Shown here: positions 1-64,000 of the stretch, piece after piece
How positions within the stretch are numbered: the stretch's first letter is position 1
Layout of the letters: each line of letters begins with the position of its first letter
Source: Candidatus Parcubacteria bacterium
Lineage (GTDB): Bacteria; Patescibacteriota; Microgenomatia; UBA12405
Direction: 5' to 3'
Length of the DNA: 64,000 nucleotides
Assembly: GCA_023396915.1 (NCBI GenBank)
Contig: JAEWUV010000002.1
Span: 3,171 to 67,170, forward strand
Position numbers and translations under genes: made by a program
Notes under the pieces: generated by a model
What the model saw: only the letters and a program-made list of their open reading frames with translations
What the model was told of the DNA's origin: nothing
Database searches by the model: none

Positions 1-700
1 TCCGACCTTCACGACCAATTATTTTACCTTTGACGGCATCGTCTCCTAAAGAAATAGTCGAAACAGTATATTCAGCGACATAATCAGTAACACCATGACG
101 GATATTATCAACGATAAGTTCTTTGGTAATTTCCTCTTCTTTTTGATGAATTTCGTCTCGGGCTTCCTCGATTTTTTTAGCCACCCAAGCACTCATTTTC
201 TTTTCAGTACTATTGATAACCAATTGCTTGGCTTTTTCTACATCAAGACCGGAAATAGCCTCAAGTTTATCCAATTGTTTTCGATATAACTCATCAACAC
301 TGGTTAATTTATTTTTTAATTCGGTGGATTGTTGGTCAATGGATTTTTCCCGTTGGAGTAAATAACGCTCTTTTTCATCAAGCGAAGCAAGACGATGAAA
401 AATTTCGCTTTCTTTGGCTTTGGCATCAGCTTCAATCTTTTTAGCGTTTTGGACGATAGCCTCAGCTTGAGCATTGGCCTTAGCCAACTCTTCTTTTGAG
501 ACAACGACTTTATTCTCTTCAGCTACGGGAGCGGGGGCTTTGGTAGGGGTAAAAACTACTCTATTTTTGTCTTCATTTTGAGTATCTTCGACAACTGGTT
601 TTTTAACTGTTTTGTCTTTGTCTTTTTTTGCGGTTGTTTTTTGGGAAACCGTAGGTGTAGAAAATAACCCCTTAACCCTGTTTAAAAACGAATCTAACAT
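1..700 (-). CDS. rny: Ribonuclease Y, N-terminal part (CDS continues beyond window start)
   Basis: Manual minus-strand translation from ATG at 698-700 (GGAGG 5 nt upstream): MLDSFLNRVKGLFSTPT..., long coiled-coil (KAKESEIFHRLASLDEKERYLLQREKSIDQQSTELKNKL), then the KH-domain motif ISLGDDAVKGKIIGREGR at the window edge. Not in the ORF track because it is open-ended. Confidence 0.8.
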   Translation of the reverse strand, partial: MLDSFLNRVKGLFSTPTVSQKTTAKKDKDKTVKKPVVEDTQNEDKNRVVFTPTKAPAPVAEENKVVVSKEELAKANAQAEAIVQNAKKIEADAKAKESEIFHRLASLDEKERYLLQREKSIDQQSTELKNKLTSVDELYRKQLDKLEAISGLDVEKAKQLVINSTEKKMSAWVAKKIEEARDEIHQKEEEITKELIVDNIRHGVTDYVAEYTVSTISLGDDAVKGKIIGREGR

Positions 701-838
701 GAAACCTCCAATACTTTTTACGATACAACTATCCCGTCAAAAACTTTAAGAAACTAGAGAGATAAAAAACATAAGAGTTGCTTAATGTAAAAAGTTTAAA
801 ATTTAATAATTAATAGTTTAATTTAAAATCAGTATATT

Positions 839-1480
839 TTACTGTAATGAGGTTAAATCGTCAATTACTGCCTTGATATCAGAAAATTCGAATCCTTGGC
901 GTAAAAGTGAAGAATAAAGTCTGTTTTTGGCTTTAAAATCTTTTAATAGTTTTTGGGTTACTCTTTTTTTAGTTAAAATTCTTTTAATTGATTCGATATC
1001 ATTAGTATTATTTAAATTTAGATTTGAGATATTTACTCCTTTTTGGGCTAATAAAAATTTTACCTGTTTGATTGATTTGTGGTGATTTTTGGCAATAAAA
1101 CTTTTTATAAAATCATCTTGATTAAGAAGTTTTTTTGCATTTAAATTGTCGATAATTGAGGTAATTATTGGGCTAAAATTAAAATTAGAAAAATATTTAT
1201 ATTTCTGGGATTTTTTTATAAAAAATATTTTTAATTTTTGAGAAATTATTTTTTCAGTTTTTGGAGAAATGGCTATCTGACGTAAAGCATACTCATTACC
1301 CAAATAAGACAGCGACGATTGAATTATTTGGGTAAATTTTTCTTCATCTATAGGTTGGCTTTTTTGAAGAGAAAGTTTGACAACATCATCAATAAAAAAA
1401 GGAAGATAGGAACCGTCAGAAAAAACTAGATTAACCCTATTTTTTATCCGACTGACTTTAATGTTGTTTAGGCTTAACAT
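839..1480 (-). CDS. recX: Recombination regulator RecX
   Basis: 213 aa immediately downstream of recA with overlapping stop/start; repetitive three-helix RecX-like repeats, C-terminus LLRQGFEFSDIKAVIDD. Confidence 0.75.
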   Translation of the reverse strand: MLSLNNIKVSRIKNRVNLVFSDGSYLPFFIDDVVKLSLQKSQPIDEEKFTQIIQSSLSYLGNEYALRQIAISPKTEKIISQKLKIFFIKKSQKYKYFSNFNFSPIITSIIDNLNAKKLLNQDDFIKSFIAKNHHKSIKQVKFLLAQKGVNISNLNLNNTNDIESIKRILTKKRVTQKLLKDFKAKNRLYSSLLRQGFEFSDIKAVIDDLTSLQ

Positions 1481-2568
1481 TATTCTTCTTCAGAGCCAGA
1501 AGAGGCTTTGGTAGTTTGTCCTGATTCAGCTTCGGCTTTGATTTTATTCCAAATATTCTGACGGTATTTGTCAGCAATTTTAGGATTATCCTTGAAATAT
1601 TTTTTAGCGGCTTCACGACCTTGGAGATTTTCATCGCCAACTTTAAAGAAAGCACCTGATTTGGTGATAAAACCGTGGGTAACGGCTAAATCAACTAAGC
1701 CACCGGTGGTAGAAATACCTTCAGTGTTCATGATATCGAATTCGGCTTCTTTAAATGGTGGAGCTACTTTATTTTTGATAATTCTAGCTCGGTGTTGAGA
1801 ACCAACAGCATCACCTGAACTGGTTTTGATGTTAGCAATTTTTCGTAAATCAATTCTGACAGAAGCATAGAATTTAAGAGCTAAACCACCAGGGGTCGTT
1901 TCGGGATTACCAAACATAATGCCAATTTTTTGACGAATTTGATTGGTAAAAATAACAACGGCTTTTGATTTAGAGATAGCCCCGGTAAGCTTACGTAAAG
2001 CCTGGGACATTAATCTGGCCTGAACACCCATCATTGAATCCCCCATTTCACCTTCAATTTCAGCTTTTGGAACTAGGGCGGCAACAGAATCGACAACTAT
2101 AACATCAACAGCATTAGATCGGACCAAAGTTTCAACTATTTCTAAGGCTTGCTCACCATTATCAGGTTGAGAAATTAAAAGATTGTCTAAATTGACACCA
2201 ACAGTGGCAGCGCGAGCTGGATCAAGAGCATGTTCGACATCAATAAAAGCACAGGTTCCACCCATTTTTTGGGCTTCAGCAATTACATGTAAACAAACAG
2301 TTGTTTTACCGGATGCTTCTGGGCCAAAAATTTCAGTAACTCTTCCACGAGGTAAACCACCAACACCAAGAGCAATGTCTAAAGGCAAACAACCGGTTGG
2401 AATAACTTCAATGGACATATCGGCCTGCTTGGCACCCATTTTCATAATGGCACCATCACCATAAGCTTTGGATATTTGTTCCATAGCAACTCTAAGAGCT
2501 TCGTTTTTTTGATCTTGGTTGGCACCGACAACGGCACCTTTTTGGACTTCTTTTTTCTTTCTTCCCAT
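1480..2568 (-). CDS. recA: Recombinase RecA
   Basis: Walker [11 protein letters not shown]2 loop [33 protein letters not shown]. Start placed at the internal Met (MGRKKKEV...); the ORF track's upstream Met at 2595 is a possible alternative. Confidence 0.95.
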
Positions 2569-2685
2569 ATTTTTATAAAAAAAATTAATTAACAATATAG
2601 TGATAACAGTTTTTATTGGGTAACGTCAAGGTATCAAAACCGAAGAAAACCCAAATATCTGTCTACAAGTGGGTTATAATAACTT

Positions 2686-3564
2686 GTGAAAATAACTTCT
2701 GTTGAAATTGCTAAATTATATAAAACTAAAAGAGGTGAAATACTAATTCCTTTTACAAAAGGAAGAGGGATTGGTTTAATTAAAAAATACAAAAATGAGA
2801 TAGTTCCAATAAAGGATAATAAAAGAATTTTTATTAAAATTTTTCTCTCTAAGGAGAATGTTGTTAATGGAACTATTGATATGATTGATTTTGATAAAAA
2901 AAGAGATGATGCTTACGTTATTACTGATGATCCAAATAAATATGGTAGAAAAATTACAAATTTTAGTTTTGGAGAAGAAGAAAATCTTTTTCTTTCAAAA
3001 GAAAAAGGAGTATTTGTAAAAACAAAAAATAAATATATTTCTATAAATAACTTTGTTGATGTTTTAATTAAAAACCATCTATCTGATAAACTTTTTCTTA
3101 AAAGAAAAATCAATCAGTTAATAGATTATCTAATTAAGTTCATATTTTGGCTTGATAATCAAAGATATGAACCAAGTACTATTTTTTTGATTAAAAACGG
3201 CTTAGGTAAACATGAAGAAAAAAATAAGCCAAAAACTGAAACCCCAGAACCTTTTTTTAAATATTTTTATATTAAGAAAAATTTTTTATTATCTTTATTG
3301 TTAATGTCGTTAATAATAATTAGTACTTTTATAATTAGGTTAGAATGTTCTGACAACCATTTTGGTTATTCTATTTTTTTAAATTTATCTTTATCTAACC
3401 CAGTAGTTATACTGGTTTTTATTGTGTTTCTATTTATTGCTGAAAAAATTTCATCTAAATTAGATAGTTTGATAGAAGGTTTTTACGAAAATGATAAAAA
3501 AAATATTCTTAACAGAATAGATCAATACAAAAACAACTCAAGTTTTAGACTTAGATTTAATTAA
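2686..3564 (+). CDS. Hypothetical membrane-anchored protein (about 200-aa soluble N-domain plus two C-terminal TM helices); very AT-rich orphan
   Basis: 292-codon ORF with a GTG start; Lys/Asn/Ile-rich; C-terminal hydrophobic segments LLSLLLMSLIIISTFII and VVILVFIVFLFIA; no recognisable catalytic motif. Confidence 0.45.
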   Translation: MKITSVEIAKLYKTKRGEILIPFTKGRGIGLIKKYKNEIVPIKDNKRIFIKIFLSKENVVNGTIDMIDFDKKRDDAYVITDDPNKYGRKITNFSFGEEENLFLSKEKGVFVKTKNKYISINNFVDVLIKNHLSDKLFLKRKINQLIDYLIKFIFWLDNQRYEPSTIFLIKNGLGKHEEKNKPKTETPEPFFKYFYIKKNFLLSLLLMSLIIISTFIIRLECSDNHFGYSIFLNLSLSNPVVILVFIVFLFIAEKISSKLDSLIEGFYENDKKNILNRIDQYKNNSSFRLRFN

Positions 3565-3576
3565 AATATTTTTTTG

Positions 3577-3650
3577 TCGGGGATACAAGATTCGAACTTG
3601 CAACCTCGCGCACCCCATGCGCGCGCGCTAGCCAATTGCGCCAATCCCCG
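3577..3650 (-). tRNA. tRNA-Pro (anticodon GGG)
   Basis: Reverse complement folds as a 74-nt cloverleaf: acceptor CGGGGAT/ATCCCCG, D-stem GCGC/GCGC with GG in the loop, anticodon stem CGCGC/GCGCG, loop ATGGGGT (U33, GGG, G37), T-arm GCAAG-TTCGAAT-CTTGT, discriminator A. CCA is not encoded. Confidence 0.8.
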
Positions 3651-3707
3651 CCTTCGCTAAGGCTACGGCGGACAAAGCCCGTTTCGCTGAAGGTAGACTA
3701 TTATATC

Positions 3708-4238
3708 TTATTTTGCTGATTTTTCGGTTTGATAAGCTTTGAAAGATTGTTTGATGATTTTGTAGGCTTGGGTACGATTAAGCCAACCTTTGACTTTGAC
3801 TTCTTTGTTACTCTCTAACCTTTTATATTCAGAAAAGAAGTGAACTAATTCTTTTAAGAAATGTTCATCCACATCACTAAGTTTTTGAATGTGGTCGTAA
3901 TTGGGGTTTTTACTGGGAACTGCCAGGATCTTTTCATCTTCACCTTTTTCATCTGACATAATCAAGACACCGATTGGGCGAACTTCGACCAAACAACCCG
4001 GAAAAACCGGATAATTAGTGATTATCATGATATCAAGATGGTCACCGTCTTTTGATTTTGTTTGGGGAACGAAACCATAATCAACCGGATAATGCATTGG
4101 GGAATGTAAAGTTCTGTCAAGTTTAATAATATGTAAATTTTCGTCGTATTCATATTTATTGTGAGTATCTTTGGGAATTTCAACAATAACATTGATTATT
4201 TTAGGTGAGTTATCACCAATAGGAATGTCTGACATCAT
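3708..4238 (-). CDS. ppa: Inorganic pyrophosphatase (family I)
   Basis: 176 aa; EIPKDTHNKYEYDE, DGDHLDIMI, YGFVPQT motifs. Confidence 0.9.
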   Translation of the reverse strand: MMSDIPIGDNSPKIINVIVEIPKDTHNKYEYDENLHIIKLDRTLHSPMHYPVDYGFVPQTKSKDGDHLDIMIITNYPVFPGCLVEVRPIGVLIMSDEKGEDEKILAVPSKNPNYDHIQKLSDVDEHFLKELVHFFSEYKRLESNKEVKVKGWLNRTQAYKIIKQSFKAYQTEKSAK

Positions 4239-4288
4239 AGTTGTTAATTATAACTCAAAATTAGTTTATATTCGTTTATAATAAGACC

Positions 4289-5239
4289 ATGGCAGTGAAA
4301 TTTGGACCAAGTGATTTACTAAGAAACGAACATTTTTTAGTGTTGAAAAAAGAAAGTAGAAAAACCAGTAAAGGGGATGTTTACTATCAACTACAATTAT
4401 CAAACAAAGACGGAATAATTGAGGCAAAAATTTGGAATAATAATATTCCAATGTGTAATTTGGAGCAAGGTAAAGTAATTGAGCTTGACGGAAAAACCCA
4501 AGAATACAACGGAAATATCAGTATAATTATTGACAGTTGTCGGATAGTAAATAATGAAGAAGTGATAGATTATTCCCCTATTACCAGGACGATGGTTTTT
4601 GATATCGAAACAATAGGGAAAAAGTTTGAAGAATTAGACGAAGTGGAACAAGATTATTTATTAAATAATCTGGAAAGAAATACCGAAGACAAAGAAGAGG
4701 CTAAAAAGAAAACTGGATTGTATTCAATTTTTGGAAAAGTGTGTGCCATTGGTGCTTATAATCCGGGTTCTGAAAAAGGGATGGTATTGCTTTTGGGGGA
4801 AAAAGAATTGAAACCGGAAAAAGAAAATTATACTTACAAAATCTTTGAAAACGAAAAAGATTTATTAATTGAATTTTGGAAAATTGCCAAAGAGTATGAG
4901 TTGTTTGTTACCTATAATGGTGATAATTTTGATTTTCCCTATTTAATAATCAGATCAGGAATTAATCGGGTAAAAGTTCCTTTTGAAGTGAAAAGATGGG
5001 GGTCGGAAAAATTTATTGATTTGTTTAATTTAATTAAGCAAAGTCATGGGTTTAAACTAGAAATGGTTTGTAAGGCGTTTGGAATTGAAAACCCAAAAGA
5101 AGAAGGGGTTCACGGAGGAGATGTAAATGAATTGTTTTACAATAAAGATTTTCAAAAAATTGCTGATTATGTGGCTAGAGATGCTTATTCAACGGCTCAA
5201 TTATATTTGGTATGGAAGGAATATATGAGCGGAAACTAA
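4289..5239 (+). CDS. OB-fold domain fused to a PolB-type DEDDy 3'-5' exonuclease (RNase H-like)
   Basis: N-terminal OB-like region (VYYQLQLSNKDGIIEAKIWNNN...). Exo I VFDIETIG, Exo II YNGDNFDFPYL, Exo III YVARDAYSTAQLY. TATAAT ends 6 nt before the ATG. Confidence 0.6.
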   Translation: MAVKFGPSDLLRNEHFLVLKKESRKTSKGDVYYQLQLSNKDGIIEAKIWNNNIPMCNLEQGKVIELDGKTQEYNGNISIIIDSCRIVNNEEVIDYSPITRTMVFDIETIGKKFEELDEVEQDYLLNNLERNTEDKEEAKKKTGLYSIFGKVCAIGAYNPGSEKGMVLLLGEKELKPEKENYTYKIFENEKDLLIEFWKIAKEYELFVTYNGDNFDFPYLIIRSGINRVKVPFEVKRWGSEKFIDLFNLIKQSHGFKLEMVCKAFGIENPKEEGVHGGDVNELFYNKDFQKIADYVARDAYSTAQLYLVWKEYMSGN

Positions 5240-5396
5240 TTAGATTTATGAAAAATGATAAAGATAAAAAATATAAATTAGAATTGGAAGTGGTGGAGTT
5301 GCCAGTACAGTCTCAACCTCAGAGAATGGCAAAAATTGCTAAAAAAAGTTTACAAAAAATGATACTTAATAAAATAGACGGAAAAATGGGTGAGTG

Positions 5397-6125
5397 TTAA
5401 AGAATAAAGAAAAGAATTAAGGCTAGTGTTATTACATATACGCCAAAAACCCAGAATTTTTTGTTGAGGGTGATTTTTTGAAAAATAGACAGAACGAAAT
5501 AACCAACTAAGAAAGTGCCTATAAAAGCAATGAGACTATTTAAAGTAAAAAAGTTTGATGAGGCAATATCTTTTAGGCCAAGAATGACGGCACCGGCAGT
5601 GGCCGGAATAAAAAGACTGAATGAAAAATTAAAAGCATTTTGAGGAGATAATCCCAATAGTAAGGCGGAAAAAATAGTACACCCGGAACGGGAAACACCA
5701 GGAAGAATAGCTAAAGCCTGAAAAATACCAATAATAAAAGCAGAAAGATAGTTTATCGGTTTATTTTTGGATTTGATAAATTTGGTAGAAAAAACTAGAA
5801 AACCAGTAAGTAAAAAGAAAAATGGTAGAAGTTGAGGTAAGGCTGTAAGAGATTCGATTTGGTCTTTGAATAAAATACCGATAATGGCAGCCGGGATGGA
5901 GCCAATAATAATATATTTTAAATTGTCAAAAAAATATTTGATTTGATGACGAAAAAAGAAAACTACAGAAATAAATGTAGCGGCATGAAGAAAAATATCA
6001 AAGTCCAAGGAAGGAGTTAATTTAAAAAAATGTTGGAATAAGTTGAGATGACCGTCGGAAGAAATTGGTAAAAATTCACTAACGGCTTGAATAATACCTA
6101 AAGTGATTGATTGGATTAAAGTCAT
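5397..6125 (-). CDS. uppP: Undecaprenyl-diphosphatase UppP/BacA
   Basis: 242 aa polytopic membrane protein; LGIIQAVSEFLPISSDGHL and PGVSRSG motifs. Confidence 0.85.
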   Translation of the reverse strand: MTLIQSITLGIIQAVSEFLPISSDGHLNLFQHFFKLTPSLDFDIFLHAATFISVVFFFRHQIKYFFDNLKYIIIGSIPAAIIGILFKDQIESLTALPQLLPFFFLLTGFLVFSTKFIKSKNKPINYLSAFIIGIFQALAILPGVSRSGCTIFSALLLGLSPQNAFNFSFSLFIPATAGAVILGLKDIASSNFFTLNSLIAFIGTFLVGYFVLSIFQKITLNKKFWVFGVYVITLALILFFIL

Positions 6126-6140
6126 GAGTTAATTATAACT

Positions 6141-6166
6141 AAAAATCCCGCCGGAGGGCGGGATTT
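6141..6166 (-). terminator. Rho-independent terminator downstream of rpsI
   Basis: Perfect hairpin aaatCCCGCC-ggag-GGCGGGattt with an A-run on plus, giving a U-run on the minus transcript; lies between the rpsI stop and the uppP start. Confidence 0.6.
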
Positions 6167-6188
6167 GAAATACAATATAAAATGAAAA

Positions 6189-6596
6189 TTAGCGCTTTGG
6201 AGATTGCTTTTGACGTCGGGCCTTACCACCGGTACCAACCATACGACGTTCTTTGATACGAGAATCGACAGTCAAAAGACCATTAGCACGAAGATTGGTC
6301 TTAAAACTTTCGTTGATTTTTACCAAACAACGAGAAATAGCTAGGCTTAACGCTTGAACTTGTCCGGTCTTTCCCCCACCAACAATTTTTGCTTGGAGGT
6401 AATATTTATCCGTAGTTTTAGTGATTTCAAAAGGTTTTTGATAAACTATTTTTTCAGTTTTGGTAGGGAAATATTTTTCCAAAGAAATTTCATTTACAAC
6501 AGAATCTCCTTTACCGGAAAATAACTTGACATTAGCAATAGCACTTTTACGTCGACCAACTGAATGAGTGTATGTTTTTTTTGATGAGGTAGCCAT
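6189..6596 (-). CDS. rpsI: 30S ribosomal protein S9
   Basis: C-terminus GGGKTGQ...RRQKQSPKR. Confidence 0.95.
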   Translation of the reverse strand: MATSSKKTYTHSVGRRKSAIANVKLFSGKGDSVVNEISLEKYFPTKTEKIVYQKPFEITKTTDKYYLQAKIVGGGKTGQVQALSLAISRCLVKINESFKTNLRANGLLTVDSRIKERRMVGTGGKARRQKQSPKR

Positions 6597-6600
6597 ATAT

Positions 6601-7017
6601 TTATTTATTTAATTTGTCAGCATAAGGGTGATCATTGCCAACAAAGACTTTTAAACGGGTAATTCGGCGATCACGAAGTTTGTTTTTTGGAAGCATACCA
6701 TAAACCCCATGGATAATAACTTGCCTTGGGTCTTTTTGAAGCATTTCTTTTAAAGAAAGCTCCTTTAAGCCTCCTGACCAGTGAGTGTGGTGACGATAAA
6801 TTTTGTCTTTGAGTTTTTTACCGGTGACTTTAATTTCAGCAGAATTTATAGCAACTACATAATCACCATCATCCCGATGATAAGAAAAAGTAGGATTACT
6901 TTTACCCATTAAAATTTGAGCGATTTGAGTGCAAACCCTACCTAGTGTTTGGCCGGAAAGATCAACTAAATGCCAGTTTCTGGTTGTTTGGTTTCCTTTG
7001 GTAACAATTGTTTTCAT
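6601..7017 (-). CDS. rplM: 50S ribosomal protein L13
   Basis: 138 aa; NWHLVDLSGQTLGR. Confidence 0.95.
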   Translation of the reverse strand: MKTIVTKGNQTTRNWHLVDLSGQTLGRVCTQIAQILMGKSNPTFSYHRDDGDYVVAINSAEIKVTGKKLKDKIYRHHTHWSGGLKELSLKEMLQKDPRQVIIHGVYGMLPKNKLRDRRITRLKVFVGNDHPYADKLNK

Positions 7018-7472
7018 TATTTAGTCTCCTTTTTGTTTGATTTTTTTGAATCTTTTTTGATAGTAGGTTTAGTTTTTTCGATTACTTTTTTGGCTTTTTT
7101 AATTTCAAATTTTACTGGTTTAACAAAACTCAATTTAACGATTAGAGAATCATCACCAAACCGTTTTTTGATTTTTGAGACTTGGGTAAAGTTACTAACT
7201 TGGCCAGAAAAAGTTTCTTTTAAAGTTTTAACAACATTATTAACCCAAGCTTGATTTTGAAGAGTCTTGAACAGCTCGTGTTTTGCTGTGAGCTCTGGTT
7301 TGGTTAAAATAATGGTTGATAAAGATTCTATTTTAGGAATAACCAACTCGGCTTTTGCCTTGGTTGTTTGAATAGAACCGTGGATAAAAATAGCTTTAGT
7401 CAAAGAACGAATAAGGGCTTGACGTTCATTGTGGGTTCGACCAAGCTTTTTACCAAAAATACGATGTCTCAT
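7017..7472 (-). CDS. rplQ: 50S ribosomal protein L17 (Lys-rich C-terminal extension)
   Basis: MRHRIFGKKLGRTHNERQALIRSL; position after rpoA. Confidence 0.9.
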   Translation of the reverse strand: MRHRIFGKKLGRTHNERQALIRSLTKAIFIHGSIQTTKAKAELVIPKIESLSTIILTKPELTAKHELFKTLQNQAWVNNVVKTLKETFSGQVSNFTQVSKIKKRFGDDSLIVKLSFVKPVKFEIKKAKKVIEKTKPTIKKDSKKSNKKETK

Positions 7473-7487
7473 AAAATTTATAAAGGC

Positions 7488-8405
7488 TTATTTCCAGGCA
7501 AAACCTTTTTCAGTTAACCATGAATCAATAATTTTAAGTGATTTTTCACCAACATTTTTGGATTTGCTGACTTCAAGACGACCTGCCTTGATAAGAGTAT
7601 CAATAGTTGGATAACCGGCTTTTTTTAGGGCATTGGTAACTCGCAAAGGAAGTTCAATCTCTTCGACAGAGATATCGCTACCGTTTAAAGTAAGACCAGT
7701 ATCGATAGTAACCACTTCTTCTTCAAATTCTTTTGGGTCAACAATTTGACTAAGAGATTTAATTAAATCTTTGGCGGCCATTTTTAAGGCATAAAGAGGG
7801 TCAATTGATCCATCGGTCCAAATTTCCATAATTAAGTTGTCATAATCAGATTTTTTACCCAAACGAGTTGGTTCAACAGAATAATTTGCTTTGGTAATAG
7901 GAGTAAAAGTAGCATCGAGGATAATTTCTCCAACAACATCAGTCTTTTGCTCTTTGGCCATGGTGTAGCCAACACCTTTTTCGACAGTCATTTCCATTTT
8001 TAAAACGGATTTTGAGTCAGTTAGGGTAGCGATTATTTGATCAGGATTGGCAACTTTACAAACATTATTATCACTAATGTCGGCAGCAGTAATAACCCCA
8101 GTACCTTTTTTCTCTAAACTAAGAATAATAGGATCTTCTCCGGAATAATTAAATTTAACTTTCTTAAGATTTAAGGAGATTTCAACTAAATCTTCTTTGA
8201 CACCGGGTAAGGTAGTAAAAAGATGATTGGCACCATCAATACGAATACGAGTAATAGCAGCTCCAGGGATAGTTACCAATAAAACTCGGCGAAGACTATT
8301 ACCTAAAGTATGGCCAAAACCGCCAACTAACGGACGGAGTTCAAATTTACCATAGGTGTTGGTAGATTTGATTGTGTTTATATTGAACTTATTAGTATCA
8401 ACCAT
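7488..8405 (-). CDS. rpoA: DNA-directed RNA polymerase subunit alpha
   Basis: GFGHTLGNSLRRVLL. Start set at the internal Met (MVDTNKF...), which is preceded by AAAGGAG and avoids overlap with rpsD; the ORF-track start is 8438. Confidence 0.9.
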   Translation of the reverse strand: MVDTNKFNINTIKSTNTYGKFELRPLVGGFGHTLGNSLRRVLLVTIPGAAITRIRIDGANHLFTTLPGVKEDLVEISLNLKKVKFNYSGEDPIILSLEKKGTGVITAADISDNNVCKVANPDQIIATLTDSKSVLKMEMTVEKGVGYTMAKEQKTDVVGEIILDATFTPITKANYSVEPTRLGKKSDYDNLIMEIWTDGSIDPLYALKMAAKDLIKSLSQIVDPKEFEEEVVTIDTGLTLNGSDISVEEIELPLRVTNALKKAGYPTIDTLIKAGRLEVSKSKNVGEKSLKIIDSWLTEKGFAWK

Positions 8406-8418
8406 AAGATTCTCCTTT

Positions 8419-9048
8419 TTATCTTGAATAATATTCAATTATTAAATTAACGTCAATATCATTGCCGACTTCCTCGACGAGAGGTTGAGCAATAACTTTG
8501 ACAGAAAGACTTTTTTTGTTAAGATCCAACCATGTTTTGGTTTTAAAATCAGATTCGTTACAAGGAATTTCTCCAATTTTTTCTATGATTTTTTTATCAA
8601 GAGTAATAATATCATTTAATTTAACTTGGTAAGATGGAACATTAAGAACCTTGTCGTTAATTAAAACGTGTTTATGACTAATTAATTGCTTGGCTGAAGA
8701 ACGAGAGAGCGAAAGACCACTTAGATATAAAACGTTATCGAGTCTTTTTTCGAGTAAAACGAGTAAGTTATCCCCAACTAAACCTTTTAAGGTTTTAGCT
8801 TTAAGGTAATAATTTTTGAATTGTGTCTCTTGAACACCATAAATACGTTTGGCTTTTTGCTTAGCTTTTAATTGGATAGCATAATCAGTAGGTTTGGAAC
8901 TAGATTTGATACCATGCATACCAGGCTTAACGGCCCCTTTCTTTTCGATAGGACATTTAGCCGAATAACAACGTACCCCTTTTAAGTAAAGTTTATTACC
9001 AGCGGCTCGGCATAAACGGCATTTGGCATCTAGTGTAATTCTTGACAT
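8419..9048 (-). CDS. rpsD: 30S ribosomal protein S4 (N-terminal Cys4 zinc motif)
   Basis: CRLCRAAGNKLYLKGVRCYSAKC; S4 domain. Confidence 0.95.
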   Translation of the reverse strand: MSRITLDAKCRLCRAAGNKLYLKGVRCYSAKCPIEKKGAVKPGMHGIKSSSKPTDYAIQLKAKQKAKRIYGVQETQFKNYYLKAKTLKGLVGDNLLVLLEKRLDNVLYLSGLSLSRSSAKQLISHKHVLINDKVLNVPSYQVKLNDIITLDKKIIEKIGEIPCNESDFKTKTWLDLNKKSLSVKVIAQPLVEEVGNDIDVNLIIEYYSR

Positions 9049-9096
9049 TGTTTAGTAATTAGCTAATAGCTTTTAGTAAATAGTAATTGATAATAA

Positions 9097-9504
9097 TTAA
9101 ACTCTCCTCTGTTTTGGAGGGCGAGGTCCATTGTGTGGGATAGGGGTGATATCGACAATCTTGTCGACGTCAAAATCTCTTTTGGAACGTAAAAAACGTA
9201 AAGCGGCATCACGTCCAACTCCTGGTCCTTTAAGATAGACTTCTAATTTTTTAATACCATGTTTTTTGGATTCTTCTAGGGCTTTTTCGATGGCAGTAGT
9301 AGCAGCAAATGGAGTAGATTTACGAGAACCTTTGAATCCACAATTACCAGCACTAGACCAAGTTAAAACTTTTCCTTTTTGGTCAGTAACGCTAACTAAA
9401 GTATTGTTGAAAGTCGATTTTACATAAAGTCGGCCTTCAGCAACATTTTTAAAGGTTTTCTTTTTGTTGGTAGTTATTTTTGTTTGTTGATTATTTTCAG
9501 CCAT
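9097..9504 (-). CDS. rpsK: 30S ribosomal protein S11
   Basis: 135 aa; GRLYVKSTFNNTLVSVTD. Confidence 0.95.
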   Translation of the reverse strand: MAENNQQTKITTNKKKTFKNVAEGRLYVKSTFNNTLVSVTDQKGKVLTWSSAGNCGFKGSRKSTPFAATTAIEKALEESKKHGIKKLEVYLKGPGVGRDAALRFLRSKRDFDVDKIVDITPIPHNGPRPPKQRRV

Positions 9505-9507
9505 AGT

Positions 9508-9927
9508 TTATTGATTAGAACTGGTATCAGCAGCTTTTTGTTGTGATTCAATCTTTGCCCAAGCCTCTTTGGTAAGAGAACCAACTGTTTTCTTTTTACC
9601 TTTGCGGGTACGGGAATTAGTTTTGGTTCTTTGGCCTCGAACTGGGAGACTGACGATATGACGAATTCCTCTGTAAGAGTGAATAGCTTTGAGACGATCA
9701 ATGTTCTCTCTTATTTCTTTTTTTAAATCACCTTCAATTTTGAAAGACTCTAAAGATTTCATGAGAACAGCAACCTCATCACGACTTAGGTCTTTGACTC
9801 GTGTATCTAAGTTAATATTGGACATAGCGGCTAACTTTTTGACATTAGTACGACCAATGCCGTAAAAACGAGTTAGTCCTATTTCAACTCGTTCATTATC
9901 TGGAATTTCAACACCAAGAATTCTCAT
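9508..9927 (-). CDS. rpsM: 30S ribosomal protein S13
   Basis: MRILGVEIPDNERVEIGLTRFYGIG. Confidence 0.95.
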   Translation of the reverse strand: MRILGVEIPDNERVEIGLTRFYGIGRTNVKKLAAMSNINLDTRVKDLSRDEVAVLMKSLESFKIEGDLKKEIRENIDRLKAIHSYRGIRHIVSLPVRGQRTKTNSRTRKGKKKTVGSLTKEAWAKIESQQKAADTSSNQ

Positions 9928-9932
9928 ATATA

Positions 9933-10046
9933 TTAACCTTGTTTTTGGTTGTGTCTTTTAGTAGAACAAATAACACGCCGAATACCGCGGCGGATAACCA
10001 CTTTACAATTTCGACAACGACGTTTAATGCTGGATTTTACTTTCAT
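9933..10046 (-). CDS. rpmJ: 50S ribosomal protein L36 (zinc ribbon)
   Basis: Manual translation [37 protein letters not shown] (37 aa; C-x2-C-x12-C-x4-H). Below the ORF-track size cutoff. Confidence 0.9.
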
Positions 10047-10106
10047 AGGAAGACAACTTGGATATTGTACCTTAAACTTAAGGCAATATCAAAGAGTAAA
10101 TTTAAT

Positions 10107-10313
10107 TTAGTTTCTATAAACAATGCGACCCAAGTTTCCATCGGGACTAAGAACAAGAGAAACGCTATCACCAGCAATGACGTGGATGTGATTCATGCGT
10201 AATTTACCGGCTAAATGAGCTACTATTAATTTTCCATCTCCTAATTTAACCCGATAAAGAGAATTAGGTAAAATTTCAGTAACTTGGCCGTTAACTGTTG
10301 GTTCTTTTGGCAT
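10107..10313 (-). CDS. infA: Translation initiation factor IF-1
   Basis: 68 aa; VTEILPNSLYRVKLGDGKLIVAHLAGKLRMN. Confidence 0.95.
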   Translation of the reverse strand: MPKEPTVNGQVTEILPNSLYRVKLGDGKLIVAHLAGKLRMNHIHVIAGDSVSLVLSPDGNLGRIVYRN

Positions 10314-10334
10314 TTTTGTTTAATTAATAATAAA

Positions 10335-10925
10335 TTACCTTAAACTACTAACTTTTTGATCAATGTCGGTAGCAATTGGTTCGATAGGACGATTACCATC
10401 GACTCTGAATAATAAATTCTTGGTTTGGAAATAATCCATAATTAAACCGTTGTTGTCGTCGTAGAACTTTTGACGAGCGGCCATAGCTTCTGGGGTATTG
10501 TCGGTACGATTTTTATCTTGAAACTCGGCACCCATTTTGGCACGACGAGCGTTAATCTCTTCAAAAGTAACATCAAGATGAATAATCAAATCAACAGGCT
10601 CATTTTTATCGGCTAAATATTTTTCAATAAACTGACCTTGAGAAAGAATTCGAGGAAATCCATCAATAATAAAATCTTTGTTGCCAATTTTTTCTAGATT
10701 AGAAGTAAGAATGGCAAAAGCAATTTCGTCTGGGACTAAATTACCTGCGTCAACGATTGATTTGGCTTTTAGACCTAATTCTGAACCAGCAGCAATTTCA
10801 TCACGAAGAAGTTGTCCCATGGAAAGATGGGTTAAACCGTATTTGGTGGCAATTAATTTTGCTTGGGTTGATTTGCCGCAACCTGATGGACCAATTATGA
10901 AAAGATTTAATGACATAGATATCAA
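10335..10925 (-). CDS. adk: Adenylate kinase
   Basis: P-loop IIGPSGCGKSTQA; the start may instead be the Met three codons downstream. Confidence 0.9.
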   Translation of the reverse strand: MISMSLNLFIIGPSGCGKSTQAKLIATKYGLTHLSMGQLLRDEIAAGSELGLKAKSIVDAGNLVPDEIAFAILTSNLEKIGNKDFIIDGFPRILSQGQFIEKYLADKNEPVDLIIHLDVTFEEINARRAKMGAEFQDKNRTDNTPEAMAARQKFYDDNNGLIMDYFQTKNLLFRVDGNRPIEPIATDIDQKVSSLR

Positions 10926-10936
10926 TAAATTAATAA

Positions 10937-12217
10937 TTAATAAGTAAGTTTGTCGTAATTGTAAGTTTGGACAACATTTTCGATTTTCCTGGTTAATTCC
11001 AAAACCACAGAAACAACGATTAATACGCTAGTACCACCGACAGTGAGGGTGGTAACATTGGTAATTTTTTGAATAATTGAAGGAGTCACGGCAATTAAGC
11101 CTAAAAATAAAGAACCAATTAACAAAACTCGGTTAATTAAATATTGAAGACGTTTTTCAGTAGAAATTCCAGGTCTAATTCCAGGAATGAAACCACCAGA
11201 CTTCCTAAGCTCTTCAGCAATATCTTTTGGTTTAAAAACAACTGATGTGTAAAAAAAGGTAAAACCAATAACTAAAAAGAAATAAAAAAACATATAAAGA
11301 TACCCTGTGGTGGCAAAGATATGTGTTAGGCTATTGCCAAAATTAGAAAGTGCAGAATTGGAAAGACGGGAAAGGAATTGACCTAAAAGTGAAGGAACAG
11401 TGGCTAAAGAAACAGCAAAAATAATAGGCATAACACCAGCGGTGTTAACTTTAATCGGCAAATAAGTTGATTGTCCCCTTTTGGAATAATTAATAGGAAT
11501 TTTCAAAATAGCTTCTTCGACGAAAACGATAGCGGCAATTAAAACTAAAGCCATAGTAATAAGAATAATTAAGTTTAAGCTGTTTTGGGGGTTGGAGAAA
11601 TCAGTAACCGAAAAAGTTTGAATCAAACTAATAGGGAGACGAGAGATGATACCGGCAAAAATAAGCATAGAGATACCATTACCAACGCCATAAAGGTTAA
11701 TAAGCTCACCCATAAAAATCATAATCATAGTACCGGCAAGCATAGTTAGAACTAAAGCAATAGTATTTAGAATACTAAAATTAGTAATAATGTTTTGCGA
11801 TCTAAGAATGGCATACATACCCAAACTATTAATGATGGCAAATGGAATAGTGGCAATTCTGGTATATTGATTAATCTTGGCCCGGCCATATTCACCTTCT
11901 TTTTGAAGTTCTTCAATTTGAGGAACCACCAAGGCTAACAATTGCATCATAACCGAAGCACTGATATAAGGGCTAAGCCCTAGAGCAGCAATAGAAAAAT
12001 TGGCCAAAGTTCCACCGGAAAAAATATCTAAAAGAGATAATAATTGGTTTTGAGAAAAAAATTGTTGAAGTAAAGCGAGATTAATTCCAGGAACGGGAAT
12101 GTGAGCAATTAAGCGAAAGACACCGAGTATCAAAAAGGTAAATAAGAGTTTTTTCCGAAATATAGGAGTTTTAAAAGCTTGCCAATAAAGAGAAAGAGTT
12201 TTTGTGAACTGATTCAT
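10937..12217 (-). CDS. secY: Preprotein translocase subunit SecY
   Basis: 426 aa; 10 TM segments; position between rplO and adk. Confidence 0.95.
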   Translation of the reverse strand: MNQFTKTLSLYWQAFKTPIFRKKLLFTFLILGVFRLIAHIPVPGINLALLQQFFSQNQLLSLLDIFSGGTLANFSIAALGLSPYISASVMMQLLALVVPQIEELQKEGEYGRAKINQYTRIATIPFAIINSLGMYAILRSQNIITNFSILNTIALVLTMLAGTMIMIFMGELINLYGVGNGISMLIFAGIISRLPISLIQTFSVTDFSNPQNSLNLIILITMALVLIAAIVFVEEAILKIPINYSKRGQSTYLPIKVNTAGVMPIIFAVSLATVPSLLGQFLSRLSNSALSNFGNSLTHIFATTGYLYMFFYFFLVIGFTFFYTSVVFKPKDIAEELRKSGGFIPGIRPGISTEKRLQYLINRVLLIGSLFLGLIAVTPSIIQKITNVTTLTVGGTSVLIVVSVVLELTRKIENVVQTYNYDKLTY

Positions 12218-12666
12218 TAATCTATCTTACCACCGGCAGTAATAATTTTTTTTGAAGTAGCTTTGGAAACTAAAACGTTTTTAAAGGTTAAGGATTTGGT
12301 AATTTCTCCGGTGGAAAGAATTTTAACTCCGGAATTAAGTTTATTAAGCGCAATTTTAGTTTTTTTAGATAAAGAATTTACATCAACAACTTCATCTTTG
12401 TTAAACCACTTGTCGATTTGTGAGAGATTAAAAGTAATAATATTTTTAGTGTTGTTGAGACGGTTTTTACCTCTTAGAAAAGGAAGCCTTTTAATCCAAC
12501 CTTTTTTAATCTTAGTACCATCGAAGGTTAGTTTACTTTTACCCCGAGCTTTGTCACCTTTTTGTCCACGACCAACAGTGTGACCACCTAAACCAGAACC
12601 AATCCCTCGACCACGACGTCTGGCTGATTTTGAGGTAGTTTTTGGTAATTTAGTTAAAATATCCAT
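12217..12666 (-). CDS. rplO: 50S ribosomal protein L15
   Basis: RRRGRGIGSGLGGHTVGRGQKG. Start trimmed to the Met 2 nt after the rpsE stop; the ORF-track 5' extension overlaps rpsE. Confidence 0.9.
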   Translation of the reverse strand: MDILTKLPKTTSKSARRRGRGIGSGLGGHTVGRGQKGDKARGKSKLTFDGTKIKKGWIKRLPFLRGKNRLNNTKNIITFNLSQIDKWFNKDEVVDVNSLSKKTKIALNKLNSGVKILSTGEITKSLTFKNVLVSKATSKKIITAGGKID

Positions 12667-12668
12667 AA

Positions 12669-13151
12669 TTATTTTTGTAAAAGTTGTAAAGCCTTGAGAG
12701 TGGCCCAAACGTTAATTGATTTATTTTTTGAACCAATAATCTTACTAACTATATCTTTGATACCAGCTAATTCAACAACTGATCTGACTGGACCGCCAGC
12801 AATAAGACCAGACCCGGTTTTACCTGGACGAATTAAAACGATAGCTCCTTTGAATTTTAATTTAATTGAACCAGGAATAGTTCCGTCGATAATAGGGACT
12901 TCGATTAATGATTTCTGGGCTTTCTTAACCCCTTTTTGAATAGCTTCGGCGACACTTTTAGCTTTACCTAAGCCGACTCCTACACGGGACTTTTTGTCAC
13001 CAGAAACGACTAAGGCTGTAAAATGTATTTGGTTACCACCTTTGGTTTTTTTAGAAACACGTTTAATTTGAACAACTTTATCAGTAAATTCACTAACTGG
13101 TTTTTCAAATTTTTCTCTTTTTTGATTTGTTTTTTGGTCGTTGTAAGTCAT
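12669..13151 (-). CDS. rpsE: 30S ribosomal protein S5
   Basis: 160 aa; GGNQIHFTALVVSGDKKSRVGVGLGKA. It directly abuts rplO, so there is no L30 gene. Confidence 0.95.
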   Translation of the reverse strand: MTYNDQKTNQKREKFEKPVSEFTDKVVQIKRVSKKTKGGNQIHFTALVVSGDKKSRVGVGLGKAKSVAEAIQKGVKKAQKSLIEVPIIDGTIPGSIKLKFKGAIVLIRPGKTGSGLIAGGPVRSVVELAGIKDIVSKIIGSKNKSINVWATLKALQLLQK

Positions 13152-13152
13152 A

Positions 13153-13497
13153 TTAGAATTTTAAACCTCCATTACGAGCACCATCAGCCAAAGCCTTAAC
13201 CCGGCCGTGATAACGGTAATTTCCCCGATCAAATCGGATATTAATAATCTTTTTGCTAAGTGCAAGTTTGGCAATCTCTTGACCAACCTGTTGGGATTTT
13301 TCGGATTTGGTCCCCTTAAGACCTTTGATTGTTTTAGTGGAGGCAGAAACTAAAGTTTTACCATGTTTATCATCGATAATCTGAGCCCAAATATGTTGAT
13401 TGCTACGGAATACAGAAAGTCGAGGAATACCTGTGTTTTGAGCAACTTTATTCCTAACTCGAAGAAGTCTTCTAATTTTTGAGTTGTGTTGAATCAT
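13153..13497 (-). CDS. rplR: 50S ribosomal protein L18
   Basis: 114 aa; [17 protein letters not shown]. Confidence 0.95.
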
Positions 13498-13519
13498 TAT
13501 TATTTATTTAAGTTTTAAT

Positions 13520-14062
13520 TTACTCGGTTTTGGCTTTCTTACCGGCTTTTAATTTTATAAATTCGTCTATATAGCGAACACCTTTACCTTTGTAAGGTTC
13601 CGGTGGTCTGGTTTTTCTAATATTACTAGCAATTTGCCCAACAATCATTTTATTTAATCCAGAAACAGTAATTTTTGTTTCTTCTTCAACTTGGAAGAAA
13701 ATACCTTCTGGAGCAGTTATTTCAACTGGGTGAATATAGCCGACTAATAATTTAAGTTTATTGCCATTAACAGAAGCTTTATAACCAGTGCCTCTGACTT
13801 CTAATTGTTTGGTCCAAGGATTTTGAACACCTTGAATCATATTGCTGATATGAGCTCTGGTGGCTCCATGACAGGCTTTGATTTTTTTATCTTCAGAGAG
13901 TCTAGTGACAACAACTTGATTATCTTTGACCTCAACGTTAATTTTGAAAGGAATATTTAAAATCAAATTGCCTTTTGGACCAGCAACTGTAACCACTGAT
14001 TTATCTATGGTGACAGTAACTCCGGCGGGGATAGTGATGATTTTTTTACCAATTCTAGACAT
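13520..14062 (-). CDS. rplF: 50S ribosomal protein L6
   Basis: 180 aa; MSRIGKKIITIPAGVTVTI. Confidence 0.95.
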   Translation of the reverse strand: MSRIGKKIITIPAGVTVTIDKSVVTVAGPKGNLILNIPFKINVEVKDNQVVVTRLSEDKKIKACHGATRAHISNMIQGVQNPWTKQLEVRGTGYKASVNGNKLKLLVGYIHPVEITAPEGIFFQVEEETKITVSGLNKMIVGQIASNIRKTRPPEPYKGKGVRYIDEFIKLKAGKKAKTE

Positions 14063-14065
14063 AAT

Positions 14066-14455
14066 TTAATAAATTTCAGCAATAATTTCACCACCAAGAG
14101 ATTTGCTTTTAGCCTCTTTTTGAGACATAACCCCATTACTGGTAGAAACAATAATTAATGATTTTGGTGTTTTCCCCCAAGGAAGAGAAGAAACTCTTTC
14201 ATAAATTCTTCGACCTGGTTTAGAAAAAACTTTAAGCTCAGAAATTTTAGGTTGATTTCCGTCATAAGCTAATTCGATATTGATTTGTCTTTTAGCATCA
14301 TCAGTAACAGAATAAGCAGCAATATAACCATATCTTTTGAGAAGATCAGTCATGTTGATACAAAAATTAGAAGCCGGAATGGTAATCTTCTTTTTACCGG
14401 CTCTGGCGGCATTTTTGATTCTAATTAAAAAATCGATAGAAAATGATTGCAACAT
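14066..14455 (-). CDS. rpsH: 30S ribosomal protein S8
   Basis: Start trimmed to MLQSFSIDFLIRIKNA...; the ORF-track upstream extension runs antisense-frame through rpsZ. Confidence 0.9.
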   Translation of the reverse strand: MLQSFSIDFLIRIKNAARAGKKKITIPASNFCINMTDLLKRYGYIAAYSVTDDAKRQINIELAYDGNQPKISELKVFSKPGRRIYERVSSLPWGKTPKSLIIVSTSNGVMSQKEAKSKSLGGEIIAEIY

Positions 14456-14459
14456 AAAA

Positions 14460-14645
14460 TTACCAACTTGATTTTTTAACTCCCGGAAGGACACCTTGGT
14501 GGGCAAGCTTGCGGAAGCAAAGGCGACAAACGCCAAATAAACGAATAAATCCATGTGGACGACCACAAATGGAACACCTATTATGGTGTCTAACACTATA
14601 TTTTAATTTTTTTTGTTCTCTAACTATTTTTGCAGTAGTTGCCAT
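14460..14645 (-). CDS. rpsZ: 30S ribosomal protein S14, type Z (zinc-binding)
   Basis: 61 aa; [22 protein letters not shown]. Confidence 0.95.
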
Positions 14646-14647
14646 AA

Positions 14648-15196
14648 TTATTGGTTATCTGGTTTCTCGAATGGGAAACCCAAGGCTGATAATAACATTT
14701 TTGCTTCATCTTTTGAAGTAGTATTGATATTTAGGGTAATCTGAACCGAACGAATCTTGTTAACTTTATCTAAATTAATCTCTGGGAAGAGAGTTTGGTC
14801 CTTGATGGTAAGATTGTAGTTTCCAGCGTCATCAAAGGCATTTTGACTCATACCTTTGAAATCACGAAGTCTGGGTAAAATAAGGTTGAAAAGTTTTTCA
14901 ACAAAATCATACATCCTGGCACCACGTAAGGTTACTTTTAGAGCCAAAGGGTCATTTTGGCGAAGTTTAAAACTAGAAACAGCTTTTTTGGCTTTGGTAA
15001 GTTGTGGTTTTTGACCTGTAATAGCGATAATTTCTTCGGTAGCAGCATCAAGAGCTTCTTTGCTTTCTCTGGCTTCAGAAACACGATAGTTGATGACTAC
15101 CTTGGTTAATTTTGGTAAAGAAAATACGTTTCTATTCTTACCAATTTTTTCAATTAACTCTTCTTTGATAGTGGTTTGAATAATATTTTTTAACAT
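14648..15196 (-). CDS. rplE: 50S ribosomal protein L5
   Basis: 182 aa; spc-operon position. Confidence 0.95.
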
Positions 15197-15198
15197 AA

Positions 15199-15528
15199 TT
15201 ATTTCTTGGAAATTTGTTTTGAATTAATGACAGCTTGGCATTTTTTACAAATTCGGTACTTAGTTCCAGATTTGTCGATTTTGTAACCAACACGAGTTGT
15301 TTTTTTACATTCAGGACAAATTAAAATGACTTTAGAAATATGGAAAGGTCGTTCTTTTTCAACGATACTACCTGGACGATTCTGGGATGGTTTAACATGT
15401 TTTTTGAACATATTGAGACCTTGTACCACAATGGTTGATTTTTTAGGAAAGCATTTGACCACTTCACCTTCACGGCCCTTGTCTTTACCTATTAAAATTT
15501 TGACTTTATCTCCTTTTAAAATTTTCAT
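15199..15528 (-). CDS. rplX: 50S ribosomal protein L24 (C-terminus carries CxxC...CxxC)
   Basis: KOW motif KGDKVKILIGKDKGREGEV. C-terminus ICPECKKTTRVGYKIDKSGTKYRICKKCQAV. Start set at MKILKG, 1 nt after the rplN stop. Confidence 0.9.
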   Translation of the reverse strand: MKILKGDKVKILIGKDKGREGEVVKCFPKKSTIVVQGLNMFKKHVKPSQNRPGSIVEKERPFHISKVILICPECKKTTRVGYKIDKSGTKYRICKKCQAVINSKQISKK

Positions 15529-15529
15529 A

Positions 15530-15898
15530 TTAATAAACCTCCTGGGCCATTGAAGCAATCTTGTTAAAACCTAAATCTTTAATTTCACGGGCTATTGGTC
15601 CAAAAATACGAGTTCCCCGTGGATTTTTTTGTGAGTCAATAATAACTCCGGCGTTATCACTAAAACGAATATAAGAGCCGTCGGCTCGTCCAAATTCTTT
15701 TTTTGTACGGACAATAACCATTTTAACTTTTTCTTTTTTCTTGACTAAACCATTGGGGATAGCATCTTTGACTACAGCTAAAACGACATCACCAATTGTG
15801 GCTTTCTTATGAAAATAACCTTTGTAGACGTGTACAACCTGAGCACTTCTTGCTCCACAATTGTCAGCTGGTTTAATTATAGTTCTAAGTTGGACCAT
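15530..15898 (-). CDS. rplN: 50S ribosomal protein L14
   Basis: 122 aa; MVQLRTIIKPADNCGAR. Confidence 0.95.
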   Translation of the reverse strand: MVQLRTIIKPADNCGARSAQVVHVYKGYFHKKATIGDVVLAVVKDAIPNGLVKKKEKVKMVIVRTKKEFGRADGSYIRFSDNAGVIIDSQKNPRGTRIFGPIAREIKDLGFNKIASMAQEVY

Positions 15899-15905
15899 AG
15901 TTTTA

Positions 15906-16166
15906 TTAAGATTTTTTAATAATTTCGACAGTAGTAAAGCGTTTAAGTTTACTTAATGGTCGAACCTCTTTGACTTTTATAACATCACCCATTTTGGCTG
16001 ATAAATTATTTTCGGCATAAATTTTTTTATATTTAGAAACAATTTTTTTATAAAGAGGGTGGCGATAAGTATATTCCATAGAAATAACGAGAGTATTGGT
16101 CATTTTGTCCGAGACAACTTGACCAATAAAAGTCTTTCCGGTTTTATTAGTATTATTTTTCTTCAT
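15906..16166 (-). CDS. rpsQ: 30S ribosomal protein S17
   Basis: 86 aa; GQVVSDKMTNTLVISMEY. Confidence 0.9.
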   Translation of the reverse strand: MKKNNTNKTGKTFIGQVVSDKMTNTLVISMEYTYRHPLYKKIVSKYKKIYAENNLSAKMGDVIKVKEVRPLSKLKRFTTVEIIKKS

Positions 16167-16368
16167 TTTTATTTTCTTTTAAAAGCGTAAGGATAAGAGC
16201 GATTTGTTTTTTAGTTTTTTTGAATACAGAGGTATCGCTTTGATTGCCGGTAGCAAATTTTGCCTTGGCTTCGATAAGACTTTTTCTTAGTTCAAGAAGA
16301 TTTTTAGTAAGTTCCTCTCGGCTTTTTTGTCTGTAGGAAATTTTATCAGCTTTTTTCATAAAATCCAC
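16153..16368 (-). CDS. rpmC: 50S ribosomal protein L29
   Basis: 71 aa helical protein; position between L16 and S17. Confidence 0.9.
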   Translation of the reverse strand: MDFMKKADKISYRQKSREELTKNLLELRKSLIEAKAKFATGNQSDTSVFKKTKKQIALILTLLKENKNEEK

Positions 16369-16370
16369 TC

Positions 16371-16772
16371 CTATTTTTTAGCAACTATTTTACAAATAAC
16401 TGGTAATTTAGCGGTAGCTAATCTTAAAGCCTCGTGAGAATCTTGCTCACTGATGCCAGAGACTTCGAATATAATCCGTCCAGGTTTAATTACAGCAACA
16501 TAACCTTTGACATCCCCTTTACCAGCACCCATGGTTCCAGTACCTTTTTCGGTGACAGGTTTGTCTGGGAAAATTCTTACCCACATACGACCATTTCTTT
16601 TAGTAGCATGGGCAATAGCTCGGCGGGCAGCTTCAAGCTGATTGGCAGTAATCCAACCACATTCTAAAGATTTAAGACCATATTCTCCGAAAGAGACCAA
16701 GTTTCCCTTGGAATTTCCACGCATTTTACCACGGAATTGTTTTCGATATTTAGTACGACTTGGTTGTAACAT
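16371..16772 (-). CDS. rplP: 50S ribosomal protein L16
   Basis: MLQPSRTKYRKQFRGKMRG. Start trimmed to the Met just after the rpsC stop. Confidence 0.95.
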   Translation of the reverse strand: MLQPSRTKYRKQFRGKMRGNSKGNLVSFGEYGLKSLECGWITANQLEAARRAIAHATKRNGRMWVRIFPDKPVTEKGTGTMGAGKGDVKGYVAVIKPGRIIFEVSGISEQDSHEALRLATAKLPVICKIVAKK

Positions 16773-16774
16773 AA

Positions 16775-17416
16775 TTAGATTAAGCAAAGATAAACTTTAA
16801 CTCCGATATAACCCGATCTAGTTAAAGATGGGCATTCATGGTAATCAATTTTTGAACGAATAGTACTTAAAGGAATTTTTCCTTGAGAAAATTTCTCCCG
16901 ACGACTAATTTCAGCACCATTGATACGTCCAGAAAGAATAACTTTGATACCCTTGGCACCGGCAGACATAGATTTTTCAATAGCAGAAAGGACAACCCGT
17001 CGATAGGGCATTCTTTTTGTAAGTTGATAAGCAATTTTTTCGGCAATTAATTTTGCGGAAAGATCAACATGTTTAAATTCTTCAACCTGAATCTCGATTG
17101 ACTGTTTACCACTATCTTTATTTAAAAGTTTTTGAATATCTTTTTTGAGCGACTCTAGTTCTTTACCCCCACGACCGATTACTAAACCAGGACGAGAAAC
17201 AACAAGAGTAATTTTAATTTTTTTAACGGATCGTTCAATTTTGATATTTACTATACCGGAAGAATAAATCCTTTTTTGTAAAAAGTCTCTGATTTTTTTA
17301 TCTTCTAAAAGATAAACAGGATATTTTTTACTATTAGCAAACCAACTTGATTGCCATTCAGGACTGTTTTTAACAGCTTCAAGTCTAAAACCGATAGGAT
17401 TAACTTTTTGACCCAT
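16775..17416 (-). CDS. rpsC: 30S ribosomal protein S3
   Basis: 213 aa; KH domain GQKVNPIGFRL. Confidence 0.95.
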   Translation of the reverse strand: MGQKVNPIGFRLEAVKNSPEWQSSWFANSKKYPVYLLEDKKIRDFLQKRIYSSGIVNIKIERSVKKIKITLVVSRPGLVIGRGGKELESLKKDIQKLLNKDSGKQSIEIQVEEFKHVDLSAKLIAEKIAYQLTKRMPYRRVVLSAIEKSMSAGAKGIKVILSGRINGAEISRREKFSQGKIPLSTIRSKIDYHECPSLTRSGYIGVKVYLCLI

Positions 17417-17418
17417 AT

Positions 17419-17904
17419 TTATTTTTGAGTTCCTTTAACAATTATTACAAGACGACTATGTCTTTTTTGGATTAAACCACGGGCATAACGAGACCCATGA
17501 GATTTATCCATGCGTTTAATTTTTAAAGCTTCATCAGCCTTGATAGTATCAAATTTTAAAGAATTTGTATCTAAGCCAAAATTGTTTTTAGCATCGGCGA
17601 TAACATTTGTCAAAGCCTTGACCATAATACGAGCAGCTTTGGTATTAATAAACTTAACCCGAGCAAGGGCTTCGACCGGAGTAAACTTTTTAATATCGTT
17701 TACTAAAAGACGGAGTTTTCTGGGAGAAATTTGAATATCTTTGTTAAGATATTTGGCAACTTTAGTTGCCTTAATAACTTCCACTGGTTTAATCTCAGCT
17801 TTGGTTATATTTTTATCATCCGTTACTGTTTTAGTAACAGGCTTTTTTTTGACCACAGTTTTAGTAACTTTTGGTTTAGTAATTTTTTTTGTAATATCTG
17901 CCAT
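17419..17904 (-). CDS. rplV: 50S ribosomal protein L22 (Lys/Thr-rich N-terminal extension)
   Basis: 161 aa; ISPRKLRLLVNDIK core; extension of about 45 aa. Confidence 0.9.
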   Translation of the reverse strand: MADITKKITKPKVTKTVVKKKPVTKTVTDDKNITKAEIKPVEVIKATKVAKYLNKDIQISPRKLRLLVNDIKKFTPVEALARVKFINTKAARIMVKALTNVIADAKNNFGLDTNSLKFDTIKADEALKIKRMDKSHGSRYARGLIQKRHSRLVIIVKGTQK

Positions 17905-17910
17905 AAAATT

Positions 17911-18183
17911 TTAGGTTTTCTCAATAACTCTTTTAACTACACGTCCATGACCTTTAAAGGTTCTAGTAGGAGCAAATTCTCCGAGCTTGTGTCCAACCAT
18001 GTCTTCAGTAATATAAACATTGATAAATTTTTTACCATTGTGAATATCAAAGGTTTTACCGACAAATTCAGGAGCAACGGTACTGTGACGGGCATAAGTT
18101 TTGATAACCTGATTACCACCCTTGGCTAATTTATCAAGTATATTTTGGTCTACAAATGGGCCTTTTTTTGAGCTTCGAGACAT
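17911..18183 (-). CDS. rpsS: 30S ribosomal protein S19
   Basis: 90 aa; [11 protein letters not shown]. Confidence 0.95.
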
Positions 18184-18189
18184 AGATTT

Positions 18190-18933
18190 TTATTTTTTTC
18201 TTCTTTGAACTATTAACCGATTAGATGATTTTTTAAGTTTTCTAGTTTTTCTGAAAGCTGGTTTACCCCATCTGGTTTTAGGATGCATACCAATTGAACT
18301 GCGACCTTCACCACCTCCATGTGGATGAGAATGAGGATCTTGAGCAACACCACGAACAGTAGGACGAACACCACGATGTCTGGACTCGCCCGCTTTGGTT
18401 AATTTTTGGTTAGAATGATCGGAATTGGAAACTTGGCCAATGGTAGCACGACATTCAGAATTAAAAATTCTGATTTCTCCAGAAGGCAATTTAATAACAG
18501 CCCTGTCGCCATCGATACTTTGAATATAGGCGGCAGAACCAGCGCTTTTAACAAGTTGAGCAGGTTTATTAACATTAAAATTAATAGCATGAATAGGGAC
18601 TCCAACTGGGATATTTTTCAAAGGCAAACAATTGCCGTCTTTAATAGGGGCTGTTTTGTCAGAAGTAATGATATCTCCGATTTTAAGTTCAGTAGTGGCT
18701 AGGATATAAGCCTTCGTTCCGTTTTCATAGACAATTGAGGCCAAATCAGCAGTACGATTTGGATCGTATTCAATAGCAATAACTTTGGCTTTTAAGCCAA
18801 ATTTACTGCGATTCCATTCAATGTCACGCAAAAACCGTTTGTGTTCGCCACCCCGATGACGGGCTGACACGTGACCTTTTGAATCGCGTCCGCCGGTTTT
18901 TTTTCTGATGGTTAATAAAGATTTAATTGACAT
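18190..18933 (-). CDS. rplB: 50S ribosomal protein L2
   Basis: 247 aa; HGGGEGR motif. Confidence 0.95.
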   Translation of the reverse strand: MSIKSLLTIRKKTGGRDSKGHVSARHRGGEHKRFLRDIEWNRSKFGLKAKVIAIEYDPNRTADLASIVYENGTKAYILATTELKIGDIITSDKTAPIKDGNCLPLKNIPVGVPIHAINFNVNKPAQLVKSAGSAAYIQSIDGDRAVIKLPSGEIRIFNSECRATIGQVSNSDHSNQKLTKAGESRHRGVRPTVRGVAQDPHSHPHGGGEGRSSIGMHPKTRWGKPAFRKTRKLKKSSNRLIVQRRKK

Positions 18934-18935
18934 GT

Positions 18936-19232
18936 TTATTTAGTATTAAGTTTTAGTAATTCGATTTTGGTTCCTTTAGGGACAGCAATAACAGCTTTTT
19001 TTCGGTCTGATTTTTGAATAAGATGTCTGGTTTTCCAATTAGTTTTGGTCTTACCTTTGAGGATAGTAGTATTAACACTTAAGGGATTGATACCAAAAAC
19101 TGTTTTAAAAGAGTTTTTTATCTGATTTTTGGTAGCACTTATTGGAGCCCAAAAAGCATATTTATCCTGTGTCTGTTGATTGGCAAGTGATTTCTCGGTG
19201 ATGATTGGTTTTAAAACAATTAACTGATACAT
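18936..19232 (-). CDS. rplW: 50S ribosomal protein L23
   Basis: 98 aa; S10-operon position. Confidence 0.9.
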   Translation of the reverse strand: MYQLIVLKPIITEKSLANQQTQDKYAFWAPISATKNQIKNSFKTVFGINPLSVNTTILKGKTKTNWKTRHLIQKSDRKKAVIAVPKGTKIELLKLNTK

Positions 19233-19234
19233 AT

Positions 19235-19867
19235 TTATTTGAGCTGAGAAATAGCTTTTTTGCTAAAAATTAAATAATTTTGCTTGGATAAATTATAGAT
19301 ATTCAAGGAATGTAAACTTAAAAGATTAACATCTTTTAAGTTCCCAAACGACCGTTTTACAGGGGTAACAGATTTTTGAGTGATAATCCCTATTTTACGG
19401 CTTTTTGATAATACTTCATCCTTGCCTTTAAGTCCAGTAATTAATTTAACAGCATTTTTAGTTTTAGGTTCTAATTTAGAAAAATTATCGATGATTAAAA
19501 TTCTTTTATCTTTGGCAAATTTAGTAAGTAAGCCTAAAAGGGCTTTTTTCTTCATATTTTTACTAATGTTTAGGGTGTAATTTTGATTACCATCAGGACC
19601 TAGAGCACTACCACCACCTCTAAATATAGGAGCGGTTCGGTTACCATGACGGGCATTACCGGTTCCTTTTTGAGCCCAAACCTTTTTACGAGTACCAGCA
19701 ACATCAGAACGAGTCTTAGTTTTAGCGTAAGATGATCTTTTATTGGCTAAAACAACTCTGATAGATTGAGCGATTAAAGCATCAGAAACTTTGGTTTCAA
19801 AAACTTCTTTGGAAAGAGTTAATTCGCCAACTTTTTCAGCCTTAAGGTTATAAATTTGAGCTTTCAT
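19235..19867 (-). CDS. rplD: 50S ribosomal protein L4
   Basis: Start trimmed to MKAQIYNL..., just after the rplC stop. Confidence 0.9.
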   Translation of the reverse strand: MKAQIYNLKAEKVGELTLSKEVFETKVSDALIAQSIRVVLANKRSSYAKTKTRSDVAGTRKKVWAQKGTGNARHGNRTAPIFRGGGSALGPDGNQNYTLNISKNMKKKALLGLLTKFAKDKRILIIDNFSKLEPKTKNAVKLITGLKGKDEVLSKSRKIGIITQKSVTPVKRSFGNLKDVNLLSLHSLNIYNLSKQNYLIFSKKAISQLK

Positions 19868-19868
19868 A

Positions 19869-20486
19869 TTATTTTTTTTCAAGGATAACCCAAGAATTGA
19901 GACTTCCCGGTAATGAACCTCTAATTAATATCTCTTTTTTCTCCGAATCAATAGAAAAAACTTCTAATCCGGAAACGGTAATTTTTTGAACTCCGTAGTG
20001 ACCCGGCATTTTTTTACCTTTAACAACTTTACTTGGAGTTTGAGCTCCGATAGAACCAGGGTGACGAACATAATTAGAAGCACCTAAAAGAGGTTGTTTT
20101 TTGAAACCATGACGTTTGATGACACCAGCAAAACCACGTCCTTTAGAAATTCCAGTAACGTTAATTTTATCTCCGGCATTTAGGACTGATTCGATAGTAA
20201 TATCAGAACCAATTTCGGGGGCTTGGTCAGAGGTGAGTTTAAATTCTTTGAAATATTGAGGTTTAATATCTAACTTAAGTTTTGATAATTTAGTTGAGAT
20301 AGCTTTGTTAAGACGTTTTTTAAGACCGTAAGCTATCTGAATAGATTCGTAACCATCTTTATCTTTGTTTTTTATCTGAGTAACTTTGAGTGGCGCGGCA
20401 ACACATCTGGTAACGGCAATGCGATTACCTTCTGGGGTATAGACGCTGGTCATTTGACCTTTTTTGACTAAAAATCCTGAAATCAT
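19869..20486 (-). CDS. rplC: 50S ribosomal protein L3
   Basis: 205 aa; GKGFAGVIKRHGF. Confidence 0.95.
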   Translation of the reverse strand: MISGFLVKKGQMTSVYTPEGNRIAVTRCVAAPLKVTQIKNKDKDGYESIQIAYGLKKRLNKAISTKLSKLKLDIKPQYFKEFKLTSDQAPEIGSDITIESVLNAGDKINVTGISKGRGFAGVIKRHGFKKQPLLGASNYVRHPGSIGAQTPSKVVKGKKMPGHYGVQKITVSGLEVFSIDSEKKEILIRGSLPGSLNSWVILEKK

Positions 20487-20494
20487 AGTTATGG

Positions 20495-20806
20495 TTACAT
20501 TTTTACTTCGACTTCTACTCCGGATGGTAAATCCAAATGCTGAAGACTATCAACAGTACGAAGACTAGTATTAGAAATATCGATAAGACGCTTGTGGGTA
20601 CGAACTTCAAAGTGTTCGCGAGCGTTCTTGTCGGTATGAGGACTAGTTAAAACAGTAATGGTTTTTTTTGTAGTAGGAAGAGGAATAGGACCCTCAACTT
20701 GGGCGCCAGCAGTAACCGCGGCTTCAACAATTTTGATAGCGGCTTCATCGATAATTCGATGGTCAAAAGATTTTAGTCTGATTCTGATACGGCTACCTTT
20801 TGGCAT
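20495..20806 (-). CDS. rpsJ: 30S ribosomal protein S10
   Basis: 103 aa; [16 protein letters not shown]. Confidence 0.95.
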
Positions 20807-20843
20807 ATTTTTTTTAATTTAATTTTTTAACTTTGACTTCAGA

Positions 20844-20871
20844 AATCTGCCTGCCAGTCGGCAGGCAGATT
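20844..20871 (-). promoter_or_regulatory. Perfect 12-bp stem-loop between tuf and rpsJ (attenuator, processing site or weak terminator)
   Basis: AATCTGCCTGCC-agtc-GGCAGGCAGATT; no clean U-tract on the minus transcript. Confidence 0.4.
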
Positions 20872-20892
20872 GTAAAGTTTCTAATTTACAAA

Positions 20893-22065
20893 TTATTTAA
20901 TAATTTTGGTAATAGCACCGGCACCAACAGTCAAACCACCTTCACGAATAGCGAAGCGTTGACCTTCTTGCATAGCAACCGGTTTAATTAATTTAACAGT
21001 AACATTGGCATTATCGCCAGGCATAATCATTTCAGTACCTTCGGCAAGGGCAATATCGCCAGTAACGTCAGTGGTACGAATGAAAACCTGAGGTCTGTAG
21101 CCAGAAAAGATTGGGGTATGACGACCGCCTTCTTCTTTTTTGAGTAACATGACTTGGGCTTCAAATTCGGTATGAGGAGTGATGGTTCCTGGTTTAGCAA
21201 GAACTTGTCCCCTTTCAATATCGTCTTTTTCAACACCACGAAGTAATAAACCGACATTGTCACCAGCTTGACCTTGATCAAGTTGTTTATGGAACATTTC
21301 TACTCCAGTAACAACGGCTTTTTTGGTATCACGAAGACCAACAATTTCAACTTCGTCATTAACTTTAACGATACCGGTATCAATTCTACCGGTAGCGACT
21401 GTACCGCGACCTTTGATAGAGAAAACGTCTTCGATAGCCATTAAGAATGGTTTATCGAGTTCACGAACAGGTTCAGGAATGTAGGTGTCTAAGGCTTCCA
21501 TTAATTTTTTAATGGATTCAACACCGTCAGCATCACCGTTAAGAGCTTTTAAGGCAGAACCTCTGATAATAGGAGTTTCATCACCCGGGAAACCGTATTT
21601 AGTTAATAAATCGCGGATTTCCATTTCAACTAAGTCTAGGAATTCTGGATCTTCAACTAAATCACATTTATTTAAATAGACAACCAATTTAGGAACGTTA
21701 ACTTGTTTGGCTAACAAAACGTGCTCACGGGTCTGAGGCATAGGACCATCTGGTGCAGAAACGACTAGAATAGCACCATCCATTTGAGCGGCACCGGTAA
21801 TCATGTTTTTGACATAATCGGCGTGTCCAGGACAATCAATGTGAGCATAGTGTCTCTTGTCGGTTTCGTATTCGATGTGAGAGATAGCAATAGTAACGAT
21901 TTTGGAAGCATCACGGACAGTACCGCCCTTGGCGATATCAGCGTAAGATTTTGCACTTCCTTGAATTTTTGAAATAGCGGCGGTCAAGGTAGTTTTACCA
22001 TGATCGACGTGACCAATAGTACCAACGTTAACGTGTGGCTTAGTTCTTTGAAAAGTATCTGCCAT
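20893..22065 (-). CDS. tuf: Elongation factor Tu
   Basis: 390 aa; [22 protein letters not shown]. Confidence 0.97.
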
Positions 22066-22148
22066 ATTTTCTCCTTTTGTTTTTATTTTTTTGTCTTGTT
22101 TAAGACTAAATATCTAACTAATAATATTTTAGCTTAAAATACTTTTGA

Positions 22149-22177
22149 ATTGTATCAACAAGTAAATAGCTTTGCAA
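22149..22177 (-). promoter_or_regulatory. Candidate sigma-70 promoter for tuf
   Basis: On the minus strand: TTGCAA, 17-nt spacer, TACAAT, about 80 nt upstream of the tuf ATG. Confidence 0.4.
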
Positions 22178-22279
22178 TGGGTTTAAAAGAAATTAAACCC
22201 GCAAAAATGCGGTAGAGGAATTATACCGGTTTTGAGGAAAAAATGTTAGAGGAAAATAAAGTAAATTTAAATAAAAAAA

Positions 22280-22302
22280 ATACCCCCTATAACAGGGGGT
22301 AT
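22280..22302 (-). terminator. Rho-independent terminator immediately after fusA
   Basis: ATACCCCCT-ataac-AGGGGGTAT hairpin preceded on plus by A8, giving U8 after the hairpin on the minus transcript. Confidence 0.65.
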
Positions 22303-22320
22303 TGCAGAACAAAATAAATT

Positions 22321-24435
22321 TTACTTTTCGCTGGGTCTGGTTAGAGCGGCAGTAAGTTTTTCCTGAATATCACGTGGAACAGGGTCGTAATGGCTTGGTT
22401 CCATATAAAATGAACCGCGACCTTGGGTTAAACTGCGGATAGTAGTGGCGTATCCTTGGACAGCTTCAAGAGGAATAAAAGCGTGAATGGTGGTAAAACC
22501 ATGGCTGTCTTCAGTGCCATTGATTTGACCACGACGGGCAGAAAGATCACCTATAACTGTTCCTAGAAATTCTGATGGAGTAGCCACTTCAAATTTCATA
22601 ATAGGCTCTAGGACTAGAGGTTTGGCCGCCTGGAAAGCATCTTTGATAGCGTAAGAACCGGCAATTTTAAAGGCCATTTCAGAAGAATCAACTTCGTGGT
22701 AAGTACCGTCATAAACACTAACTTTTAGGTCGGTACAAGGATAACCAGCAACGATACCTTTTTGAAGGGTTTCTTTAATACCTTTTTCGATAGCCGGAAT
22801 GAAACCAGCAGGGATAGCACCGCCTTTGACAGCGTTGACAAATTCATAACCTTCTCCCCTATTTTTAGGTTCAATTCTAATTTTACAATGACCATATTGA
22901 CCATGACCACCGGATTGGTGAATATATTTACCTTCACCTTCGGAATTAGCAGAAATAGTCTCACGGTAAGCCACTTGAGGTGAACCGGTTTTAACGCCGA
23001 CATTAAATTCACGTTTAAGACGATCAACAATGATTTCCAAATAAAGTTCACCCATACCAGCAATAGTGGTTTGTCCGGTTTCTTGGTTATAAGAAACTTT
23101 AAAAGTCGGGTCTTCAACTGCTAAACGATTTAAAGCCGCTCCCATTTTTTCTTGGTCATCGGCAGTAAGAGGTTCAATTGAAAGGGAAATAACTGGATCA
23201 GAAAATTGAATCGGGGAAAGAGAAATTAAATGGTTTGAATCACAAAGAGTATCGCCAGTGGTAGATTCTTTTAGACCGATACAGGCAACTATTTCTCCGG
23301 CAAAGCCCTCTTCAATACCTTCACGTTTATCAGCATGCATTAAAAGTAAACGACCAATACGCTCAGATTTCTTTTTGGTAACGTTGTAGACCTCAGAACC
23401 GGCTTTAAGAGTTCCCGAATAAACCCGAACATAAGATAAGGTTCCCACATGAGGATCAGACTGGACCTTGAAAAGTAATGCTGAGAGAGGTTCAGTTTTT
23501 TCCGGTTTTCTGGTTAAAACTTCATTAGTTTCTGGGTCAAAACCTTCAACTGGTGGCAGGTCGATGGGAGAGGGTAAATAATCGACTATACCGTCAAGAA
23601 TAGGATGGATACCTTTGTTTCTCCAAGCAGCGCCACAATAAATTGGGAACAATTTCCTATCAATAGTAGCTTTTCTTAGAGCGGCTTTTAATTCTGGGGT
23701 GGAAATTTCCTCATCATTTAGAAATTTTTCCATTAGAACCTCGTCTTCACTGGCAATTTTTTCTATCATTTCAGCACGAGCTTTGAGAGCTTTTTCTTTG
23801 AACTCTTCAGTAACTGGTTTTCTGGTAAATTCCATACCTTCTTCGTCTTTGTCATAAACAATCATTTCCATATTCATTAAATCAACCACACCCATAAAAT
23901 CATGTTCTTCACCAATTGGGATAACAACAGGAACTACTGGAGCATGTAATTTATCATGAATACTTTGAAGAGTACCAGCAAAAGAAGCACCGATTTTATC
24001 CATTTTGTTGACAAAAGCGATTCGTGGTACGCCATATTTATCAGCCTGACGCCAAACAGTTTCAGATTGGGCTTGAACTCCGGCATTACCATCAAAAATC
24101 ATGATGGCACCATCAAGTACACGAAGAGAACGTTCAACTTCGGCAGTAAAATCAACATGACCCGGAGTATCAATAATATTCAAACGGTATTCATGCCAAA
24201 ATGTGGTAATACAAGCCGACTGAATAGTGATACCTCGTTCTTTTTCTTGAACCATTGAGTCAGTAGTAGTAGTTCCCTCATCAACTGAACCAATTTTGTG
24301 AATTTTTCCGGTGTAAAAAAGAATACGCTCGGTAGTAGTGGTTTTTCCACCATCAATGTGGGCGATAATACCAATATTACGGACTTTTTCCATAGGAAGG
24401 TCGCGATTTTTGGTGAGTTTAATTTGGTCAGCCAT
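22321..24435 (-). CDS. fusA: Elongation factor G
   Basis: 704 aa; AHIDGGKTT, DTPGHVDF. Confidence 0.97.
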   Translation of the reverse strand: MADQIKLTKNRDLPMEKVRNIGIIAHIDGGKTTTTERILFYTGKIHKIGSVDEGTTTTDSMVQEKERGITIQSACITTFWHEYRLNIIDTPGHVDFTAEVERSLRVLDGAIMIFDGNAGVQAQSETVWRQADKYGVPRIAFVNKMDKIGASFAGTLQSIHDKLHAPVVPVVIPIGEEHDFMGVVDLMNMEMIVYDKDEEGMEFTRKPVTEEFKEKALKARAEMIEKIASEDEVLMEKFLNDEEISTPELKAALRKATIDRKLFPIYCGAAWRNKGIHPILDGIVDYLPSPIDLPPVEGFDPETNEVLTRKPEKTEPLSALLFKVQSDPHVGTLSYVRVYSGTLKAGSEVYNVTKKKSERIGRLLLMHADKREGIEEGFAGEIVACIGLKESTTGDTLCDSNHLISLSPIQFSDPVISLSIEPLTADDQEKMGAALNRLAVEDPTFKVSYNQETGQTTIAGMGELYLEIIVDRLKREFNVGVKTGSPQVAYRETISANSEGEGKYIHQSGGHGQYGHCKIRIEPKNRGEGYEFVNAVKGGAIPAGFIPAIEKGIKETLQKGIVAGYPCTDLKVSVYDGTYHEVDSSEMAFKIAGSYAIKDAFQAAKPLVLEPIMKFEVATPSEFLGTVIGDLSARRGQINGTEDSHGFTTIHAFIPLEAVQGYATTIRSLTQGRGSFYMEPSHYDPVPRDIQEKLTAALTRPSEK

Positions 24436-24442
24436 ATTTAGT

Positions 24443-24473
24443 TTTTCAGTCTATCAGATTTTCAGTCTGTCAG
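24443..24473. repeat. Tandem 16-nt direct repeat (TTTTCAGTCT[A/G]TCAG, two copies) immediately 5' of the fusA start codon
   Basis: Read directly: ttttcagtctatcag-a-ttttcagtctgtcag, ending 8 nt from the fusA ATG on the opposite strand. Confidence 0.5.
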
Positions 24474-24552
24474 TTTATTAAATTTGATAATTAAAAACTG
24501 CTGCGTTCAAGCAACAGCGGATGGGATTATGATACCATAGGAAAAGATTAAT

Positions 24553-25740
24553 ATGAATAGACGAAAAATTGCAATTATTGGCGGAGGATTGGGTGGACTG
24601 GTAACAGGATATTGGTTGTCAAAGAAAGGTGATGAGATAACTATTTTTGAAAAAGAGAATTTTTGGGGAGGTTTGGCAAGTGGGTTTGAAATTGAAGGAA
24701 CGATTTTAGATAAAAGCTATCGTCATATATTTAAAACCGATACAGATTTAATTGCTTTGATTAAAGAATTAGATTTGCAAAGCAGACTTAAGTGGTATAA
24801 AAGTTCGACAGGTTTGTTTTGGAAAGGAAAGATTTATCCATTTTTAACAGCAATGGATTTATTGAAATTTAAACCCCTTAATTTAATAGATAAATTTAGA
24901 ATGGGAATGATAGCTTTGTGGCTAAAATACGACAAAAATTGGCAAAAATATGAAAAAATCTTGGCTTACGAATGGATGAATAAGTGGGTAGGGGAAAGAG
25001 CTTATAAAGTTGTTTGGGAACCTTTGTTAAAAGGAAAATTTGATGATGTTTATAGAAAAATTTCGATGGCTTGGCTGTGGGCGAGGATTCACACTAGAGG
25101 AAATTCGGTAAATGAAAAAGGTGAAGAAATTTTAGGTTATCTTGATGGAGGATTTCAAATTTTAGTGGATAAATTGGTGGAAAAAATTAGAAAGAATGGT
25201 GGAATTTTAAAATTAAAAACCGGGGTTAATCGTTTGAAAAAACTAAGAAAAGAATTTGATTTGATTATAGATACTAGACCAAGTAAAAAAATAGACTATT
25301 TAGGCATGATTAGCTTGGTTTTTAGTTCAAACCAAGATTTGGGGGAATATTACTGGAATAATATAAACGATACCAAGTCCCCTTTTGTCGCTTTATTACA
25401 GCATACAAAGTTAGTAGGTAAAGAAAAATATAATAATAAAAATATCTATTATTTAGGAAAATATGTCTCGCAAAAAAATAAATATTTTAAGATGAGCGAT
25501 GAAAAAATTAAAAGCGAATGGTTTAAATATTTAAAGAATATCTTTCCGCAATTTGACATGAAAAAAGTTAGGGAAGTTAAAATCTTTAAATCAAAAGTAG
25601 CCCAACACATAGTTGGATTGAATTACAAAGTTCCTAAACATTGGATTAATAAAAAGACTTATCGAATGAATTTTGCTCAAATTTATCCGCAAGACAGAGG
25701 AATGAATTATGCGATAAAAGAGGTAAAAAAAATTACTTAA
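24553..25740 (+). CDS. FAD/NAD(P)-binding oxidoreductase with a protoporphyrinogen-oxidase/amine-oxidase-like fold
   Basis: N-terminal Rossmann IAIIGGGLGGLVTGYWL...IFEKENFWGG. Any sugar-related role is suggested only by the adjacent rfb genes. Confidence 0.55.
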   Translation: MNRRKIAIIGGGLGGLVTGYWLSKKGDEITIFEKENFWGGLASGFEIEGTILDKSYRHIFKTDTDLIALIKELDLQSRLKWYKSSTGLFWKGKIYPFLTAMDLLKFKPLNLIDKFRMGMIALWLKYDKNWQKYEKILAYEWMNKWVGERAYKVVWEPLLKGKFDDVYRKISMAWLWARIHTRGNSVNEKGEEILGYLDGGFQILVDKLVEKIRKNGGILKLKTGVNRLKKLRKEFDLIIDTRPSKKIDYLGMISLVFSSNQDLGEYYWNNINDTKSPFVALLQHTKLVGKEKYNNKNIYYLGKYVSQKNKYFKMSDEKIKSEWFKYLKNIFPQFDMKKVREVKIFKSKVAQHIVGLNYKVPKHWINKKTYRMNFAQIYPQDRGMNYAIKEVKKIT

Positions 25741-26627
25741 AGAGATAGCTGTTTTTTGATTTCAACTAGGCCTTCTTTTAGGGTTTTCATATTAATGCCT
25801 AAATTAGTGGCTTTTTGGTTGGAAGTGATAAGAGTTTTTTGCCAAGGACGAGAACCTTCCGGTTGAGATTTAATATATTCTGCTAAACTGGATGCTTGGA
25901 CTAAACTTTCGTCAAGACCAAAAGTTTGAGCAACAAGCTTGGCCATTTCAAAAGGAGAATGAGATGAAGAGCCAACCAAATGATAAATACCACTGTATTT
26001 ATTTTCAAAAAATTTATCCAAAGCGTAGGCAATATCATCAATAAAAGTGTAAGTACAGATTTGATCAGAGAACATTTTGACGACCTCGCCGTTTTGAAGT
26101 TTAGTTAAAACCTTTTTGATAATATCCGGTTTGATTTCAAAATTAGCCCGATAAGGGTAAGTAATACGAACAATGGCTGAATTATATCCAGATTCGGTAA
26201 TTACTTTTTCGCCTAAGTATTTAGTTTCACCATACCATTCAATCGGACTGGGTTCGTTGTTTTCTGTATAAGGAGTAGTTTTGGTACCATCAAAGACAAA
26301 ATCAGTGGAAATATAGATTAAATATTGATTATATTTTTTGACTAAGTCTAAAATGTTTCGAGTGCCCTCGACATTGAGTTGATAACAAATGCTAGATTTA
26401 TCCCCTCTTTGTTCCCAAGCAGCATTGGTGTCAGTAAAAGCGGCCATGTGTAAAACAGCAACAGCATCTTGGTGTTTTTCAAAGGCAGCCGCCAGATTAT
26501 CTTTGTCCAGAATAGAAACTCCGGTGTCCAGTGAAAAATCGACAAACTCATATTTATCTTTTAAGAGTTCAACTATTCGAGAGCCGACTAAACCGGAAAG
26601 ACCTGTACCAATAATCTTAGGTTTCAT
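25737..26627 (-). CDS. rfbD: dTDP-4-dehydrorhamnose reductase
   Basis: 296 aa; IGTGLSGLVGSRI Rossmann; RmlD-like length and order after rfbC. Confidence 0.8.
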   Translation of the reverse strand: MKPKIIGTGLSGLVGSRIVELLKDKYEFVDFSLDTGVSILDKDNLAAAFEKHQDAVAVLHMAAFTDTNAAWEQRGDKSSICYQLNVEGTRNILDLVKKYNQYLIYISTDFVFDGTKTTPYTENNEPSPIEWYGETKYLGEKVITESGYNSAIVRITYPYRANFEIKPDIIKKVLTKLQNGEVVKMFSDQICTYTFIDDIAYALDKFFENKYSGIYHLVGSSSHSPFEMAKLVAQTFGLDESLVQASSLAEYIKSQPEGSRPWQKTLITSNQKATNLGINMKTLKEGLVEIKKQLSL

Positions 26628-26630
26628 AAA

Positions 26631-27191
26631 TTACCACTCAAGTTTCATTAACTCTTCTTTGGCTTGGGAAAGAGTCGGCCAAAGTTTATCTTTTTCAGAA
26701 AGAATAGGTTTACCGTCGGTGTACCAGGTGATATTCAAATTTGGATCGTTCCACAAAAGACCGCCTTCTGACTCTTTATTGTAATAATTACTACACTTGT
26801 ATTCAAAATCGACCGTTTCACTAATAACATAAAAACCATGGGCAAATCCCTCAGGTATAAAAAACATCTTTTTGTTAGCGGCGGAAAGATGAGCTGATTC
26901 ATATTGCCCAAAAGTAGGGGAATTAGGACGAATGTCAACAGCCACATCAACAACTTCACCTTGGGTAACTCTGATTAATTTGGCTTGAGCGAAAGGAGGT
27001 TTTTGGAAATGAAGACCACGTAAAACTCCGATAGAAGAACGAGAATGATTATCTTGGACAAAATCAACGTCAACACCATTCTCGGCAAAAACTTTTTTGG
27101 AGTAGGTTTCCATAAAAAAACCACGATCATCAGAAAAAACCTGAGGTTCAATAGTGACGATGCCTTCTATTTTACTTTTTATAAAATTCAT
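26631..27191 (-). CDS. rfbC: dTDP-4-dehydrorhamnose 3,5-epimerase
   Basis: 186 aa cupin; DDRGFFMETY, RGLHFQ, FIPEGFAHGF. Confidence 0.9.
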   Translation of the reverse strand: MNFIKSKIEGIVTIEPQVFSDDRGFFMETYSKKVFAENGVDVDFVQDNHSRSSIGVLRGLHFQKPPFAQAKLIRVTQGEVVDVAVDIRPNSPTFGQYESAHLSAANKKMFFIPEGFAHGFYVISETVDFEYKCSNYYNKESEGGLLWNDPNLNITWYTDGKPILSEKDKLWPTLSQAKEELMKLEW

Positions 27192-28195
27192 TATCTCTCC
27201 TTATTTAATTTTTTATAAAATTCTTCAGCTTCGGCTTTGGTTTCTTGCCACCACTGACTATTGTTAGTATACCAATCAATTGTTTGTTTTAGACCAGATT
27301 CTAGATTATATTTTGGTTCCCAACCGAGATCTTTTCCGATTTTATCCCAATTTACAGCATAGTTGTCATGAGCCGGACGATCATCGACATATTCAATAAA
27401 TGATTCATCTTTATTCATAAGTTTAAGAATCAGCTTAACCAATTCGATATTTGAAGTACCTTTTTTAAGACCCCCAATACAATAAGTCTCCCCTATCTTG
27501 CCATTTAATAAAATTAATTCTATAGCACGACAATGATCTTCGACATGAAGCCAGTCGCGAAAATTTAATCCCTGACCATAAACTTTTATTTTTTGATTGG
27601 TTAAGAGGTTAGTGATAGATCTGGGAATCATTTTTTCAGGATGCTGATAAGGACCATAGTTGTTAGAACAATTACTGATAGTGACAGCTAACCCAAAGGT
27701 TTTATAAAAAGATCTAACTAAATGATCAGAAGAGGCTTTAGAAGCAGAATAAGGACTGGAAGGGTCGTAAGGGGTAGATTCGCCAAATTGCTTGTCTGAA
27801 TTGAAAGGAATGGAACCGAAAACTTCGTCAGTAGAAATATGGTGGAATCTTTTGTTGTATTTTTTGGCGGCCATTAAAAGATTGTAAGTACCTAAAACAT
27901 TGGTACGAACGAAAAGTGATGGATCGTCAATTGATCGGTCAACATGAGACTCGGCGGCAAAATGAACAATAGCATCAACTTGAGAAACTAATTCATCAAC
28001 AATTTTCTCGTCTAAAATATCACCTTTGACAAATTGATAATTTGACTTTCCCTCAAATTCGGTTAAATTACGCGGATTGGCGGCATAAGTCATCTTGTCG
28101 AGATTAATAATCGAATCATTGGGATGATTAGTAAACCAAAGCTTTATAAAATTACTACCAATAAAACCTGAACCACCAGTGACTAAAAGTTTCAT
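27191..28195 (-). CDS. rfbB: dTDP-glucose 4,6-dehydratase
   Basis: 334 aa; VTGGSGFIGSNF, YSASKASSD catalytic YxxxK. Confidence 0.9.
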   Translation of the reverse strand: MKLLVTGGSGFIGSNFIKLWFTNHPNDSIINLDKMTYAANPRNLTEFEGKSNYQFVKGDILDEKIVDELVSQVDAIVHFAAESHVDRSIDDPSLFVRTNVLGTYNLLMAAKKYNKRFHHISTDEVFGSIPFNSDKQFGESTPYDPSSPYSASKASSDHLVRSFYKTFGLAVTISNCSNNYGPYQHPEKMIPRSITNLLTNQKIKVYGQGLNFRDWLHVEDHCRAIELILLNGKIGETYCIGGLKKGTSNIELVKLILKLMNKDESFIEYVDDRPAHDNYAVNWDKIGKDLGWEPKYNLESGLKQTIDWYTNNSQWWQETKAEAEEFYKKLNKER

Positions 28196-28232
28196 ACAGA
28201 TTTATTATATCTAATCAAGGAATCTTTAGCTA

Positions 28233-29624
28233 CTATTCTTCTTCGGTTGGGGTGGCGGTGACTTTGATAGTTGGAGTAACTTTGACACTGGGAGTGGCAG
28301 TAGCGGTTTTGGTAGAACCAGTAGAACTAAGATCAGTACCAATAGTGAAAACAACGTCATAGTTAGAAGCAGTTTTTAAATCACTGGTATATTCAGCTGG
28401 AAAATAATCCCCTAGCGATGATTCAAAATAGGCAGAATAAGCCTTGTCTTTGACTTGGACTGAGTTTTCGGTAACGTTTTTACTAGCATTGCCAGTAGAA
28501 ACATCTTCAAAACCAAGAGCAACCAGTTTAGCCTTGAGAGCGGAGGCCTGACCATTAATGTCAGTACCATTTAAAACTTGGATTTTTATATCTTTGTCAA
28601 TTTCAGCAACAGTGGGAGTGGGAATTTGAGTGGCAGTCGGTTGGATTTCTGATTGGGTTTGATTATCTTGATTACTATCGATAATTTTATCCTGTTTATT
28701 TTTGTTGAAAAAGAAATAAACCAAGAAAGATACTACGATAAAAGAAAAAACAGCAACTGCTATTATAGGTAATAAATTCTTTTTATTATTCATCTTGGGT
28801 GATTGATTTAAACTATTATCTTTTGGTGCTTTAATTATATCACTAATAATCCCAATAACCGGAAGTGGTAAATTTGAAAGATGATTAAAATTTTGAGCAA
28901 TTTGACTTTCATTATAGGGAGTTTTTTCCATTTCTGTAGAGGTAATTATCTCTAAATCATTACTTTCCGGATAATAAATTTTTTTGACGGGAGCACTAAA
29001 ATAAAGTTGAGCGTAATTGACAGTTTTTTGAATATCAAGATTACTTTTTTTGAAATTAGCGGTTAGATAAACTTGATTATTTTGAGAAAGTAAAAGGGTA
29101 TATTCATTATTGTTGAGCGGATAAATCAAGAAAAATTCACTTAAAAATATTTTTGAAAAAATATTGGAAATGGCAGCAGAAACTGGGGTGTAAGAACTAA
29201 TTTGAACACCTAATAAGTTTAAATTATCCTTAAGCGTTTCGAATTTGGATTTGTTGTAAATTAGAGTGTTGATAATGGTTTTTTCTTTGCCTTGGATGAG
29301 GGAATAATTTATATATTCCGAATCAATCTTAAAATCAACAGCACTAGAAGCCAGTCCAATAACCTCTTTGACGTCAATGGATTCTATTTTGGTGTCATAA
29401 ACAAAAGATTTGGTAATTACGACATTATCGGGAATTAGAATAGATAAAGAAGTAATCTTATTTTGGTGTAAAAAAGTAGATAAACTTTCAATATCTTTTG
29501 CCGATTGTTTAGTCCAAAGATTAATATCGAGGCTAAAAAAATTATTTTCTTTTTTTTCTAAATAGATTTCAACTGATTTATCTTTTGGCCAGACTACGAC
29601 TTTTGGTTTTGAAAATAATCCCAT
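28233..29624 (-). CDS. Membrane protein: cytoplasmic FtsA/PilM-like(?) domain, one TM helix, extracellular LytR_C-type domain and a Thr/Pro-rich tail
   Basis: TM LLPIIAVAVFSFIVVSFLVYFFF. C-terminal IKIQVLNGTDINGQASALKAKLVALGFEDVSTGNA resembles the LytR/CpsA/Psr C-terminal domain. N-domain segment LLGVQISSYTPVSAAISNIF resembles the actin-like PilM/FtsA fold. Confidence 0.5.
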   Translation of the reverse strand: MGLFSKPKVVVWPKDKSVEIYLEKKENNFFSLDINLWTKQSAKDIESLSTFLHQNKITSLSILIPDNVVITKSFVYDTKIESIDVKEVIGLASSAVDFKIDSEYINYSLIQGKEKTIINTLIYNKSKFETLKDNLNLLGVQISSYTPVSAAISNIFSKIFLSEFFLIYPLNNNEYTLLLSQNNQVYLTANFKKSNLDIQKTVNYAQLYFSAPVKKIYYPESNDLEIITSTEMEKTPYNESQIAQNFNHLSNLPLPVIGIISDIIKAPKDNSLNQSPKMNNKKNLLPIIAVAVFSFIVVSFLVYFFFNKNKQDKIIDSNQDNQTQSEIQPTATQIPTPTVAEIDKDIKIQVLNGTDINGQASALKAKLVALGFEDVSTGNASKNVTENSVQVKDKAYSAYFESSLGDYFPAEYTSDLKTASNYDVVFTIGTDLSSTGSTKTATATPSVKVTPTIKVTATPTEEE

Positions 29625-29662
29625 ATATTAGTGTAACAAGTTTGAAAAGTTTTTAAAGTCAT

Positions 29663-29694
29663 AAAAAAATTCCCTGAGTTTAATCAGGGAATTT
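29663..29694 (-). terminator. Rho-independent terminator after rpsG (end of the rpoB-rpoC-rpsL-rpsG unit)
   Basis: AAATTCCCTGA-gtttaa-TCAGGGAATTT, an 11-bp perfect stem; an A7 run on plus gives a U-run on the minus transcript. Confidence 0.65.
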
Positions 29695-29712
29695 ATAGTT
29701 TTAAAATAAAAT

Positions 29713-30195
29713 TTACCAACGTAAATGGGCGAAAGCTCGATTAGCTTCGGCCATACGTTCAACTTCAAGTCTTTTGGCGACTGCAGAACCGCTGTTGCTA
29801 AGAGCATCGTTTAATTCGGCGGCAATTTTTTGGGCAAAAGAATGATATTGTTTGTTGGCTCTGGCACGGGAAGCGCCAACTAACCAACGAATAGCTAAAG
29901 CATTTTGACGATTACCCCGAACTGGAGTTGGGATTTGATAAACAGCACCACCAATACGGCGAGGCCTGACTTCGACTTTAGGTTTGATATTTTCCATGGC
30001 TCTTTCCAAAACTTCAAGTTCAGATTCTTTGGGAAAATCTTTTTTGAGAAGTTCAAGCGCTTGATAAATTTGTTTCTCAGCAGCATTACGTTTGCCATCT
30101 TTCATGGTTGAGTTGATGATTTTGGCGACCAAAACGCTATTATAAATACTGTCTGGTTCAACTTTTCTGATTTTACTAGTTCCTTTTCTGGACAT
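29713..30195 (-). CDS. rpsG: 30S ribosomal protein S7
   Basis: 160 aa; SRKGTSKIRKVEPD. Confidence 0.95.
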   Translation of the reverse strand: MSRKGTSKIRKVEPDSIYNSVLVAKIINSTMKDGKRNAAEKQIYQALELLKKDFPKESELEVLERAMENIKPKVEVRPRRIGGAVYQIPTPVRGNRQNALAIRWLVGASRARANKQYHSFAQKIAAELNDALSNSGSAVAKRLEVERMAEANRAFAHLRW

Positions 30196-30243
30196 AGATT
30201 ATGTTTGTTAGCTATTAGCTTTTAGTAAATAGTTAAATATTAA

Positions 30244-30669
30244 TTAAGCGGATTTAGAAGCACCGGGTTTTTTGGCACCATATTTGCTTCGGGATTGTAA
30301 ACGACCCTCAACTCCACCGGCATCAAATTTACCTCTGATAACGTGATAACGGACACCAGGTAAGTCACGAACACGACCGCCACGAATTGAAACGATACTA
30401 TGTTCAGCAAGGTTATGTCCAATACCAGGAATATAAGCAGTAACAGAAGATCGGTTACTAAGTTTAATAGTGGCAGTTTTTCTTAAAGCAGAATTAGGTT
30501 TTTTTGGAGTCATGGTTTTGACTACAGTGACAACACCTTTTTTGAAAGGATTAGTGGTCTTTTTAAAACGATTAGTAATCGTATTAAAATTATCACGAAG
30601 AGCCCCTGTTTTAAGTTTTTTAATTCTAGGTGTACGACCTTTTTTGATTAATTGGTTATAAGTAGGCAT
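30244..30669 (-). CDS. rpsL: 30S ribosomal protein S12 (with a lineage-specific internal insertion)
   Basis: Start trimmed to [12 protein letters not shown]; the ORF-track 5' extension overlaps the rpoC 3' end. [10 protein letters not shown] motif. Only 4 nt separate the rpoC stop from this ATG. Confidence 0.93.
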
Positions 30670-30673
30670 AAAT

Positions 30674-33600
30674 TTAATTTTTTTCAGATTGGTCCTTGCC
30701 AACTGGAATAAGACGTCCGATAATAACATTTTCCTTGAGGCCAATCAAGTCATCGACTTCAGCAATTAAGGAAGCTTCGGTCAAAATACTAGTGGTCTGT
30801 TGGAAAGAAGCGGCTGAAAGCCAAGATCCAGTAGTTAGAGCTGATTGGATAAGCCCTAAAAGAATTCTCTTTCCTTTGGCTGGTTTAGCATCTTTGTCTT
30901 TTTGTTTGGCTTTTTCGTTAGCGGCGTTAAAGCTAGCTAAAGAAACAACCTGACCATAAAGGAAAGTGGTGTCACCAGGATTTTCAATCTTAATCTTACC
31001 ACTCATTTCTTTGATAATGACTTCTATGTGTTTATCATGGATAGTAATTCCCTGAGATTCATACACTCCCTGGATATTATCAATTAAATATTTTTGAGCG
31101 GCTTCAATACCTTTGATTTCCATTATTTCTCGGACATCAAGAGACCCTGAAGAAAGTTGGGACCCTTTGGCGACTAAATCACCATCAGAAACCAAGAGGT
31201 TAGCGTTTGAAGGTAAGATATAGGTAATAGTTTTAGTAACTTTATCATCATCTTTGCCGACAAGTTTAATTTCGTAACCATCAATATTTTCCTTAACTTT
31301 AACTTTACCCGAAACTTCGGCTAAAGGTGAAGGAAGTTTTGGCATACGGATTTCGAAAAGCTCTTGGACACGAGGTAAACCTTGAGTAACGTCGACACCA
31401 ACGACACCTCCAGTGTGTTTGGTTCGAAGAGTAAGCTGAGTACCAGGCTCACCAACTGATTGAGCGGCAACGACACCAACCGGAACACCAATATCAACCA
31501 TTTTACGGGTTGATAAGTCCCAACCATAGCATTTGCTACAAAGACCGGTTTCAGCCGAACAAGTTAGAGGTGAACGAATATCAACCGATTTGATTTCTTT
31601 TTCATCAATTACTTTTATGGCCTCATCATCAATGAGATCACCTTTTTTGAAAATTACTTTTTTAGTCTTTGGATCAATAAGATCATTGGCTAAAATTCTT
31701 CCTAAAATACGGCGTAAAAAGTAACGTTCACGACCTTTGTCGTTGGCTTCGATAGTGATGAATTTGTCGGTACCACAGTCGTCCATACGAATTATGGAAG
31801 TGTGAGCGGCATCAACTAGACGACGGGTCAAATAACCAGCGTCAGCTGTTTTAAGAGCGGTGTCGGCTAAACCTTTGCGGGTTCCACGAGCACCAGTAAC
31901 GTATTCAAAAACTGACAAACCTTCACGGAAGTTAGACTTGGTAGGAAGTTGAACGATTTTACCGGTAGGATCAACCATAAGACCACGCATACCAGAAAGC
32001 TGTTTGATTTGATCTTTGGAAGCACGCTTAATACCAGCGGCAGAAACGATACGAATTGGAGAGTCAATATCAAGTGTATCCCAAGTTTTTTCAGCAATTT
32101 CTTCGGTTTTTTCTAGCCAAATATTTTGAGAAAGACGTTTTTTCTCATCATCACTAATTAGACCCATTTTGTAGTTATCTTCGATTTCGGCAACTTGTTT
32201 ATTGGCACTATTAATAATAGTGTCTTTTTCCGGTAAATAACCACAATCTTCCATTGATAAAGAGATTCCTGAAAGAGTGAACCCTTCAAACCCAATATCT
32301 TTGAGAGAATCGATTAATTTGACAGTTTTAAGACGGCCGGCAATATCAAGAGATTTAACCACTAAGTCATTAAGTGCTTTTGATCCCGCTAAAGATTCAT
32401 TGAGGAAACCAAATTCTTTTGGAAGTATTTTATTAAACCAAATACGACCAAAGGTAGTTTTAATAATTTTACCGTCAATACGAACAGCAATAAGCTCTCT
32501 GAGATCAATTTTTTTAGATTGATAGGCTAATTCAGCTTCTTCGACATCGGCAAAAATAGGTAAATTCTTGAAATCATTACCATCAACTTTGACTAAATCT
32601 TGAGAACGGACTGAAGTTATGTAATAACAACCTACTGCCATACCTTGGGAAGGAATTGAGATAGGAGTACTATCAGCCGGTTTAAGTAAGTTGTGAGAAG
32701 GTAACATTAAACGTTTGGCTTCTTTTTGGGAGGCGTCAGAAAGGGGTAAATGAACACCCATTTGGTCACCGTCAAAGTCAGCGTTGAAACCTTTACAAAC
32801 ACATGGATGAAGACGAATAGCTAAACCGTCAACTAAAACTGGTTTGAAAGCCTGAATAGAAAGTTTGTGAAGTGTAGGAGCGCGGTTAAGAAGAATATAT
32901 TTATTCTTGGTAACTTTTTCCAAAACATCATAAACTTCGGTTATCCGATGGTCAATTAAGTTTTTAGCACTTTTAATGTTTGGAGCAATGCCAATAGCCA
33001 TAAGTTCACGAAGAACAAAAGGTCTAAACATTTCTAGGGCAATTTCTTTTGGTAAACCAACTTGATTAAGTTTAAGTTCTGGGCCGACAACGATAACTGA
33101 ACGGCCAGAATAATCGACACGTTTACCTAATAAATTACGTCGGAAACGACCTTTTTTACCTCTTAATAAATCAGAAAGTGAACGAGGAACTCGTTTTAAA
33201 CTTTTCCTTTTATTTTTGGAACTTTTTTGAGCATCAATAAGAATGTCCACAGATTCCTGTAACATACGTTTCTCGTTGCGCAAAATAATTTCCGGGGCAC
33301 CAAGTTTCAGTAATTTTTTAAGACGGTTGTTACGATTAATCAAACGACGATATAAATCGTTTAAATCAGAGGTAGCAAAACGGCCGCCAGTGAGTTGGAC
33401 CATAGGACGAAGTTCCGGTGGAATAATAGGAATGTGAGTTAAAACCATTGATTTGGGATCAATGTTGTTATCAGACATACCGGTTAAGATACGGATTTTG
33501 TACATGATTTTCTTTTTCTTGAGCTTTGAACTAGTTTTGTTTAATTCAGTTTTAAGGTTTTTTAAAGTTTCAGAAATGTCAATTTGGCTTAAAACTTCAA

Positions 33601-34417
33601 GTAAACTTTCAGCTCCCATTCCAGCAGTAAAAAAGATATCAGCTTTAAATTGAGAAAGATAAAAACTTTCTTCGTCTGTAAGAGTACTTAAAACATCTAA
33701 GGTTTGAATTTTTTCTTCAAGATATTTCATCAAACCTTCAATTCGATTTTTTTCAGCTAAACCTTTATTTTCAATTTTTTGGATATCTTGTTTGAGACGA
33801 ACGTCACGTTCTTCTTGAGCAATGGAAAGTTGATCTTTGTTTTTAATCTTGGATTTTAGTTCTTTTTTCTCTTCCTCGGTTTGTTTGGTTTTCAACTCGA
33901 TATTCTTTTTGACATCAGCATCAATCTGTTCAATCCTCTTTTTAGATTGTTGACCCAAATTTTCTAAAGCTTCTTTTCTTTTTGAATCGTCGATAGAAGT
34001 GACTAAATATTTAGTGAAATAAACTACAGCTTCCAAATCTTTTTGAGGAACATCAAGCAAAACTCCAATTGGAGAGGGAGTGTTTCGAAGATACCAAAGA
34101 TGAGTGGTTGGAGCGGCTAAAGTGATATGTCCCATCCGTTCACGACGAACTTTTGAAACGGTAACTTCAACACCACAACGATCACAAATTACACCTTTGA
34201 ATCGGATTTTTTTGTATTTTCCACAATAACATTCATAGTCTTTTGATGGTCCAAAAATTTTCTCACAAAAGAGACCGTCTTTTTCAGGTCTCCAACTTCT
34301 GTAATTAATTGTTTCTGGTTTAGTAACTTCACCGTGGGACCATTCGAGAATATCGGCTGGGGAAGCTAATTTAATTTGTAGACCAGAAAAATCGATCATA
34401 TTTTTAAATTTAAACAT
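30674..34417 (-). CDS. rpoC: DNA-directed RNA polymerase subunit beta'
   Basis: 1247 aa; Zn finger [27 protein letters not shown] catalytic motif. Confidence 0.97.
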
Positions 34418-37400
34418 TATTGTTCCTCCTTTATTTCATCTTCTAATGGTTTGTCAATTTCCTCAGAAACAGTTAAACCTTCGGCTTCAACTTCAGCTTC
34501 CAGTTCGACGGTTTCTTTGTCAGAAACAGACGGGATAATTTCTTCCGGTTTGATTTCTTCTGAAGAAGTGTTCTCTTCAGAGGTTTCTAATGGAGATTCT
34601 TTGACTCCAACAGGAGAAATATCTAAGGCTAGACCGGCAAGTTCTTTGGTAAGAACTTTGAAAGATTCTGGAATAGCCGGTTCGGGAATAGTTTCCCCTT
34701 TGATAATGGATTGGAAAGCATGAGTACGACCTTCAATATCGTCAGATTTGAGAGTTAACATTTCCTGGAGAGTATGAGCAGCACGATGTGCTTCAAGAGC
34801 CCAAACTTCCATTTCTCCAAGTCTTTGACCTCCCATACGAGCCTTACCTCCGAGAGGTTGTTGAGTAACTAAGGAGTATGGACCAGTAGAACGTGAATGA
34901 ACTTTGTCATCAACCATGTGGACGAGTTTTAGAATATAGCCAATACCAACGACGGTTTTTTGATGGAAAGCTTCTCCGGTACGACCGTCATAAAGTTGAA
35001 TTTTGGAGTTACTGGGTAAGCCAGCAGTTTCTAATTCTTTTGAAATTCTATCTTCAGGATATTTTTCAAAAACTGGAACTGCATACTTTTTATTAAGTTT
35101 AAGACCGGCATAAGCTAAAGTTGTCTCTAAAATCTGACCCAAGTTCATACGAGAAATAACAGAAATTGGAGAGATAACTAAATCTATTGGAGTACCGTCG
35201 GCAGTTCTAGGCATATCATAGGTAGGCCAAACACGGCCAATAACTCCTTTGTTGCCATGGCGACCGGCGATCTTGTCCCCTTCTTGAATTCTTCTGATTT
35301 GAGCAACATAAACTTTGACGATTTTGTTGACACCTGGATCGAGTTCATCACCATCGTCTTTAGATAAGATATCAACTTTAATGACAACACCACCTTCGCC
35401 GTTTGGTACGCGAAGAGAAGTGTCTTTAACTTCACGGGCTTTTTCACCAAAAATAGCACGTAATAGTCTTTCTTCTGCAGAAAGCTCTTTTTCACCACGA
35501 GGTTCAACTTTACCAACTAAAATATCGTTTGGTCCGACAGTGGCACCAATCATGACGATACCGTCTTCGGTAAGTTTAGCTAATTCGTTTTCAGAAACAT
35601 TAGGAATATCTTTGGTTAATTCTTCAGACCCTAATTTAGTTTCAACAACTTGAGCTTGATATTCATAAATTTGAATGTTAGTTAATATATCTTCTTTGAC
35701 TAAACGATCAGAAATTAAGAAAGAATCTTCGTAGTTTAAACCATCTAATTCAGTGTAAGCTACCAATAAATTTTGACCGATAGATAATTCACCACCATCA
35801 GTGGACGGACCATCGATGAGTAAGTCACCGGCTTTAACAACATCACCTTTGTTAACTACACCTCTTTGGTTGTAGCAAGTACCATATGGAGAAGTCCTTT
35901 CAAATTTAGATAAATAATAAGTTTCTGTTTTACCATCGGTACTAATTTCGCTTTGGTCGTGGTAATCAGCAGAAACTTTTTTGTCGAGAGCAATAACTAT
36001 TTTGCTACCATCAACAAAAGTAACTTTACCTGAATGATTGGCTAAAACTGTTCGTTTCATGGATGTAGCAACGGCACCTTCCATGCCGGTTCCGACAATA
36101 GGAGATTTTGGAGCGATTAAAGGTACGGCTTGGGTCTGCATGTGGGAACCCATAAGAGCACGGGTAGCATCGTCATGATCAACAAAAGGAATTAATGAAG
36201 CAGAAGCGCCAACAATTTGGTTAGGAACTAAATCAATATATTCAACTTGTTCAATAGGTCCTTCAATAAACTCTCCTTCATAACGAATAGGAACCCATTC
36301 TTGTTTAGTTACCTCATTTTCATCAAAGCTAATTCCTAGATGAGTAATTTTTTTATCATATTCATCGTCGGCATCTAGATAGAAATAATCATCAGAGATG
36401 GTATAACCACCTTTGGTTTTTATTAACTTTCTGAAAGGTGCTTGGATAAAACCATATTTATCAATTTGAGCATAAAGAGCAAGATAAGTAACCAAACCAA
36501 TGTTTGGACCTTCAGGAGAACGAACGGTACAAATACGACCATATTGAGAAGTGTGAACGTCACGGATAGAGAAAGCGGCCCGATCACGAGTTAAACCACC
36601 AATACCAACAACAGTGACACGACGTAAAAGATCAAGTTCAGATAAAGGATTAGTTTGATCTAGAATAGCCGATAATTGGTTTGATCTGAAAAAGGAGTTA
36701 AGGGTTGAAATAAGTGGTTGAGGATTAATCATTTGACTAGGTGACGGTTTTTCTTTGGTAGAAATCAAAGACATTCTTTCTTTGACCATTCTTTCAAATC
36801 TAGCCATGGCTGGACGAAGAGCAATTTGAGAAACGATTTCACCACAACGTCGAAGTCGGCGGTTTGCCAAACTATCAATATCATCAAGACGAGTCACCTC
36901 ACCTTTTTGAAGTTGGATTAAGTATTTGACAGTAGCAATTAAATCTTCTTTTCTTAAAACCCAATTTTCTTTGTTGTTATCGTCAAAATCAAAACCGAAT
37001 TTTTTATTAATTTTATATCTGCCAACGTTACCAAGTTCATAAGTTTTAATGTCAAAAAATCTTTCTTCGAAGAATTTTTGGGCATTTTCTAAAACTACAG
37101 GTTCCCCTGGTCGGAGTTTTCGATAGAATTCCAAAATAGCTTCCTCAGAAGTTTTGGAGATATCGGCTTGAATGGTTGGGACAATAAGGTCACCGAATTC
37201 GGACATTAATTGTTTGTCGTCCATTTGGCAAGCGGCTCTCAAAAGAATAGTAGCCGGAAATTTCTTTTTTCTGTCAATACGGGCAAAAACAACATCTTTT
37301 TTACCAATGAAAAATTCTAGCCAAGAACCCTTGTTAGGACGAAGTTCAGCGTTATATAAAGTTTTACCAGTAGCAATGTCGCGCTCTCCGGTGAAATAAA

Positions 37401-37812
37401 CGCCAGGAGATCTGACTAATTGGTTGATGATGCCTCTTTCAATACCGTTAATAATGAAAGTACCTTCATCAGTCATGGTGGGCAAATTTAAGAAAAAGAC
37501 ATTTTCTTCTCTGACATTTCCGGTTCTTTTGTTAGTTAAAGTGGTTTTTATACGGACAGGGACGGTGTAATTAAGCTCTTTTTTCTTGGCAGTTTGTGGG
37601 TCTAAGGTAATAGGGTCGTAAGTAATTTCACCAAGTTCAAGTTGCCAGTTGTTTCCGGTGTAATCAACGATGGGAGAGACGGCTTGGATGGTTTCTTTTA
37701 GTTCTCGGTCTAGAAAATCTTTCCAGGATTCTTTTTGAATTTTAATTAGGTCTAATTTAGGGAGATTTGGGTAATTTTTACCCCAAGAGGTTCTTTTAAC
37801 GGTAGGCATCAA
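34417..37812 (-). CDS. rpoB: DNA-directed RNA polymerase subunit beta
   Basis: 1131 aa; rifampicin-cluster region and GEMEVWALEA. Confidence 0.97.
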   Translation of the reverse strand: MMPTVKRTSWGKNYPNLPKLDLIKIQKESWKDFLDRELKETIQAVSPIVDYTGNNWQLELGEITYDPITLDPQTAKKKELNYTVPVRIKTTLTNKRTGNVREENVFFLNLPTMTDEGTFIINGIERGIINQLVRSPGVYFTGERDIATGKTLYNAELRPNKGSWLEFFIGKKDVVFARIDRKKKFPATILLRAACQMDDKQLMSEFGDLIVPTIQADISKTSEEAILEFYRKLRPGEPVVLENAQKFFEERFFDIKTYELGNVGRYKINKKFGFDFDDNNKENWVLRKEDLIATVKYLIQLQKGEVTRLDDIDSLANRRLRRCGEIVSQIALRPAMARFERMVKERMSLISTKEKPSPSQMINPQPLISTLNSFFRSNQLSAILDQTNPLSELDLLRRVTVVGIGGLTRDRAAFSIRDVHTSQYGRICTVRSPEGPNIGLVTYLALYAQIDKYGFIQAPFRKLIKTKGGYTISDDYFYLDADDEYDKKITHLGISFDENEVTKQEWVPIRYEGEFIEGPIEQVEYIDLVPNQIVGASASLIPFVDHDDATRALMGSHMQTQAVPLIAPKSPIVGTGMEGAVATSMKRTVLANHSGKVTFVDGSKIVIALDKKVSADYHDQSEISTDGKTETYYLSKFERTSPYGTCYNQRGVVNKGDVVKAGDLLIDGPSTDGGELSIGQNLLVAYTELDGLNYEDSFLISDRLVKEDILTNIQIYEYQAQVVETKLGSEELTKDIPNVSENELAKLTEDGIVMIGATVGPNDILVGKVEPRGEKELSAEERLLRAIFGEKAREVKDTSLRVPNGEGGVVIKVDILSKDDGDELDPGVNKIVKVYVAQIRRIQEGDKIAGRHGNKGVIGRVWPTYDMPRTADGTPIDLVISPISVISRMNLGQILETTLAYAGLKLNKKYAVPVFEKYPEDRISKELETAGLPSNSKIQLYDGRTGEAFHQKTVVGIGYILKLVHMVDDKVHSRSTGPYSLVTQQPLGGKARMGGQRLGEMEVWALEAHRAAHTLQEMLTLKSDDIEGRTHAFQSIIKGETIPEPAIPESFKVLTKELAGLALDISPVGVKESPLETSEENTSSEEIKPEEIIPSVSDKETVELEAEVEAEGLTVSEEIDKPLEDEIKEEQ

Positions 37813-37878
37813 AAATTTAATTTCTAACTAAAATGAAAGTCAGCAAGTTATGTACCAACCGCTCGCCGAATAGGTGAT

Positions 37879-37907
37879 ATTTTACCTCTACCCTCCAAAC
37901 TTAGCAA
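37879..37907 (-). promoter_or_regulatory. Candidate promoter upstream of rpoB
   Basis: On the minus strand: TTGCTA, 17-nt spacer, TAAAAT, about 65 nt upstream of the rpoB ATG. Confidence 0.3.
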
Positions 37908-37921
37908 TGGGGGAAAATAAA

Positions 37922-38788
37922 TTAGAGAGATGTGGATGGAGTCACTGAAGAAGTGGCTGATTTTGTTGGAGTAATAGTAGTTTTTTTTGGTGAAATTGTT
38001 GCTGATTTTGTAGAAGGAGCAGTAACAATGGTTGGAGTTAAAGAACAAGCCATTTCGGTACAGGCAATAACGCCGGCTGATTGACAACTACAAGTGTTAC
38101 AACCGTCAGCAGATTTAAATGACTCCCCTATCTGATAAGTTTCTCCATTAAGTTCACAGACTTCCTGAGTAACAGCAGGAACACTGGTTGGGGTTACAGA
38201 GGAAGAATTTTGGGTTGATGGTTGATAGAAAAAGAGAAAATAAACCCAAAGACCGGCGACAATAAAAAATATAACCAAAGAAAGAATAAAAATATTTTTT
38301 AGACTATTTGGTTTTTTAGGTGGAGTGGTTGTTGAATCATCGGCTAAAATTTTGTCAATTTGAGCTTTGACTTCTTCTGGGCTTTTTGGGGATTCTTCTG
38401 GAGTATCAAGATTTTCCTTAGGTGGATTATAAACAGGTGGCAACTCATGTTTTTCGACGTCTGGTTGAACATCGGTTTTGGGTAATTCTTCGTTGGCTAT
38501 TCCTGGTTTATTTTCCGGAATGTCAGATGGGATTGATTGAACTTTATCCGGGGCTTCTAGTTGAGGGGAATTTATATCTTTTAATTTTATCTGTTCTTTT
38601 GGTGTAGTTTTGGATGAGATTTCTTTTAATTCGGCAGTTAGTTCCGACTCAGTGGTTACTTCTTTTGGAATTTCTTGAACTTCTATGTCTTCCGCTTTGA
38701 TTGAAGCAGCGGCTTGATCAAGAATTTTTTGGTAATCTTCACTATTGGCGTTATCGTTGGGTTGGTTTAGATTTTTATCATCATTCAT
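37922..38788 (-). CDS. Single-pass membrane protein with an acidic Pro/Glu-rich cytoplasmic N-region and a small Cys6 ectodomain resembling a VWC/chordin-type module
   Basis: TM IFILSLVIFFIVAGLWVYFLFFY. Ectodomain CELNGETYQIGESFKSADGCNTCSCQSAGVIACTEMAC. Confidence 0.5.
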   Translation of the reverse strand: MNDDKNLNQPNDNANSEDYQKILDQAAASIKAEDIEVQEIPKEVTTESELTAELKEISSKTTPKEQIKLKDINSPQLEAPDKVQSIPSDIPENKPGIANEELPKTDVQPDVEKHELPPVYNPPKENLDTPEESPKSPEEVKAQIDKILADDSTTTPPKKPNSLKNIFILSLVIFFIVAGLWVYFLFFYQPSTQNSSSVTPTSVPAVTQEVCELNGETYQIGESFKSADGCNTCSCQSAGVIACTEMACSLTPTIVTAPSTKSATISPKKTTITPTKSATSSVTPSTSL

Positions 38789-38817
38789 AAATTAATATTC
38801 TCATTTAAATAAAAGTA

Positions 38818-38846
38818 TTGCAAATCCCTAAAAACTCTTTAATATT
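38818..38846 (+). promoter_or_regulatory. Candidate promoter for the 38852 gene (would give a leaderless mRNA)
   Basis: TTGCAA, 17 nt, AATATT; the ATG lies 5-6 nt after the -10 element. Confidence 0.3.
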
Positions 38847-38851
38847 GAATT

Positions 38852-39334
38852 ATGAAGAAGCTTGTTTTTGTTATGGTGATGATGCTAGGTTTAGTATTGG
38901 TGGGGACTAAAGGAGCTTTGGCAAGTGGATTTAATCTTCAATCAATTGGATCAGTTAATACAAGCGGGCAGCAAATTTCTCATTGGTGGTACACAAACTC
39001 GAATCCGGTATTTTTGGGGGAGGCTCCATCAGGAAGCACAGTAAATGTCTCTGTCGACGGATCACAAGTGAGTGTAACGGCTGATGGAAATAATAATTGG
39101 AGTTATTCTACTGGTAGCTTAACTAGCGGTGATCATAGTGTGTCGATTTCGAATAATGGTTCGACTATAAACTTTACATTAACTATCGGTGCAGAAAATG
39201 TTGATTGGGATGCAGTAAATAGCGGAACAAGTGAAACACTACCGACAGTAGGAATTGTTATGCCGACAATTTTATTGTCTTCTAGTGGGTTGGGTTTATT
39301 GTTCGGAGCTAAACGATTGGCAAAAAAAGCTTAA
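38852..39334 (+). CDS. Secreted Ser/Thr/Asn-rich surface protein with a C-terminal sortase-type sorting signal (variant motif LPTVG)
   Basis: Signal peptide MKKLVFVMVMMLGLVLVGTKGALA. C-terminus ETLPTVG, then hydrophobic IVMPTILLSSSGLGLLFGA, then basic tail KRLAKKA. Confidence 0.55.
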   Translation: MKKLVFVMVMMLGLVLVGTKGALASGFNLQSIGSVNTSGQQISHWWYTNSNPVFLGEAPSGSTVNVSVDGSQVSVTADGNNNWSYSTGSLTSGDHSVSISNNGSTINFTLTIGAENVDWDAVNSGTSETLPTVGIVMPTILLSSSGLGLLFGAKRLAKKA

Positions 39335-39352
39335 GGTTTGGTACAATTGGCA

Positions 39353-40408
39353 ATGAAATTTTTTGTCCAGACTTTTGGTTGTATCCAAAATACGGCTGAT
39401 TCGGAAAGAGTTAGAGCTTATTTCTTGGTGAAAGGAGATAAAGAAGTAAAACAATGGCAAGAGGCTGATGTAGTAGTGGTAAATACTTGTGTAGTTAGGC
39501 AGTCGGCAGAAAATAGAGCTTATGGATTGATAAGAAAATCCCAAAAATACGGTAAAAAAATCATTGTGACGGGATGTTTGGTGGGAGTTTTTAATAAAAA
39601 TTATAAAAAGAAAGGTGAGACGATTAAAAATTTCCCTGGAGTAGAGTTTAGACCAATAGAAAAGTTTGAGATTGATTACGAACCAGTTAAAAAGTTTAAT
39701 GATACGGTTTTAATTCCAATTAGTTATGGGTGTAATAATATGTGTTCGTATTGTATTGTGCCACAGGCTCGCGGCCCAGAAATATCCCGAAAAATGGAGG
39801 AAATTTTACTAGAAGTAGATGAAGCAATTAGAAAAGGTAATAGAAAAATTTTGCTGATAGGACAAAATGTAAATTCTTATGGAAGTGATCTTAAAAAATG
39901 CGGTTATGTACATATGGGCAAAAAGAGATTTAAGAGCATGTTTGCTGAATTGCTAGAAAAAGTAGCTCAAAAGACTCTCGAAAAAGTTTCTTTTGTAAGT
40001 AATAATCCTTGGGATTTTTCCGATGATTTGATAGATGTGATTGCTAAATACAAAAATATTGACAGACTGATTCATCTACCTTTTCAGGCTGGTGATGATG
40101 AAATTCTAAAAAAAATGAACCGAAATTATACAAAACAGGAATATTTAGATTTAGTAAAAAGAATTAAGAATAAAATTAAGGATGTTAAATTGAGTACTGA
40201 CATTATTATTGGATTTCCCGGAGAAACTGACGAAAAGTTTGAAGAGACGGTGGATATTTGTCGTCAAGTTAACTTTGAGGTGGCCTATTTAAATAAATAT
40301 TCCCCTCGCCCAGGAACGGTCAGCGCCAAACTTTACAAAGACGATGTACCGATGAAAGTTAAAAAAGATAGATGGGAAAGATTGGAGAAAATGATAAACC
40401 AGAAGTAA
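39353..40408 (+). CDS. MiaB/RimO-family radical-SAM methylthiotransferase (no TRAM domain)
   Basis: UPF0004 N-domain FVQTFGCIQN...VVVVNTCVV. Radical-SAM cluster CNNMCSYC. ATG start chosen; the ORF track uses an upstream TTG at 39338. Confidence 0.75.
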   Translation: MKFFVQTFGCIQNTADSERVRAYFLVKGDKEVKQWQEADVVVVNTCVVRQSAENRAYGLIRKSQKYGKKIIVTGCLVGVFNKNYKKKGETIKNFPGVEFRPIEKFEIDYEPVKKFNDTVLIPISYGCNNMCSYCIVPQARGPEISRKMEEILLEVDEAIRKGNRKILLIGQNVNSYGSDLKKCGYVHMGKKRFKSMFAELLEKVAQKTLEKVSFVSNNPWDFSDDLIDVIAKYKNIDRLIHLPFQAGDDEILKKMNRNYTKQEYLDLVKRIKNKIKDVKLSTDIIIGFPGETDEKFEETVDICRQVNFEVAYLNKYSPRPGTVSAKLYKDDVPMKVKKDRWERLEKMINQK

Positions 40409-40411
40409 TTT

Positions 40412-41377
40412 TTACAAATGGTTGGCGATGTTGGCGTTGTGCTCGGAGAGAGTTTGGGCATAGTACATGACACCGTCGTTGCCGGTTAAATAAAACAAAT
40501 AGTCAGAACTGGTGGGATGAAAAGCGGCATAGAGAGAATCATAACCGGGGTTGCAAATAGGACCAGGAGGAAGACCGATGTTTTGGTAAGTATTATAAGG
40601 TGAAACAATAGATTTAATATCGGCAGCGGCTAAGTCTTCCCAATATTTTTTAGGCTTTCTTTGGGTATCACGGGCATATTGAACAGTAACGTCTGATTGT
40701 AAAGGCATACCAGAATCAAGACGATTCATTAAAACTCCAGCAACACCTTGTTTGACTTTCAAAGTTCTGGCTTCGTGTTCAATGATAGAGGCTAAAATGA
40801 CAATTTGTCTGTCAGTTAGTTGAGTATTAGTGGCACCGACTTTGGCCTGGGCAAATTTGATATCGAAATTATCTTGAATGGTTTCTAAAACTTGATCAAG
40901 AGTGAAATATTGAGGAATTAAATAGCTGTCAGGGAAGATATAACCCTCGTCACTTTTGGCAATTTTAATAAAATCGGTACTGCTAATTGATGAGTCTTTT
41001 GGAAAAATATCTGTTAATTCTTCGACTCTGAGACCTTCTAAAATTTTTACCCAATAATCAGTAATACCACTGGTCGTTAATTTAATGGCAATTTCTTTGG
41101 TCGAAAGGCTTGGAGAAATTTTAAAATTTCCGGCTTGGATTTTTTTGTTCAGGCCAAGGGTATAGCTGTAGTAATAAAAAACATATTTATTTCTGATTAA
41201 ATCTGATTTCTCTAAATTTTGGGCGATTGATTTAATCCCCTCGCCCGAGTCGACAGTAAAAACCATATTAGAATCATTGTCAGAAACAGGTTGATTATTA
41301 ATAAAGACGAAAGAAAAACCGGCAATAAAAATCAATGCAAACAAAGCTAAAAAAGAAAACACAACTTTTTTAATCAT
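40412..41377 (-). CDS. mltG: Endolytic murein transglycosylase MltG (YceG family)
   Basis: N-terminal TM; YNTYQNIGLPPGPICNPG signature. Confidence 0.85.
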   Translation of the reverse strand: MIKKVVFSFLALFALIFIAGFSFVFINNQPVSDNDSNMVFTVDSGEGIKSIAQNLEKSDLIRNKYVFYYYSYTLGLNKKIQAGNFKISPSLSTKEIAIKLTTSGITDYWVKILEGLRVEELTDIFPKDSSISSTDFIKIAKSDEGYIFPDSYLIPQYFTLDQVLETIQDNFDIKFAQAKVGATNTQLTDRQIVILASIIEHEARTLKVKQGVAGVLMNRLDSGMPLQSDVTVQYARDTQRKPKKYWEDLAAADIKSIVSPYNTYQNIGLPPGPICNPGYDSLYAAFHPTSSDYLFYLTGNDGVMYYAQTLSEHNANIANHL

Positions 41378-41575
41378 TTAAATTTCGTCAAATAGGGCTC
41401 GGCGGTAGGTATCTTTTTTCTCATCGTGGATAAAGATACGACCACATTGACAAGTAACAGTCATTTTGCCTCGGACTGGTTTTCTAATCCCTTTGGATAG
41501 AGGTGTGCCACAACCGACACAACGCTTTTGAGATAATAACCAGGCTTGAATTGGGGCAATCATTTTTTTGATCAT
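41378..41575 (-). CDS. Small zinc-ribbon protein (hypothetical)
   Basis: 65 aa filling the ruvX-mltG gap exactly; CVGCG...CQCG. Confidence 0.45.
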   Translation of the reverse strand: MIKKMIAPIQAWLLSQKRCVGCGTPLSKGIRKPVRGKMTVTCQCGRIFIHDEKKDTYRRALFDEI

Positions 41576-41593
41576 ATGTTTTATTATAAATGA

Positions 41594-41965
41594 TTAATTA
41601 ATAACCCGCTGAAGAATTACTGCAGCAGCAATAGCATCAATTTTATTTTTGTAATCTTTTTTAGATTTTTTGTTAGTTAAATATATTTCATCAGCCTCGA
41701 TAGTACTGACGGCTTCTTCGACTGTTTCGATGGGTAATGAAAAATTTTGTTTGAGATGCTTAACAAATTCTAGGGTTTTTTGAGCAAAAAGACCTTCAGA
41801 TACCCCAACAAAAATTTTTTCTATTTTATTTTCGGAAATAACATTTTTAAGATAACTTAAAAAGTTAGAATCATTTTTGACAACAGAAAAAGGCTGGATA
41901 ATACCCTGCGTAGAAATAGCAATTCCAATTTTTTTAGAACCATAATCAATGGATAAACAATTCAT
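41594..41965 (-). CDS. ruvX: Putative pre-16S rRNA nuclease / Holliday-junction resolvase-like YqgF (RuvX)
   Basis: 123 aa; LSIDYGSKKIGIAIS RNase H-like start; conserved yqgF-yceG(mltG) neighbourhood. Confidence 0.75.
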   Translation of the reverse strand: MNCLSIDYGSKKIGIAISTQGIIQPFSVVKNDSNFLSYLKNVISENKIEKIFVGVSEGLFAQKTLEFVKHLKQNFSLPIETVEEAVSTIEADEIYLTNKKSKKDYKNKIDAIAAAVILQRVIN

Positions 41966-41992
41966 GTTTAATTATACCAAAATGATGTTTAT

Positions 41993-42709
41993 TTATATCT
42001 CTATGGTGGCTTTGATGATCAGGCGGCGGAGATAAGTGCCGGGAGGGCTACAAGTAATTAAAGTTAAGGTTTTATTGTCGTAATGTTGTTCCAAAACAGA
42101 AAGGTCAGTAGGTTTTACTTCATACATTTCTTCAACCACATATTTATAGGTGGATTTATCGTAACGTAAAATAATTTCATCACCCTGTTCAAGTTTATAA
42201 AGAGTAGAAAAAATAGTTAAATAGTTTTTTGAACTAAAAAATTGAGGTAAAACTGAATGACCAAAAACAACAGTATTACCTAATTGCCCTGGTAAAGCTG
42301 TCTGAGGATATTGAATCAAACTTTTAGTTAAATCCATACTTCCCATAGTAACGATAGCGTCGGTAATTTTTAATTTTGGTATAGAAAGATAATAAGTTGA
42401 ATTATTACTGTCAATTGTCTGTCCAATTAAATTGGAGTTATTGGGTGAATTAACAAACCAATTTGATAATTGAGTGTAATCAACATTACTTTCGCCTAAA
42501 ACAGCTGATTGACTAAATGATTGCCCAGACAATGGATCAATAATTTGCTTAAATTTAGTGGAATAAGTTAGTTGAAATTTTACGATGGGAAAAAGTGCAA
42601 AAGTAAACAAAGAAATTCCAGTAAAGGCTAAAATACTAACGATGATTTTTTTTCGCTGGATAAGCTTGCTTTTTTTGGGTGGATCTTTTTTTAGGTAAAT
42701 ATAACTCAC
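41993..42709 (-). CDS. Sortase (class A/E-like transpeptidase)
   Basis: N-terminal TM anchor; catalytic His in VVFGHS; TLxTC motif TLTLITCSPPG followed by RR. Confidence 0.85.
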   Translation of the reverse strand: MSYIYLKKDPPKKSKLIQRKKIIVSILAFTGISLFTFALFPIVKFQLTYSTKFKQIIDPLSGQSFSQSAVLGESNVDYTQLSNWFVNSPNNSNLIGQTIDSNNSTYYLSIPKLKITDAIVTMGSMDLTKSLIQYPQTALPGQLGNTVVFGHSVLPQFFSSKNYLTIFSTLYKLEQGDEIILRYDKSTYKYVVEEMYEVKPTDLSVLEQHYDNKTLTLITCSPPGTYLRRLIIKATIEI

Positions 42710-44895
42710 GAGTTTTCGGTTTTAATTTCAATATTGATATTTTTGGGGATAAAAGGCAATAAAGGAAGTTTTGTTCTAATGTTGAAATTATACGCCCGAG
42801 GAACCATTTTTTTAATAGTCTCTCCGGCTTGCTTGACAGTTTTAACCGATAAGGCTTTTTGCAAGGAGCTTATTTCAATTTTTGGTGAGGATTTGCCGGT
42901 TATAATTAATGAGGCGGTGGCTTGAGTGTTACTAATTTTACTAATTTCAAAGGCGAGAGAAAAATCCTGAGGATTGAATTCAATTTTGTTAAAATTAGTG
43001 TCATCACTGAGAAATTGTTTTAAAAGTTTTTCTTTAGTATCTGATTTAATGGTAAAAACAGAAACTGAGGCAGTAATTGTACCGGTCAATTCATCAGCGG
43101 CTTCACCAACTTCCCGACTAAGGTCAAGAGAATCTTGATTACTTTGAATACTTTCTTTGATAACTCCGGAAACATCGTTTAATGTTTGATCAATTTTATC
43201 TTCAACAACTTTGACAATTTCATCATCTATTTTTGATTGCACCGCTGCTTTGTCATCTTTACTAACAGCTTTGATTTGCTGCTTACTTCCACCGGTAAAA
43301 GAGTTTTCTGCTTTGGCAATAAGACTGGTGTTAGGATAATCCTTGAAAGTTAGTTGGGAACCAGCTGAAATATTATATTCAGAACCTATGTCAGCGGCGA
43401 CGACGGAAGTTTTTGTTTGACCTAAAGTGATAACTCCTTTGTCTAAGTCAGAACTACTTGGAGCGACAGAAATGGCAGCAACCAATTCAAATTTTTTACC
43501 TGAAGAATCGGTTAGAATCGAACCTTTTGGTAAATTTTGAGTTTCACCGACCTTATTATAGACGACAACCTCTCCTTTGGCATTTTCTCCGATTGTTTTT
43601 TGTCCGGTAGTTTCAACTGTGGCTTTGGCTTCAACGTCAAAAGTTTCTTTTTGAACGGGAATAATTGACGAAGCAATACTATCATCTGAAGCGTCTGTTT
43701 TTAAAGTAATAGCAAGTGTTTTTTCGAATTGATACGGAGTAATGAATAAAGTGATATCAGCTCTCAAAAAAACAAAAGGAAGAATGGCTAAAAAAGGCAA
43801 AATAATTAGAATAATCCAAAAGAAATTAAAATTAAATTTGAATTTAGGAAGTTTGATTTTTTTTAAAAAATCAAAAGATATCTTTTTTTTGCTGTCGGGT
43901 TGAGTTAGAACCGGCGGTAAAACGACAGGTGGTTCAAATGGATCTAAGTTCGGCTCAGGAATTTGATCAATAACTGGGGGAATTTCAACTGCTTCTTGGT
44001 CAGAATTTTTTGGTAAATCAGCAGTGATAAAACCAAAATCTTTTGGGTCAGTTTCGATTAACTCGGCTTCTGAATTAAGAGGTGAAGGAAGCTGCTCTTC
44101 TGGGGTAATTTCTTGTTCTACCTCTACCTCATCTGGTGTTTCGTTGATAATCTTATTTTGTTGGCTGGGGATACCAGATAATTGAGATGAAATTACCCGG
44201 GTAAAAGTAGTGATTAAGTCGTTACTATCATATAAATTAATATCAGGAAGATGGAGGAAGGTTTCAATATTTTTTTTGCCAAGCCAAGGATAGTTTTTTA
44301 ATGAATCAACAATTTGATTATCGGCTTGGCCAAAAAGTAAAATTTTCGGAGGTAAAGTAGATTCCGTTTTAATTTCTAAAAGGGTTGACTCGAGTATTTG
44401 TCCATTAAATTCCTCTGTAAAAGATTTTCTGATTCTTTCTTTGATGTGGCCCAAATAAACCAGTGATAGGTAAAATTCGTTTTGGCTCAGGTGAACTAAA
44501 ATAAAACTGGATGGGAAATCATCAGCACGATTAGAATCTTCTACTATGGCCTCATCTTCGGCCAAAAAACCAGTAGGGCTAAGAGACATTTTTTTACAAA
44601 CTTCTTTGATGGCTTTAATTTTTTGAGGAAGAATTTTTCCATCACTACCAACCCAAAATGGAGGAACAACAAAAGCGGCTAAAGACGGCTCTTCTTCTTC
44701 GGTGATATTGGCGTTAAGTGAAGCTACAGAAAGCGATTCATCAACTGATTGGATTAAGGACTCATCATTATCTCCTTGCCAGTCTTTGTTTGGGCCGGTA
44801 GCTACAATCTGAAATTTACCTTGAGAATTGGAAACTAAAGAAACTGAAACGTTACTTTCTTGTATATAAATTAACCAAAAACTACTACCTTCCAT
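42706..44895 (-). CDS. Large single-pass membrane protein: cytoplasmic FtsA/PilM-like(?) domain, Pro-rich linker, TM, about 370-aa ectodomain; translationally coupled to the sortase
   Basis: TM FWIILIILPFLAILPFVFL. 4-nt ATGA overlap with the sortase gene. No recognisable catalytic motif. Confidence 0.5.
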   Translation of the reverse strand: MEGSSFWLIYIQESNVSVSLVSNSQGKFQIVATGPNKDWQGDNDESLIQSVDESLSVASLNANITEEEEPSLAAFVVPPFWVGSDGKILPQKIKAIKEVCKKMSLSPTGFLAEDEAIVEDSNRADDFPSSFILVHLSQNEFYLSLVYLGHIKERIRKSFTEEFNGQILESTLLEIKTESTLPPKILLFGQADNQIVDSLKNYPWLGKKNIETFLHLPDINLYDSNDLITTFTRVISSQLSGIPSQQNKIINETPDEVEVEQEITPEEQLPSPLNSEAELIETDPKDFGFITADLPKNSDQEAVEIPPVIDQIPEPNLDPFEPPVVLPPVLTQPDSKKKISFDFLKKIKLPKFKFNFNFFWIILIILPFLAILPFVFLRADITLFITPYQFEKTLAITLKTDASDDSIASSIIPVQKETFDVEAKATVETTGQKTIGENAKGEVVVYNKVGETQNLPKGSILTDSSGKKFELVAAISVAPSSSDLDKGVITLGQTKTSVVAADIGSEYNISAGSQLTFKDYPNTSLIAKAENSFTGGSKQQIKAVSKDDKAAVQSKIDDEIVKVVEDKIDQTLNDVSGVIKESIQSNQDSLDLSREVGEAADELTGTITASVSVFTIKSDTKEKLLKQFLSDDTNFNKIEFNPQDFSLAFEISKISNTQATASLIITGKSSPKIEISSLQKALSVKTVKQAGETIKKMVPRAYNFNIRTKLPLLPFIPKNINIEIKTENS

Positions 44896-44944
44896 GATAT
44901 AAGGATACTATAAAAAAATATTAATGTAATTTTGGGGTTATAAT

Positions 44945-45460
44945 TTGACAGTGAAAATAAATTTTTACCCCGAAAGCAATAATAGAGATTATATTAAAGC
45001 AGCGCTTGAATATAAAAAAATCTGGAAAAAAGATGGAATTAAAATAATAAAATTAATTGGGAAATATAGCGGTCAAAAATTTAAAACAAAAGAAATAAAC
45101 GCTTTAACTTGTAATCAAGTAAGCTACTCTAGCCCGTTACTTTTAGAAAGTGGTTTAACGAAGAATATTAAAGAAGGAGTGATTGTTCACGAATTATTAC
45201 ATCGATTGTTGGTGGAAAATAATTATCGTCTGCCAAATAAAAATTTTACTGAAAACGTACACAGAATTATTGATTTAATATTATTTGATATTTGGGTGGA
45301 ATTATTTGGAGAAAAGTTGGCAAAAGAAAACATGAAACATGAAATTGGTTATGGTTGTTTAGACTATAAAAAAGCCTGGGACTGGGCATTATCTTTTTCG
45401 AAAGAGGAAAGAACAAAAGAATTTGAAAAAATGAAACGAAAATACTGTAAATTTACTTAA
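44945..45460 (+). CDS. Small HExxH protein (putative zinc-dependent hydrolase, DUF45/YgjP-like?)
   Basis: VIVHELLHRLLVENNY. GGGTTATAAT is directly upstream; the true start may be the GTG at 44951. Confidence 0.45.
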   Translation: MTVKINFYPESNNRDYIKAALEYKKIWKKDGIKIIKLIGKYSGQKFKTKEINALTCNQVSYSSPLLLESGLTKNIKEGVIVHELLHRLLVENNYRLPNKNFTENVHRIIDLILFDIWVELFGEKLAKENMKHEIGYGCLDYKKAWDWALSFSKEERTKEFEKMKRKYCKFT

Positions 45461-47279
45461 GCACGGCATAGATGCGGCGTTTGCCGGAACCAGCGGACTC
45501 TTCTTTGGTTATTTCAAAGGTGCCTAAAATACCGGTATTTTCGACATGAGGCCCAGTACAGACTTCTTTGGAAAAGTCACCAACAGTAAAAACAGAAACA
45601 GTTTCAGGATATTTAGTGCCAAAAAAGGCTAAAGCACCTTGAAGTTGTGCTTCTACAAAAGGCATAGTTTCTTTGATAACTGGTAGATTAAGTTTTATTT
45701 GTTCATTAACTAAATCCTCAATTTCTTTTAATTGTTCCTCGGTTAATTTTTGATCATGAGAAAAATCGAAGCGAAGTCTTTCGGCAGTAATATTGGAACC
45801 AGATTGTTGGACATGGTCGCCTAAAATTTTTCTGAGGGCCGTGTGAAGTAAATGAGTGGCAGTGTGATATTTAGTAATAATTTCGGAATTATCTGCCAAA
45901 CCGGATTTAAATTTACCGGCGGAAAGAGTTTGAGATTTTTTTTGATGTTCTTCTTTGGCTTGATTAAATTCATCAATATTTAATTTTTGGCCATTTTTTT
46001 CTAATTCCTCAATTATCATTTCAACAGGGAAACCAAAACTCTCGTAAAGTTTAAATGCATCTTTCCCAGAAACATTTTTTTTACTTTCAATAAATTTATT
46101 AATTTCTTTAAGTCCATTATTTAATGTCTGTCGAAATTTATTTTCTTCGGTTTCTAAAACAGAAATAATTTTTTCTCTGTTTTTATTTAATTCAGGGTAA
46201 ATACCGGCATAGTTATCTTGATTATCTAAAACAGATTGGGCAATTTGGCCGATAAATTTATCTTCAATACCGATTAATTTCCCTTGACGAATAGATCTTC
46301 TGATTAAGCGGCGCAAAACATAACCGGCTTCTTTATTACTTGGCTCTACTCCATCGGCAATAATAAAAACAGAGGCTTTGACATGGTCGGCAATAATACG
46401 AATAGAACGACAAACCCCTCCGTCGCTTCGCGCCACCTCCCCTTGACAAGGGAGGCTTTTATTTTGGTATTTTTTACCAGAAATTTCTTCGATTTTTTTG
46501 ATAATTGGTTGCCAAATATCAGTTAAATAATTATCGGAAAAACCGGATAATATAGCAGTTGTCCTCTCAACTCCCATACCAGTATCAACATTTTTTTGAG
46601 AAAGTGGTTCAAATGCACCGTCGGATTTTTTGTTATATTCCATGAAGACATCATTCCAAATTTCAATGATTCGGCCTTGTTTACATCCGGCAACAAAATC
46701 AATATCACCACCATTTAGATTGGTATCAATAAACATTTCGGTGTCCGGACCGCAAGGACCGGTGGTTCCAGCCGGACCCCACCAATTATCTTTTTTTGGC
46801 AAATAATGGATATGATCTTCACTAATTCCCTGACTTAACCATAAGCCATGTGATTCGGTGTCTTTTGGAGCATCAGCATCGCCGATAAAACAAGTTACAT
46901 GAAAATGTTTAATATCTATATTTAATTGATTGGTTAAAAATTCAAAACTCCAAGGAATCATATCTTTTTTGAAATAATCCCCTAGCGACCAATTACCTAA
47001 CATCTCAAAAAAAGTGTGATGGTAACCATCACCGACTTCATCAATATCACCGGTTCTGAGGCATTTTTGAACATCAACTAATCTTTTACCCGACGGGTGA
47101 GCTTGACCCAAAAGATAGGGAACTAGAGGGTGCATGCCGGCAGAAATAAAAAGGGTGGTGGGATCGTTTTCAGGAATTAAAGAAGCAGAGGGAATTTCGA
47201 CGTGATTTTTAGAGACAAAAAAATTGATAAATTTATCCTTTAATTCTCGGGCTTGCATGGTGTGATTATAGCAGTTCAA
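45453..47279 (-). CDS. alaS: Alanine--tRNA ligase (shortened, lacks the C-Ala domain)
   Basis: 608 aa; class-II catalytic core (FFEMLGNWSLGDYFK); editing-domain motifs TATHLLHTAL and CTGPHV. Confidence 0.9.
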   Translation of the reverse strand: MNCYNHTMQARELKDKFINFFVSKNHVEIPSASLIPENDPTTLFISAGMHPLVPYLLGQAHPSGKRLVDVQKCLRTGDIDEVGDGYHHTFFEMLGNWSLGDYFKKDMIPWSFEFLTNQLNIDIKHFHVTCFIGDADAPKDTESHGLWLSQGISEDHIHYLPKKDNWWGPAGTTGPCGPDTEMFIDTNLNGGDIDFVAGCKQGRIIEIWNDVFMEYNKKSDGAFEPLSQKNVDTGMGVERTTAILSGFSDNYLTDIWQPIIKKIEEISGKKYQNKSLPCQGEVARSDGGVCRSIRIIADHVKASVFIIADGVEPSNKEAGYVLRRLIRRSIRQGKLIGIEDKFIGQIAQSVLDNQDNYAGIYPELNKNREKIISVLETEENKFRQTLNNGLKEINKFIESKKNVSGKDAFKLYESFGFPVEMIIEELEKNGQKLNIDEFNQAKEEHQKKSQTLSAGKFKSGLADNSEIITKYHTATHLLHTALRKILGDHVQQSGSNITAERLRFDFSHDQKLTEEQLKEIEDLVNEQIKLNLPVIKETMPFVEAQLQGALAFFGTKYPETVSVFTVGDFSKEVCTGPHVENTGILGTFEITKEESAGSGKRRIYAVLK

Positions 47280-47328
47280 AACCTCTCTGTCCTACGGACA
47301 TCTCCCCTTAAAAAAGGGAGAAGTCTTA

Positions 47329-47637
47329 TTACTTGGCTTTGATGAATGTTTTAGGGGTGGGTTTTTTAGGTTTGACAAAAACTGGGGTGATTTCTTTTTT
47401 GACAACAACTTTTTTTGCGGATTTGGTTGGAGTAGTTTTTTCTGTTGGAATTAGATCTTGAAAGAAAGATTTAATTTTTTCTTCTAGTTTTTCGAAAACT
47501 TCACCTTTGTTGTTTTTGTAGATAACGACAGCAATAACAGCTCCAATAACAGCACCTAAAATCAGTCCAAAAATAAAACCGGAACTGGACGAATTACAAT
47601 TACAATCTGATTTTTGACAATCACAATTATTCTTCAT
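47329..47637 (-). CDS. YtxH-like small membrane protein (glycine-zipper TM) with a Cys-rich N-terminus
   Basis: MKNNCDCQKSDCNCN then GFIFGLILGAVIGAVIAVVIY. The ORF-track start at 47742 would overlap the upstream gene by over 100 nt. Confidence 0.4.
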   Translation of the reverse strand: MKNNCDCQKSDCNCNSSSSGFIFGLILGAVIGAVIAVVIYKNNKGEVFEKLEEKIKSFFQDLIPTEKTTPTKSAKKVVVKKEITPVFVKPKKPTPKTFIKAK

Positions 47638-47902
47638 TTTTCTTTTCTTCTTTATTTTTCTTGTCAAATAATTTATTGAAAAAAGAAAAGCCATTTTTGA
47701 AACCCATGACAAATTCAGAAATAGAAGAAACTGGTTTGGCAACAGAGCTGGTTATAAGATGAGCGTCATCAAGAATATTATTAGTTTTATCAATGGTGGT
47801 TTTAAATTCTTTGAAGATACGAATAAGATATATACCCGAAACAACAACGACAAGGGTAATTAAAATAAGACTAACGATAATTATTATTTGAGTTATGTCC
47901 AT
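47627..47902 (-). CDS. DUF948/YtxG-like small membrane protein
   Basis: 91 aa; N-terminal TM IIIVSLILITLVVVVSGIYLI then a helical region; the ytxG-ytxH pairing is as in Firmicutes. Confidence 0.4.
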   Translation of the reverse strand: MDITQIIIIVSLILITLVVVVSGIYLIRIFKEFKTTIDKTNNILDDAHLITSSVAKPVSSISEFVMGFKNGFSFFNKLFDKKNKEEKKNEE

Positions 47903-47926
47903 ATAATCAGTATAAACTAATTTTTA

Positions 47927-48544
47927 TCAGAGTGCAGAATTAATTGTTTTTTGTTCGGTAGAAGTCTTGCCATTGGCAGAAGTTGACTCGATAGTGATTA
48001 AATTTTCACCACTATTAAGATTAATTTTCTTTTGAAAAGAACCGTCGTTATTGACCATAATTAAATCATCATTAATTCTAATGGTTGATTCCGGATCAGT
48101 AATCCCATTAATTTCAACGGTAGAGGCGGAAATAGTGGCTTCAAGAGGCCAATTAACTTTAAGTTTAGGGGGAAGATGAAATTTGTAATATTCAGAAATT
48201 AAATAAGTTGCAAATAAAATAACAACTAAAATTATGGCAATGTAAAAAGTAAGTTTTGGAGTGAAAGAAAATTGGTTTTTAAGAGAATTTTTAGTTTTGT
48301 TTTTCTGCTCAAAATCACGACGAAAAAGAGAAAGAACATCTTTACCATTAAGCCCTAAATAATCAGCATAATCCTTGATAATAAGGGAGCAATAAGGTTC
48401 CTGGGGATAACAGGTGATTTCTCCATCCTCTAGTGCTTCTAAATACTTAACGGGGACTTTGAGTTTTTTGGAAATATCTGATAACTCCCATTCTTTGTCG
48501 AGGCGAGTATTTTTGAGAAGTGATGAAGCCTGAAACATATACAA
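47927..48544 (-). CDS. rodZ: RodZ-like cytoskeleton protein (N-terminal HTH, TM, C-terminal domain)
   Basis: HTH LSDISKKLKVPVKYLEALEDGE; TM FYIAIILVVILFATYLI. Confidence 0.6.
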   Translation of the reverse strand: MYMFQASSLLKNTRLDKEWELSDISKKLKVPVKYLEALEDGEITCYPQEPYCSLIIKDYADYLGLNGKDVLSLFRRDFEQKNKTKNSLKNQFSFTPKLTFYIAIILVVILFATYLISEYYKFHLPPKLKVNWPLEATISASTVEINGITDPESTIRINDDLIMVNNDGSFQKKINLNSGENLITIESTSANGKTSTEQKTINSAL

Positions 48545-48546
48545 AA

Positions 48547-50679
48547 TTATTCAACACTGTCTTCGGAATTATTATGAGGAATTAAAATTTCCCTGGGTTT
48601 GGCACCATTGGCCGGACCGACAATACCGGCTTGTTCTAACTGATCCAAAACACGGGCGGCTCGAGCATAACCAAGTTTAAGTCGGCGTTGCATTAAGGAA
48701 GATGAAGCTTTACCTGAATCCTGAACAAGCTTAACCGCTTCGTCAAACATAGGATCTTTTTCTTCAAGATTATCTCCAGTACTGGGAGCATTTCTGGCAG
48801 TAGGATGACCACCAGAAACTGGTTGACTAAGAATTTCTTGATCATATTCGGTAGTTTTTTGTGATTTAAGAAAATCAATAAGACTGGTAGTTTCTTTGTC
48901 AGAGACATAACAACCCTGAATACGAACAGGTTTGGCTAAATCAGGAGGTAAATAAAGCATATCTCCTCGACCAAGAAGTTTTTCAGCACCAGGGCTATCA
49001 AGAATGACGCGAGAATCAGTGACTGAGGCGACGGCAAAAGAAAGACGAGTAGGAATATTGGCTTTGATTAGACCGGTAATAACATTGACTGATGGCCGTT
49101 GAGTAGACAAAATTAAGTGAATACCAACAGCCCTGGCCATTTGAGCGATACGACAAATATTATCTTCAACTTCTGACGGAGAGAATAGCATAATTTCGGC
49201 TAATTCATCGATAAAAATGAGGATGTAGGGCATGGATTGAAAGCCAGAGAGATTGTTGTAGGCTTCTATATTTTTAGCACCAACTTCAGTAAAGGTTTTA
49301 TAGCGGCGTTCCATTTCGGCTACTGCCCATTTTAAGGCAGAAATAACTTTTTCTGGTTCAACTATAACTGGAACAAGTAAGTGAGGAATACCATTGTAAG
49401 GAGTAAGTTCAACCCGTTTTGGATCAACCATAATCATTCTAACTTCATCAGGAGAAGCTTGAAATAAAATACTGTTAATCCAGGAATTAATACAAACAGA
49501 CTTTCCTGATCCAGTTTGACCTGCGATAAGGACGTGGGGCATTTTCCCGATATCAGCTACTTTGGCGTTGCCAGCAACATCAAGTCCTAATGGGACAGTA
49601 ATTTTGTTTTTGGCATTTTTCATAGCATCGGATTCCAAAATCTTTCGGATAGGAACAACCTCTAATGATCGGTTAGGAACTTCGATACCAACTAAGGCAC
49701 GTCCAGGGATAGGAGCTTCGACACGAATCATGCCACCAGGAGCGGCCAGAGCCATGGCTAAGTCATTGCTTAGACTGACGATTTTAGCTAATTTGGTGCC
49801 TAAAGCAACTTCTAGGGCATATTGGGTAACCGAAGGGCTATCATTGACTTCGGCAACCCGAGCGGTGATGCCAAATGAATCAAGAGTTTGTTCGATAGTA
49901 CGGGCATTTTTACCAACATCTCCCCTGTCAGCTTTGGCGCCGGGAGTGTTATCAAAAATATTGATTGAAGGATACTCCCACATCTGATTACCAGAAGAGC
50001 TAAGAGCAGTAGTAGGAGAAATTTTATTATCAAGATTAGTTTTAAGGATAGGAGAAATTCCGGCCACATTTAAATCTTCTTTTGGGTTTCTTTTGGCCTC
50101 TAATTTTTCGTCAACAGGAGTAAGTTCTGATTGAAAAACCTTGTTATTTTTATTGGTTTTTTCTTTGATTTTTTGAACACTGCCAACAGAATATTTTTTT
50201 ATTAAATTAAAAACAGTGATAAAAAATTTAACAACCTGAGCGACAGAAGTATCAAAGAGAATAACAAAGCCAACAATAAAAGAAAAAATAAAAATTAATG
50301 TAGCGGGTAATTTGCCAAAAAGGGAAATTAATTGATCAGAGAAAAAAGCACCGGCGATTCCCTGACGTAATAAAGAAATTAAAGTAATAAACATGATTAA
50401 AAAACCCAAAAAGACATTGGGGTCTTTTAGAGGAGTTTTAAGTTTAGCAAACAGAAATGAAGCTAAAAGTAAAAGAAATGAAACTAAAATAGCGCCAAAA
50501 CCAAAATATTTGACCAATAATTGGTTAAGTACAGTAGGAATGGGTCCGGTTTGGAGAAAGGAGAAAACAGAGATTACAGTTAAAATTAAGAAAAAGATAA
50601 AAAAAATTGTTTGGACTGTTTCAGGTTTTAGTCTAAGACTGGGAATAACCTTTTTCTTTTTACGACCACGTTTAGCCAT
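48547..50679 (-). CDS. ftsK: DNA translocase FtsK/SpoIIIE
   Basis: 710 aa; N-terminal TMs; Walker A IAGQTGSGKS; C-terminal winged-helix gamma domain. Confidence 0.93.
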   Translation of the reverse strand: MAKRGRKKKKVIPSLRLKPETVQTIFFIFFLILTVISVFSFLQTGPIPTVLNQLLVKYFGFGAILVSFLLLLASFLFAKLKTPLKDPNVFLGFLIMFITLISLLRQGIAGAFFSDQLISLFGKLPATLIFIFSFIVGFVILFDTSVAQVVKFFITVFNLIKKYSVGSVQKIKEKTNKNNKVFQSELTPVDEKLEAKRNPKEDLNVAGISPILKTNLDNKISPTTALSSSGNQMWEYPSINIFDNTPGAKADRGDVGKNARTIEQTLDSFGITARVAEVNDSPSVTQYALEVALGTKLAKIVSLSNDLAMALAAPGGMIRVEAPIPGRALVGIEVPNRSLEVVPIRKILESDAMKNAKNKITVPLGLDVAGNAKVADIGKMPHVLIAGQTGSGKSVCINSWINSILFQASPDEVRMIMVDPKRVELTPYNGIPHLLVPVIVEPEKVISALKWAVAEMERRYKTFTEVGAKNIEAYNNLSGFQSMPYILIFIDELAEIMLFSPSEVEDNICRIAQMARAVGIHLILSTQRPSVNVITGLIKANIPTRLSFAVASVTDSRVILDSPGAEKLLGRGDMLYLPPDLAKPVRIQGCYVSDKETTSLIDFLKSQKTTEYDQEILSQPVSGGHPTARNAPSTGDNLEEKDPMFDEAVKLVQDSGKASSSLMQRRLKLGYARAARVLDQLEQAGIVGPANGAKPREILIPHNNSEDSVE

Positions 50680-50695
50680 AAATTAGTATACAGTT

Positions 50696-52117
50696 TTAGT
50701 AGCTTTGTGCAAATAACCAACGATGTTTTGATGGTTTACCACAATAAATACACTTGCCTTCTTCTTCGGGTTGATTATCAGGCAAGCAACGAGTGGTAGC
50801 TTTAGTGTCGGATTTAATATTGGCCTCACATTCGGGATTTTCACACCAGTGAGCTGAGATAAATCCACGGGTAGTAGACATAATTTTTTTGAATTCATCG
50901 TAAGAATCAACCGTAAAAGTATTATCTTGAGTAAATTTTTTGTGTTTTTCCAAAAGAGATTTTTGAATATCTACCATTAAATTTTTTAGAACTTTTTCTA
51001 ACTCAGAAACTTTTACCGTCTGTTTTTCCAAATTATCACGACGGACAACAACTACTGATTCGGCATCGGCTTCTCTATCACCAATTTCAAGTCTAACAGG
51101 TACACCTTTTACCTCCCATTTATTAAATTTAAAACCGGCAGTTTCATCGGTTTTATCATCTAATTGGCAACGGTAATTGGATTTTAATTTATCAAATAAA
51201 TCATTGGCTAGTTTAGCGGCGTTTTGATGACCAGGAAGAGGAATAATAACTAATTGAATTGGAGCAACCTGAGGCGGAAAAACCAAACCATTATCATCAC
51301 CATGAACCATAATTAATCCACCGATGGAACGGGTGGAAAGACCCCAACTATTTTGATAAGGATAAAGTTTTTGACCGTCTTTATCTTGAACAGACCAGTC
51401 AAACGACTTGGCAAAATTTTGACCTAAATTATGAGAAGTTCCAGCTTGAAGAGCTTTGCCATTGGGCATCAATGCTTCAATAGTGTAAGTTTTACCAGCA
51501 CCAGCAAATTTTTCTGAATCACTTTTTACTCCGGTAACACCATAAATCGCCAATAAATCACTATAAGTTTTTTTGTAAAGATTTAAGGCCCAATTAACTA
51601 TTTCTTGATTCTCTTCGTCAGTAGCATGAGCACAATGGCCTTCTTGCCATAGAAACTCTGAGGTTCTTAAAAACAAATAAGTACGTTGTTCCCAACGAAC
51701 CACATTACACCATTGGTTCATCATTAAAGGTAAATCACGCCAACTTTGGGTCCATTTTTTGTACATTTCGTACATAATAGTTTCAGAGGTCGGACGGACA
51801 ATTAGATTTTCGGTTAATTTTTGGCCACCACCATGAGTAACGACAGCTAACTCCGGAGCGAAACCTTCAACATGTTCTTTTTCTTTTTTCAAAAAACTTT
51901 CTGGAATAAAGAGAGGAAAATACGCGTTCTGAACACCTTTTTCTTTGATAAATGGGTCCATGAAAGCCTGGATTCTTTCCCAAATAGCGTAACCATAAGG
52001 ACGAATTACCATACAACCTTTGACCGGAGCATAATCAGCTAATTCGGCTTTGACAACAACATCGTTATACCACTCGGACAAATCTTCGGATTTAAGCTTG
52101 ATGAATTTTTTAGACAT
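50696..52117 (-). CDS. proS: Proline--tRNA ligase (archaeal/eukaryotic-type, C-terminal zinc-binding domain)
   Basis: 473 aa; class-II motifs; C-terminal CENPECE...CIYCGK. Confidence 0.9.
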   Translation of the reverse strand: MSKKFIKLKSEDLSEWYNDVVVKAELADYAPVKGCMVIRPYGYAIWERIQAFMDPFIKEKGVQNAYFPLFIPESFLKKEKEHVEGFAPELAVVTHGGGQKLTENLIVRPTSETIMYEMYKKWTQSWRDLPLMMNQWCNVVRWEQRTYLFLRTSEFLWQEGHCAHATDEENQEIVNWALNLYKKTYSDLLAIYGVTGVKSDSEKFAGAGKTYTIEALMPNGKALQAGTSHNLGQNFAKSFDWSVQDKDGQKLYPYQNSWGLSTRSIGGLIMVHGDDNGLVFPPQVAPIQLVIIPLPGHQNAAKLANDLFDKLKSNYRCQLDDKTDETAGFKFNKWEVKGVPVRLEIGDREADAESVVVVRRDNLEKQTVKVSELEKVLKNLMVDIQKSLLEKHKKFTQDNTFTVDSYDEFKKIMSTTRGFISAHWCENPECEANIKSDTKATTRCLPDNQPEEEGKCIYCGKPSKHRWLFAQSY

Positions 52118-52139
52118 AGGTGTATTATAGCCTAGTTAT

Positions 52140-52394
52140 TTGGTACAATACCAGCCTATGAGTGAAAGATTGTGCCCTGATTGCCAACAGCAAGGTAATT
52201 GTTTATTTAGAGAATATACCGATATAGTGGTATTGGAATTAATAACCAAAGGAGTTACTGGTTTAGATGAATCAAGAATGGCAGCTTTAGAGGTTCATCA
52301 AAAAATTGCGGAAGAAAGAAAAAGAGCCAGAGAAAGAATGTGTCCACATTTAAATAATATTGATCCTGATTATCCGGGAAAAGAGCTACTCTAA
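52140..52394 (+). CDS. Hypothetical small Cys-containing protein
   Basis: 84-codon ORF between the divergent proS and convergent rnj; CPDCQQQGNC...MCPH. No homology recognised. Confidence 0.3.
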   Translation: MVQYQPMSERLCPDCQQQGNCLFREYTDIVVLELITKGVTGLDESRMAALEVHQKIAEERKRARERMCPHLNNIDPDYPGKELL

Positions 52395-54157
52395 ACTTCA
52401 ATCACCAAAGGCAAGACCATGGGTTGGCGGCCGGTTTTTTGATAGATAATTTCTTCGATATGAGCCTGGACTTCTTCGCGAATAAAATCAAAATTAGCCG
52501 GAACACTGGTAACCTGTTTAAATTTATTACTAATTTCTTGTTTAAGATAATTAATTAAATCGGTGTTTTCTTTCATAAAAACAAAACCACGACTTAAGAT
52601 AACCGGATCTTTTTCCATTTGACCAGTTTCTCTATTTACTAGCAAAACTACCGAAAACATACCATCTTCAGCTAAGGCTTTACGGTCGCGTAAAACAGTA
52701 GCGCCAACATCCCCTATTCCAAATCCATCAATCAAGACTTTTCTGATGGGAATATGAAAATTGGTATCAAAAGTAGACCCATGAAAAGTAACCGAGGCAT
52801 CAAAGTCAGGCAAAATTACCTGGTCTTCGGTATAGCCAATTTTTCTGGCCATTTCCTGATATTTTTTGAGATGTCTGAAATTACCTCCAATAGGTAAAAG
52901 ATATTTAGGCTTTACCAAACTAATTAACAAAGCATGTTCTTTTTGATAACCATGACCGGAAACATGAAGCTCTTCTTTTTCACCGTAGACAACCTCAGCC
53001 CCCATTTTGGAAAGAATATCAATCATAGAGTAAATATTACTGGTGGTACCGGGAATATAATCTGGTGAGGAAAAAATGACTTTATCGCCAGATTTTATCT
53101 TGATTCGGTGTTTTCCCATGATCATTTTACTTAAAGCCGAATCTGGTTGTCCAGCAAAACCGGCAACTAAAAAGATTAGTTTATTTTCGGGGAAATTTTT
53201 GGTTCTTTCAACAGGGATGATATCACCATCATTGAGTTTAAGATAATTAAGCTCTTTGGCAATGGCAATGGCTTTGTCAACAGAGAAACCGACAATAACA
53301 ATTTTTCGACCAACACTTTTGGCATATTCAATGGCTTGGGACCAACGAATGATATTACTAGAGATAGACGTTACAAAAACTCTGCCTTTGGCAGAAGTAA
53401 TTTCATATTTAAAGTTTTCAGCGATAGAACTTTCAGAAGGTGAATAACCTTCATGGTCAGACCCCAAAGCGTCGGACATTAAAGCGACTACATTTCCTTT
53501 TTCACCGATTCTGGCAATATGAGCTAAGTCAGGACTTTTGCCATCAAGGGGGAAAAGATCAAATTTAAAATCAGACCCGTGGTAAAAAACACCAACTGGG
53601 GTGTTAATGGCAAAATGGTAAGTATCAGGAATTGAATGGGTAACCCTGACAGGATCAACAGCAAAGACACCTTTGGTAATTTGAACGCTGTCCTCATAGA
53701 CATTTAAATTAGCCCGGATATTAACTTCAGCAAGGCGGGATTCAATAAAGGCGGCGGCTAATTTTGGGGCAAAAATGGGAATATTTTTACCTAAAATTGG
53801 CAAAATGAAACGGACAGCACCAATGTGATCTTCGTGACCGTGAGTAATAAAAATACCTAAAATGCGGTCTTTTTTATCTTCCAAATATTGCGTATCAGGA
53901 ATCTGAAGATCAACTCCAAAAGTGTCTTCTTCGGGGAAACCGACACCACAGTCAACAATAATTATTTGACTTTTGTTAACATCACCGTTGGGGATAAACT
54001 CGTAAACGAACATATTTTGGGTAACATCACCAAATCCGCCCAACGAGCTGATTCGGAGTGAATCTTGGTTAGACTTAAATTCTCTAACCTGATTTGGAGT
54101 ATTTTTAAAATAATCCATATTTTTAGTTTTAATATTTTTTGATTGTGTATTTATCAT
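52391..54157 (-). CDS. rnj: Ribonuclease J (metallo-beta-lactamase/beta-CASP)
   Basis: 588 aa; HGHEDHIG motif. Confidence 0.93.
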   Translation of the reverse strand: MINTQSKNIKTKNMDYFKNTPNQVREFKSNQDSLRISSLGGFGDVTQNMFVYEFIPNGDVNKSQIIIVDCGVGFPEEDTFGVDLQIPDTQYLEDKKDRILGIFITHGHEDHIGAVRFILPILGKNIPIFAPKLAAAFIESRLAEVNIRANLNVYEDSVQITKGVFAVDPVRVTHSIPDTYHFAINTPVGVFYHGSDFKFDLFPLDGKSPDLAHIARIGEKGNVVALMSDALGSDHEGYSPSESSIAENFKYEITSAKGRVFVTSISSNIIRWSQAIEYAKSVGRKIVIVGFSVDKAIAIAKELNYLKLNDGDIIPVERTKNFPENKLIFLVAGFAGQPDSALSKMIMGKHRIKIKSGDKVIFSSPDYIPGTTSNIYSMIDILSKMGAEVVYGEKEELHVSGHGYQKEHALLISLVKPKYLLPIGGNFRHLKKYQEMARKIGYTEDQVILPDFDASVTFHGSTFDTNFHIPIRKVLIDGFGIGDVGATVLRDRKALAEDGMFSVVLLVNRETGQMEKDPVILSRGFVFMKENTDLINYLKQEISNKFKQVTSVPANFDFIREEVQAHIEEIIYQKTGRQPMVLPLVIEV

Positions 54158-54218
54158 ATAAATTTAACTGATTAATTAATGAAATAATGTTTTAACTTTT
54201 CTAATTTTGGCAATATGT

Positions 54219-55280
54219 TTACCATTGAGGCAAAAAAGTCTTGATATTGGAATTATCTAAAACCAATTGTTTAACTTTACCCTCAAAAATCAATTTGGCA
54301 GCTTTACGGCAAAGACCTTCAATATTTCTTTGTAAGGTTCTAACCCCGGCATCAAACCCCAACGGGCGAACGATTTGACTCCAGATTGAAGGATCAATTT
54401 TAAGTTCCTCGGGTTTGAGTCCAGCTTGTTTGATAGCTTTGGGTAAGACATAGTCGCGACCAATAATAATTTTTTCTTCGTCGTTATAAGACGGCATTTG
54501 AATCACCTCGAGACGATCCATAACAGCGGTAGCAATACGGGTAGTATTGTTACAGGTGGCACAAAAAAGAGCCCGGGAAAGATCGACCGGATAATCAATA
54601 TAGTGATCAGAAAAACGGTTATTCTGTTCAGGGTCAAGTAATTCAACTAGGACACCCATAATAGTGTTAAGGGCGTTATCGGCAACTCTGTCAATTTCAT
54701 CAAGAAGAATTACCGGATTTCTGCTTTTAGCATTAATTAATCCTTTGATAACCTGACCTGGCTCAGCTTCGGGATGAAGTCTGGATTGGCCACGAAGATA
54801 AAGTGGATCACCTAAACCACCAAAAGGAATACGAATAAGTTCTCGACCTAAAACATTAGCAATAGATTTGGCAATGGTAGTCTTACCGGTACCGACCAAG
54901 CCGACGAATAATAAGACTGGAGCTTTTATAGGTTGATCTGGGTTACGATTTTCCTGTAAAGCTAACACAGAAATATATTCCAATAAACGCTCTTTAACTT
55001 CATCCAAACCATAATGTTCTGCATTTAACTTCTCTTTGGCAAACTGAAGATCAAGAATATCTTTGGTTTCTTTAATCCAAGGAATTTCAATTAAATAATT
55101 AATATATTTGGTGGCATTTTGATAGTTTTGCCAGAAGGTTTCCTCATTTTGAGAATTAATTGTAAGTTGGGCAAAAAGCTCCTCAAGATTGGCAATTAAA
55201 TCAGGCGGTAATTTAACCGATTCAATTTTTTTTCTCAGGTTTTCAATCGCCTGTTTGGTAGTCAAAACACTAGAATCCAT
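54219..55280 (-). CDS. Lon-type AAA+ ATPase module without the LON N-domain and without the protease domain
   Basis: LPW-helical lead-in IEIPWIKETKDILDL...HYGLDEVKERLLEYISV. Walker A GLVGTGKTT, Walker B ILLDEIDR, sensor LDPEQNNRFSDHY. Ends at LCRKAAKLIFEGK...FLPQW, where the Lon protease domain would begin. Confidence 0.75.
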   Translation of the reverse strand: MDSSVLTTKQAIENLRKKIESVKLPPDLIANLEELFAQLTINSQNEETFWQNYQNATKYINYLIEIPWIKETKDILDLQFAKEKLNAEHYGLDEVKERLLEYISVLALQENRNPDQPIKAPVLLFVGLVGTGKTTIAKSIANVLGRELIRIPFGGLGDPLYLRGQSRLHPEAEPGQVIKGLINAKSRNPVILLDEIDRVADNALNTIMGVLVELLDPEQNNRFSDHYIDYPVDLSRALFCATCNNTTRIATAVMDRLEVIQMPSYNDEEKIIIGRDYVLPKAIKQAGLKPEELKIDPSIWSQIVRPLGFDAGVRTLQRNIEGLCRKAAKLIFEGKVKQLVLDNSNIKTFLPQW

Positions 55281-55329
55281 ATAAAAAGTATAGTCTATTT
55301 ATCACAATTTAGAAGTGTAAGAACGGTTC

Positions 55330-57528
55330 TTATCGTCTGGGACGGGGTGAGCGGCCACCAATACGAGAATCAAATTTACCAAATTGTTGTTGAGGACGGG
55401 GATTGAAAGCAGCCCTGTTACTGTCCTGACGAGGTTGTCCTGGATGAGCAGCTTTAAATTCCGGAGCACTTAATTTAATTTGATGATTATCATTGAAACC
55501 AGCAATTTTAACTTTTAGTTTGTCCCCTTCTTTGATGATGCTTGAGGGATCAGATAAAAATCCACCGGTCATTTCGGAAACATGAAGTAAAGCTTCGCGA
55601 CCTGGTAAAAATTCAATAAAGGCACCAAAGTTTTCAACTCGGGTAACAATACCATCATATTCCTCACCAACTTCAACTTCTTTAATCATTGATTCGATTT
55701 CATAAGCGGCGTCATCAATGGCTTTTTGATCCTGGGCTGAAATGGAAGCATTACCAAAATCATCAATATCAATTTGAACTTGATATTTATCCATTAAAGC
55801 TTTGACAGTTTTACCACCACTACCAATAACTTCACCAATTTTATCTTCTGGAAGTCGGACTAATTTTATTTTTGGAGCAAATTGTGAAAGTTGGGACCGT
55901 GGGGCAGTTAAAACTGATTCCATTTTGTCCAAAATTTGAAAACGAGCTTTGGTGGAAGCAACGAAAGTATCACGAATCATCTGAAGAGTTAAACCTTCAC
56001 GTTTGATATCAAGTTGAATAGCGGTGATGCCATTTCTGGTTCCGGTGATTTTGAAATCCATATCACCAAAATGATCTTCGATACCGGCAATATCAGTTAA
56101 TAAAATATATTTATCGTCAGTTGGAGCCATAAGACCAATAGAAATTCCGGCAACTTTATCCTTTATAGGTACACCAGCATCCATTAAAGACATGGTGGAA
56201 CCACAAGTTGAAGCCATAGAAGAAGACCCATTTTGAGATAAAACTTCGGAAGTTAAAATAATGGTGTAGGGAAACTCTTCTTCGTTAGGGATAACAGGGA
56301 CTAAAGCTTTTTCAGCCAAAGCACCGTGGCCAATTTCACGACGACCTGGTCGGCCAGTTTTACCAGTTTGACCAGTGGAAAAAGGCATAGCAGAGTAATA
56401 GTGAATATAACGTTTGGTTGTTTCACCGTTAGAATCCTGTAAATATTGTTTTTCTGATAAGGGGGCTAAAGTAGTAACGGTAATAGCTTGGGTCAAACCT
56501 CTTTCAAAAAGAGCCGAACCGTGGGTCATAGGTAAAACACCGGCTTCAACATTAAGAGGGCGGATTTCGTCTAAAGCTCGTTTGTCATAACGTTTACCTG
56601 CAACAGTTTGCTGTCTGACATATTCTTTAAGGACTTCATCGACAGCGGCGACTAAATGATTAGCAGAAACTTCTTCGGATTCAATTTTTTCTGCATAAAT
56701 TTCTTTGACTTTGTCAATAATTTTGTCTTGGCCAACCATATGAGCACCATCGACACCTTCTTCAAAAAATTTCTTAACATCGTCTTTGATTTTTGATTCG
56801 ACTTCTTTGATTAAATCTTTTGAAGGACCGGCTGGTTCAAAGCTAATTTTCTTTTTCCCGCATTTTTTGGCAAATTCATCAATTTGTTTGTTGACTTCAT
56901 CACCAGTAGTTTTGGCTAATTCGATAGCCTGAAGCATGAGTTCGTTTTCGACAATTTTTCCATCAGCTTCAATCATGTTGACACCTTTTGGACCAGTACA
57001 AACCAAAAGATCAAATTTTGATCTTTGTAATTCTTCTAAGTCAGGATTGACAACCAATTGATCATTGATATAACCAACACGAACGGCTGAAACCGGACCA
57101 CGGAAAGGGATATCCGAAATACTTAGTGCAGCAGCAGCAGCAGTGAAAGCCGGAATAACTACATCGTGCTTTTTGTCATTACTTAAAACAGTAGTAATGA
57201 TCTGCACTTCATTTAAAAATCCATTTGGGAATAAAGGTCGAAGAGATCGGTCAATAATACGACCACAAAGAACAGCCTCGTCTGAAGGACCACCATCACG
57301 TTTAAGCCATTTACCACCTTTAACTAATCCTCCGGCGTAGAGTTTGTCAACAAATTCAACCGAAAGAGGGAAATAATCTTTGGATTCATCCAATTTTCCC
57401 ATTAAAACAGTGGCTAAAACAACAGTGTTGCCAAATTGAGCGACAACTGAAGCATTGGTTTGAGGGGCAAGTTTACCAGTAGTTAAACTGACGTGTTTAT
57501 CGCCCACGAGTATATCTTGTGTATGCAT
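55330..57528 (-). CDS. pnp: Polyribonucleotide nucleotidyltransferase (PNPase)
   Basis: 732 aa; two RNase PH domains; KH and S1 at the C-terminus. Confidence 0.95.
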   Translation of the reverse strand: MHTQDILVGDKHVSLTTGKLAPQTNASVVAQFGNTVVLATVLMGKLDESKDYFPLSVEFVDKLYAGGLVKGGKWLKRDGGPSDEAVLCGRIIDRSLRPLFPNGFLNEVQIITTVLSNDKKHDVVIPAFTAAAAALSISDIPFRGPVSAVRVGYINDQLVVNPDLEELQRSKFDLLVCTGPKGVNMIEADGKIVENELMLQAIELAKTTGDEVNKQIDEFAKKCGKKKISFEPAGPSKDLIKEVESKIKDDVKKFFEEGVDGAHMVGQDKIIDKVKEIYAEKIESEEVSANHLVAAVDEVLKEYVRQQTVAGKRYDKRALDEIRPLNVEAGVLPMTHGSALFERGLTQAITVTTLAPLSEKQYLQDSNGETTKRYIHYYSAMPFSTGQTGKTGRPGRREIGHGALAEKALVPVIPNEEEFPYTIILTSEVLSQNGSSSMASTCGSTMSLMDAGVPIKDKVAGISIGLMAPTDDKYILLTDIAGIEDHFGDMDFKITGTRNGITAIQLDIKREGLTLQMIRDTFVASTKARFQILDKMESVLTAPRSQLSQFAPKIKLVRLPEDKIGEVIGSGGKTVKALMDKYQVQIDIDDFGNASISAQDQKAIDDAAYEIESMIKEVEVGEEYDGIVTRVENFGAFIEFLPGREALLHVSEMTGGFLSDPSSIIKEGDKLKVKIAGFNDNHQIKLSAPEFKAAHPGQPRQDSNRAAFNPRPQQQFGKFDSRIGGRSPRPRR

Positions 57529-57558
57529 ATATTCAATAATAACTTAAATAAAATAAAT

Positions 57559-57828
57559 TTACTTCTTCAATCCGAGAGCCTTGATGATAGCTGAATAACG
57601 TTCTGGATTGTGAATAGAAAGATAACGGAGTAAACGACGACGCTTGGCAATCTTGGAAAGAATTCCGCGCTTTGCCGGAGAATCATGTTTATTCTCGGTT
57701 AAATGACCTTGGAGTTTTTCAACTTCTTTGGTAAGAATTGCAATTTGAATTTCTGGAGAACCAGTGTCACCTTTAGCCTGAGCGTAAGTAGTAATTATCT
57801 CTTGTTTTTCTTCTTTGGTTAATGCCAT
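57559..57828 (-). CDS. rpsO: 30S ribosomal protein S15
   Basis: 89 aa; GDTGSPEIQIAILT. Confidence 0.95.
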   Translation of the reverse strand: MALTKEEKQEIITTYAQAKGDTGSPEIQIAILTKEVEKLQGHLTENKHDSPAKRGILSKIAKRRRLLRYLSIHNPERYSAIIKALGLKK

Positions 57829-57925
57829 AAATTGTTTGGCTAAAATCGGTAAAAATTATAATATTTCGGAATGGTTCCCGAAAAACCGTTTTTAGTCTAG
57901 AGAAGGATTATAACACATAATTTTT

Positions 57926-58087
57926 TTAAAAATCATCAACATCTCTACGTTCATCTGGTTTCTCCGTTTCGGTTGCTGATAAGACTGAACCATCTTCTGG
58001 GTCATTCTCGCCTTTTTCTCGTTGAGTTAAAAAATCAATTTCTGACTGAGGTATTATTACTTGAGTTGGTTTATCTTGTTCATACAT
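57926..58087 (-). CDS. Tiny highly acidic ORF (53 aa), hypothetical
   Basis: Manual translation MYEQDKPTQVIIPQSEIDFLTQREKGENDPEDGSVLSATETEKPDERRDVDDF. ATG sits 4 nt after the stop of the upstream gene. Below the ORF-track cutoff. Confidence 0.3.
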   Translation of the reverse strand: MYEQDKPTQVIIPQSEIDFLTQREKGENDPEDGSVLSATETEKPDERRDVDDF

Positions 58088-58090
58088 AAT

Positions 58091-58885
58091 TTAGGCGGTG
58101 GGGATGGAGGTAGGACCGGATTGATTCGGATTAAATTGATCTGGTTGATTTGGGGTTAATGGCTGAGGGTTTTGATTAGAATTAGTCATTAATGGTTGAG
58201 TAGCACGAAGACAAATAGCCCCAGCTTCAAAAGTTTCCGGAGAAACGTTGATGGAGAAAGATTGAGTGGCAACTCGCAAACCAATTAATAAATCTTTGGC
58301 GGTGTCAGCATCGAGATTTAAGCCTAACATAGGTAATAAAAAGGTAAAGATTTCACTGTAAGGGGCGTCTTGATCAACTAAACTGGCTTTAGCCCAAGGT
58401 TTAATATTATTAGTAGGAGAAATTTGAATCCAAGTGCCAGAATTAACGATATTGGCTTTGTCAGCTAATAAGTTTTCATCACCTAAAATAAAATTGATGT
58501 CCGAAACACCACTTTGGTTGGCAACTAAAATTTGATTTTGAGCTACTTTTGGAGAACCTGGTTTAGTTTGAATAACTAAATTTAATTTACCCCCGTCTTG
58601 GTTGTAATTAACTGTTTCAATTTGATCAACAGGGTAATCCAAAGTAACGACTAAGTCATTTTGATTTAAGTTATCGCTAACCAATTCAAGTCCGCTAAGT
58701 TTGGAATAATTAGCATCCGGCTTTTGAGGGCAATAAACTTTGGTTTCGATATTATTTTTTTTAAGAGATAAGGCTAAGGCTAAACCAGAAGAAAGACTGT
58801 CAATACTTAAATTAGGAACCACGACTAAAGCAGTTTTGGCCGAAGACATCAAATTTTTTATCTCGGAGACATTGTAGTTTTTCAT
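58091..58885 (-). CDS. DHH/DHHA1-like (NrnA-like) protein with degenerate catalytic motifs
   Basis: 264 aa. The expected HxxPDxD/DHH positions read VVVPNLSIDS and IQT; the DHHA1 GGGH position reads IGLR. It occupies the infB-(rbfA/nrnA)-rpsO slot. Confidence 0.45.
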   Translation of the reverse strand: MKNYNVSEIKNLMSSAKTALVVVPNLSIDSLSSGLALALSLKKNNIETKVYCPQKPDANYSKLSGLELVSDNLNQNDLVVTLDYPVDQIETVNYNQDGGKLNLVIQTKPGSPKVAQNQILVANQSGVSDINFILGDENLLADKANIVNSGTWIQISPTNNIKPWAKASLVDQDAPYSEIFTFLLPMLGLNLDADTAKDLLIGLRVATQSFSINVSPETFEAGAICLRATQPLMTNSNQNPQPLTPNQPDQFNPNQSGPTSIPTA

Positions 58886-58913
58886 AGGAGACCTGCTTAA
58901 TTTTTAATCCTTA

Positions 58914-60320
58914 CTACTTACTATAGGCTATTATATCATCCCCTATCTTAAAGTCAACGTAAGGTTTAAAAGTAATACCACAGTCGTTGCCTGATTTAAT
59001 TTTTTCAACAATCTCTTTGCCTTGGTGAATACCTTCTACTTTGGTATCTTTGATTATTTTACCTTCCCGTTTGAGATGGATTAAATCGCCTTTTTTAACT
59101 TCCCCTTTGGTACAAAGGAGTCCGGCGATTCTAACTTTGTCAATCTTAAATTCAGCTTTGATAGTGCCTTCCCCTAAAATATTTTCATCAATGGTTGGTT
59201 CAAGCATCTTTAAAACTTGAGCCTGAATATTTTCGATAATTTCGTAAATAATTTTTGATTGAAAAACTTTGACCAAATTAGTCTCGGCTAGCTTTAAAAT
59301 TTGTTTGGGAGTACTAACATTAAAGGCAAAAATTTGAGCTTTGCCGGTATCAGCCATAAAAACATCAGTATCAGTGATGGCACCAACACCCTCGGAAAGA
59401 AGATAAACATCGTCGGAAAAACTATGTTTTAGAGCCTGAAGAGTACCTTCGGTGTCAGCTTTGATGATTATTTTTAATTTAGGGTTTTCTTCGTCGTATT
59501 CATACTTTACCTTACATTCGGTGATAGTGGCTTCGTGTTTTTCGGGGGTGACAGTGCTACCAACGCAAGGAACCTGTGTCCAGCCTAAAATTTCGACAGG
59601 CATTCCTGGAAGCGCTGATTTTATATTTTGACATTTATCATCGACAATAGCTTTGACTTTACATAAAACACTGTCGGCGTAAATACTATCGCCTAAATTA
59701 AGAGTTCCTTTTTGAATAATTAAAGAAGCTACTGGACCACGAGATTTGTCGAGTTTTGATTCAATAATGAAGGCTTGTAGGGGTAAGTTTGGCTCGGATT
59801 TTAGTTCCATAATTTCGGCATTAAGTTTGATTAAGTCTAATAATTGATCAACTCCCTGCCCGGTTTTAGCAGAGACGGGAACAACAGCAATTTGACCACC
59901 ATATTCTTCTGGAGTTAAATCAACCTCAACTAATTGGCCTTTGACTTTTTCGGGGGAAGCGTTTTCTAGATCAACTTTATTCATGGCAACAATAACTGGA
60001 ATATTGGATTTTTTGATATATTCAATACATTCTTTGGTTTGAGGCATGATACCTTCGCTGGCGGCAATAACCAAAACAATAATATCGGTAACTTGGGCAC
60101 CGCGGGAACGCATATCGCAAAAAGCGGCATGTCCGGGAGTATCGATAAAAGTAATTCCATGGGCTTGGTAGGCACCAATGTGCTGAGTAATTCCACCGGA
60201 TTCACGCCTGACTACATCGGTAGAACGAATTTTATCTAAAAGACTAGTCTTGCCGTGATCAACATGACCCATTACTGTTACGATTGGCGGACGAAAATCC
60301 GTAAGTTTGTTTTGTGTCAT
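58914..60320 (-). CDS. infB: Translation initiation factor IF-2 (short form, no long N-terminal region)
   Basis: 468 aa; [25 protein letters not shown]. Confidence 0.93.
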
Positions 60321-60346
60321 ATTTTAAAAAAATCAAGAAATATTAA

Positions 60347-61336
60347 TTATTCTTGATTTTGAATAATTTTTATTTCACGTCCGACTAGTTGCCCGGCCAA
60401 ACGAACATTCTCACCGCCACTACCAATAGCCAAAGCTAATTGGTTTTCGGGAACAGTAACGGTAATTAAATCATCATCAATAGAGACAATTTTGATGTCT
60501 TGAGCCGGAGAAAGAGCCTGAGTAATAAATTGGTTAATGTCTTTGGAATAAGCAATAACATCAACTTTTTCTGACTGAGGAAGTTCATTTAAGATAGATT
60601 GGATTCTGGATCCTTTTTGACCAATGCAAGAACCAACCGGATCAACGCCGGCTTGGTTAGAAGAAACAGCAATTTTAGTGCGCTCTCCGGAAGATCTGGC
60701 AATTTTTTCAATTACTACTGATTTATTGTTGACTTCAGGAACTTCCCGGGCAAAAAGTTGTTTTATAAATTCAGGGTCGCGACGGGAAAGAAGAATTTCG
60801 CTTTTACCAGCTTCCTCATCTCTAAGAATGGCTTTAAGTAAAAACCATTTACGGGTACCCAGGGGAATGATTTCACCTTTGATTTGTTCGTCTTTGGGAC
60901 AAAGACCTTCTGTTTTACCAACGCCAACAATCATTTTGTAAGGATCTGAACGTAAGACGATACCAGGAATTAAAGTACCCATTTTTTTGTCAAATTCAGC
61001 GATAACAGTTTCTTTTTCGGCTTCGTGAATTTTTTGATCGATTACTTGCTTGGCAGTTTGGGCGGCTATCCGGCCAAAACCAGGAGGGGTAACGTCAATT
61101 TGTTTGTCACCGTCAATTTGTAAAACTTTAAAAGATCCACTTTCTGGAGCAAGTTCTACGGTAAATTCAATATCTTCACTAATTTCGACTCCATGTTCTT
61201 TTTGATCACGTTTGTAAGCAGAGATGAGGCCAAGTTCAATAGAATCCAAAATTGATTGGACATTAATATTTCGCTCTCCAGCAATTTGAGCCACAGCTGC
61301 GGCAAATTCAGTTTTTGGTAACTTTTTTAAATCCAT
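60347..61336 (-). CDS. nusA: Transcription termination/antitermination factor NusA
   Basis: S1 plus two KH domains. Start trimmed to MDLKKLPKTE...; the ORF-track extension reads through the upstream terminator hairpin. Confidence 0.9.
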   Translation of the reverse strand: MDLKKLPKTEFAAAVAQIAGERNINVQSILDSIELGLISAYKRDQKEHGVEISEDIEFTVELAPESGSFKVLQIDGDKQIDVTPPGFGRIAAQTAKQVIDQKIHEAEKETVIAEFDKKMGTLIPGIVLRSDPYKMIVGVGKTEGLCPKDEQIKGEIIPLGTRKWFLLKAILRDEEAGKSEILLSRRDPEFIKQLFAREVPEVNNKSVVIEKIARSSGERTKIAVSSNQAGVDPVGSCIGQKGSRIQSILNELPQSEKVDVIAYSKDINQFITQALSPAQDIKIVSIDDDLITVTVPENQLALAIGSGGENVRLAGQLVGREIKIIQNQE

Positions 61337-61365
61337 AGTTTTTTTAAAAAAGTAGTAATAAAAAA

Positions 61366-61382
61366 GGGGCTGCACCAGCCCC
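61366..61382 (-). terminator. Rho-independent terminator after the dockerin-repeat gene, upstream of nusA
   Basis: GGGGCTG-cac-CAGCCCC, a 7-bp perfect stem flanked by A6 on plus, giving a U-run on the minus transcript. Confidence 0.6.
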
Positions 61383-61456
61383 AAACTTTTTAGCACTACA
61401 AAATTATTATGTAGGAATTATAGCAGAAAATGAAGAAAAAATATAGAAAAAGTAAT

Positions 61457-63628
61457 TTATTTGGTAAGTATGAATCCGAGTCGCCACTCCATTTCACCTA
61501 AACCGTCACATTGAGCATCAATTGAAGCAAAGTGATATTCCCCACTTGAAGAATAGCATCGATATAAAGCGGTAGTTCCCGTAACTTGGTCTTGATAAAT
61601 CCAACCGGCAGTTCGTAGACGTGTATATCCACCTGAGGTACACTTACCGTCGCCAGTAAGAAGATAGTCAGCGTGACCCGACCAATTACCTACACATTCC
61701 TCGAGTTTTATGGAAGGATATGAAGGATCGGCCGCAGAAAGTACGTATCCCAAAGGTTTATCATAATTCCAAGCAGAACTGTCATTAATAACTGGACCAG
61801 AGGTGATGCGGTGAATACCATTACTATTGATCCAACTTGCAAGTTCATATCGAGGAGGTTGTTTAACAGTTGAAGTGCCTGGAGTTAACCATACATGGGT
61901 CATTACGAGATATTTTTTACTAAAATCGCCACCTGGTGGTAAATACATATATGTAAGTATGAAATGGTTACCAGAAAATGTGTTTGATCCATCGTCAGCA
62001 ATGATGCTTGGATACCCAAAAAGGTCAGTATTAGCGGGCCTAGTCCACGTTGGATCGTCAAAATATATGAGTGGATATTTAAGTTGAGTAAAAGTAACTT
62101 TGTCTGATGAAAAAACAAACACTGGACCATGATTTGAATAGCTAATACCAATTACTACATTTTGATCTTTCCAATAACCCATGTTGACCGCATTTGTTCC
62201 TGAAAGACTAGTTCCTACTCCTGATACAGGCAAACCCGACCAGCTTGAACCGTCCCAAACTTGCCATGAGGCAGGAGATAAATCTGATTTTGGTGCTCGG
62301 GCCACAATAGTATTCCATTCAGGACTTTCACGACGAACATACGCATAGACATAGGAATCATTACCATCTATGATGGTGCCATCACCAACCCCGGTGATTT
62401 TACCACTGGTAGGAGAGTCACTCCCAGTAAAAGCTTGTCCTAGGATAGACCAGGATAACCCGTTATCATATGATTTGCCGATTGCCACTGAATGATGTGA
62501 TTGTAGAATTGAATAATTGCAAGCAGTTTCTGAATGAATGAGTCCCCAAAGCGTGTCTCCATTTCGATATGTTGAAAGCAGCCAGTTTCCGCAGGACGAA
62601 TAAGAGCCTCCTTGGCCAGGGGAAATTACGGGTTTTCGTGTCCCGCTCATATCAAAAATGCTTGAACCATCTATGGCATAAGTAGTACTGTTGGCGGAAA
62701 AACCACGAAAGCGACCGTTACCGAGGGATATCTCATTAAAAGGTTGGTCTAATTCATCAACCCCGCCAGTACGAACAATGTAAGGCCGACCGATTAAGAC
62801 AGAAGTACAATTGGCACAAAATTGTGGAGAAGAAGGACTAGTAAGTGTTGGAGTATTTGTTTGGGTTAAAGCGATGGTAGGTATTCCATCAATTTCTCCC
62901 TCAAGTAAAGGAACTTCATCACTTTTTTGTAAATATGTTTTGAGCAAACTAGCATCAACTGAATTAATCTGACCATCAACATTTAAATCGCCTTTTTCTT
63001 GCAAAGCAGGGTTGTTAATTTTGGCGATATTTGTTTTTAATATTGAATAATCAACTGAATTTATTAATCCATTCTGTTCAATATCTCCCGGAATGAGTGG
63101 ATAGTTGGAAAAATCATAAATTTTGTCACTAGCCAAATCTAGATTACAAACACTAAAATCAGTTACATTCGTGGATTGATTGTTAACACAAAATTTAGCT
63201 ACTATATGAAAAGGTTCATCAATCCTTAAGTAATTAATGGTATTTACTGAATCAAAACTACTGTTTAATGTTAAATTTTCTACTATAAAAACTTGATCTC
63301 CAAATTGGTTAGTTACACCATTAACGGTGGTATACCCCACTCCGCTAATTAACTGATGTTTACCTGTAGTGATATTAACTACCTGGATATTAAATGTCTC
63401 TAATTTACTAAAATCACCAGATGGTGATACTCCTCTGAAAGCAAATTTAAAACTTATTTTTCTTTGTCCATTTTCAGCCGCACTACTTCTTTCATCTTGT
63501 TTTTGTTGAACTAGACTGATGGCTATTGGTAAAGAAATGGCTATTAAAAATATCACTAATAATGTAAAAATTTGTGAAAAACCTTTGTTATGAAACACAC
63601 TTAATCTAAGCATATTTAAACAGACCAA
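61457..63628 (-). CDS. Large secreted protein with tandem dockerin-type calcium-binding repeats and a downstream Asp-box (BNR)-containing domain
   Basis: N-terminal signal/anchor IFTLLVIFLIAISLPIAISL. Repeats DIEQNGLINSVDYSILKTNI and GDLNVDGQINSVDASLLKTYL. Asp-box SYDNGLSWS. Cys-rich C-terminus. Confidence 0.6.
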   Translation of the reverse strand: MVCLNMLRLSVFHNKGFSQIFTLLVIFLIAISLPIAISLVQQKQDERSSAAENGQRKISFKFAFRGVSPSGDFSKLETFNIQVVNITTGKHQLISGVGYTTVNGVTNQFGDQVFIVENLTLNSSFDSVNTINYLRIDEPFHIVAKFCVNNQSTNVTDFSVCNLDLASDKIYDFSNYPLIPGDIEQNGLINSVDYSILKTNIAKINNPALQEKGDLNVDGQINSVDASLLKTYLQKSDEVPLLEGEIDGIPTIALTQTNTPTLTSPSSPQFCANCTSVLIGRPYIVRTGGVDELDQPFNEISLGNGRFRGFSANSTTYAIDGSSIFDMSGTRKPVISPGQGGSYSSCGNWLLSTYRNGDTLWGLIHSETACNYSILQSHHSVAIGKSYDNGLSWSILGQAFTGSDSPTSGKITGVGDGTIIDGNDSYVYAYVRRESPEWNTIVARAPKSDLSPASWQVWDGSSWSGLPVSGVGTSLSGTNAVNMGYWKDQNVVIGISYSNHGPVFVFSSDKVTFTQLKYPLIYFDDPTWTRPANTDLFGYPSIIADDGSNTFSGNHFILTYMYLPPGGDFSKKYLVMTHVWLTPGTSTVKQPPRYELASWINSNGIHRITSGPVINDSSAWNYDKPLGYVLSAADPSYPSIKLEECVGNWSGHADYLLTGDGKCTSGGYTRLRTAGWIYQDQVTGTTALYRCYSSSGEYHFASIDAQCDGLGEMEWRLGFILTK

Positions 63629-63654
63629 TCAATTGAATAATACATGGCTTAAAA

Positions 63655-64000
63655 TTATAAATCCAATTGACGGAGAAGATCTCTTTGGTGAAAATTAAGG
63701 TGAGTCGGAACTTGGACCATAAGACGGATATAAAGATCACCATTATTGTGACTGTTAAGACGTCTAATCCCCTTGCCTCTTAATCGAATTAATGTATTAG
63801 GTTGAGTGCCGGCTTTGACTTTTACTTTTAAAGATTCACCGGTAGGAGTGGGAACTTCTACATTTGTTCCTAAAGCAGCCTGAGAAAAGCTGAGACTTAC
63901 AGTAATAAAAACATCATTGCCTTCACGCTTAAAAAGCTTATCTGGTTGAACATCAATATATAAAATAAAATCACTGAATCTAATTCTTTGACCATCGTCA
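63655..64000 (-). CDS. dnaJ: Chaperone DnaJ, C-terminal part (5' end beyond the window)
   Basis: Manual translation ...FKREGNDVFITVSLSFSQAALGTNVEVPTPTGESLKVKVKAGTQPNTLIRLRGKGI...NGDLYIRLMVQVPTHLNFHQRDLLRQLDL*, matching DnaJ C-terminal domains I/II. Confidence 0.85.
   Translation of the reverse strand, partial: DDGQRIRFSDFILYIDVQPDKLFKREGNDVFITVSLSFSQAALGTNVEVPTPTGESLKVKVKAGTQPNTLIRLRGKGIRRLNSHNNGDLYIRLMVQVPTHLNFHQRDLLRQLDL

Follow-up and report, generated by a model that had tools for sequence, protein, structure and literature searches.

The window, by which we mean the whole 64,000-nt stretch of contig JAEWUV010000002.1 that was analysed, carries near its beginning the gene order recA, an open reading frame (ORF) for a protein of 292 amino acids, tRNA-Pro(GGG) and ppa (Table 1). 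The ORF (2686-3564) is the sole non-shadow ORF on the plus strand within the first 4 kb, as an earlier, sequence-only reading of this DNA had stated, and its three neighbors are encoded on the minus strand. The 3' end of the tRNA faces the stop codon of the ORF. The same reading had placed the two 13 nt apart; their adjacency holds, while the distance is 11-12 nt, depending on whether the tRNA is delimited by ARAGORN or by Rfam (3577-3650). Translated from its GTG start, the ORF has an N-terminus that lines up in alignment with those of its homologues. The gene is present in one copy in the window, and the identical protein is found on 18 contigs, with the same neighborhood on all but one of them. 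No ncRNA other than tRNA-Pro was found in the AT-rich stretch by an Rfam scan, and a promoter/terminator scan of the locus returned sites no commoner than in shuffled sequence.

Some features of the flanking genes were also recorded. The recA frame extends over 1480-2595 (minus strand) and offers TTG at 2595 or ATG at 2568 as possible starts, of which the gene calls for the source contigs take the ATG form (362 aa). Between the ppa stop codon and the 5' end of tRNA-Pro lies a GC-rich spacer of 43 nt (3651-3693), whose predicted fold is no better than that of shuffles and which has no second copy in the window. A gene at 4289-5239 (plus strand), which adjoins ppa in all relatives, encodes a 316-aa protein with an N-terminal OB fold and a PolB-type 3'-5' exonuclease/RNase H-like domain.

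With a GC content of 22.0% the ORF is far more AT-rich than recA (39.4%), ppa (34.3%) and the window as a whole (35.5%), in agreement with the earlier impression of an AT-rich gene. Its GC3 value is 13.0% as compared to 26.0 ± 2.8% for the 57 other genes of the window (z = -4.6), and both its GC and its GC3 are the lowest in the window. The product also has the highest share in the window (48.5%) of the residues with AT-rich codons, FYMINK (Phe, Tyr, Met, Ile, Asn, Lys). The recX-like gene at 839-1480 (minus strand), which gives weak matches to RecX HTH sub-domains only, is AT-rich too (GC 26%, GC3 20%) and yet syntenic in all relatives, so that low GC alone is no mark of foreign genes here.

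Table 1. Positions of genes, protein segments and the inserted segment at the recA/tRNA-Pro locus (window coordinates).
Feature	Position	Strand	Remarks
recA	1480..2568	-	
recA upstream region	2569..2656	-	conserved with relatives; intact despite insertion
Inserted segment, 919 nt	2657..3575		ORF, preceded by 29 nt and followed by 11 nt; alignment with L032
Gene for 292-aa membrane-anchored protein	2686..3564	+	GTG start; 47-sequence alignment, AF2 model
Alpha/beta domain, aa 1 to ~185, predicted cytoplasmic	2686..3240	+	
Juxtamembrane motif EPFFKYFYIKKN, aa 188-199	3247..3282	+	predicted short beta hairpin abutting TM1
TM1, ~aa 199-221	3280..3348	+	hydropathy; AF2 helix 198-221
TM2, ~aa 234-257	3385..3456	+	conserved S-N-P at start, conserved E253 at end; hydropathy, AF2
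Basic C-terminal tail, predicted cytoplasmic	3457..3561	+	conserved amphipathic helix, consensus NFIxKLHNYQ...FKLK
tRNA-Pro(GGG)	3576..3650	-	ARAGORN; 3' end toward the stop codon of 2686-3564
ppa	3708..4238	-	

Related loci were fetched with RecX as a lineage-specific probe, which yielded 28 metagenomic loci (RecX 46-71% and RecA 80-89% identical), 19 of them covering the junction of tRNA-Pro and recA. All 19 keep tRNA-Pro(GGG), recA, recX and, where covered, ppa, with a spacer of 99-586 nt between the tRNA and recA, and a relative of the ORF was found in none of these syntenic loci (tblastn, 1e-5). The closest co-oriented relative, L032, provides the empty site: where the window has 919 nt, L032 has 14 nt (CTTAAAAAATATAA), the homology between the two running up to position 2656 (...AAAACCCAAAT; ...AAAACCGAAGAAAACCCAAAT) and resuming at 3576, the 3' end of the tRNA. 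With the 919-nt segment a single gene has been inserted into the short spacer that separates the recA upstream region from the 3' end of tRNA-Pro. In this upstream region a motif, GTCAAGG...AAAACCGAAGAAAACCCAAAT (window 2626-2656), is conserved in L032, L052 and L057; it possibly serves recA as a promoter or regulatory element.

Taken together, the absence from 19 relatives, the empty site of L032 and the deviating GC3 (z = -4.6) indicate an insertion, and we consider it highly probable that the gene is an acquired islet gene which arrived by horizontal transfer. The islet that the sequence-only reading considered is thereby supported, composition being atypical and orthologues in the same context lacking from the 19 related loci. 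That reading had also seen neither an integrase nor a direct repeat, and this stands: the insert holds one ORF, without recombinase domain, and around it no att-like repeat or target-site duplication was detected, the best matches between the tRNA and the region not exceeding those of shuffled sequence. Like tRNA-targeted genomic islands, the segment sits directly beside a tRNA 3' end where a relative has an empty site, and its composition deviates; unlike these, it consists of a single gene (919 nt) and lacks both an integrase and a duplicate of a tRNA segment. As neither integrase nor att repeat is present, entry probably occurred by recombination after DNA uptake, or else the gene would be the leftover of a larger island after deletion or erosion.

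The tRNA-Pro(GGG) gene is oriented like recA in the window, L032, L040 and L048, and is inverted in the 16 other covering relatives; the occurrence of two orientations implies that the tRNA gene flipped within the lineage. L033 (~5960-6130) and L034, which do not differ in this sequence, carry between tRNA and recA a GC-rich insert (~150 nt) that is flanked by a second copy of 13 nt from the tRNA-Pro 5' end (CGGGGATTGGCGC); the arrangement resembles a scar left by a further insertion beside tRNA-Pro. The cargo of the spacer region from ppa to recA differs among relatives (L037, L040, L043, L047, L048, L049, L051, L058); by eye, it includes a multi-pass membrane protein of 167-176 aa, a glycosyltransferase-like gene (403 aa), a PP2C-like gene (422 aa) and a 213-aa unknown protein, and in L047 an ORF of 122 aa resembling a four-helix bundle (GC 23%) between tRNA and recA. 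The ppa-recA interval with its tRNA-Pro is a small hot spot.

The sequence-only reading had regarded the gene as an orphan, and in the strict sense this did not hold. A word-indexed search returned seven relatives of the protein, and phmmer, run exhaustively against 1.84 billion representatives, brought the number of homologue clusters (50% identity) to at least 72, 52 of them at E <= 1e-10; when the alignment was used as a profile against a set of 5.8 billion proteins, the matches listed contained almost nothing new. The homologues are 25-42% identical to the window protein, and nearly all are 270-310 aa long (~280) and align end to end. Genomic loci were obtained from GTDB species representatives (22 loci) and, for the remainder, by exact look-ups. 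All homologues with a host label belong to Patescibacteria, among the GTDB representatives to Saccharibacteria, Paceibacteria-type groups and Peribacteria, with the exception of one on a 3-kb contig in a "Gammaproteobacteria" bin (L024, CAYTKU010000064.1), a label that is probably due to a binning error or to a host-associated contig. In a neighbor-joining tree (computed without support values) the saccharibacterial copies are scattered and the gene tree departs from host taxonomy, and in 20 of 22 loci the family gene is more AT-rich than its neighbors (by 8 GC points on average).

An AF2 model on the 47-sequence family alignment reached a pLDDT of 89.8 and a pTM of 0.81. Given homologues with conserved motifs and this confident fold, the ORF is a real gene and not a spurious one. 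The idea that it is a vertically inherited core hypothetical gene, or an AT-rich frame arisen by chance, has nothing in its favor beyond low sequence complexity; it is contradicted by the conserved motifs and the fold as well as by the absence from 19 of 19 syntenic relatives and the empty site in L032, and we regard it as refuted.

Searches against known families remained negative throughout. The window protein had no family match in Pfam, NCBIfam, PADLOC or PHROGs, where sub-threshold hits represented membrane-helix noise. When each of 47 members was compared to Pfam and PADLOC no family could be assigned either, the isolated matches comprising one member with the PADLOC E2 model (5.3e-5) and a weak one of another single member with the 4TM "Effector" model (E = 0.0088). 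Nothing was found in the PDB by sequence (profile search and a concatenate of ten members), and the AF2 model had no convincing structural relatives. Judged from its sequences, the family appears to be undescribed; it is restricted to Patescibacteria and patchily distributed, and its copy in the window is intact.

Hydropathy and the AF2 model agree on the architecture that had been proposed from the sequence, i.e., a soluble domain followed by two C-terminal transmembrane helices and a tail, with the domain now delimited to ~185 aa. This domain is laid out as a helix, a four-strand meander, small hairpins and three helices, and its conserved residues are Y12, G28, Y35, T91-N92-F93, N130-H131, D134, R140, F154 and Y161. 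Two positions, Y35 and H131, are invariant in the 47-sequence alignment and a further eight nearly so (Y12, G28, N130, F154, P189, F194, N199, N238). Conservation is equally pronounced in the juxtamembrane stretch (P189 96%, F194 98%, N199 91%) and in TM2 (N238 96%, E253 81%), and the recurring motifs of the family are NH(L)xD, an EPFFKYFxIxKN that immediately precedes TM1, an S-N-P with which TM2 begins and a glutamate at its end; the window protein retains every conserved residue noted. A catalytic, sensor or pore motif could not be recognized in the protein, and no alignment column has cysteine in more than 30% of the 47 sequences. On average, members of the family have 2.8 lysine and arginine residues ahead of TM1, 0.4 within the loop and 5.9 behind TM2. 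This distribution points to a membrane hairpin with both ends on the inside, in the cytoplasm, and to a cytoplasmic N-domain of ~185 aa.

Such a topology brings to mind class II holins, which are small proteins (<~150 aa) with two membrane helices encoded in phage lysis cassettes. The gene could be thought of as the remnant of a prophage or mobile element, in which a superinfection-exclusion or holin-like lysis protein was left behind after decay at the tRNA. In line with such an origin would be its location beside the tRNA 3' end, the class II holin-like hairpin of two helices, whose ends are both inside and which a basic tail follows, and the serine recombinases or Bro-N found near some homologues. 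However, no viral, phage or plasmid relatives were found in IMG/VR (two motif sets), INPHARED or PLSDB, and no fold match in BFVD; att repeat, integrase and phage genes are absent at the locus; and a 292-aa protein with a large cytoplasmic domain, and with no endolysin nearby, is unlike holins even though the topology fits. We therefore consider a phage ancestry of this kind very unlikely.

The genomic contexts of the homologues comprise 26 non-redundant loci, all different from one another, and 17 of these other loci have recognizable defence or mobility genes no farther than about three genes from the family member, namely DNA methylases, type I hsd genes, restriction enzymes, OLD, GmrSD and NERD nucleases, Fic, toxin-antitoxin genes and serine recombinases. 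In L004 the family gene (X) lies between hsdM and hsdS in the arrangement HsdM-X-HsdS-Fic-HsdR, while hsdS or hsdM lies directly upstream of it in L009, L015, L019 and L029. N6/N4 methylases are found nearby in L010, L013, L017 and L022, an MvaI/BcnI restriction-modification system in L025 and L026, serine recombinases in L014, L023 and L026, and GmrSD-HNH, NERD, CBS/HEPN-like or HTH genes in some loci. The member of L001 is accompanied by N6_Mtase, S24 and PemK, that of L059, the closest homologue (42% identity), by DpnI, and that of L061 by an Eco47II restriction-modification system, an OLD-TOPRIM ATPase and SocA_Panacea. The 114 neighbors located up to three genes away include more DNA methylases (five N6_N4, four N6_Mtase, one EcoRI-type) than members of any other family, and HsdS, MvaI, ResIII, Fic and S24 come next. 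The family gene follows a same-strand gene at <=22 nt in 16 of 24 mapped loci, often overlapping it; in the defence neighborhoods, too, it is often the downstream gene, set close behind its neighbor. Across loci there is no recurrent partner gene, and pairs are locus-specific.

Rx4H motifs, which are typical of HEPN RNases, were noticed by eye (RNDAGH, RNFIHP) in the gene directly upstream of the family member in L061 (4103-4948) and in one located one gene further in L019 (1397-2185). The gene upstream of the member in L015 has CBS and a weak HEPN_RiboL-PSP match.

Judged by its contexts, the family behaves as mobile cargo of defence islands. This association is correlative, and variable regions gather many kinds of accessory genes. 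Because the homologues usually sit among restriction-modification and other anti-phage genes, we nevertheless propose the gene as a defence candidate. A defence-related role, as suggested by gene context, has in our estimate about even odds, and the same holds for our main reading of the window gene (probability roughly 0.5), namely that it is a horizontally acquired, stand-alone defence-island gene whose product probably acts at the membrane as an effector of exclusion or abortive infection. The likeness to abortive-infection and toxin effectors raised by the sequence-only reading gains indirect support from the 17 of 26 loci in restriction-modification or defence neighborhoods. Nothing points to an integrase-type targeting of the tRNA, att repeat and integrase being absent.

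Alternatively, the protein might be an accessory subunit of restriction-modification systems that works only together with a methylase or restriction complex, e.g., by tethering or regulating it at the membrane where DNA enters, with the window copy as a stranded remnant without partner. The tight or overlapping junctions within hsd and type II operons (-4/+1 nt in L004, 8 nt in L009, 1 nt in L026, 4 nt in L029) would suit such a subunit, as would the predominance of methylases among the neighbors. But the systems it would have to partner are mutually unrelated (type I, MvaI type II, DpnI, GmrSD, OLD), and none of the possible interacting families is found repeatedly; several copies are solitary, surrounded by housekeeping genes, and the supposed remnant is intact and identical on 18 contigs. 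A role as subunit therefore appears unlikely.

Nine of the 26 loci, and the window itself, have no defence neighbor within three genes and are surrounded by housekeeping or unknown genes (in the nine, e.g., DAO, DFP/sigma-70, RecQ and PMT). Together with the fact that the window protein matches no defence model and that relatives carry other variable cargo at the same tRNA, this could speak for a non-defence accessory membrane protein, serving the envelope, host attachment or the stress response, that gathers in variable regions of patescibacterial genomes. The predicted cytoplasmic location of most of the protein argues against a surface role, and methylases and nucleases cluster around the family much more densely than would be expected for a random accessory gene, the expected frequency being a general background estimate. 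We rate a non-defence function as unlikely.

If the gene does serve defence, the protein would by itself make up a complete module of defence or exclusion. The EPFFKYF hairpin would hold the cytoplasmic alpha/beta domain against the membrane, this domain would sense a cue related to infection or to foreign DNA, and the membrane would then be the target of the two-helix hairpin with its conserved polar residues (N199, N238, E253) and of the basic tail, through permeabilisation or depolarisation as in two-helix abortive-infection effectors, or through a block of DNA entry. An abortive-infection mechanism that specifically perturbs the membrane is a tentative suggestion, which we hold to be less likely than not.

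Among known systems, the CBASS effectors Cap15/2TM, PycTM of Pycsar and SLATT proteins have, like the family, a cytoplasmic domain at the N-terminus and two membrane helices at the C-terminus; residence in defence islands, patchy distribution and AT-richness are further traits in common. Unlike members of the SLATT, Cap15 and PycTM families, none of the 47 members gave a profile match, apart from the weak 4TM "Effector" hit, and in contrast to CBASS and Pycsar effectors the N-domain has no recognized ligand-binding fold. Neither the neighbors scanned individually nor the 25 commonest families of the 114 neighbors included a cyclase, SMODS or other nucleotide-signalling partner. By analogy, the two-helix abortive-infection membrane effectors would still be the closest working likeness, though for each family tested neither the characteristic sequence nor the characteristic partner was found.

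The homologues within hsd operons (L004, L009, L015, L019, L029) occupy the classic latent "guard" position of PrrC and RloC; different from these, the family has no ABC-ATPase or anticodon-nuclease domain and is membrane-anchored, and the window copy and many others lie outside hsd operons. The family was also compared with E2/UEV (UBC-like) proteins, including the CBASS E2. It has no conserved cysteine that could correspond to the catalytic one of the E2/UBC superfamily with its HPN motif; one of the 47 members hit the PADLOC E2 model (5.3e-5), and an hhalign comparison of the family with an approximate UbcH5b sequence gave a probability of 0.1%. It is nonetheless conceivable, if quite improbable, that a cysteine-less E2/UEV-like sensor is coupled rigidly to a holin-like hairpin, and that the family represents a new, Patescibacteria-specific class of stand-alone immune effectors acting as "guard" of restriction-modification systems, with solo cassette copies. 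Following the logic of PrrC with a membrane output, such a guard would fire when a phage disables the neighboring methylase or restriction complex, and copies of the window type would work alone after having moved as single-gene cassettes.

Very few defence systems have been recognized in Patescibacteria, in whose tiny genomes there is hardly space for such systems (PMC12366544). Recently, in 2025, functional metagenomic selection recovered LdgA and DdgA, orphan defence proteins restricted to Patescibacteria that resemble no known protein in sequence or structure and protect E. coli from phage (PMC12366544), which sets a precedent for such orphans. Our family resembles these, by description, in its restriction to Patescibacteria and its lack of known homology. 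Should the gene not be defensive, the finding would be that of an ordinary acquired hypothetical gene. A lineage-restricted family of ~280 aa that rides with restriction-modification and other defence genes, folds confidently in the AF2 model and has no match among described families nevertheless offers a tangible candidate for a single-gene module of defence that would be new. Moreover, the filled site of the window and the empty site of L032 form a natural pair that documents the gain of a single gene beside a tRNA without an integrase, and thereby bears on how reduced genomes acquire accessory genes.

Follow-up and report, generated by a model that had tools for sequence, protein, structure and literature searches.

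In E. coli, B. subtilis, and most bacteria, the str operon has the order rpsL-rpsG-fusA-tufA and lies within the rpoBC-str-S10-spc-alpha supercluster. The insertions known from this supercluster in Proteobacteria fall between operons (PMC6735719). With regard to surface sugars, published work reports that dTDP-rhamnose is conserved in CPR classes, Microgenomatia among them (PMC9166423), and proposes that Patescibacteria have rhamnose polysaccharides in their walls (PMC11809585).

The 64,000-nucleotide stretch of DNA analyzed here (the window) has the canonical str gene order and orientation and is immediately flanked, as in the supercluster, by rpoBC on the upstream side and by tuf-rpsJ (S10 cluster) on the downstream side. 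In contrast to the canonical operon, its rpsG and fusA genes are 5.3 kb apart, with five genes between them, one of which is on the other strand. These ribosomal genes are normally inseparable; here, they appear to be held apart in a whole ultra-small candidate-phyla lineage.

Gene content of the locus

Gene identities were checked against Pfam and NCBIfam profiles. The E-values ranged from 1e-31 to 1e-300, so chance is no concern. Together with the ORF list, these profiles confirmed the gene calls and coordinates of a preliminary description of this DNA, in which a cell-envelope block splits the str cluster (Table 1). The terminators that it had placed after rpsG and fusA were also found, as terminator-like hairpins with T-runs. 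The same holds for the close spacing of rpoC and rpsL: as read from the sequence, only 4 nt (ATTT) separate the rpoC stop codon TAA from the rpsL ATG at 30669, and this spacing is similarly tight (3–5 nt) in the related loci L086 and L098. The rmlD product scored below the NCBIfam equivalog cutoff (TIGR01214, 156 bits vs 224), and the rmlD stop codon overlaps that of the FAD oxidoreductase gene, with TTAA common to both. A spacer of 255 nt precedes tuf, with AAGGAG as an evident ribosome-binding site.

TABLE 1 Genes and sequence signals of the split str locus, in window coordinates
Feature	Position	Strand	Support or remark
rpoB	34417..37812	-	ORF; heads the rpoB-rpoC-rpsL-rpsG unit
rpoC	30674..34417	-	ORF
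rpsL (ribosomal protein S12)	30244..30669	-	TIGR00981, 184 bits
rpsG (ribosomal protein S7)	29713..30195	-	TIGR01029, 173 bits
Terminator-like hairpin (11 bp) and T-run after rpsG	29667..29694	-	
Extended -10-like box TGtTACACT	29630..29638	-	5 nt upstream of the LytR_C ATG
LytR_C protein	28233..29624	-	PF13399 at residues 345-431
rmlB/rfbB, dTDP-glucose 4,6-dehydratase	27191..28195	-	TIGR01181, 459 bits vs cutoff 365
rmlC/rfbC, dTDP-4-dehydrorhamnose 3,5-epimerase	26631..27191	-	TIGR01221, 246 bits vs cutoff 156
rmlD/rfbD-like dTDP-4-dehydrorhamnose reductase	25737..26627	-	PF04321, 165 bits
FAD oxidoreductase	24553..25740	+	NF005560/PRK07233, 387 bits vs cutoff 252; Amino_oxidase
Extended -10 box TGGTATCAT	24529..24537	-	Candidate fusA promoter
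fusA leader hairpin (8 bp, 24518-24497), then T-run	24492..24518	-	
Two tandem 16-nt units (CTGACAGACTGAAAAT, CTGATAGACTGAAAAA)	24442..24473	-	fusA 5' region; sequence
fusA (EF-G)	22321..24435	-	TIGR00484, 997 bits
Terminator-like hairpin (11 bp) and T-run after fusA	22279..22303	-	
tuf (EF-Tu)	20893..22065	-	TIGR00485, 666 bits
rpsJ, first gene of the S10 cluster	20495..20806	-	ORF; 76-87% matches in relatives

The split is common to the Shapirobacteria loci

The window corresponds to positions 393,721–457,720 of scaffold LEMO22-1_SAMN17215431_METAG-scaffold_1 (5188/5188 bases identical), which by sequence similarity is a Candidatus Shapirobacteria (Microgenomates, CPR) scaffold. For comparison, 80 loci were fetched with RpsG as the query, and their synteny was determined by tblastn. 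Because many loci carry unreliable taxonomic labels (several were deposited as "uncultured Gammaproteobacteria"), the Shapirobacteria clade was delimited by sequence similarity and not by curated taxonomy. All Shapirobacteria loci contained rpoB matches of 70–92% identity (tblastn).

In each of the 55 Shapirobacteria loci with a contig extending past rpsG, the LytR_C gene comes immediately after rpsG and is oriented like it. The slot between rpsG and fusA measures 3.0–8.1 kb in 27/27 Shapirobacteria loci that reach fusA (tblastn). An opposite-strand flavoprotein gene ends the slot in these loci, although it is not the neighbor of fusA in L024, L041, and L044. The split is unusual, as initially proposed: rpsG and fusA are adjacent in 15/15 non-CPR loci that extend past rpsG, and also in L057, L058, and L061 from other Microgenomates. 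In metagenome-assembled sequences with wrong taxonomic labels on many records, one might suspect that misassembly or misbinning had produced the arrangement, for instance through a chimeric contig. The chance of this is negligible, as the same synteny recurs in dozens of independent assemblies (NCBI, ENA, JGI, and Logan), including contigs of 0.3–1 Mb, and the window matches the public scaffold at every base compared.

The preliminary description had considered the block to be an insertion of accessory sugar genes. In its recent sense, this would mean that the strain or species had acquired a glycan island horizontally, which by chance entered its str operon. The block is indeed slightly richer in AT than the window (GC 0.329 vs 0.355), slot content differs between lineages, and rmlC is of a different type (34–38% identity) in L038, L045, L046, and L049–L051. 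These three features indicate that the cargo inside the slot is exchangeable. However, a recent insertion is not supported because every Shapirobacteria locus examined, from many independent studies, has the split. Furthermore, the composition of the block is native: its GC3 (0.25–0.29) is indistinguishable from that of the neighboring genes (likewise 0.25–0.29 in the flanks, and 0.20–0.33 in the other 21 genes measured). The identities of the block genes also track RpoC identity (Spearman rho of 0.89 for LytR_C, 0.78 for rmlB, 0.74 for rmlC, 0.82 for rmlD, and 0.66 for the flavoprotein). On plain inspection of the locus, we noticed no boundaries formed by an integrase, tRNA, or repeats. For the block as a whole, recent acquisition is thus already contradicted and highly improbable. 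Instead, the rpsG-fusA split is probably an inherited trait of the Shapirobacteria clade, a grading that applies to our explanation of the locus as a whole. The possibility of a lineage trait had been raised at the outset for the whole phylum; it holds for the class-like Shapirobacteria clade, but not for the phylum.

The LytR_C gene is the constant member of the block

The minimal state of the slot, rpsG-LytR_C-fusA-tuf-rpsJ, was found in L098 and L099. The slots of L053, L054, and L039 also contain no rml genes, whereas in the remaining Shapirobacteria the slot also contains rml genes and a changing cargo, for example NUDIX hydrolases and in some cases rmlA (L031, L041, L043, L045, and L086–L089, eight loci). 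The constant member of the block is therefore the LytR_C protein, and the sugar genes are optional.

In a neighbor-joining (NJ) tree of RpoC, L098 is placed next to the outgroups, followed by L054 (LytR_C and flavoprotein) and then the rest. This order of accretion is based on one unbootstrapped single-gene tree and two basal lineages, and it suggests that the LytR_C gene apparently arrived first. In the Shapirobacteria ancestor, the rpsL-rpsG-fusA-tuf cluster would have been split between rpsG and fusA, and its descendants would all have kept this gap. The slot may then have grown stepwise, with the PRK07233-family flavoprotein gene settling beside fusA on the opposite strand, and with rmlA, rmlB, rmlC, and rmlD, in varying combinations, and cargo such as NUDIX hydrolases accumulating between it and the LytR_C gene.

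Alternatively, the full block (LytR_C, rmlABCD, and flavoprotein) could be ancestral, and the small slots of L098, L053, and L054 could be secondary reductions. Gene loss is common in CPR genomes, rml genes have demonstrably been lost or relocated in this clade (rmlA is in the slot in the eight loci above and elsewhere in others), and the tree carries no support values. This alternative is possible but unlikely. It would need two separate, graded losses that struck just the two deepest branches, and the slot contents are nested (LytR_C, then flavoprotein, then rml) in the order in which the lineages diverge, starting from the outgroup.

The LytR_C protein as a putative envelope-spanning scaffold

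The LytR_C protein is bitopic (463 aa). Its predicted topology comprises a cytoplasmic PilM/GspL-like actin-fold pseudo-ATPase domain (residues 1–262), a TM helix (285–310), an extracytoplasmic LytR_C domain (345–431), and a Thr/Pro-rich tail. This supports its earlier designation as a PilM-like membrane protein with a LytR_C domain; the protein has no match to the Pfam families PilM or T2SSL, and its N-terminal domain has no PDB match by sequence.

Attachment of a rhamnose-containing polymer to the wall via this protein had been suggested, which would make it an enzyme like an LCP ligase. This would agree with the C-terminal occurrence of LytR_C (PF13399) in actinobacterial LCP ligases and with the position of the gene at the head of an apparent operon with rmlB, rmlC, and rmlD. 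However, the LytR_cpsA_psr catalytic domain (PF03816) is absent from 24/24 family members, and the cytoplasmic actin-fold domain has no conserved catalytic or nucleotide-binding motif. Without the LCP ligase domain, the protein is unlikely to attach polymer. Moreover, two relatives have true LCP genes close to rmlA at another locus, and the LytR_C gene is kept in lineages without rml genes in the slot (L098, L053, L054, and L039). A ligase function is thus improbable.

Retention in the str cluster for a role in translation or transcription, with an incidental envelope link, is very improbable. By prediction, the protein is anchored in the membrane with its LytR_C domain outside the cell, it has no nucleic-acid-binding domain, and LytR_C proteins with known phenotypes (Rv2700/Cei) affect the envelope. 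Such a role would nevertheless fit the Pfam name of the family ("transcriptional attenuator"), the strict adjacency to rpsG in every locus, and the spacing of only 19–26 nt between the rpsG stop codon and the LytR_C gene in the deep lineages. The LytR_C protein, which is lineage-specific, may serve as an envelope-spanning scaffold as opposed to an enzyme.

dTDP-rhamnose pathway and flavoprotein

As described initially, the locus has rmlB, rmlC, and rmlD but no rmlA; neither tblastn nor Pfam detected the latter anywhere in the 64 kb of the window. The search beyond the window located rmlA 54 kb away, at 364,081–364,803 of the same 906-kb scaffold, where it adjoins a GT2-GtrA glycosyltransferase. 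This RmlA is a short form (240 aa; score 320 vs the NCBIfam equivalog cutoff of 360.65). Because rmlA is on the same scaffold, the pathway is probably complete, and the cell can probably make dTDP-L-rhamnose (via RmlA, RmlB, RmlC, and RmlD). This sugar nucleotide could serve to build an envelope glycan that contains rhamnose. The parts of the genome examined yielded neither a rhamnosyltransferase nor an LCP gene.

The FAD oxidoreductase, encoded divergently from fusA, is a PRK07233-family protein with a phytoene-desaturase/protoporphyrinogen-oxidase-like fold. It scored under the cutoffs for HemY, CrtI, HpnE, and Glf. Carotenoid or haem synthesis is not known in CPR bacteria.

Candidate transcription signals

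Promoter-like hexamers are no more common than expected by chance in this AT-rich DNA (52 found vs 51 expected), so the promoter assignments derive from cross-lineage conservation only. Promoter-like sites do lie upstream of tuf, where a promoter candidate had previously been noted, but they are consensus matches only. Upstream of the LytR_C ATG, a TAnnnT box, often after TGn, is present at 5–10 nt in 39/56 loci and within 2–10 nt in 42/56 (regex); most of the remaining loci carry TAAACT (by eye). This box is a candidate leaderless-type promoter. Most closer relatives have a comparable GC hairpin with T-run after rpsG. Deeper Shapirobacteria, with their short spacer between rpsG and the LytR_C gene, lack such a hairpin.

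Upstream of fusA, a TGnTATCAT, TGnTATGAT, or closely similar box occurs in 26/26 Shapirobacteria loci scanned, even where the flavoprotein gene is not the neighbor. In the window, the stem of the leader hairpin begins 10 nt past the box (MFE -11.4 kcal/mol, z = -4.05). A hairpin begins 9–12 nt past the box in 18/26 loci, with several stem sequences, and is missing in 8/26. RNAalifold on a MAFFT alignment of the fusA leaders gave no consensus structure because the hairpins are out of register. fusA appears to have an extended -10 promoter that is conserved across the clade, together with a 5' hairpin. Different short tandem repeats occupy, in other lineages, the place of the tandem units upstream of fusA.

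The locus may be transcribed as rpoB-rpoC-rpsL-rpsG, with a terminator at its end; LytR_C-rmlB-rmlC-rmlD, from the box before the LytR_C ATG; the convergent flavoprotein gene; fusA, with its own promoter, 5'-proximal hairpin, and U-run; and finally tuf with the S10 cluster.

Comparison with known systems

As in the rmlABCD/rfbBDAC operons of Salmonella, Streptococcus, and Mycobacterium, RmlB and RmlC pass the NCBIfam equivalog cutoffs, and an RmlD-family reductase gene follows theirs in a tightly packed operon. In contrast to those operons, rmlA is unlinked, there are no adjacent glycosyltransferase or transporter genes, and the operon is headed by a gene for a putatively non-enzymatic membrane protein inside a ribosomal gene cluster. 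The flavoprotein is placed with PRK07233 (NF005560), P. furiosus PF1083 (3nrn), and plant-type phytoene desaturase/protoporphyrinogen oxidase.

The LytR_C protein has no detectable sequence similarity to the GspL (type II secretion) and PilM-PilN (type IV pilus) inner-membrane platform proteins. GspL and PilN carry a ferredoxin-like domain outside, where this protein carries LytR_C, and no secretion or pilus genes lie near its gene in the window. Actinobacterial LCP ligases with a C-terminal LytR_C domain have the LCP catalytic domain that it lacks, whereas its 262-residue actin-fold domain is absent from them and from Cei/Rv2700 of M. tuberculosis.

The locus also differs from the canonical str operon in that a terminator-like hairpin follows rpsG, fusA has a leader hairpin and a promoter-like box of its own, conserved in the clade, and rpoC and rpsL are joined in one unit. 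While the supercluster insertions of Proteobacteria lie between operons (PMC6735719), that of Shapirobacteria falls inside the str operon.

The str operon is split between rpsG and fusA

Few gene adjacencies in bacteria are as conserved as the junction of rpsG and fusA. In the window, the str-operon order rpsL-rpsG-fusA-tuf is kept, with all four genes on one strand, and the contiguity of rpsG and fusA is broken by a 5277-bp gap holding five genes, one of them on the opposite strand. The six-frame ORF list and the Pfam/NCBIfam scans bore out the gene map of the preliminary description. Its 4-nt spacing between the rpoC stop and the rpsL ATG was also found in the window sequence, and hairpin plus T-run terminator candidates are present after both rpsG and fusA, where it had placed terminators.

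Features of the split str locus in the window
Feature	Position	Strand	Basis or remark
rpoB	34417-37812	-	six-frame ORF list + Pfam/NCBIfam
rpoC	30674-34417	-	six-frame ORF list + Pfam/NCBIfam
rpsL	30244-30669	-	six-frame ORF list + Pfam/NCBIfam
rpsG	29713-30195	-	six-frame ORF list + Pfam/NCBIfam
terminator candidate after rpsG	29694-29667	-	hairpin + T-run
LytR_C-domain protein, 463 aa	28233-29624	-	six-frame ORF list + Pfam/NCBIfam
rmlB	27191-28195	-	six-frame ORF list + Pfam/NCBIfam
rmlC	26631-27191	-	six-frame ORF list + Pfam/NCBIfam
RmlD-family reductase	25737-26627	-	six-frame ORF list + Pfam/NCBIfam
FAD oxidoreductase	24553-25740	+	six-frame ORF list + Pfam/NCBIfam
fusA extended -10 box	24537-24529	-	
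fusA leader hairpin	24518-24497	-	-11.4 kcal/mol, z = -4.05
two tandem 16-nt units	24473-24442	-	after leader hairpin
fusA	22321-24435	-	six-frame ORF list + Pfam/NCBIfam
terminator candidate after fusA	22303-22279	-	hairpin + T-run
tuf	20893-22065	-	six-frame ORF list + Pfam/NCBIfam
rpsJ	20495-20806	-	six-frame ORF list + Pfam/NCBIfam

The genes of the RmlD-family reductase and the FAD oxidoreductase (flavoprotein) converge at 25737-25740, with overlapping stop codons that have a TTAA in common. No terminator lies between them at this site. Transcription of either gene is expected to continue antisense into its neighbour. The remaining window genes are housekeeping genes (recA, uppP, r-proteins, YceG, sortase, AlaRS, FtsK, ProRS, RNase J, PNPase, IF-2 and NusA). 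Glycosyltransferases and an LCP gene were sought in the rest of the 64-kb window, and none was found.

Three other proteins of the window are of note. A 288-aa protein encoded directly upstream of rpoB (37922-38788, minus strand), at the position expected for rplL, matches Pacifastin_I (E = 6e-9), a protease-inhibitor family otherwise known from arthropods. At 41993-44895 (minus strand), the sortase gene overlaps the end of the gene for a 729-aa protein, which has no Pfam match and may be the substrate of the sortase. A 723-aa protein (61457-63628, minus strand) bears a dockerin type I domain. The 729-aa and dockerin proteins are both candidates for display on the surface of this CPR cell.

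The split is an inherited trait of Shapirobacteria

A scan with the S7 protein, with one genome per species, yielded 80 loci of graded identity (91% to 43%), onto all of which twelve window proteins were mapped by tblastn (handles such as L001 denote loci). The close loci belong to Candidatus Shapirobacteria (Microgenomates, CPR), several of them deposited under wrong names. The gene of the LytR_C-domain protein (LytR_C gene) is the next co-oriented homologue after rpsG in 55/55 Shapirobacteria loci that continue beyond rpsG, across which S7 is 57-91% identical to that of the window; two further loci, L034 and L048, stop too early to be scored. All 27 Shapirobacteria loci that reach fusA contain a slot of 3.0-8.1 kb between rpsG and fusA, ending in the opposite-strand flavoprotein gene before fusA. 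The synteny comparison revealed an unbroken rpsG-fusA junction in three more distant Microgenomates (L057, L058, L061) and in all 15 non-CPR loci whose sequence continues after rpsG (Verrucomicrobiota, Kiritimatiellales, Thermaceae and others).

The composition of the block is native to the genome, with a GC3 of 0.25-0.29 for its five genes versus 0.20-0.33 for the 21 other window genes measured. Moreover, the identities of the block genes to those of the window co-vary with RpoC identity (Spearman rho 0.66 to 0.89). Because the split is shared clade-wide, its GC3 is not foreign and its genes track RpoC, the split str locus is an inherited trait of the Shapirobacteria lineage. A recent insertion is thereby refuted, in line with the refuting condition given in the preliminary description. 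A recent island and a chimeric assembly were also considered and rejected.

Two other Microgenomates loci, L055 and L056 (S7 51% identical), have no fusA after rpsG and carry unrelated content there, so the junction may be generally fragile, and may have been disrupted repeatedly, in Microgenomates. In L055, two small ORFs on the opposite strand (10476-10995) resemble a toxin-antitoxin pair, judging by sequence alone, and L056 encodes a 564-aa polytopic membrane protein after rpsG (2038-3732). Synteny and the identities of RpoB, RpoC, S7 and EF-G clearly assign to Shapirobacteria many MAGs that carry wrong deposited names, such as 'uncultured Gammaproteobacteria', 'Woesebacteria' and 'Pseudobdellovibrionaceae' (e.g., among L001-L003, L005 and L008).

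The constant slot occupant is a lineage-restricted membrane protein

The LytR_C protein of the window matches PF13399 (LytR_C) at residues 345-431 with 38 bits (cutoff 22), and this domain, with no other Pfam domain, was matched in 24/24 family members tested. The PF03816 (LytR_cpsA_psr) catalytic domain is absent from the same 24 members. A role as an LCP ligase was therefore rejected, and the attachment of a rhamnose polymer via this protein, as suggested in the preliminary description, is unsupported.

Modelling with AlphaFold from 62 homologues (mean pLDDT 76, ~90 over the N-domain) predicts an actin-like (ASKHA) fold for residues 1-262, corresponding to a cytoplasmic domain of the PilM/GspL/FtsA type. 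In the model, this N-domain is followed by a transmembrane helix (285-310), the LytR_C domain and a disordered Thr/Pro-rich tail. The Pfam models PilM_2, T2SSL and FtsA did not match the protein. The phosphate loops for nucleotide binding (DxG, Gly-rich) are present in PilM and FtsA and absent in GspL. Two family alignments (A1, A3) contain no invariant glycine and no DxG motif in residues 1-262, which makes a non-catalytic scaffold, as in GspL, the probable role of the N-domain.

When the N-domain was searched with phmmer against 1.84 billion representative proteins, only 35 clusters were obtained, all of the same architecture; those of full length are all 436-525 aa long and have the N-domain at the N-terminus. 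A PDB profile search with the N-domain gave nothing. The LytR_C protein, with its GspL-like topology and LytR_C ectodomain, is thus a lineage-restricted family. Pilus, secretion or division genes occur neither in the 64-kb window nor in any of the 20-kb loci.

Slot contents differ in a nested manner

The slot contains the LytR_C and flavoprotein genes alone in L053, L054 and L039. Of the rml genes, only rmlB is present in L027 and L028, rmlB-rmlA in L086-L089, and rmlA-rmlB-rmlC-rmlD in L031, L041, L043 and L045. Other cargo includes YecM, HD-like proteins and a second RmlD-like SDR. In many loci, a NUDIX hydrolase gene lies on the opposite strand between the LytR_C gene and rmlB; the window slot has none, its LytR_C-rmlB spacer being 37 nt. 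These NUDIX genes (L004, L007, L017, L018, L022, L025 and others) encode ~135-256 aa. Pfam NUDIX is matched in two or more clusters of them, and their products may be nucleotide-sugar hydrolases. In one subclade (L038, L045, L046, L049-L051), rmlC is only 34-38% identical to that of the window beside an rmlB that, where present, is still 69-81% identical, which indicates that rmlC was swapped for a different type within the slot.

The most divergent LytR_C family member (30% identity) is found in L098/L099, where the order is rpoB-rpoC-rpsL-rpsG-LytR_C-fusA-tuf-rpsJ, plus at most a small DUF5665 ORF. In a neighbour-joining tree of RpoC (single gene, unbootstrapped, L053 left out), L098 falls beside the outgroups, followed by L054 and then by all other Shapirobacteria. 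From the nested slot contents and this branching order, the simplest reading is that the slot grew stepwise: the membrane protein would have entered first, the flavoprotein second, and the sugar-nucleotide genes and variable cargo last. Small slots might instead be losses from a fuller ancestral block, which is the less likely alternative, though the single-gene, unbootstrapped tree leaves it some probability.

Candidate signals precede fusA, the LytR_C gene and rmlB

Promoter-like sites in the AT-rich window numbered 52, versus 51 expected, and single-sequence matches are insignificant. Across relatives, fusA is preceded in 26/26 Shapirobacteria loci scanned by an extended -10 box whose sequence is TGnTATCAT, TGnTATGAT or a near variant, and the box is kept also where the flavoprotein gene is not the neighbour. 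In 18 of these 26 loci, per-sequence folds gave a hairpin starting 9-12 nt past the box, with a T-run after it; several unrelated stem sequences occur. When 20 fusA leaders were aligned with MAFFT, RNAalifold predicted no pairs because the hairpins differ in length and are out of register in the alignment. Within 20000-38500, no Rfam family matched at E <= 1; therefore, no known r-protein leader or riboswitch accounts for the fusA leader.

Between the leader hairpin and the ATG, short tandem repeats occur in nearly every lineage (window 24442-24473, L006, L018, L023, L036, L038, L046, L053). The units differ: the window has 16-nt CTGAYAGACTGAAAA x2, L036 has ATTACTA x4 and L038 has TTCTTAATTCCTAA x2. 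The region contains few Gs and lacks a Shine-Dalgarno sequence. Its repeat character is conserved and its sequence is not.

From these patterns, we infer a regulatory rewiring with a putative separate fusA promoter and 5' hairpin. The hairpin, near the predicted 5' end, could protect the mRNA from RNase J, which is encoded in the window. Alternatively, it could attenuate transcription, or halt antisense read-through from the rml operon, which itself lacks a terminator.

A TAnnnT box, often TGnTAnnnT, was found by regular expression 5-10 nt before the LytR_C ATG in 39/56 loci, with TAAACT in most of the remaining ones. The proximity of this -10-type box to the start codon suggests a leaderless transcript. 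A terminator separates rpsG from the box in closer relatives; in deeper lineages the rpsG-LytR_C spacer is 19-26 nt and terminator-less, and the two genes were therefore probably once co-transcribed. A perfect TATAAT (28204-28209) also lies 8 nt before the rmlB ATG (28193-28195), in the spacer after the LytR_C stop. Both starts thus have a -10 box near the start codon and no Shine-Dalgarno sequence, whereas tuf has a strong AAGGAG. Given this shared layout, many genes of this genome may have leaderless starts.

The rhamnose pathway is probably completed by a distant rmlA

RmlB (dTDP-glucose 4,6-dehydratase; TIGR01181, 459 bits, cutoff 365) and RmlC (3,5-epimerase; TIGR01221, 246 bits, cutoff 156) score above their cutoffs. 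RmlD (4-reductase) matches PF04321 (165 bits, cutoff 27) and stays below the cutoff of TIGR01214 (156 bits, cutoff 224). As described before, no rmlA-like gene is present in the 64-kb window (tblastn). The window flavoprotein has a 100% identical counterpart on the ENA scaffold LEMO22-1_SAMN17215431_METAG-scaffold_1 (906,714 bp), and the window was placed at 393,721-457,720 of this scaffold because all 5188 bases retrieved were identical. The scaffold also encodes a short-form RmlA homologue (240 aa) at 364,081-364,803, ~54 kb from rmlB; its top NCBIfam match, TIGR01207, scores 320 bits, under the cutoff of 360.65.

The gene order around rmlA is trmD(-), GT2+GtrA fusion, rmlA, pyk(-), ksgA. 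This second conserved envelope locus (scaffold 354,081-374,803, L094) is also found in L081 and L083. The GT2+GtrA_DPMS_TM fusion glycosyltransferase is 398 aa long, and in the window's genome the pyruvate kinase gene is inserted between rmlA and ksgA. L081 (contig shared with L060) and L083 have no rmlA in the slot, and their second locus includes a true LytR_cpsA_psr (LCP) gene; no LCP gene lies within 10 kb of rmlA in the window's own genome. dTDP-L-rhamnose synthesis is therefore probably complete in this genome, and polymer-handling enzymes are likely encoded outside the block. Published surveys report that dTDP-rhamnose synthesis is conserved across CPR classes, Microgenomatia among them (PMC9166423), and it has been proposed that Patescibacteria have rhamnose polysaccharides in their walls (PMC11809585).

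The flavoprotein matches NF005560 (PRK07233) with 387 bits (cutoff 252). It does not match the protoporphyrinogen oxidase equivalog (TIGR00562, 54 bits, cutoff 98) and scores far under the cutoffs of the CrtI/CrtD/HpnE models. Matches to PDB sequences are at the Rossmann level only, PF1083 excepted, and no single substrate class stood out in a fold search.

Meaning of the locus and comparison with known systems

The individual genes are ordinary and form no new kind of system. What is unusual is the stable clade-wide break inside the str operon, the lineage-specific GspL-like/LytR_C protein as constant slot occupant, and the conserved new signals predicted ahead of fusA. A CPR lineage living with a broken junction is a natural experiment in rewiring essential operons. 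The split locus points to a lineage-specific envelope protein, the adjacency of rpsG and LytR_C provides a simple synteny marker by which Shapirobacteria can be recognized, also in misnamed bins, and a locus of rhamnose pathway genes is now placed for these uncultured organisms.

The LytR_C protein could further be an undescribed, Shapirobacteria-defining, envelope-spanning scaffold that was recruited to the str cluster and couples a cytoplasmic partner to a wall glycopolymer, with the slot as landing site; this reading is speculative and unlikely. If true, the level of the protein would be tied to ribosome synthesis, the partner could be a division, pilus or glycan-export machine, and the slot opened by the LytR_C gene would be a privileged landing site for sugar-nucleotide genes.

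A literature search of limited coverage found no description of the Shapirobacteria str arrangement and nothing specific on Shapirobacteria rhamnose or operons, the CPR str operon, or LytR_C with PilM. The LytR_C protein shares its topology with GspL, and the N-domain lacks nucleotide-binding motifs in both. It differs from GspL, PilM and FtsA in sequence membership and in having no pilus, secretion or division neighbours in the searched loci, and from LCP ligases in lacking their catalytic domain. The flavoprotein resembles protoporphyrinogen oxidase, phytoene desaturase and UDP-galactopyranose mutase in fold only, with no equivalog match. In Salmonella, loss of colinearity of these operons lowers fitness (PMC6735719). 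Proteobacterial insertions sit between the operons of the ribosomal supercluster, whose colinearity is under selection (PMC6735719), whereas in Shapirobacteria the insertion lies inside the str operon.

Follow-up and report, generated by a model that had tools for sequence, protein, structure and literature searches.

A conserved LPxxG-x3-PT signature at the C-terminus of a small Ig-like protein of Shapirobacteria is most likely a divergent sortase sorting signal

The locus described here resembles the LPXTG/sortase A system of Gram-positive bacteria in several respects. Both combine a signal peptide with a pentapeptide whose Leu, Pro and Gly are fixed and which lies about 30 residues before the C-terminal end, and both have a hydrophobic segment, a basic tail and a membrane-anchored Cys/His/Arg sortase with a TLITC motif. 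Unlike the LPXTG system, however, the signal studied here has Val or Ala rather than Thr at position 4, lacks a hydrophilic spacer after the Gly and carries a nearly invariant Pro-Thr four residues past it, and the accompanying sortase falls below every class cutoff.

Departures from the LPXTG consensus have been described in other sortase systems. Two surface proteins of Staphylococcus aureus carry LPxAG (PMC3436756). Ala replaces Thr before the scissile bond in these proteins, as it does in LPAAG, the second commonest form of the signal in our family, but in S. aureus LPxAG is a rare exception among 21 substrates, whereas here Ala, Ser and Val are the rule and Thr is the exception. We take the two S. 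aureus proteins to be SasD and SasF, and we know of no natural precedent for Val at motif position 4. Signals of class D and class E sortases include LPNTA, LPQTGS and LAxTG. The enzymes of these classes are closest in sequence to the sortase of our locus and share with it a housekeeping-type role and a single N-terminal anchor, and, as the present enzyme would, they accept non-canonical pentapeptides. The resemblance is nevertheless distant, as the sortase scores 54-62 bits against class cutoffs of 140-165, and unlike LAxTG signals the motif here keeps Pro at position 2 and alters position 4.

VPDSG-CTERM (TIGR03778) is an exosortase-type signal. Like the signal reported here, exosortase-type signals (PEP-CTERM, VPDSG-CTERM) abut the membrane segment and are used by several unrelated proteins clustered in operons with glycosyltransferases, and one of the body types described below carries VPDSG itself. 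Unlike exosortase systems, the proteins found here match neither the PEP-CTERM nor the VPDSG-CTERM model and have no exosortase-like neighbour, and the organisms lack an outer membrane and possess a sortase. Haft has pointed out that the hydrophilic spacer, a usual feature of LPXTG signals, is missing from signals that intramembrane proteases cut (10.1101/2023.06.07.544157). The sortase family is enriched in CPR and near-ubiquitous in Microgenomates, according to a survey that gives no substrates (Méheust et al., PMC6744442), and other CPR genome papers note only that a sortase is present. In the literature searched, no substrate or recognition motif was named for the Microgenomates sortase, and a full-text search for sortase in CPR, Patescibacteria or Microgenomates returned no paper describing an LPxxG-x3-PT signal.

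The Ig-like protein and its C-terminal signal

The window, a 64 kb stretch of DNA, corresponds to positions 393,721-457,720 of a 906,714-bp metagenomic scaffold (ENA ERZ28596294; 35.5% G+C). The original prediction described in it an open reading frame with a signal peptide and a tripartite C-terminus consisting of LPTVG, a hydrophobic stretch and KRLAKKA. This arrangement was confirmed (Table 1) and is conserved in 92 homologue clusters.

Table 1. Coordinates of the features of the Ig-like gene, the sortase and the gene that overlaps it (positions are those of the window).
Feature	Coordinates	Strand	Basis or remark
Gene for secreted Ig-like protein, 160 aa, with C-terminal LPTVG signal	38852..39334 (including stop codon)	+	ORF list, translation
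Predicted Sec-type signal peptide, residues 1-24 (MKK, hydrophobic core, ALA before SG)	38852..38923	+	inspection, family alignment
Predicted single Ig-like beta-sandwich, residues 28-112	38933..39187	+	
LPTVG pentapeptide, residues 130-134	39239..39253	+	DNA cta ccg aca gta gga
Uncharged/hydrophobic segment, residues 135-153	39254..39310	+	conserved Pro138-Thr139 at 39263..39268
Basic tail KRLAKKA, residues 154-160	39311..39331	+	
Sortase, 238 aa	41993..42709	-	PF04203 E 4e-27, TLITC and GHS motifs
Sortase N-terminal membrane anchor, residues 22-44	42578..42646	-	
Sortase catalytic His151	42257..42259	-	
Sortase catalytic Cys220, in TLITC	42050..42052	-	
Sortase catalytic Arg228	42026..42028	-	
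Membrane protein, 729 aa	42706..44895	-	stop overlaps sortase start by 4 nt

The N-terminus, MKKLVFVMVMMLGLVLVGTKGALA followed by SG, reads as the n-h-c architecture of a signal peptide, and A24 is invariant and G26 and F27 are nearly invariant in the family alignment; by inspection, we consider it a Sec signal peptide. The mature part (residues 25-133, 109 residues) is acidic, consists of Ser, Thr, Asn and Gly to 53% and contains no Lys, Arg or Cys. LPTVG starts 31 residues from the C-terminal end and is followed by 19 uncharged residues (IVMPTILLSSSGLGLLFGA) and then by the basic tail. Matches of the body to Pfam and NCBIfam models were sub-threshold and of Ig type (Big_13, E 6.5e-5; Ca_tandemer, E 1e-6). 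An AF2 model built on an 86-sequence alignment showed a confident β-sandwich (pLDDT ~90) and helices at residues 2-17 and 136-159; a model from the single sequence reached a pLDDT of only 46. Residues 127-135, which include LPTVG, were modelled with low confidence (pLDDT <50), and this region is therefore predicted to be flexible. The model thus describes the body as one Ig-like domain joined to LPTVG by a linker of ~16 residues. The structural matches of the domain were generic Ig/fn3 folds only. A scan for promoters and terminators around the gene gave nothing above background.

The 92 homologue clusters (41-100% identity, nearly all ~150-180 aa) come from Shapirobacteria/Woesebacteria, and from Candidatus Shapirobacteria wherever the source gives a name. 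The alignment of their C-termini is free of gaps. It shows L130, P131, G134 and P138 to be invariant or almost invariant, whereas the linker preceding the motif and motif positions 3 and 4 vary. The pentapeptide is LPTVG in 50 clusters, LPAAG in 30, LPTAG in 5, LPATG in 2 and LPSAG, LPDAG or MPAAG in one each, and in 88 of the 92 a Pro-Thr begins at the fourth residue past the Gly. Counted by residue, motif position 4 is Val in 48, Ala in 35 and Thr in 2 cases. A distance of 31 residues between the start of the motif and the end of the protein is seen in 63 of 85 distinct full-signature C-termini, and 83 of 87 distinct C-termini of the family have a basic tail (at least two Lys or Arg in the last eight residues). 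Within the hydrophobic segment P138 is invariant and T139, L142 and G146 are at least 90% conserved; these four residues form one conserved face of the helix, which is more constraint than expected for an anchor that is discarded.

Judged from the alignment, the motif is not a product of chance. It had been proposed that LPTVG, if genuine, defines the recognition motif of this lineage's sortase, a claim that the orthologues do not bear out, as they vary at the pentapeptide and what is constrained is LPxxG-x3-PT. Since Leu, Pro and Gly are fixed, the Pro-Thr is nearly so, and positions 3 and 4 vary, LPTVG represents a local version of LP[TA][VA]G-x3-PT. It is best described as a Shapirobacteria-level variant of a divergent, uncurated LPXTG-type sorting domain.

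The curated models closest to the signal are those of LPXTG anchors, all matched below cutoff. When 47 diverse C-termini were scanned against 18,950 NCBIfam models, the LPXTG_anchor model TIGR01167 touched 9 of the 47 (E < 1) and the model of the sortase-dependent family EF0750_LPXTG touched 8, all below cutoff, and LPXTG-type models were the only sorting-related matches of that scan. The window protein itself gave no match to TIGR01167 (cutoff 15.9 bits). The best score in the family, 14.9 bits, belonged to the LPATG orthologues, which ties the position of the motif to that of canonical LPXTG. In an earlier scan PFE-CTERM touched one C-terminus at E 0.19, scoring 12.4 bits where its cutoff is 24, and no other exosortase-type signal model matched the C-termini. 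The window protein thus presents a Leu-Pro and Gly pentapeptide near its C-terminus, a hydrophobic segment with a basic tail, and a sortase encoded on the same 906,714-bp scaffold, together with Val in place of Thr at position 4 and a C-terminus that TIGR01167 does not match.

Other proteins that carry the signature

Within the 64 kb window, a six-frame scan found no second real gene combining the pentapeptide, an uncharged stretch and a basic tail, and 12 kb of flanking sequence on the same scaffold held no additional signal-bearing gene. A scan of GTDB genomes with a DNA pattern for [TA]LP[TA][VA]G-hhh-PT gave 90 matches, ~26 of them true C-terminal signals, every one of them in the 160-aa Ig family. 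In this strict form the pattern thus identifies a single family, and it led to no further substrates. A word-indexed profile search, for which a 41-residue alignment of the C-termini was used, recovered a single fragment and gave no useful information.

More was obtained when a profile of the C-terminus only (34 columns) was searched against 1.84 billion representative proteins. Seven of its nine matches were members of the Ig family or fragments of them, and one was a repeat protein aligned on 'ETLPTAG' only. The ninth, P0220 (E 2e-4), has an unrelated Ser/Thr/Pro-rich body and ends in ETLPSAGVGFPT followed by a hydrophobic, membrane-type segment. Its locus, L098 (35% G+C), encodes a DnaK that shares only 66% identity with the one in the window genome and holds a paralogue of P0220 ending in LPEAG and a hydrophobic segment, both genes lying downstream of PilN- and PilO-like genes. 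A metagenome scan with P0220 and this paralogue yielded 40 loci with CPR-like gene content.

The signature [L/V]Px[A/S/V/T]G-x3-PT followed by a membrane segment was found in 41 further loci whose gene content looks CPR-like, where it ends proteins with at least four body types other than that of the window protein. Type B has a conserved N-terminal anchor (ILAGVAVFTAIRLYQLRQ), a Ser/Thr/Pro-rich body of 130-560 residues and LPxAG, usually with no basic tail. Type C (fn3 and Big_13 domains, ~440 residues) ends in VPDSG, LPQSG, IPVTG or TPETG with a tail KKSEI, and it is not fully independent because its Big_13 domain is weakly related to the Ig domain of the window protein. Type D (274 residues) carries VPQSG and type E (234 residues) LPDAG. 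In these other bodies the signature always lies ~29-36 residues from the stop, motif position 4 is Ala in 26, Ser in 12, Val in 3 and Thr in 1, and a basic tail is present in 4 of 42 C-termini, most copies of types B, D and E being without one.

The presence of one signature on several body types marks it as a modular sorting domain. In a control scan, the core motif [LVIM]PxxGxxxPT stood in the setting of a C-terminal signal in all 75 of its occurrences in loci of the Ig family and the second family, and in 1 of its 32 occurrences in 68 non-CPR loci that had been chosen for encoding the motif.

These observations bear on the possibility that the segment is a permanent type I membrane anchor that is never cut. 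The C-terminal helix would then hold the Ig domain at the external surface of the membrane, and LPxxG-x3-PT would act as a juxtamembrane hinge or helix-packing motif, for example in oligomerisation or partner docking. Such an anchor would account for a hydrophobic segment that starts right after the Gly, for the conserved helix face formed by P138, T139, L142 and G146, for an extracellular linker as short as ~16 residues, for the many related signals without a basic tail and for the failure of the curated LPXTG model to detect the window protein. However, it leaves unexplained why one ten-residue signature recurs on at least four other bodies, always at about the same distance from the stop, and why the sole weak curated matches are to sortase-type anchors. 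In addition, the model predicts the stretch around the motif to be flexible and exposed, which would be anticipated of a site where a protease acts. We therefore consider a permanent anchor unlikely, and we regard the conserved LPxxG-x3-PT anchor signal as most likely a divergent sortase cell-wall sorting signal.

The neighbouring sortase

The sortase that had been recognized by its TLITC and GHS motifs was confirmed by its match to PF04203 (94.9 bits) and to TIGR01076 (60 bits against a cutoff of 39). Among its 2459 homologue matches, the best 120 are all at least 62% identical to it, and across these 120 conservation is at least 90%, and in most columns at least 98%, for GHS, TLITC and RR, which include H151, C220 and R228/229. 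By sequence, the protein is a genuine PF04203 enzyme with its catalytic residues intact. It is also far more widespread than the Ig protein.

Its class is less clear-cut, as it lies below the cutoff of all five NCBIfam class models that it matches (C, D, E, F and GN). It scores 61.6 bits against 160 for class C, 56-60 against 140-165 for class D, 54 against 160 for class E and 32 against 166 for class F, and no class A or class B model was among its NCBIfam matches. Among solved structures 4d70 is the closest (E 3e-12). Behind it come chains that are labelled sortase family or class C, and the pair 5go5 and 5go6; the E values for 4d70 and this pair run from 3e-12 to 6e-7. We take 4d70 to be the class D enzyme SrtD of Clostridium perfringens and 5go5 and 5go6 to be class E enzymes.

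That class C gives the best class score, though far below its cutoff, could be read together with the small size, secretion, Ig fold and sortase-type signal of the window protein to suggest a pilin subunit polymerised by the sortase. The mature protein, however, has no Lys, nor have 18 of the 92 homologues, so it cannot be a Lys-polymerised pilin, and the family has no conserved pilin-motif nucleophile. Moreover, no CnaA or CnaB fold appeared among the structural matches, no gene for a tip or base pilin lies nearby, and the single sortase of the region lacks the additional membrane anchor at the C-terminus that class C sortases typically have. A pilin is thus very improbable. The body, originally described as beta-type and pilin- or adhesin-like, is a β-sandwich of the Ig/fn3 kind, but its pilin-like character is not upheld.

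The distance of 2.7 kb between the Ig gene and the sortase had been offered as support for their functional pairing. In every relative with a long enough contig, however, the same order was found: rpoC, rpoB, a Cys-rich membrane protein, the Ig gene, MiaB-like, YceG, a 65-aa gene, RuvX, the sortase, a ~725-aa membrane protein, AlaRS and FtsK. The neighbourhood was therefore rejected as proof of a sortase-substrate pair, and we give the proximity little weight because the whole block is conserved housekeeping synteny and not a dedicated operon. At locus L100 the sortase orthologue (63% identity) is kept and the Ig gene is absent from the site, near which four genes are inserted, none with a sorting signal; the enzyme must therefore have other substrates. 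Sortases 58-75% identical to that of the window accompany orthologues of the Ig protein with LPAAG, LPTAG, LPATG, LPSAG and LPDAG, and, since they occur alongside LPAAG, LPTAG and LPTVG alike, the enzyme cannot read positions 3 and 4 strictly.

The gene directly upstream of the sortase encodes a protein of 697-743 aa in six loci. It overlaps the sortase gene by 4 nt in L001, L005, L006, L099 and L100 and is separated from it by 1 nt in L007. The window copy is probably co-translated with the sortase; its product gave no PDB sequence match and only a weak match to Baseplate_J.

Beyond the Ig family, no sortase was found within 6-10 kb of the other signal-bearing operons. These operons hold conserved polytopic membrane proteins that match nothing in Pfam, such as a ~545-aa type. 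It is possible that the signal is cleaved by another, unrecognised sorting enzyme, such as an intramembrane protease encoded elsewhere, and that the neighbouring sortase has other substrates. The lack of a hydrophilic spacer and the many copies without a basic tail would fit this, since they recall exosortase- or rhombosortase-type signals as characterized by Haft (10.1101/2023.06.07.544157), and so would the presence of the polytopic proteins in loci where no sortase lies. However, 18 neighbours of signal-bearing genes, with ~8% of the genome read, included no match to an exosortase, archaeosortase, rhombosortase, rhomboid or CPBP protein. These neighbours match PMT_2, chlor_Arch_YYY, LA_3751-type glycosyltransferases or LCP proteins, and several of the polytopic ones weakly resemble GT-C or PMT_2 glycosyltransferases, the ~545-aa type being without annotation. 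The curated models that touch the 47 C-termini are, likewise, of LPXTG type and not of exosortase type, save for the sub-threshold PFE-CTERM match. In addition, no sorting enzyme other than the sortase is known to occur almost throughout the lineage (PMC6744442). Cleavage by a different enzyme is, in our estimate, quite unlikely.

Proposed anchoring pathway and its significance

The window protein is, on balance, a plausible sortase substrate, and we lean towards a pathway of Sec export, C-terminal retention, sortase cleavage and transfer to a peptidoglycan precursor, in which the cleavage, its site, the acceptor and the identity of the enzyme as this sortase are steps that we infer. In this pathway, the Sec system would export the protein and the signal peptide would be removed after Ala24, while the C-terminal hydrophobic segment and basic tail would hold the protein in the membrane. 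The membrane-anchored housekeeping sortase, acting through Cys220, His151 and Arg228, would then cut LPTVG between Val133 and Gly134 and transfer the acidic Ig-like domain of ~11 kDa onto a peptidoglycan precursor, so that the domain would end covalently fixed close to the wall. As the same signal tags other surface proteins in CPR-like loci, the sortase would serve many substrates.

Several observations argue for sortase processing. First, the protein has all three elements that make up a classical cell-wall sorting signal, and they lie at the customary distance. Second, Ala at position 4 has a precedent in S. aureus. Against it stand the Val or Ala at position 4, with Thr in only 2 of 92 homologues, the hydrophobic stretch that directly follows the Gly with no hydrophilic spacer, and a linker of ~16 residues between Ig domain and motif, which is short for a wall-spanning protein. 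Finally, the other signal-bearing proteins are mostly without a basic tail and without a sortase nearby. Overall, the original prediction is partly supported.

A broader proposal, which we put forward tentatively and with somewhat less assurance than the pathway itself, is that [L/V]Px[A/S/V/T]G-x3-PT followed by a membrane segment is an uncurated sorting domain widespread among CPR bacteria. The proteins that carry it, among them the Ig protein and the glycoprotein-like components of the operons headed by PilN/PilO-like genes, would make up the substrates of the near-universal Microgenomates sortase. At the scissile position this enzyme would tolerate Ala, Ser or Val, and it would read an extended site into the membrane helix through the Pro-Thr.

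In summary, the proteins described here, which standard LPXTG models miss, supply the near-universal Microgenomates sortase with its first concrete candidate substrates and with a motif that can be tested, the enzyme-substrate link being one that we infer. The signature offers a direct and cheap biochemical test with recombinant sortase and LPTVG (SETLPTVGIVMPT), LPAAG or LPDAG peptides. If the proposal is true, protein-ligation chemistry would also have an interest in a sortase whose preference before the scissile bond is for Ala or Val. A defined signature would also let the surface-anchored proteomes of thousands of uncultivated genomes be listed, and would let the proteins at the cell-cell interface of these episymbionts be identified.

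The Ig gene and its surroundings

The most conserved part of the entire Ig family is the start of the mature protein (residues 25-48, SGFNLxSIGxVxTxGxQISHWWY), which is more conserved than the Ig domain core and could serve as a binding or docking surface. Divergently oriented to the Ig gene lies a gene for a 288-aa protein with an acidic N-terminal part, a single membrane segment and a Cys-rich module matching Pacifastin_I (E 6e-9) and VWC (E 1e-5); these two domains are known mainly from animals. Similar genes, encoding proteins of 258-447 aa, stand between rpoB and the Ig gene in the related loci L005, L006 and L099 and adjoin rpoB in L100, a relative with a sortase orthologue, and the Cys-rich module was observed in the counterparts from L006, L099 and L100. 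The usual site of the Ig gene in L100 is without it. Four genes, one of them for a 1067-aa secreted Cys-rich protein, are inserted in that locus between YceG and the MiaB-like gene, and none of the four carries a sorting signal.

Shapirobacteria-type Ig genes also occur in eleven MAG records titled 'uncultured Gammaproteobacteria bacterium' (L011, L019, L020, L022, L025, L035, L041, L061, L070, L078 and L079), and those loci that reach far enough encode the sortase as well, at 68-76% identity. The organism names of these records look wrong.

Coordinates of the features discussed
Feature	Locus	Coordinates	Strand
Conserved mature start of the Ig protein	window	38924..38995	+
288-aa protein, divergent neighbour of the Ig gene	window	37922..38788	-
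Inserted genes	L100	12488..18113	
729-aa membrane protein, directly upstream of the sortase	window	42706..44895	-
Secreted protein with the SLPIAxxLVQQ-type N-terminus	window	61457..63628	-
Secreted protein with the SLPIAxxLVQQ-type N-terminus	L143	2755..4365	-
Secreted protein with the SLPIAxxLVQQ-type N-terminus	L143	925..2010	-
PilN/PilO operon	L098	5754..12132	
S/T/P-rich protein	L106	4997..5512	
S/T/P-rich protein	L111	6001..6456	
S/T/P-rich protein	L117	5995..7656	
Two FemAB-family genes	L098	17187..19012	

A membrane protein beside the sortase and a shared N-terminal sequence

The reading frames of the 729-aa membrane protein and the sortase overlap by 4 nt, the stop codon of the first running into the start of the second. 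Such a pair, with partners of 697-743 aa, was seen in six loci, five with the same 4-nt overlap and one (L007) with a 1-nt gap. The N-terminal part of the protein is cytoplasmic, its single membrane segment lies near residue 360, and its external part is large; no PDB sequence match was found, and the one match recorded is a weak one to Baseplate_J (E 0.012). It may be a partner of the sortase.

Three secreted proteins of this genome, two of them in its locus L143, share the conserved N-terminal sequence (L/I)(V/I)A(I/V)SLPIAxxLVQQxQxxRSSA, which may be a second lineage-specific signal for N-terminal targeting or processing. Dockerin-type matches were found in two of the three, one of them faint.

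An operon of signal-bearing proteins

Eleven loci, CPR-like by gene content, have a conserved operon in common: L098, the locus of the S/T/P-rich protein P0220, over the interval in the table, and L106, L111, L112, L117, L121, L124, L134, L135, L137 and L139 as whole loci. It begins with PilN-like and PilO-like genes and then encodes, in turn, a small membrane protein, an fn3 + Big_13 protein, a protein of 400-500 aa that has a Pro-rich N-terminus and ends HHxTLGW, and S/T/P-rich proteins, of which there are one to three. GT-C/PMT_2/chlor_Arch_YYY-like polytopic proteins follow downstream, often accompanied by an LCP protein. The LPxxG-x3-PT signal is present on several of the encoded proteins, and as a whole the operon resembles a production line for surface glycoproteins.

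In S/T/P-rich proteins (three in the table, with some 35 others) the N-terminus is a membrane anchor, ILAGVAVFTAIRLYQLRQ..VAPTAP, that is strongly conserved, and the C-terminus carries the LPxAG-x3-PT signal but no basic tail. Such proteins could, speculatively, be membrane-wall tethers, held in the membrane by one end and perhaps joined to the wall by the opposite one. Near the operon of L098 lie two FemAB-family genes. Enzymes of this family make the interpeptide bridges of peptidoglycan, which are the usual nucleophile of sortases, and these genes may hint at the acceptor.

Follow-up and report, generated by a model that had tools for sequence, protein, structure and literature searches.

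What remains of Lon when only its motor is encoded? Lon is regarded as the archetype of a single-chain ATPase-plus-protease, and in the 64-kb stretch of DNA analyzed here (the window), one gene, referred to below as X, encodes the Lon ATPase with neither a substrate-recognition domain before it nor a protease domain after it. Such a protein could be the remnant of a full-length lon, one half of a split protease, or an ATPase with a role of its own.

A stand-alone Lon-type AAA+ module

The reading frame of X lies on the minus strand, a detail missing from an earlier prediction made from the sequence, starting with ATG and ending with a TAA stop codon at positions 54219-54221. Its architecture is as follows.

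54219..55280, minus strand: gene X, whole, a stand-alone Lon-type AAA+ ATPase of 353 aa, equivalent to E. coli Lon residues 252-579
54951..55280, minus strand: helical region before the ATPase, X residues 1-110 (alignment to 3m6a residues 10-100 and E. coli Lon 252-350)
54498..54914, minus strand: AAA+ alpha/beta core, X residues 123-261 (Pfam PF00004, E 3e-17)
54270..54431, minus strand: Lon lid (alpha) domain, X residues 284-337 (Pfam PF22667, E 6e-12)
54219..54236, minus strand: C-terminal end (...FLPQW plus stop), coinciding with the start of the LonA protease-domain linker

Against Pfam, the protein matched neither Lon_C (PF05362) nor LON_substr_bdg. When E. coli Lon was used as a tblastn query against the window, the match was confined to residues 252-579, and neither its N part (1-250) nor its P part (581-784) matched anywhere in the 64 kb. 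Along the same lines, the NCBIfam profile TIGR00763 ("lon") covered X over profile positions 251-570 of 795 with 309.9 bits, not reaching its cutoff of 608.05, and PRK10787 gave 233 bits, again below the cutoff (891). A phmmer search of the PDB aligned X residues 12-350 with B. subtilis Lon (3m6a; E 2e-71) and X with LonA residues ca. 246-579. In 20 other open reading frames of the window, Pfam detected a sortase but no ATP-dependent protease. Residues 1-110 correspond to the helical bundle of LonA together with the C-terminal portion of its long helix and carry the conserved motifs P67-W68 and H89-Y-G; an AF2 model (pLDDT 75) predicts helices at residues 8-20, 26-42, 46-64, 78-88, and 93-108. 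LonA AAA+ chains superpose on this model over 340-352 columns, with TM values of 0.70-0.78.

X is confirmed as a genuine stand-alone Lon-type AAA+ module and was shown to consist of the helical pre-AAA region, AAA+ core, and lid of LonA, and nothing more. Measured against LonA, it has the AAA+ module with Walker A and B, sensor-1, arginine finger, sensor-2, and Lon lid; the N-terminal LON domain and the long coiled coil are absent, the protein starting at E. coli residue ca. 252, and the S16 Ser-Lys protease domain is absent as well, the protein ending at the lid. An original prediction, made from the sequence alone, had proposed an ATPase core devoid of N domain and protease domain, and Pfam, tblastn, and the collinearity with E. 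coli Lon 252-579 agree with it. The ends that it had assigned were also correct: X begins within the helical region preceding the Lon ATPase and stops where the protease domain should begin, at the linker in our alignment. It had further described the 61 nt downstream as free of protease coding, and this gap (54158-54218) indeed leads directly to the start of the RNase J gene. On the other side, 49 nt (55281-55329) separate X from the stop codon of pnp, so that neither an N domain nor an S16 protease domain would fit into the flanking gaps.

Depending on the source, X is annotated as "ATP-dependent Lon protease" or "AAA family ATPase." The former name is wrong for this protein, since it has no protease domain.

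The X family and its genomic neighborhood

We found more than 120 homologs of X with 352-353 aa and 72-100% identity, ending at the same codon. Matches also occurred in GTDB species genomes of Microgenomates/CPR (at least 548 stretches) and at 74 additional loci from JGI metagenomes. The hosts are Microgenomates (Shapiro-, Woese-, Ames-, and Gottesmanbacteria) and also Dojkabacteria. In a neighbor-joining tree of 182 Lon AAA+ modules, the protease-less proteins formed one clade; the X family is large, monophyletic, and belongs to the CPR/Patescibacteria. The FLPQW terminus is near-invariant in the close family, and distant members end in other short hydrophobic or aromatic residues. The family is acidic (median pI of 5.5, range of 5.1-6.9, versus 9.2 for E. 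coli Lon 252-579). In the literature covered, which may miss a relevant paper, we found none on Lon in CPR, Patescibacteria, or Saccharibacteria or on protease-domain-less or Lon-like ATPases. An anti-phage defense ATPase was considered and rejected: PADLOC returned weak, generic P-loop matches, the best being DolB (E 9e-11; 39.7 bits versus 310 to Lon).

The dN/dS ratios ranged from 0.05 to 0.18 and the stop codon occupied the same position in 12 of the 12 orthologous genes tested, showing that X is under strong purifying selection. The unusual architecture alone would suggest a fragment, a pseudogene, or an assembly or frameshift artifact of a full-length lon. This is next to impossible, given that the same architecture recurs at full length and with an identical stop in hundreds of independent assemblies, that the dN/dS values are low, and that the neighboring genes are intact and tightly packed. 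Two explanations raised with the original prediction fall for the same reasons: a frameshift or sequencing error is contradicted by the constant length and stop of the homologs, by the 12 orthologs, and by dN/dS, and a mere paralogous fragment is contradicted by the single clade of protease-less proteins.

The genes around X, all on the same strand, are the following.

57559..57828, minus strand: rpsO (ribosomal protein S15), head of the rpsO-pnp-X-rnj string
55330..57528, minus strand: pnp (PNPase, 732 aa), directly upstream of X after a 49-nt gap
52391..54157, minus strand: rnj (RNase J, 588 aa), directly downstream of X after a 61-nt gap

This arrangement recurs across the family, with rpsO-pnp-X-(udg)-rnj-ftsK as the prevailing order. 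The pnp gene was upstream of X at 63 of 67 GTDB loci and 32 of 50 metagenome loci, and rnj was downstream at 60 of 62 and 34 of 52, respectively; X was followed by rnj even in P0207, which at 37% identity was the most distant of the members checked. No terminator-like site was found in either the pnp-X or the X-rnj gap, and pnp, X, and rnj are probably cotranscribed in Microgenomates. A uracil-DNA glycosylase (UDG) gene lay between X and rnj at 27/62 GTDB and 18/52 metagenome loci; counting all cases in which UDG followed X, the figures were 35/80 and 19/52, plus loci L007 and L092. RecA, FtsK, and nucleases are found in the wider region. In one subclade (10 loci), X is divergent from groES-groEL, head to head, and in others, it adjoins thyX/dcd or M23/M16 peptidases. 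The groES-groEL context would fit a role in proteostasis, while the dominant one (pnp, rnj, udg, and ftsK) is not a proteostasis context.

Within 6-10 kb of X, no S16 or Lon-N domain was present at any of 154 family loci. The scan also picked up six canonical LonA loci and flagged every one of them, which provides a positive control. Those six metagenome loci had 60-68% GC, versus ca. 40% for the X family, and the nearest full-length Lons in a search of representatives include Veillonellaceae and Spirochaetota.

ATPase site and pore loops

The catalytic and pore-facing elements of X are located as follows.

54876..54902, minus strand: Walker A, GLVGTGKTT, X residues 127-135 (from the sequence; K133 invariant in the family)
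54756..54794, minus strand: pore-loop-1 hairpin, RGQSRLHPEAEPG, X residues 163-175 (alignment with LonA)
54690..54710, minus strand: Walker B, ILLDEID, X residues 191-197, with D194 and E195 (from the sequence; invariant in the family)
54600..54638, minus strand: pre-sensor-1 hairpin region, LDPEQNNRFSDHY, X residues 215-227 (alignment with LonA)
54549..54551, minus strand: sensor-1 Asn244 (E. coli N473), in "ATCNN" (21/21 family representatives, 65/65 LonA)
54513..54515, minus strand: arginine finger Arg256 (E. coli R484) (alignment with LonA)
54339-54341, minus strand: sensor-2 Arg314, inside the Lon lid (alignment with LonA)

In E. coli numbering, K362, D423, E424, N473, R484, and R542 were invariant in 21 of 21 family representatives. 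The residues for ATP binding and hydrolysis, including the trans-acting arginine finger, were all shown to be invariant in the family. The pre-sensor-1 hairpin segment (LDPEQN..F.DHY in Lon) was also invariant. Walker A reads GL[VQ]G[TV]GKT in the family versus GPPGVGKT in LonA, and the position equivalent to Pro358 is unconstrained. The intact ATPase motifs of the original prediction are all there as residues, but the sensor-1 label that it had attached to LDPEQNNRFSDHY has to be moved, that segment being the pre-sensor-1 hairpin characteristic of ATPases of the Lon/HslU/ClpX type and sensor-1 being N244. An AAA+ arginine finger works on the ATP of the adjacent subunit, so Arg256 implies an oligomeric ring, and we infer that X forms a ring and hydrolyzes ATP. 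The isolated AAA+ module of LonA, separated from its protease domain, is not known to hexamerize well.

The pore loops have followed a different course. The LonA pore-loop-1 equivalent, RGHRRTY[IV]G[AS]MPG, is rewritten in the family to S-[RK]-x-x-P-[DE]-A-E-P-G, and X has His169-Pro170 where LonA has its substrate-gripping Tyr followed by an aliphatic residue, and its PEAEPG segment is acidic; the histidine had been overlooked in the original prediction. At the Tyr398 position, 65 of 65 LonA representatives have Tyr, whereas over 140 family loci the residue varied (H41, Y38, F17, R13, S9, Q8, N7), usually with Pro directly after it. In pore loop 2, the X family has Ala or Leu in place of the substrate-gripping aromatic residue of LonA. 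In MtaLonA, the corresponding residues, Tyr397 and Trp431, touch the substrate and are needed for degradation (PMC8503904). We defined lost-constraint positions as those at least 90% conserved in LonA and unconstrained in the X family. There were 10 such positions, five of them in the pore-loop-1 hairpin (D387, E388, H394, T397, and Y398), while pore loop 2 contributed one (G434); R395 was switched to S. This shows that the LonA pore-loop signature has been relaxed and rewritten in the family. Still, ca. 40% of the family retains Tyr or Phe at this site of the pore loop, and His is present in a further 29%, so some threading activity may persist.

Possible roles of X and relation to known systems

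We favor, with a probability of about 0.5, the reading that X is a functional, nonproteolytic, Lon-derived ATPase ring acting as a chaperone-like remodeler. Given an intact and strongly conserved family in hundreds of CPR genomes, a protease motor has apparently turned into a stand-alone ATPase. X would form a ring, hydrolyze ATP, and remodel a restricted set of protein partners in a chaperone-like manner, without proteolysis and presumably without processive threading of polypeptides into a protease, keeping the protease-independent side of Lon within a minimal proteostasis network. Since X is probably cotranscribed with pnp and rnj, the RNA-decay enzymes would be candidate clients or partners in Microgenomates. 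The "Lon-derived unfoldase or chaperone" of the original prediction survives in its second half; the unfoldase is weakened because it is mainly the two pore loops (1 and 2), including the substrate-gripping Tyr, where LonA conservation has been lost.

The neighborhood could also be read more literally, with X as a CPR-specific degradosome ATPase, dedicated to PNPase, RNase J, or both as their partner or regulator, that remodels the nucleases or RNP substrates. The same-strand placement of X, flanked by pnp and rnj across short gaps lacking a terminator-like site, the near-constant flanks at GTDB loci, the retention of this context in a subclade only ca. 40% identical (the metagenome counts given above), and the X-rnj order in P0207 all point in this direction. 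However, unrelated housekeeping genes (UDG, with ftsK downstream) sit in the same block, which resembles a stretch of synteny passed on by descent more than a functional operon, and other subclades have groESL, thyX/dcd, or M23/M16 peptidases next to X. Besides, X has no RNA-binding domain, its pI is ca. 5.5, and its pore loop is acidic. We consider this role unlikely, although worth entertaining; that the Microgenomates/CPR Lon lineage abandoned proteolysis and its ATPase was recruited as the ATP-driven part of a PNPase-RNase J decay machine is rather doubtful. If true, an AAA+ ring would hold the role that DEAD-box helicases hold in other degradosomes, acting on nucleases or RNPs.

The split Lon of the original prediction, in the wider form of a motor that, in the manner of ClpX and HslU, docks on a separate peptidase (stand-alone S16 or ClpP/HslV-like) and supplies it with substrates, is disfavored and, in our view, quite improbable. 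It would explain why X ends exactly at the AAA-protease boundary, and X shares its AAA+ clade with ClpX and HslU and has the near-invariant FLPQW terminus. Yet no S16 domain was found within 6-10 kb at any of the 154 loci or in the 64-kb window, the positions that have lost constraint are precisely the pore-loop residues on which all known AAA+ protease motors depend, and the closest full-length Lons recovered come from non-CPR, high-GC organisms. FLPQW was examined as a docking tail and discarded, as only ca. 3 residues extend beyond the lid and they are not conserved between subclades. The suggestion of a DNA-binding ATPase, or more generally of a DNA/RNA motor or DNA-bound regulator, found no support and is very improbable. 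E. coli and mitochondrial Lon bind DNA, UDG is a recurrent next gene, and the wider surroundings include RecA, FtsK, and nucleases, but the family is acidic where the E. coli module is basic, its pore loops are acidic, it has no extra domain, and it lacks the basic patch at E. coli R306/K308/K310/K311, which we take to be the DNA-binding one.

A recent classification has both domains in all Lons (PMC9569914), and the X family, protease-less, N-domain-less, and with rewritten pore loops, falls outside it. A Lon motor without a protease is a natural experiment relevant to the long debate over Lon as a chaperone, and to how ultrasmall bacteria of the CPR achieve protein, and possibly RNA, quality control from minimal gene sets.

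Compared with LonA (E. coli, B. subtilis, M. taiwanensis, and human LONP1), X is 36-40% identical over its whole 353 aa and shares the pre-AAA helices, alpha/beta core, pre-sensor-1 hairpin, lid, and identical nucleotide-site residues. It differs in lacking the N-terminal substrate-recognition domain and the S16 domain, in its pore loop (S[RK]xxP[DE]AEPG versus RRTY[IV]G[AS]MPG), and in being acidic where the LonA module is basic. The E. coli Lon AAA+ fragment 235-584 (PDB 6N2I) has near-identical boundaries, and the X model matches it with Foldseek TM values of 0.72/0.75 over 348 columns; 6N2I, however, is an engineered truncation of the protease, while X is a natural, conserved stand-alone gene product.

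HslU, ClpX, Lon, and RuvB form one AAA+ clade, and X has the features expected of it (Pfam AAA plus Lon_lid, the pre-sensor-1 hairpin, and superposition on the LonA AAA+ module). Like ClpX and HslU, X would be a single-ring, stand-alone AAA+ protein without a fused protease, as judged from its sequence. Those motors, in contrast, serve separate peptidases through an aromatic GYVG pore loop and docking elements (IGF loop and C-terminal tail); in the X family, the pore loop is relaxed and docking elements are not recognizable, and no partner peptidase was found near X. The tandem-AAA Lons (P0121-P0125, P0134, and others; Candidatus Dependentiae/Babeliales) also lack the LonA N domain and lie near the X family in the AAA+ tree, but they have two to three AAA+ modules and keep S16, whereas X has one module and no S16. 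LonB/LonBA are defined by a membrane-anchoring insertion in the AAA+ module plus a protease domain (PMC9569914); X is collinear with LonA and lacks both an insertion between the two Walker motifs and a protease domain. A further parallel is LonC (Lon-like-Ms, M. taiwanensis), in which one of the two Lon activities has been given up (PMC3391209, PMC13069640, PMC9569914). LonC kept the protease and has a dead ATPase, and the X family is the opposite case, having no protease and its ATPase residues intact.

Gene X and its surroundings

The only ORF at 54219..55280, here X, encodes a Lon-type AAA+ ATPase in which Pfam detected no domain besides an AAA core and a Lon-specific lid. Its layout is as follows.

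54219..55280, minus strand: X, 353 aa, ATG start, TAA stop
Residues 123-261 of X, minus strand: AAA core (Pfam)
Residues 284-337 of X, minus strand: Lon-specific lid (Pfam)
55330, minus strand: stop of the PNPase gene (pnp), 49-nt gap to X
54157, minus strand: start of the RNase J gene (rnj), 61-nt gap to X

X covered only profile positions 251 to 570 of 795 in the NCBIfam endopeptidase La model, with half the score of the family cut-off. Among solved structures, residues 12 to 350 aligned to Bacillus subtilis Lon (E value, 2e-71), the counterpart in other LonA structures being residues ca. 246 to 579. By tblastn, X matched residues 252 to 579 of Escherichia coli Lon, and neither the N-terminal 250 residues of the latter nor its protease domain matched the 64-kb window in any frame. 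Since X is packed between pnp and rnj (49 and 61 nt), there is no space for the missing domains. Pfam, NCBIfam, tblastn, and these tight flanks thus bear out the original prediction of a Lon AAA+ core with neither N domain nor protease domain, and of a 61-nt downstream gap free of protease sequence. An AlphaFold2 model (pLDDT of 75) superposed on LonA AAA+ chains, including the engineered E. coli fragment 6N2I, with TM scores of 0.70 to 0.78 over 340 to 352 columns. No terminator-like hairpin was found between pnp, X, and rnj in the window; co-transcription of the three is consistent with the arrangement but not proven by it.

Other features of the window deserve mention. PNPase, whose gene immediately precedes that of the acidic X, has a basic C-terminal tail rich in Arg, Pro, Gly, and Gln (55330-55450, minus strand; ...HPGQPRQDSNRAAFNPRPQQQFGKFDSRIGGRSPRPRR). 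Between rnj and proS, on the opposite strand, an 84-aa ORF (52140-52394, plus strand) with a Cys-x2-Cys motif and no Pfam match has a 4-nt overlap with the rnj stop; the gene call is present in source assemblies. A 316-aa protein (4289-5239, plus strand) matching only DNA_pol_B_exo1/exo2 and RNase_H_2 is a predicted stand-alone PolB-type exonuclease. Finally, a 288-aa ORF (37922-38788, minus strand) matched Pacifastin_I (E value, 6e-9), an insect serine protease inhibitor unexpected in a bacterium; the match is possibly just a cysteine-rich repeat.

Relatives and genomic context

A search of 5.8 billion proteins gave, among the matches listed, >120 homologs with 72 to 100% identity to X, all of 352 to 353 aa, with Candidatus Shapirobacteria, Candidatus Woesebacteria, and Patescibacteria group as named sources. 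A 906,714-bp scaffold encodes the identical protein, with unchanged neighbors. Twelve GTDB orthologous genes were collinear with X and shared its end codon, with dN/dS values of 0.05 to 0.18 (approximate, since synonymous sites are near saturation). A frameshift or sequencing error hiding a protease domain, one caveat to the original prediction, is thereby discarded, and the reading of X as an artefact or pseudogene is refuted. In the GTDB species genomes, family-specific peptide patterns had at least 548 confirmed hits, the best 80 of which were all in Microgenomates-type CPR bins. Many of these bins carry placeholder or mis-binned titles (“uncultured Gammaproteobacteria bacterium,” “Candidatus Methanoperedens sp.”); L010, L011, L013, L015, L045, and other such loci are Microgenomates/CPR by gene content and synteny.

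An exhaustive HMMER search over 1.84 billion cluster representatives returned short relatives (343 to 669 aa), canonical LonA (ca. 770 to 850 aa), and proteins in which the Lon AAA+ module occurs two or three times. In the short relatives, AAA and Lon_lid were the only domains, and some of these proteins had low-complexity Q/P-rich N-terminal extensions. In P0138, P0130, P0127, and P0147 (alignment A1), Q/P/T-rich extensions of 100 to 320 aa, in which no Pfam domain was found, stand where LonA has its N domain. In a neighbor-joining distance tree of 182 AAA+ modules, computed without support values, the proteins lacking both N and P (protease) domains formed a single clade apart from canonical LonA, so that their monophyly is indicated rather than proven. 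X is a member of a widespread CPR family of Lon ATPases with neither protease nor N domain.

Many representatives lacked the LonA N domain and carried two or three consecutive modules, each made up of AAA and Lon_lid, ahead of a single S16 domain (P0121-P0125, P0128, P0129, P0131, P0133-P0136, P0139, and others; none in the window). Where a source is named, it is Candidatus Dependentiae for P0121 and Candidatus Babeliales for P0134, which has ankyrin repeats at its N terminus. Stacked ATPase modules are unusual for a Lon, and we know of no description of such a protein.

Synteny was assessed in the best-scoring 80 loci, not a random sample, of both GTDB and the JGI metagenomes; the JGI scan used an alignment of a distant subclade (ca. 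40% identical to X) and gave 74 family loci plus six canonical LonA loci. In GTDB, pnp was directly upstream on the same strand in 63 of 67 assessable loci and rnj downstream in 60 of 62, usually followed by ftsK; a family-4-like uracil-DNA glycosylase (UDG) gene intervened in 27 of the 60. In JGI, pnp was upstream in 32/50 and rnj downstream in 34/52, 18 of these with the UDG in between. This UDG gene (PF03167, ca. 190 to 215 aa; e.g., L019:11056-11631) occupies the equivalent position in 35/80 GTDB loci and also in L092 and L007, distant relatives included, and is absent from the window. Ten JGI loci had the family gene head-to-head with groES-groEL (L115, L118, L120, L121, L136, L147, L150, L151, L154, and L163); these members belong to one subclade, and their residue in place of the pore-loop tyrosine is Ser or Gln. 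Others adjoin thyX/dcd or M23 and M16 peptidases. No S16 or Lon N domain was detected in the 6- to 10-kb flanks of any of 154 family loci, and detection was validated by the canonical LonA loci, all six of which were flagged. The latter are not CPR, given their GC content (60 to 68% versus ca. 40% for family loci).

ATPase site, pore loops, and possible function

Nucleotide-site residues were invariant in 21/21 family representatives, likewise in 65/65 LonA representatives (E. coli numbering):

K362: Walker A, invariant
D423, E424: Walker B, invariant
N473: sensor-1 (Asn244 in X), invariant
R484: arginine finger, invariant
R542: sensor-2, invariant

The Walker A/B and sensor-2/arginine residues are therefore intact, as predicted; LDPEQNNRFSDHY, originally taken as sensor-1, is instead the pre-sensor-1 hairpin segment. 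As for AAA+ proteins in general, the conserved arginine finger, which acts in trans, would make the family ATPase oligomeric.

Only ten positions were ≥90% conserved in LonA and unconstrained in the family; the pore-loop-1 hairpin accounts for five of them (D387, E388, H394, T397, and Y398), and pore loop 2 for another (G434). At R395, which does not vary in LonA, the family has Ser. At the Tyr398 position, where X has a histidine (a further correction), 140 family loci had His (41), Tyr (38), Phe (17), Arg (13), Ser (9), Gln (8), or Asn (7). The next residue is mostly Pro, versus Ile/Val, and a conserved acidic motif lies further on, giving S-[RK]-x-x-P-[DE]-A-E-P-G. In Meiothermus taiwanensis LonA, the corresponding Tyr397 and, in pore loop 2, Trp431 make contact with the substrate, and degradation depends on them (PMC8503904). 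The family is acidic (median pI, 5.5; X, 5.67; matching E. coli fragment, 9.2).

At the level of sequence, these data show a Lon-derived ATPase that stands alone, is under selection, and has a full set of catalytic residues; its pore loops are relaxed and rewritten, and no protease is fused to it or encoded next to it. It would form a ring that no longer threads polypeptides into a protease and might instead remodel a restricted set of partners without proteolysis, or serve them as a chaperone-like factor. We give this reading a probability of about 0.5, its identity part being near certain and its mechanism considerably less certain. The subclade next to groESL is in keeping with a role in proteostasis, and RNA-decay enzymes are plausible clients in Microgenomates, given the pnp/rnj context.

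That same strong synteny supports a rival reading of the protein as a dedicated RNA-decay accessory, but this seems unlikely, as udg and ftsK share the block, the context differs in other subclades, and the acidic protein has no RNA-binding element. Somewhat more doubtful still is one half of a split Lon or two-component protease: the domain boundary of X fits, although relaxed pore loops are the reverse of what would be required in a protease motor, and no partner peptidase was found in the window or in the locus flanks. A nucleic acid-binding ATPase, to which neither charge nor a basic patch lends support, is very improbable.

Comparison with known systems

A recent classification holds that all Lons have both ATPase and protease domains (PMC9569914). 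Our literature search found no paper on a protease-less CPR Lon ATPase family, which is weak evidence of absence. The family would be somewhat surprising for Lon specialists and opens a testable question about the protease-independent function of Lon and CPR quality control. For a reduced genome to lose domains is nothing extraordinary in itself, and the function is putative. The LonA AAA+ module resembles X in fold and catalytic site, but X departs from LonA in protease domain, N domain, family cut-off, and pore-loop tyrosine. Having no membrane insertion, X is not LonB or LonBA. LonC is its mirror image, keeping the protease with a dead ATPase. ClpX and HslU have an aromatic pore loop and docking elements, both missing from X, but as stand-alone members of the same clade they resemble it in architecture.
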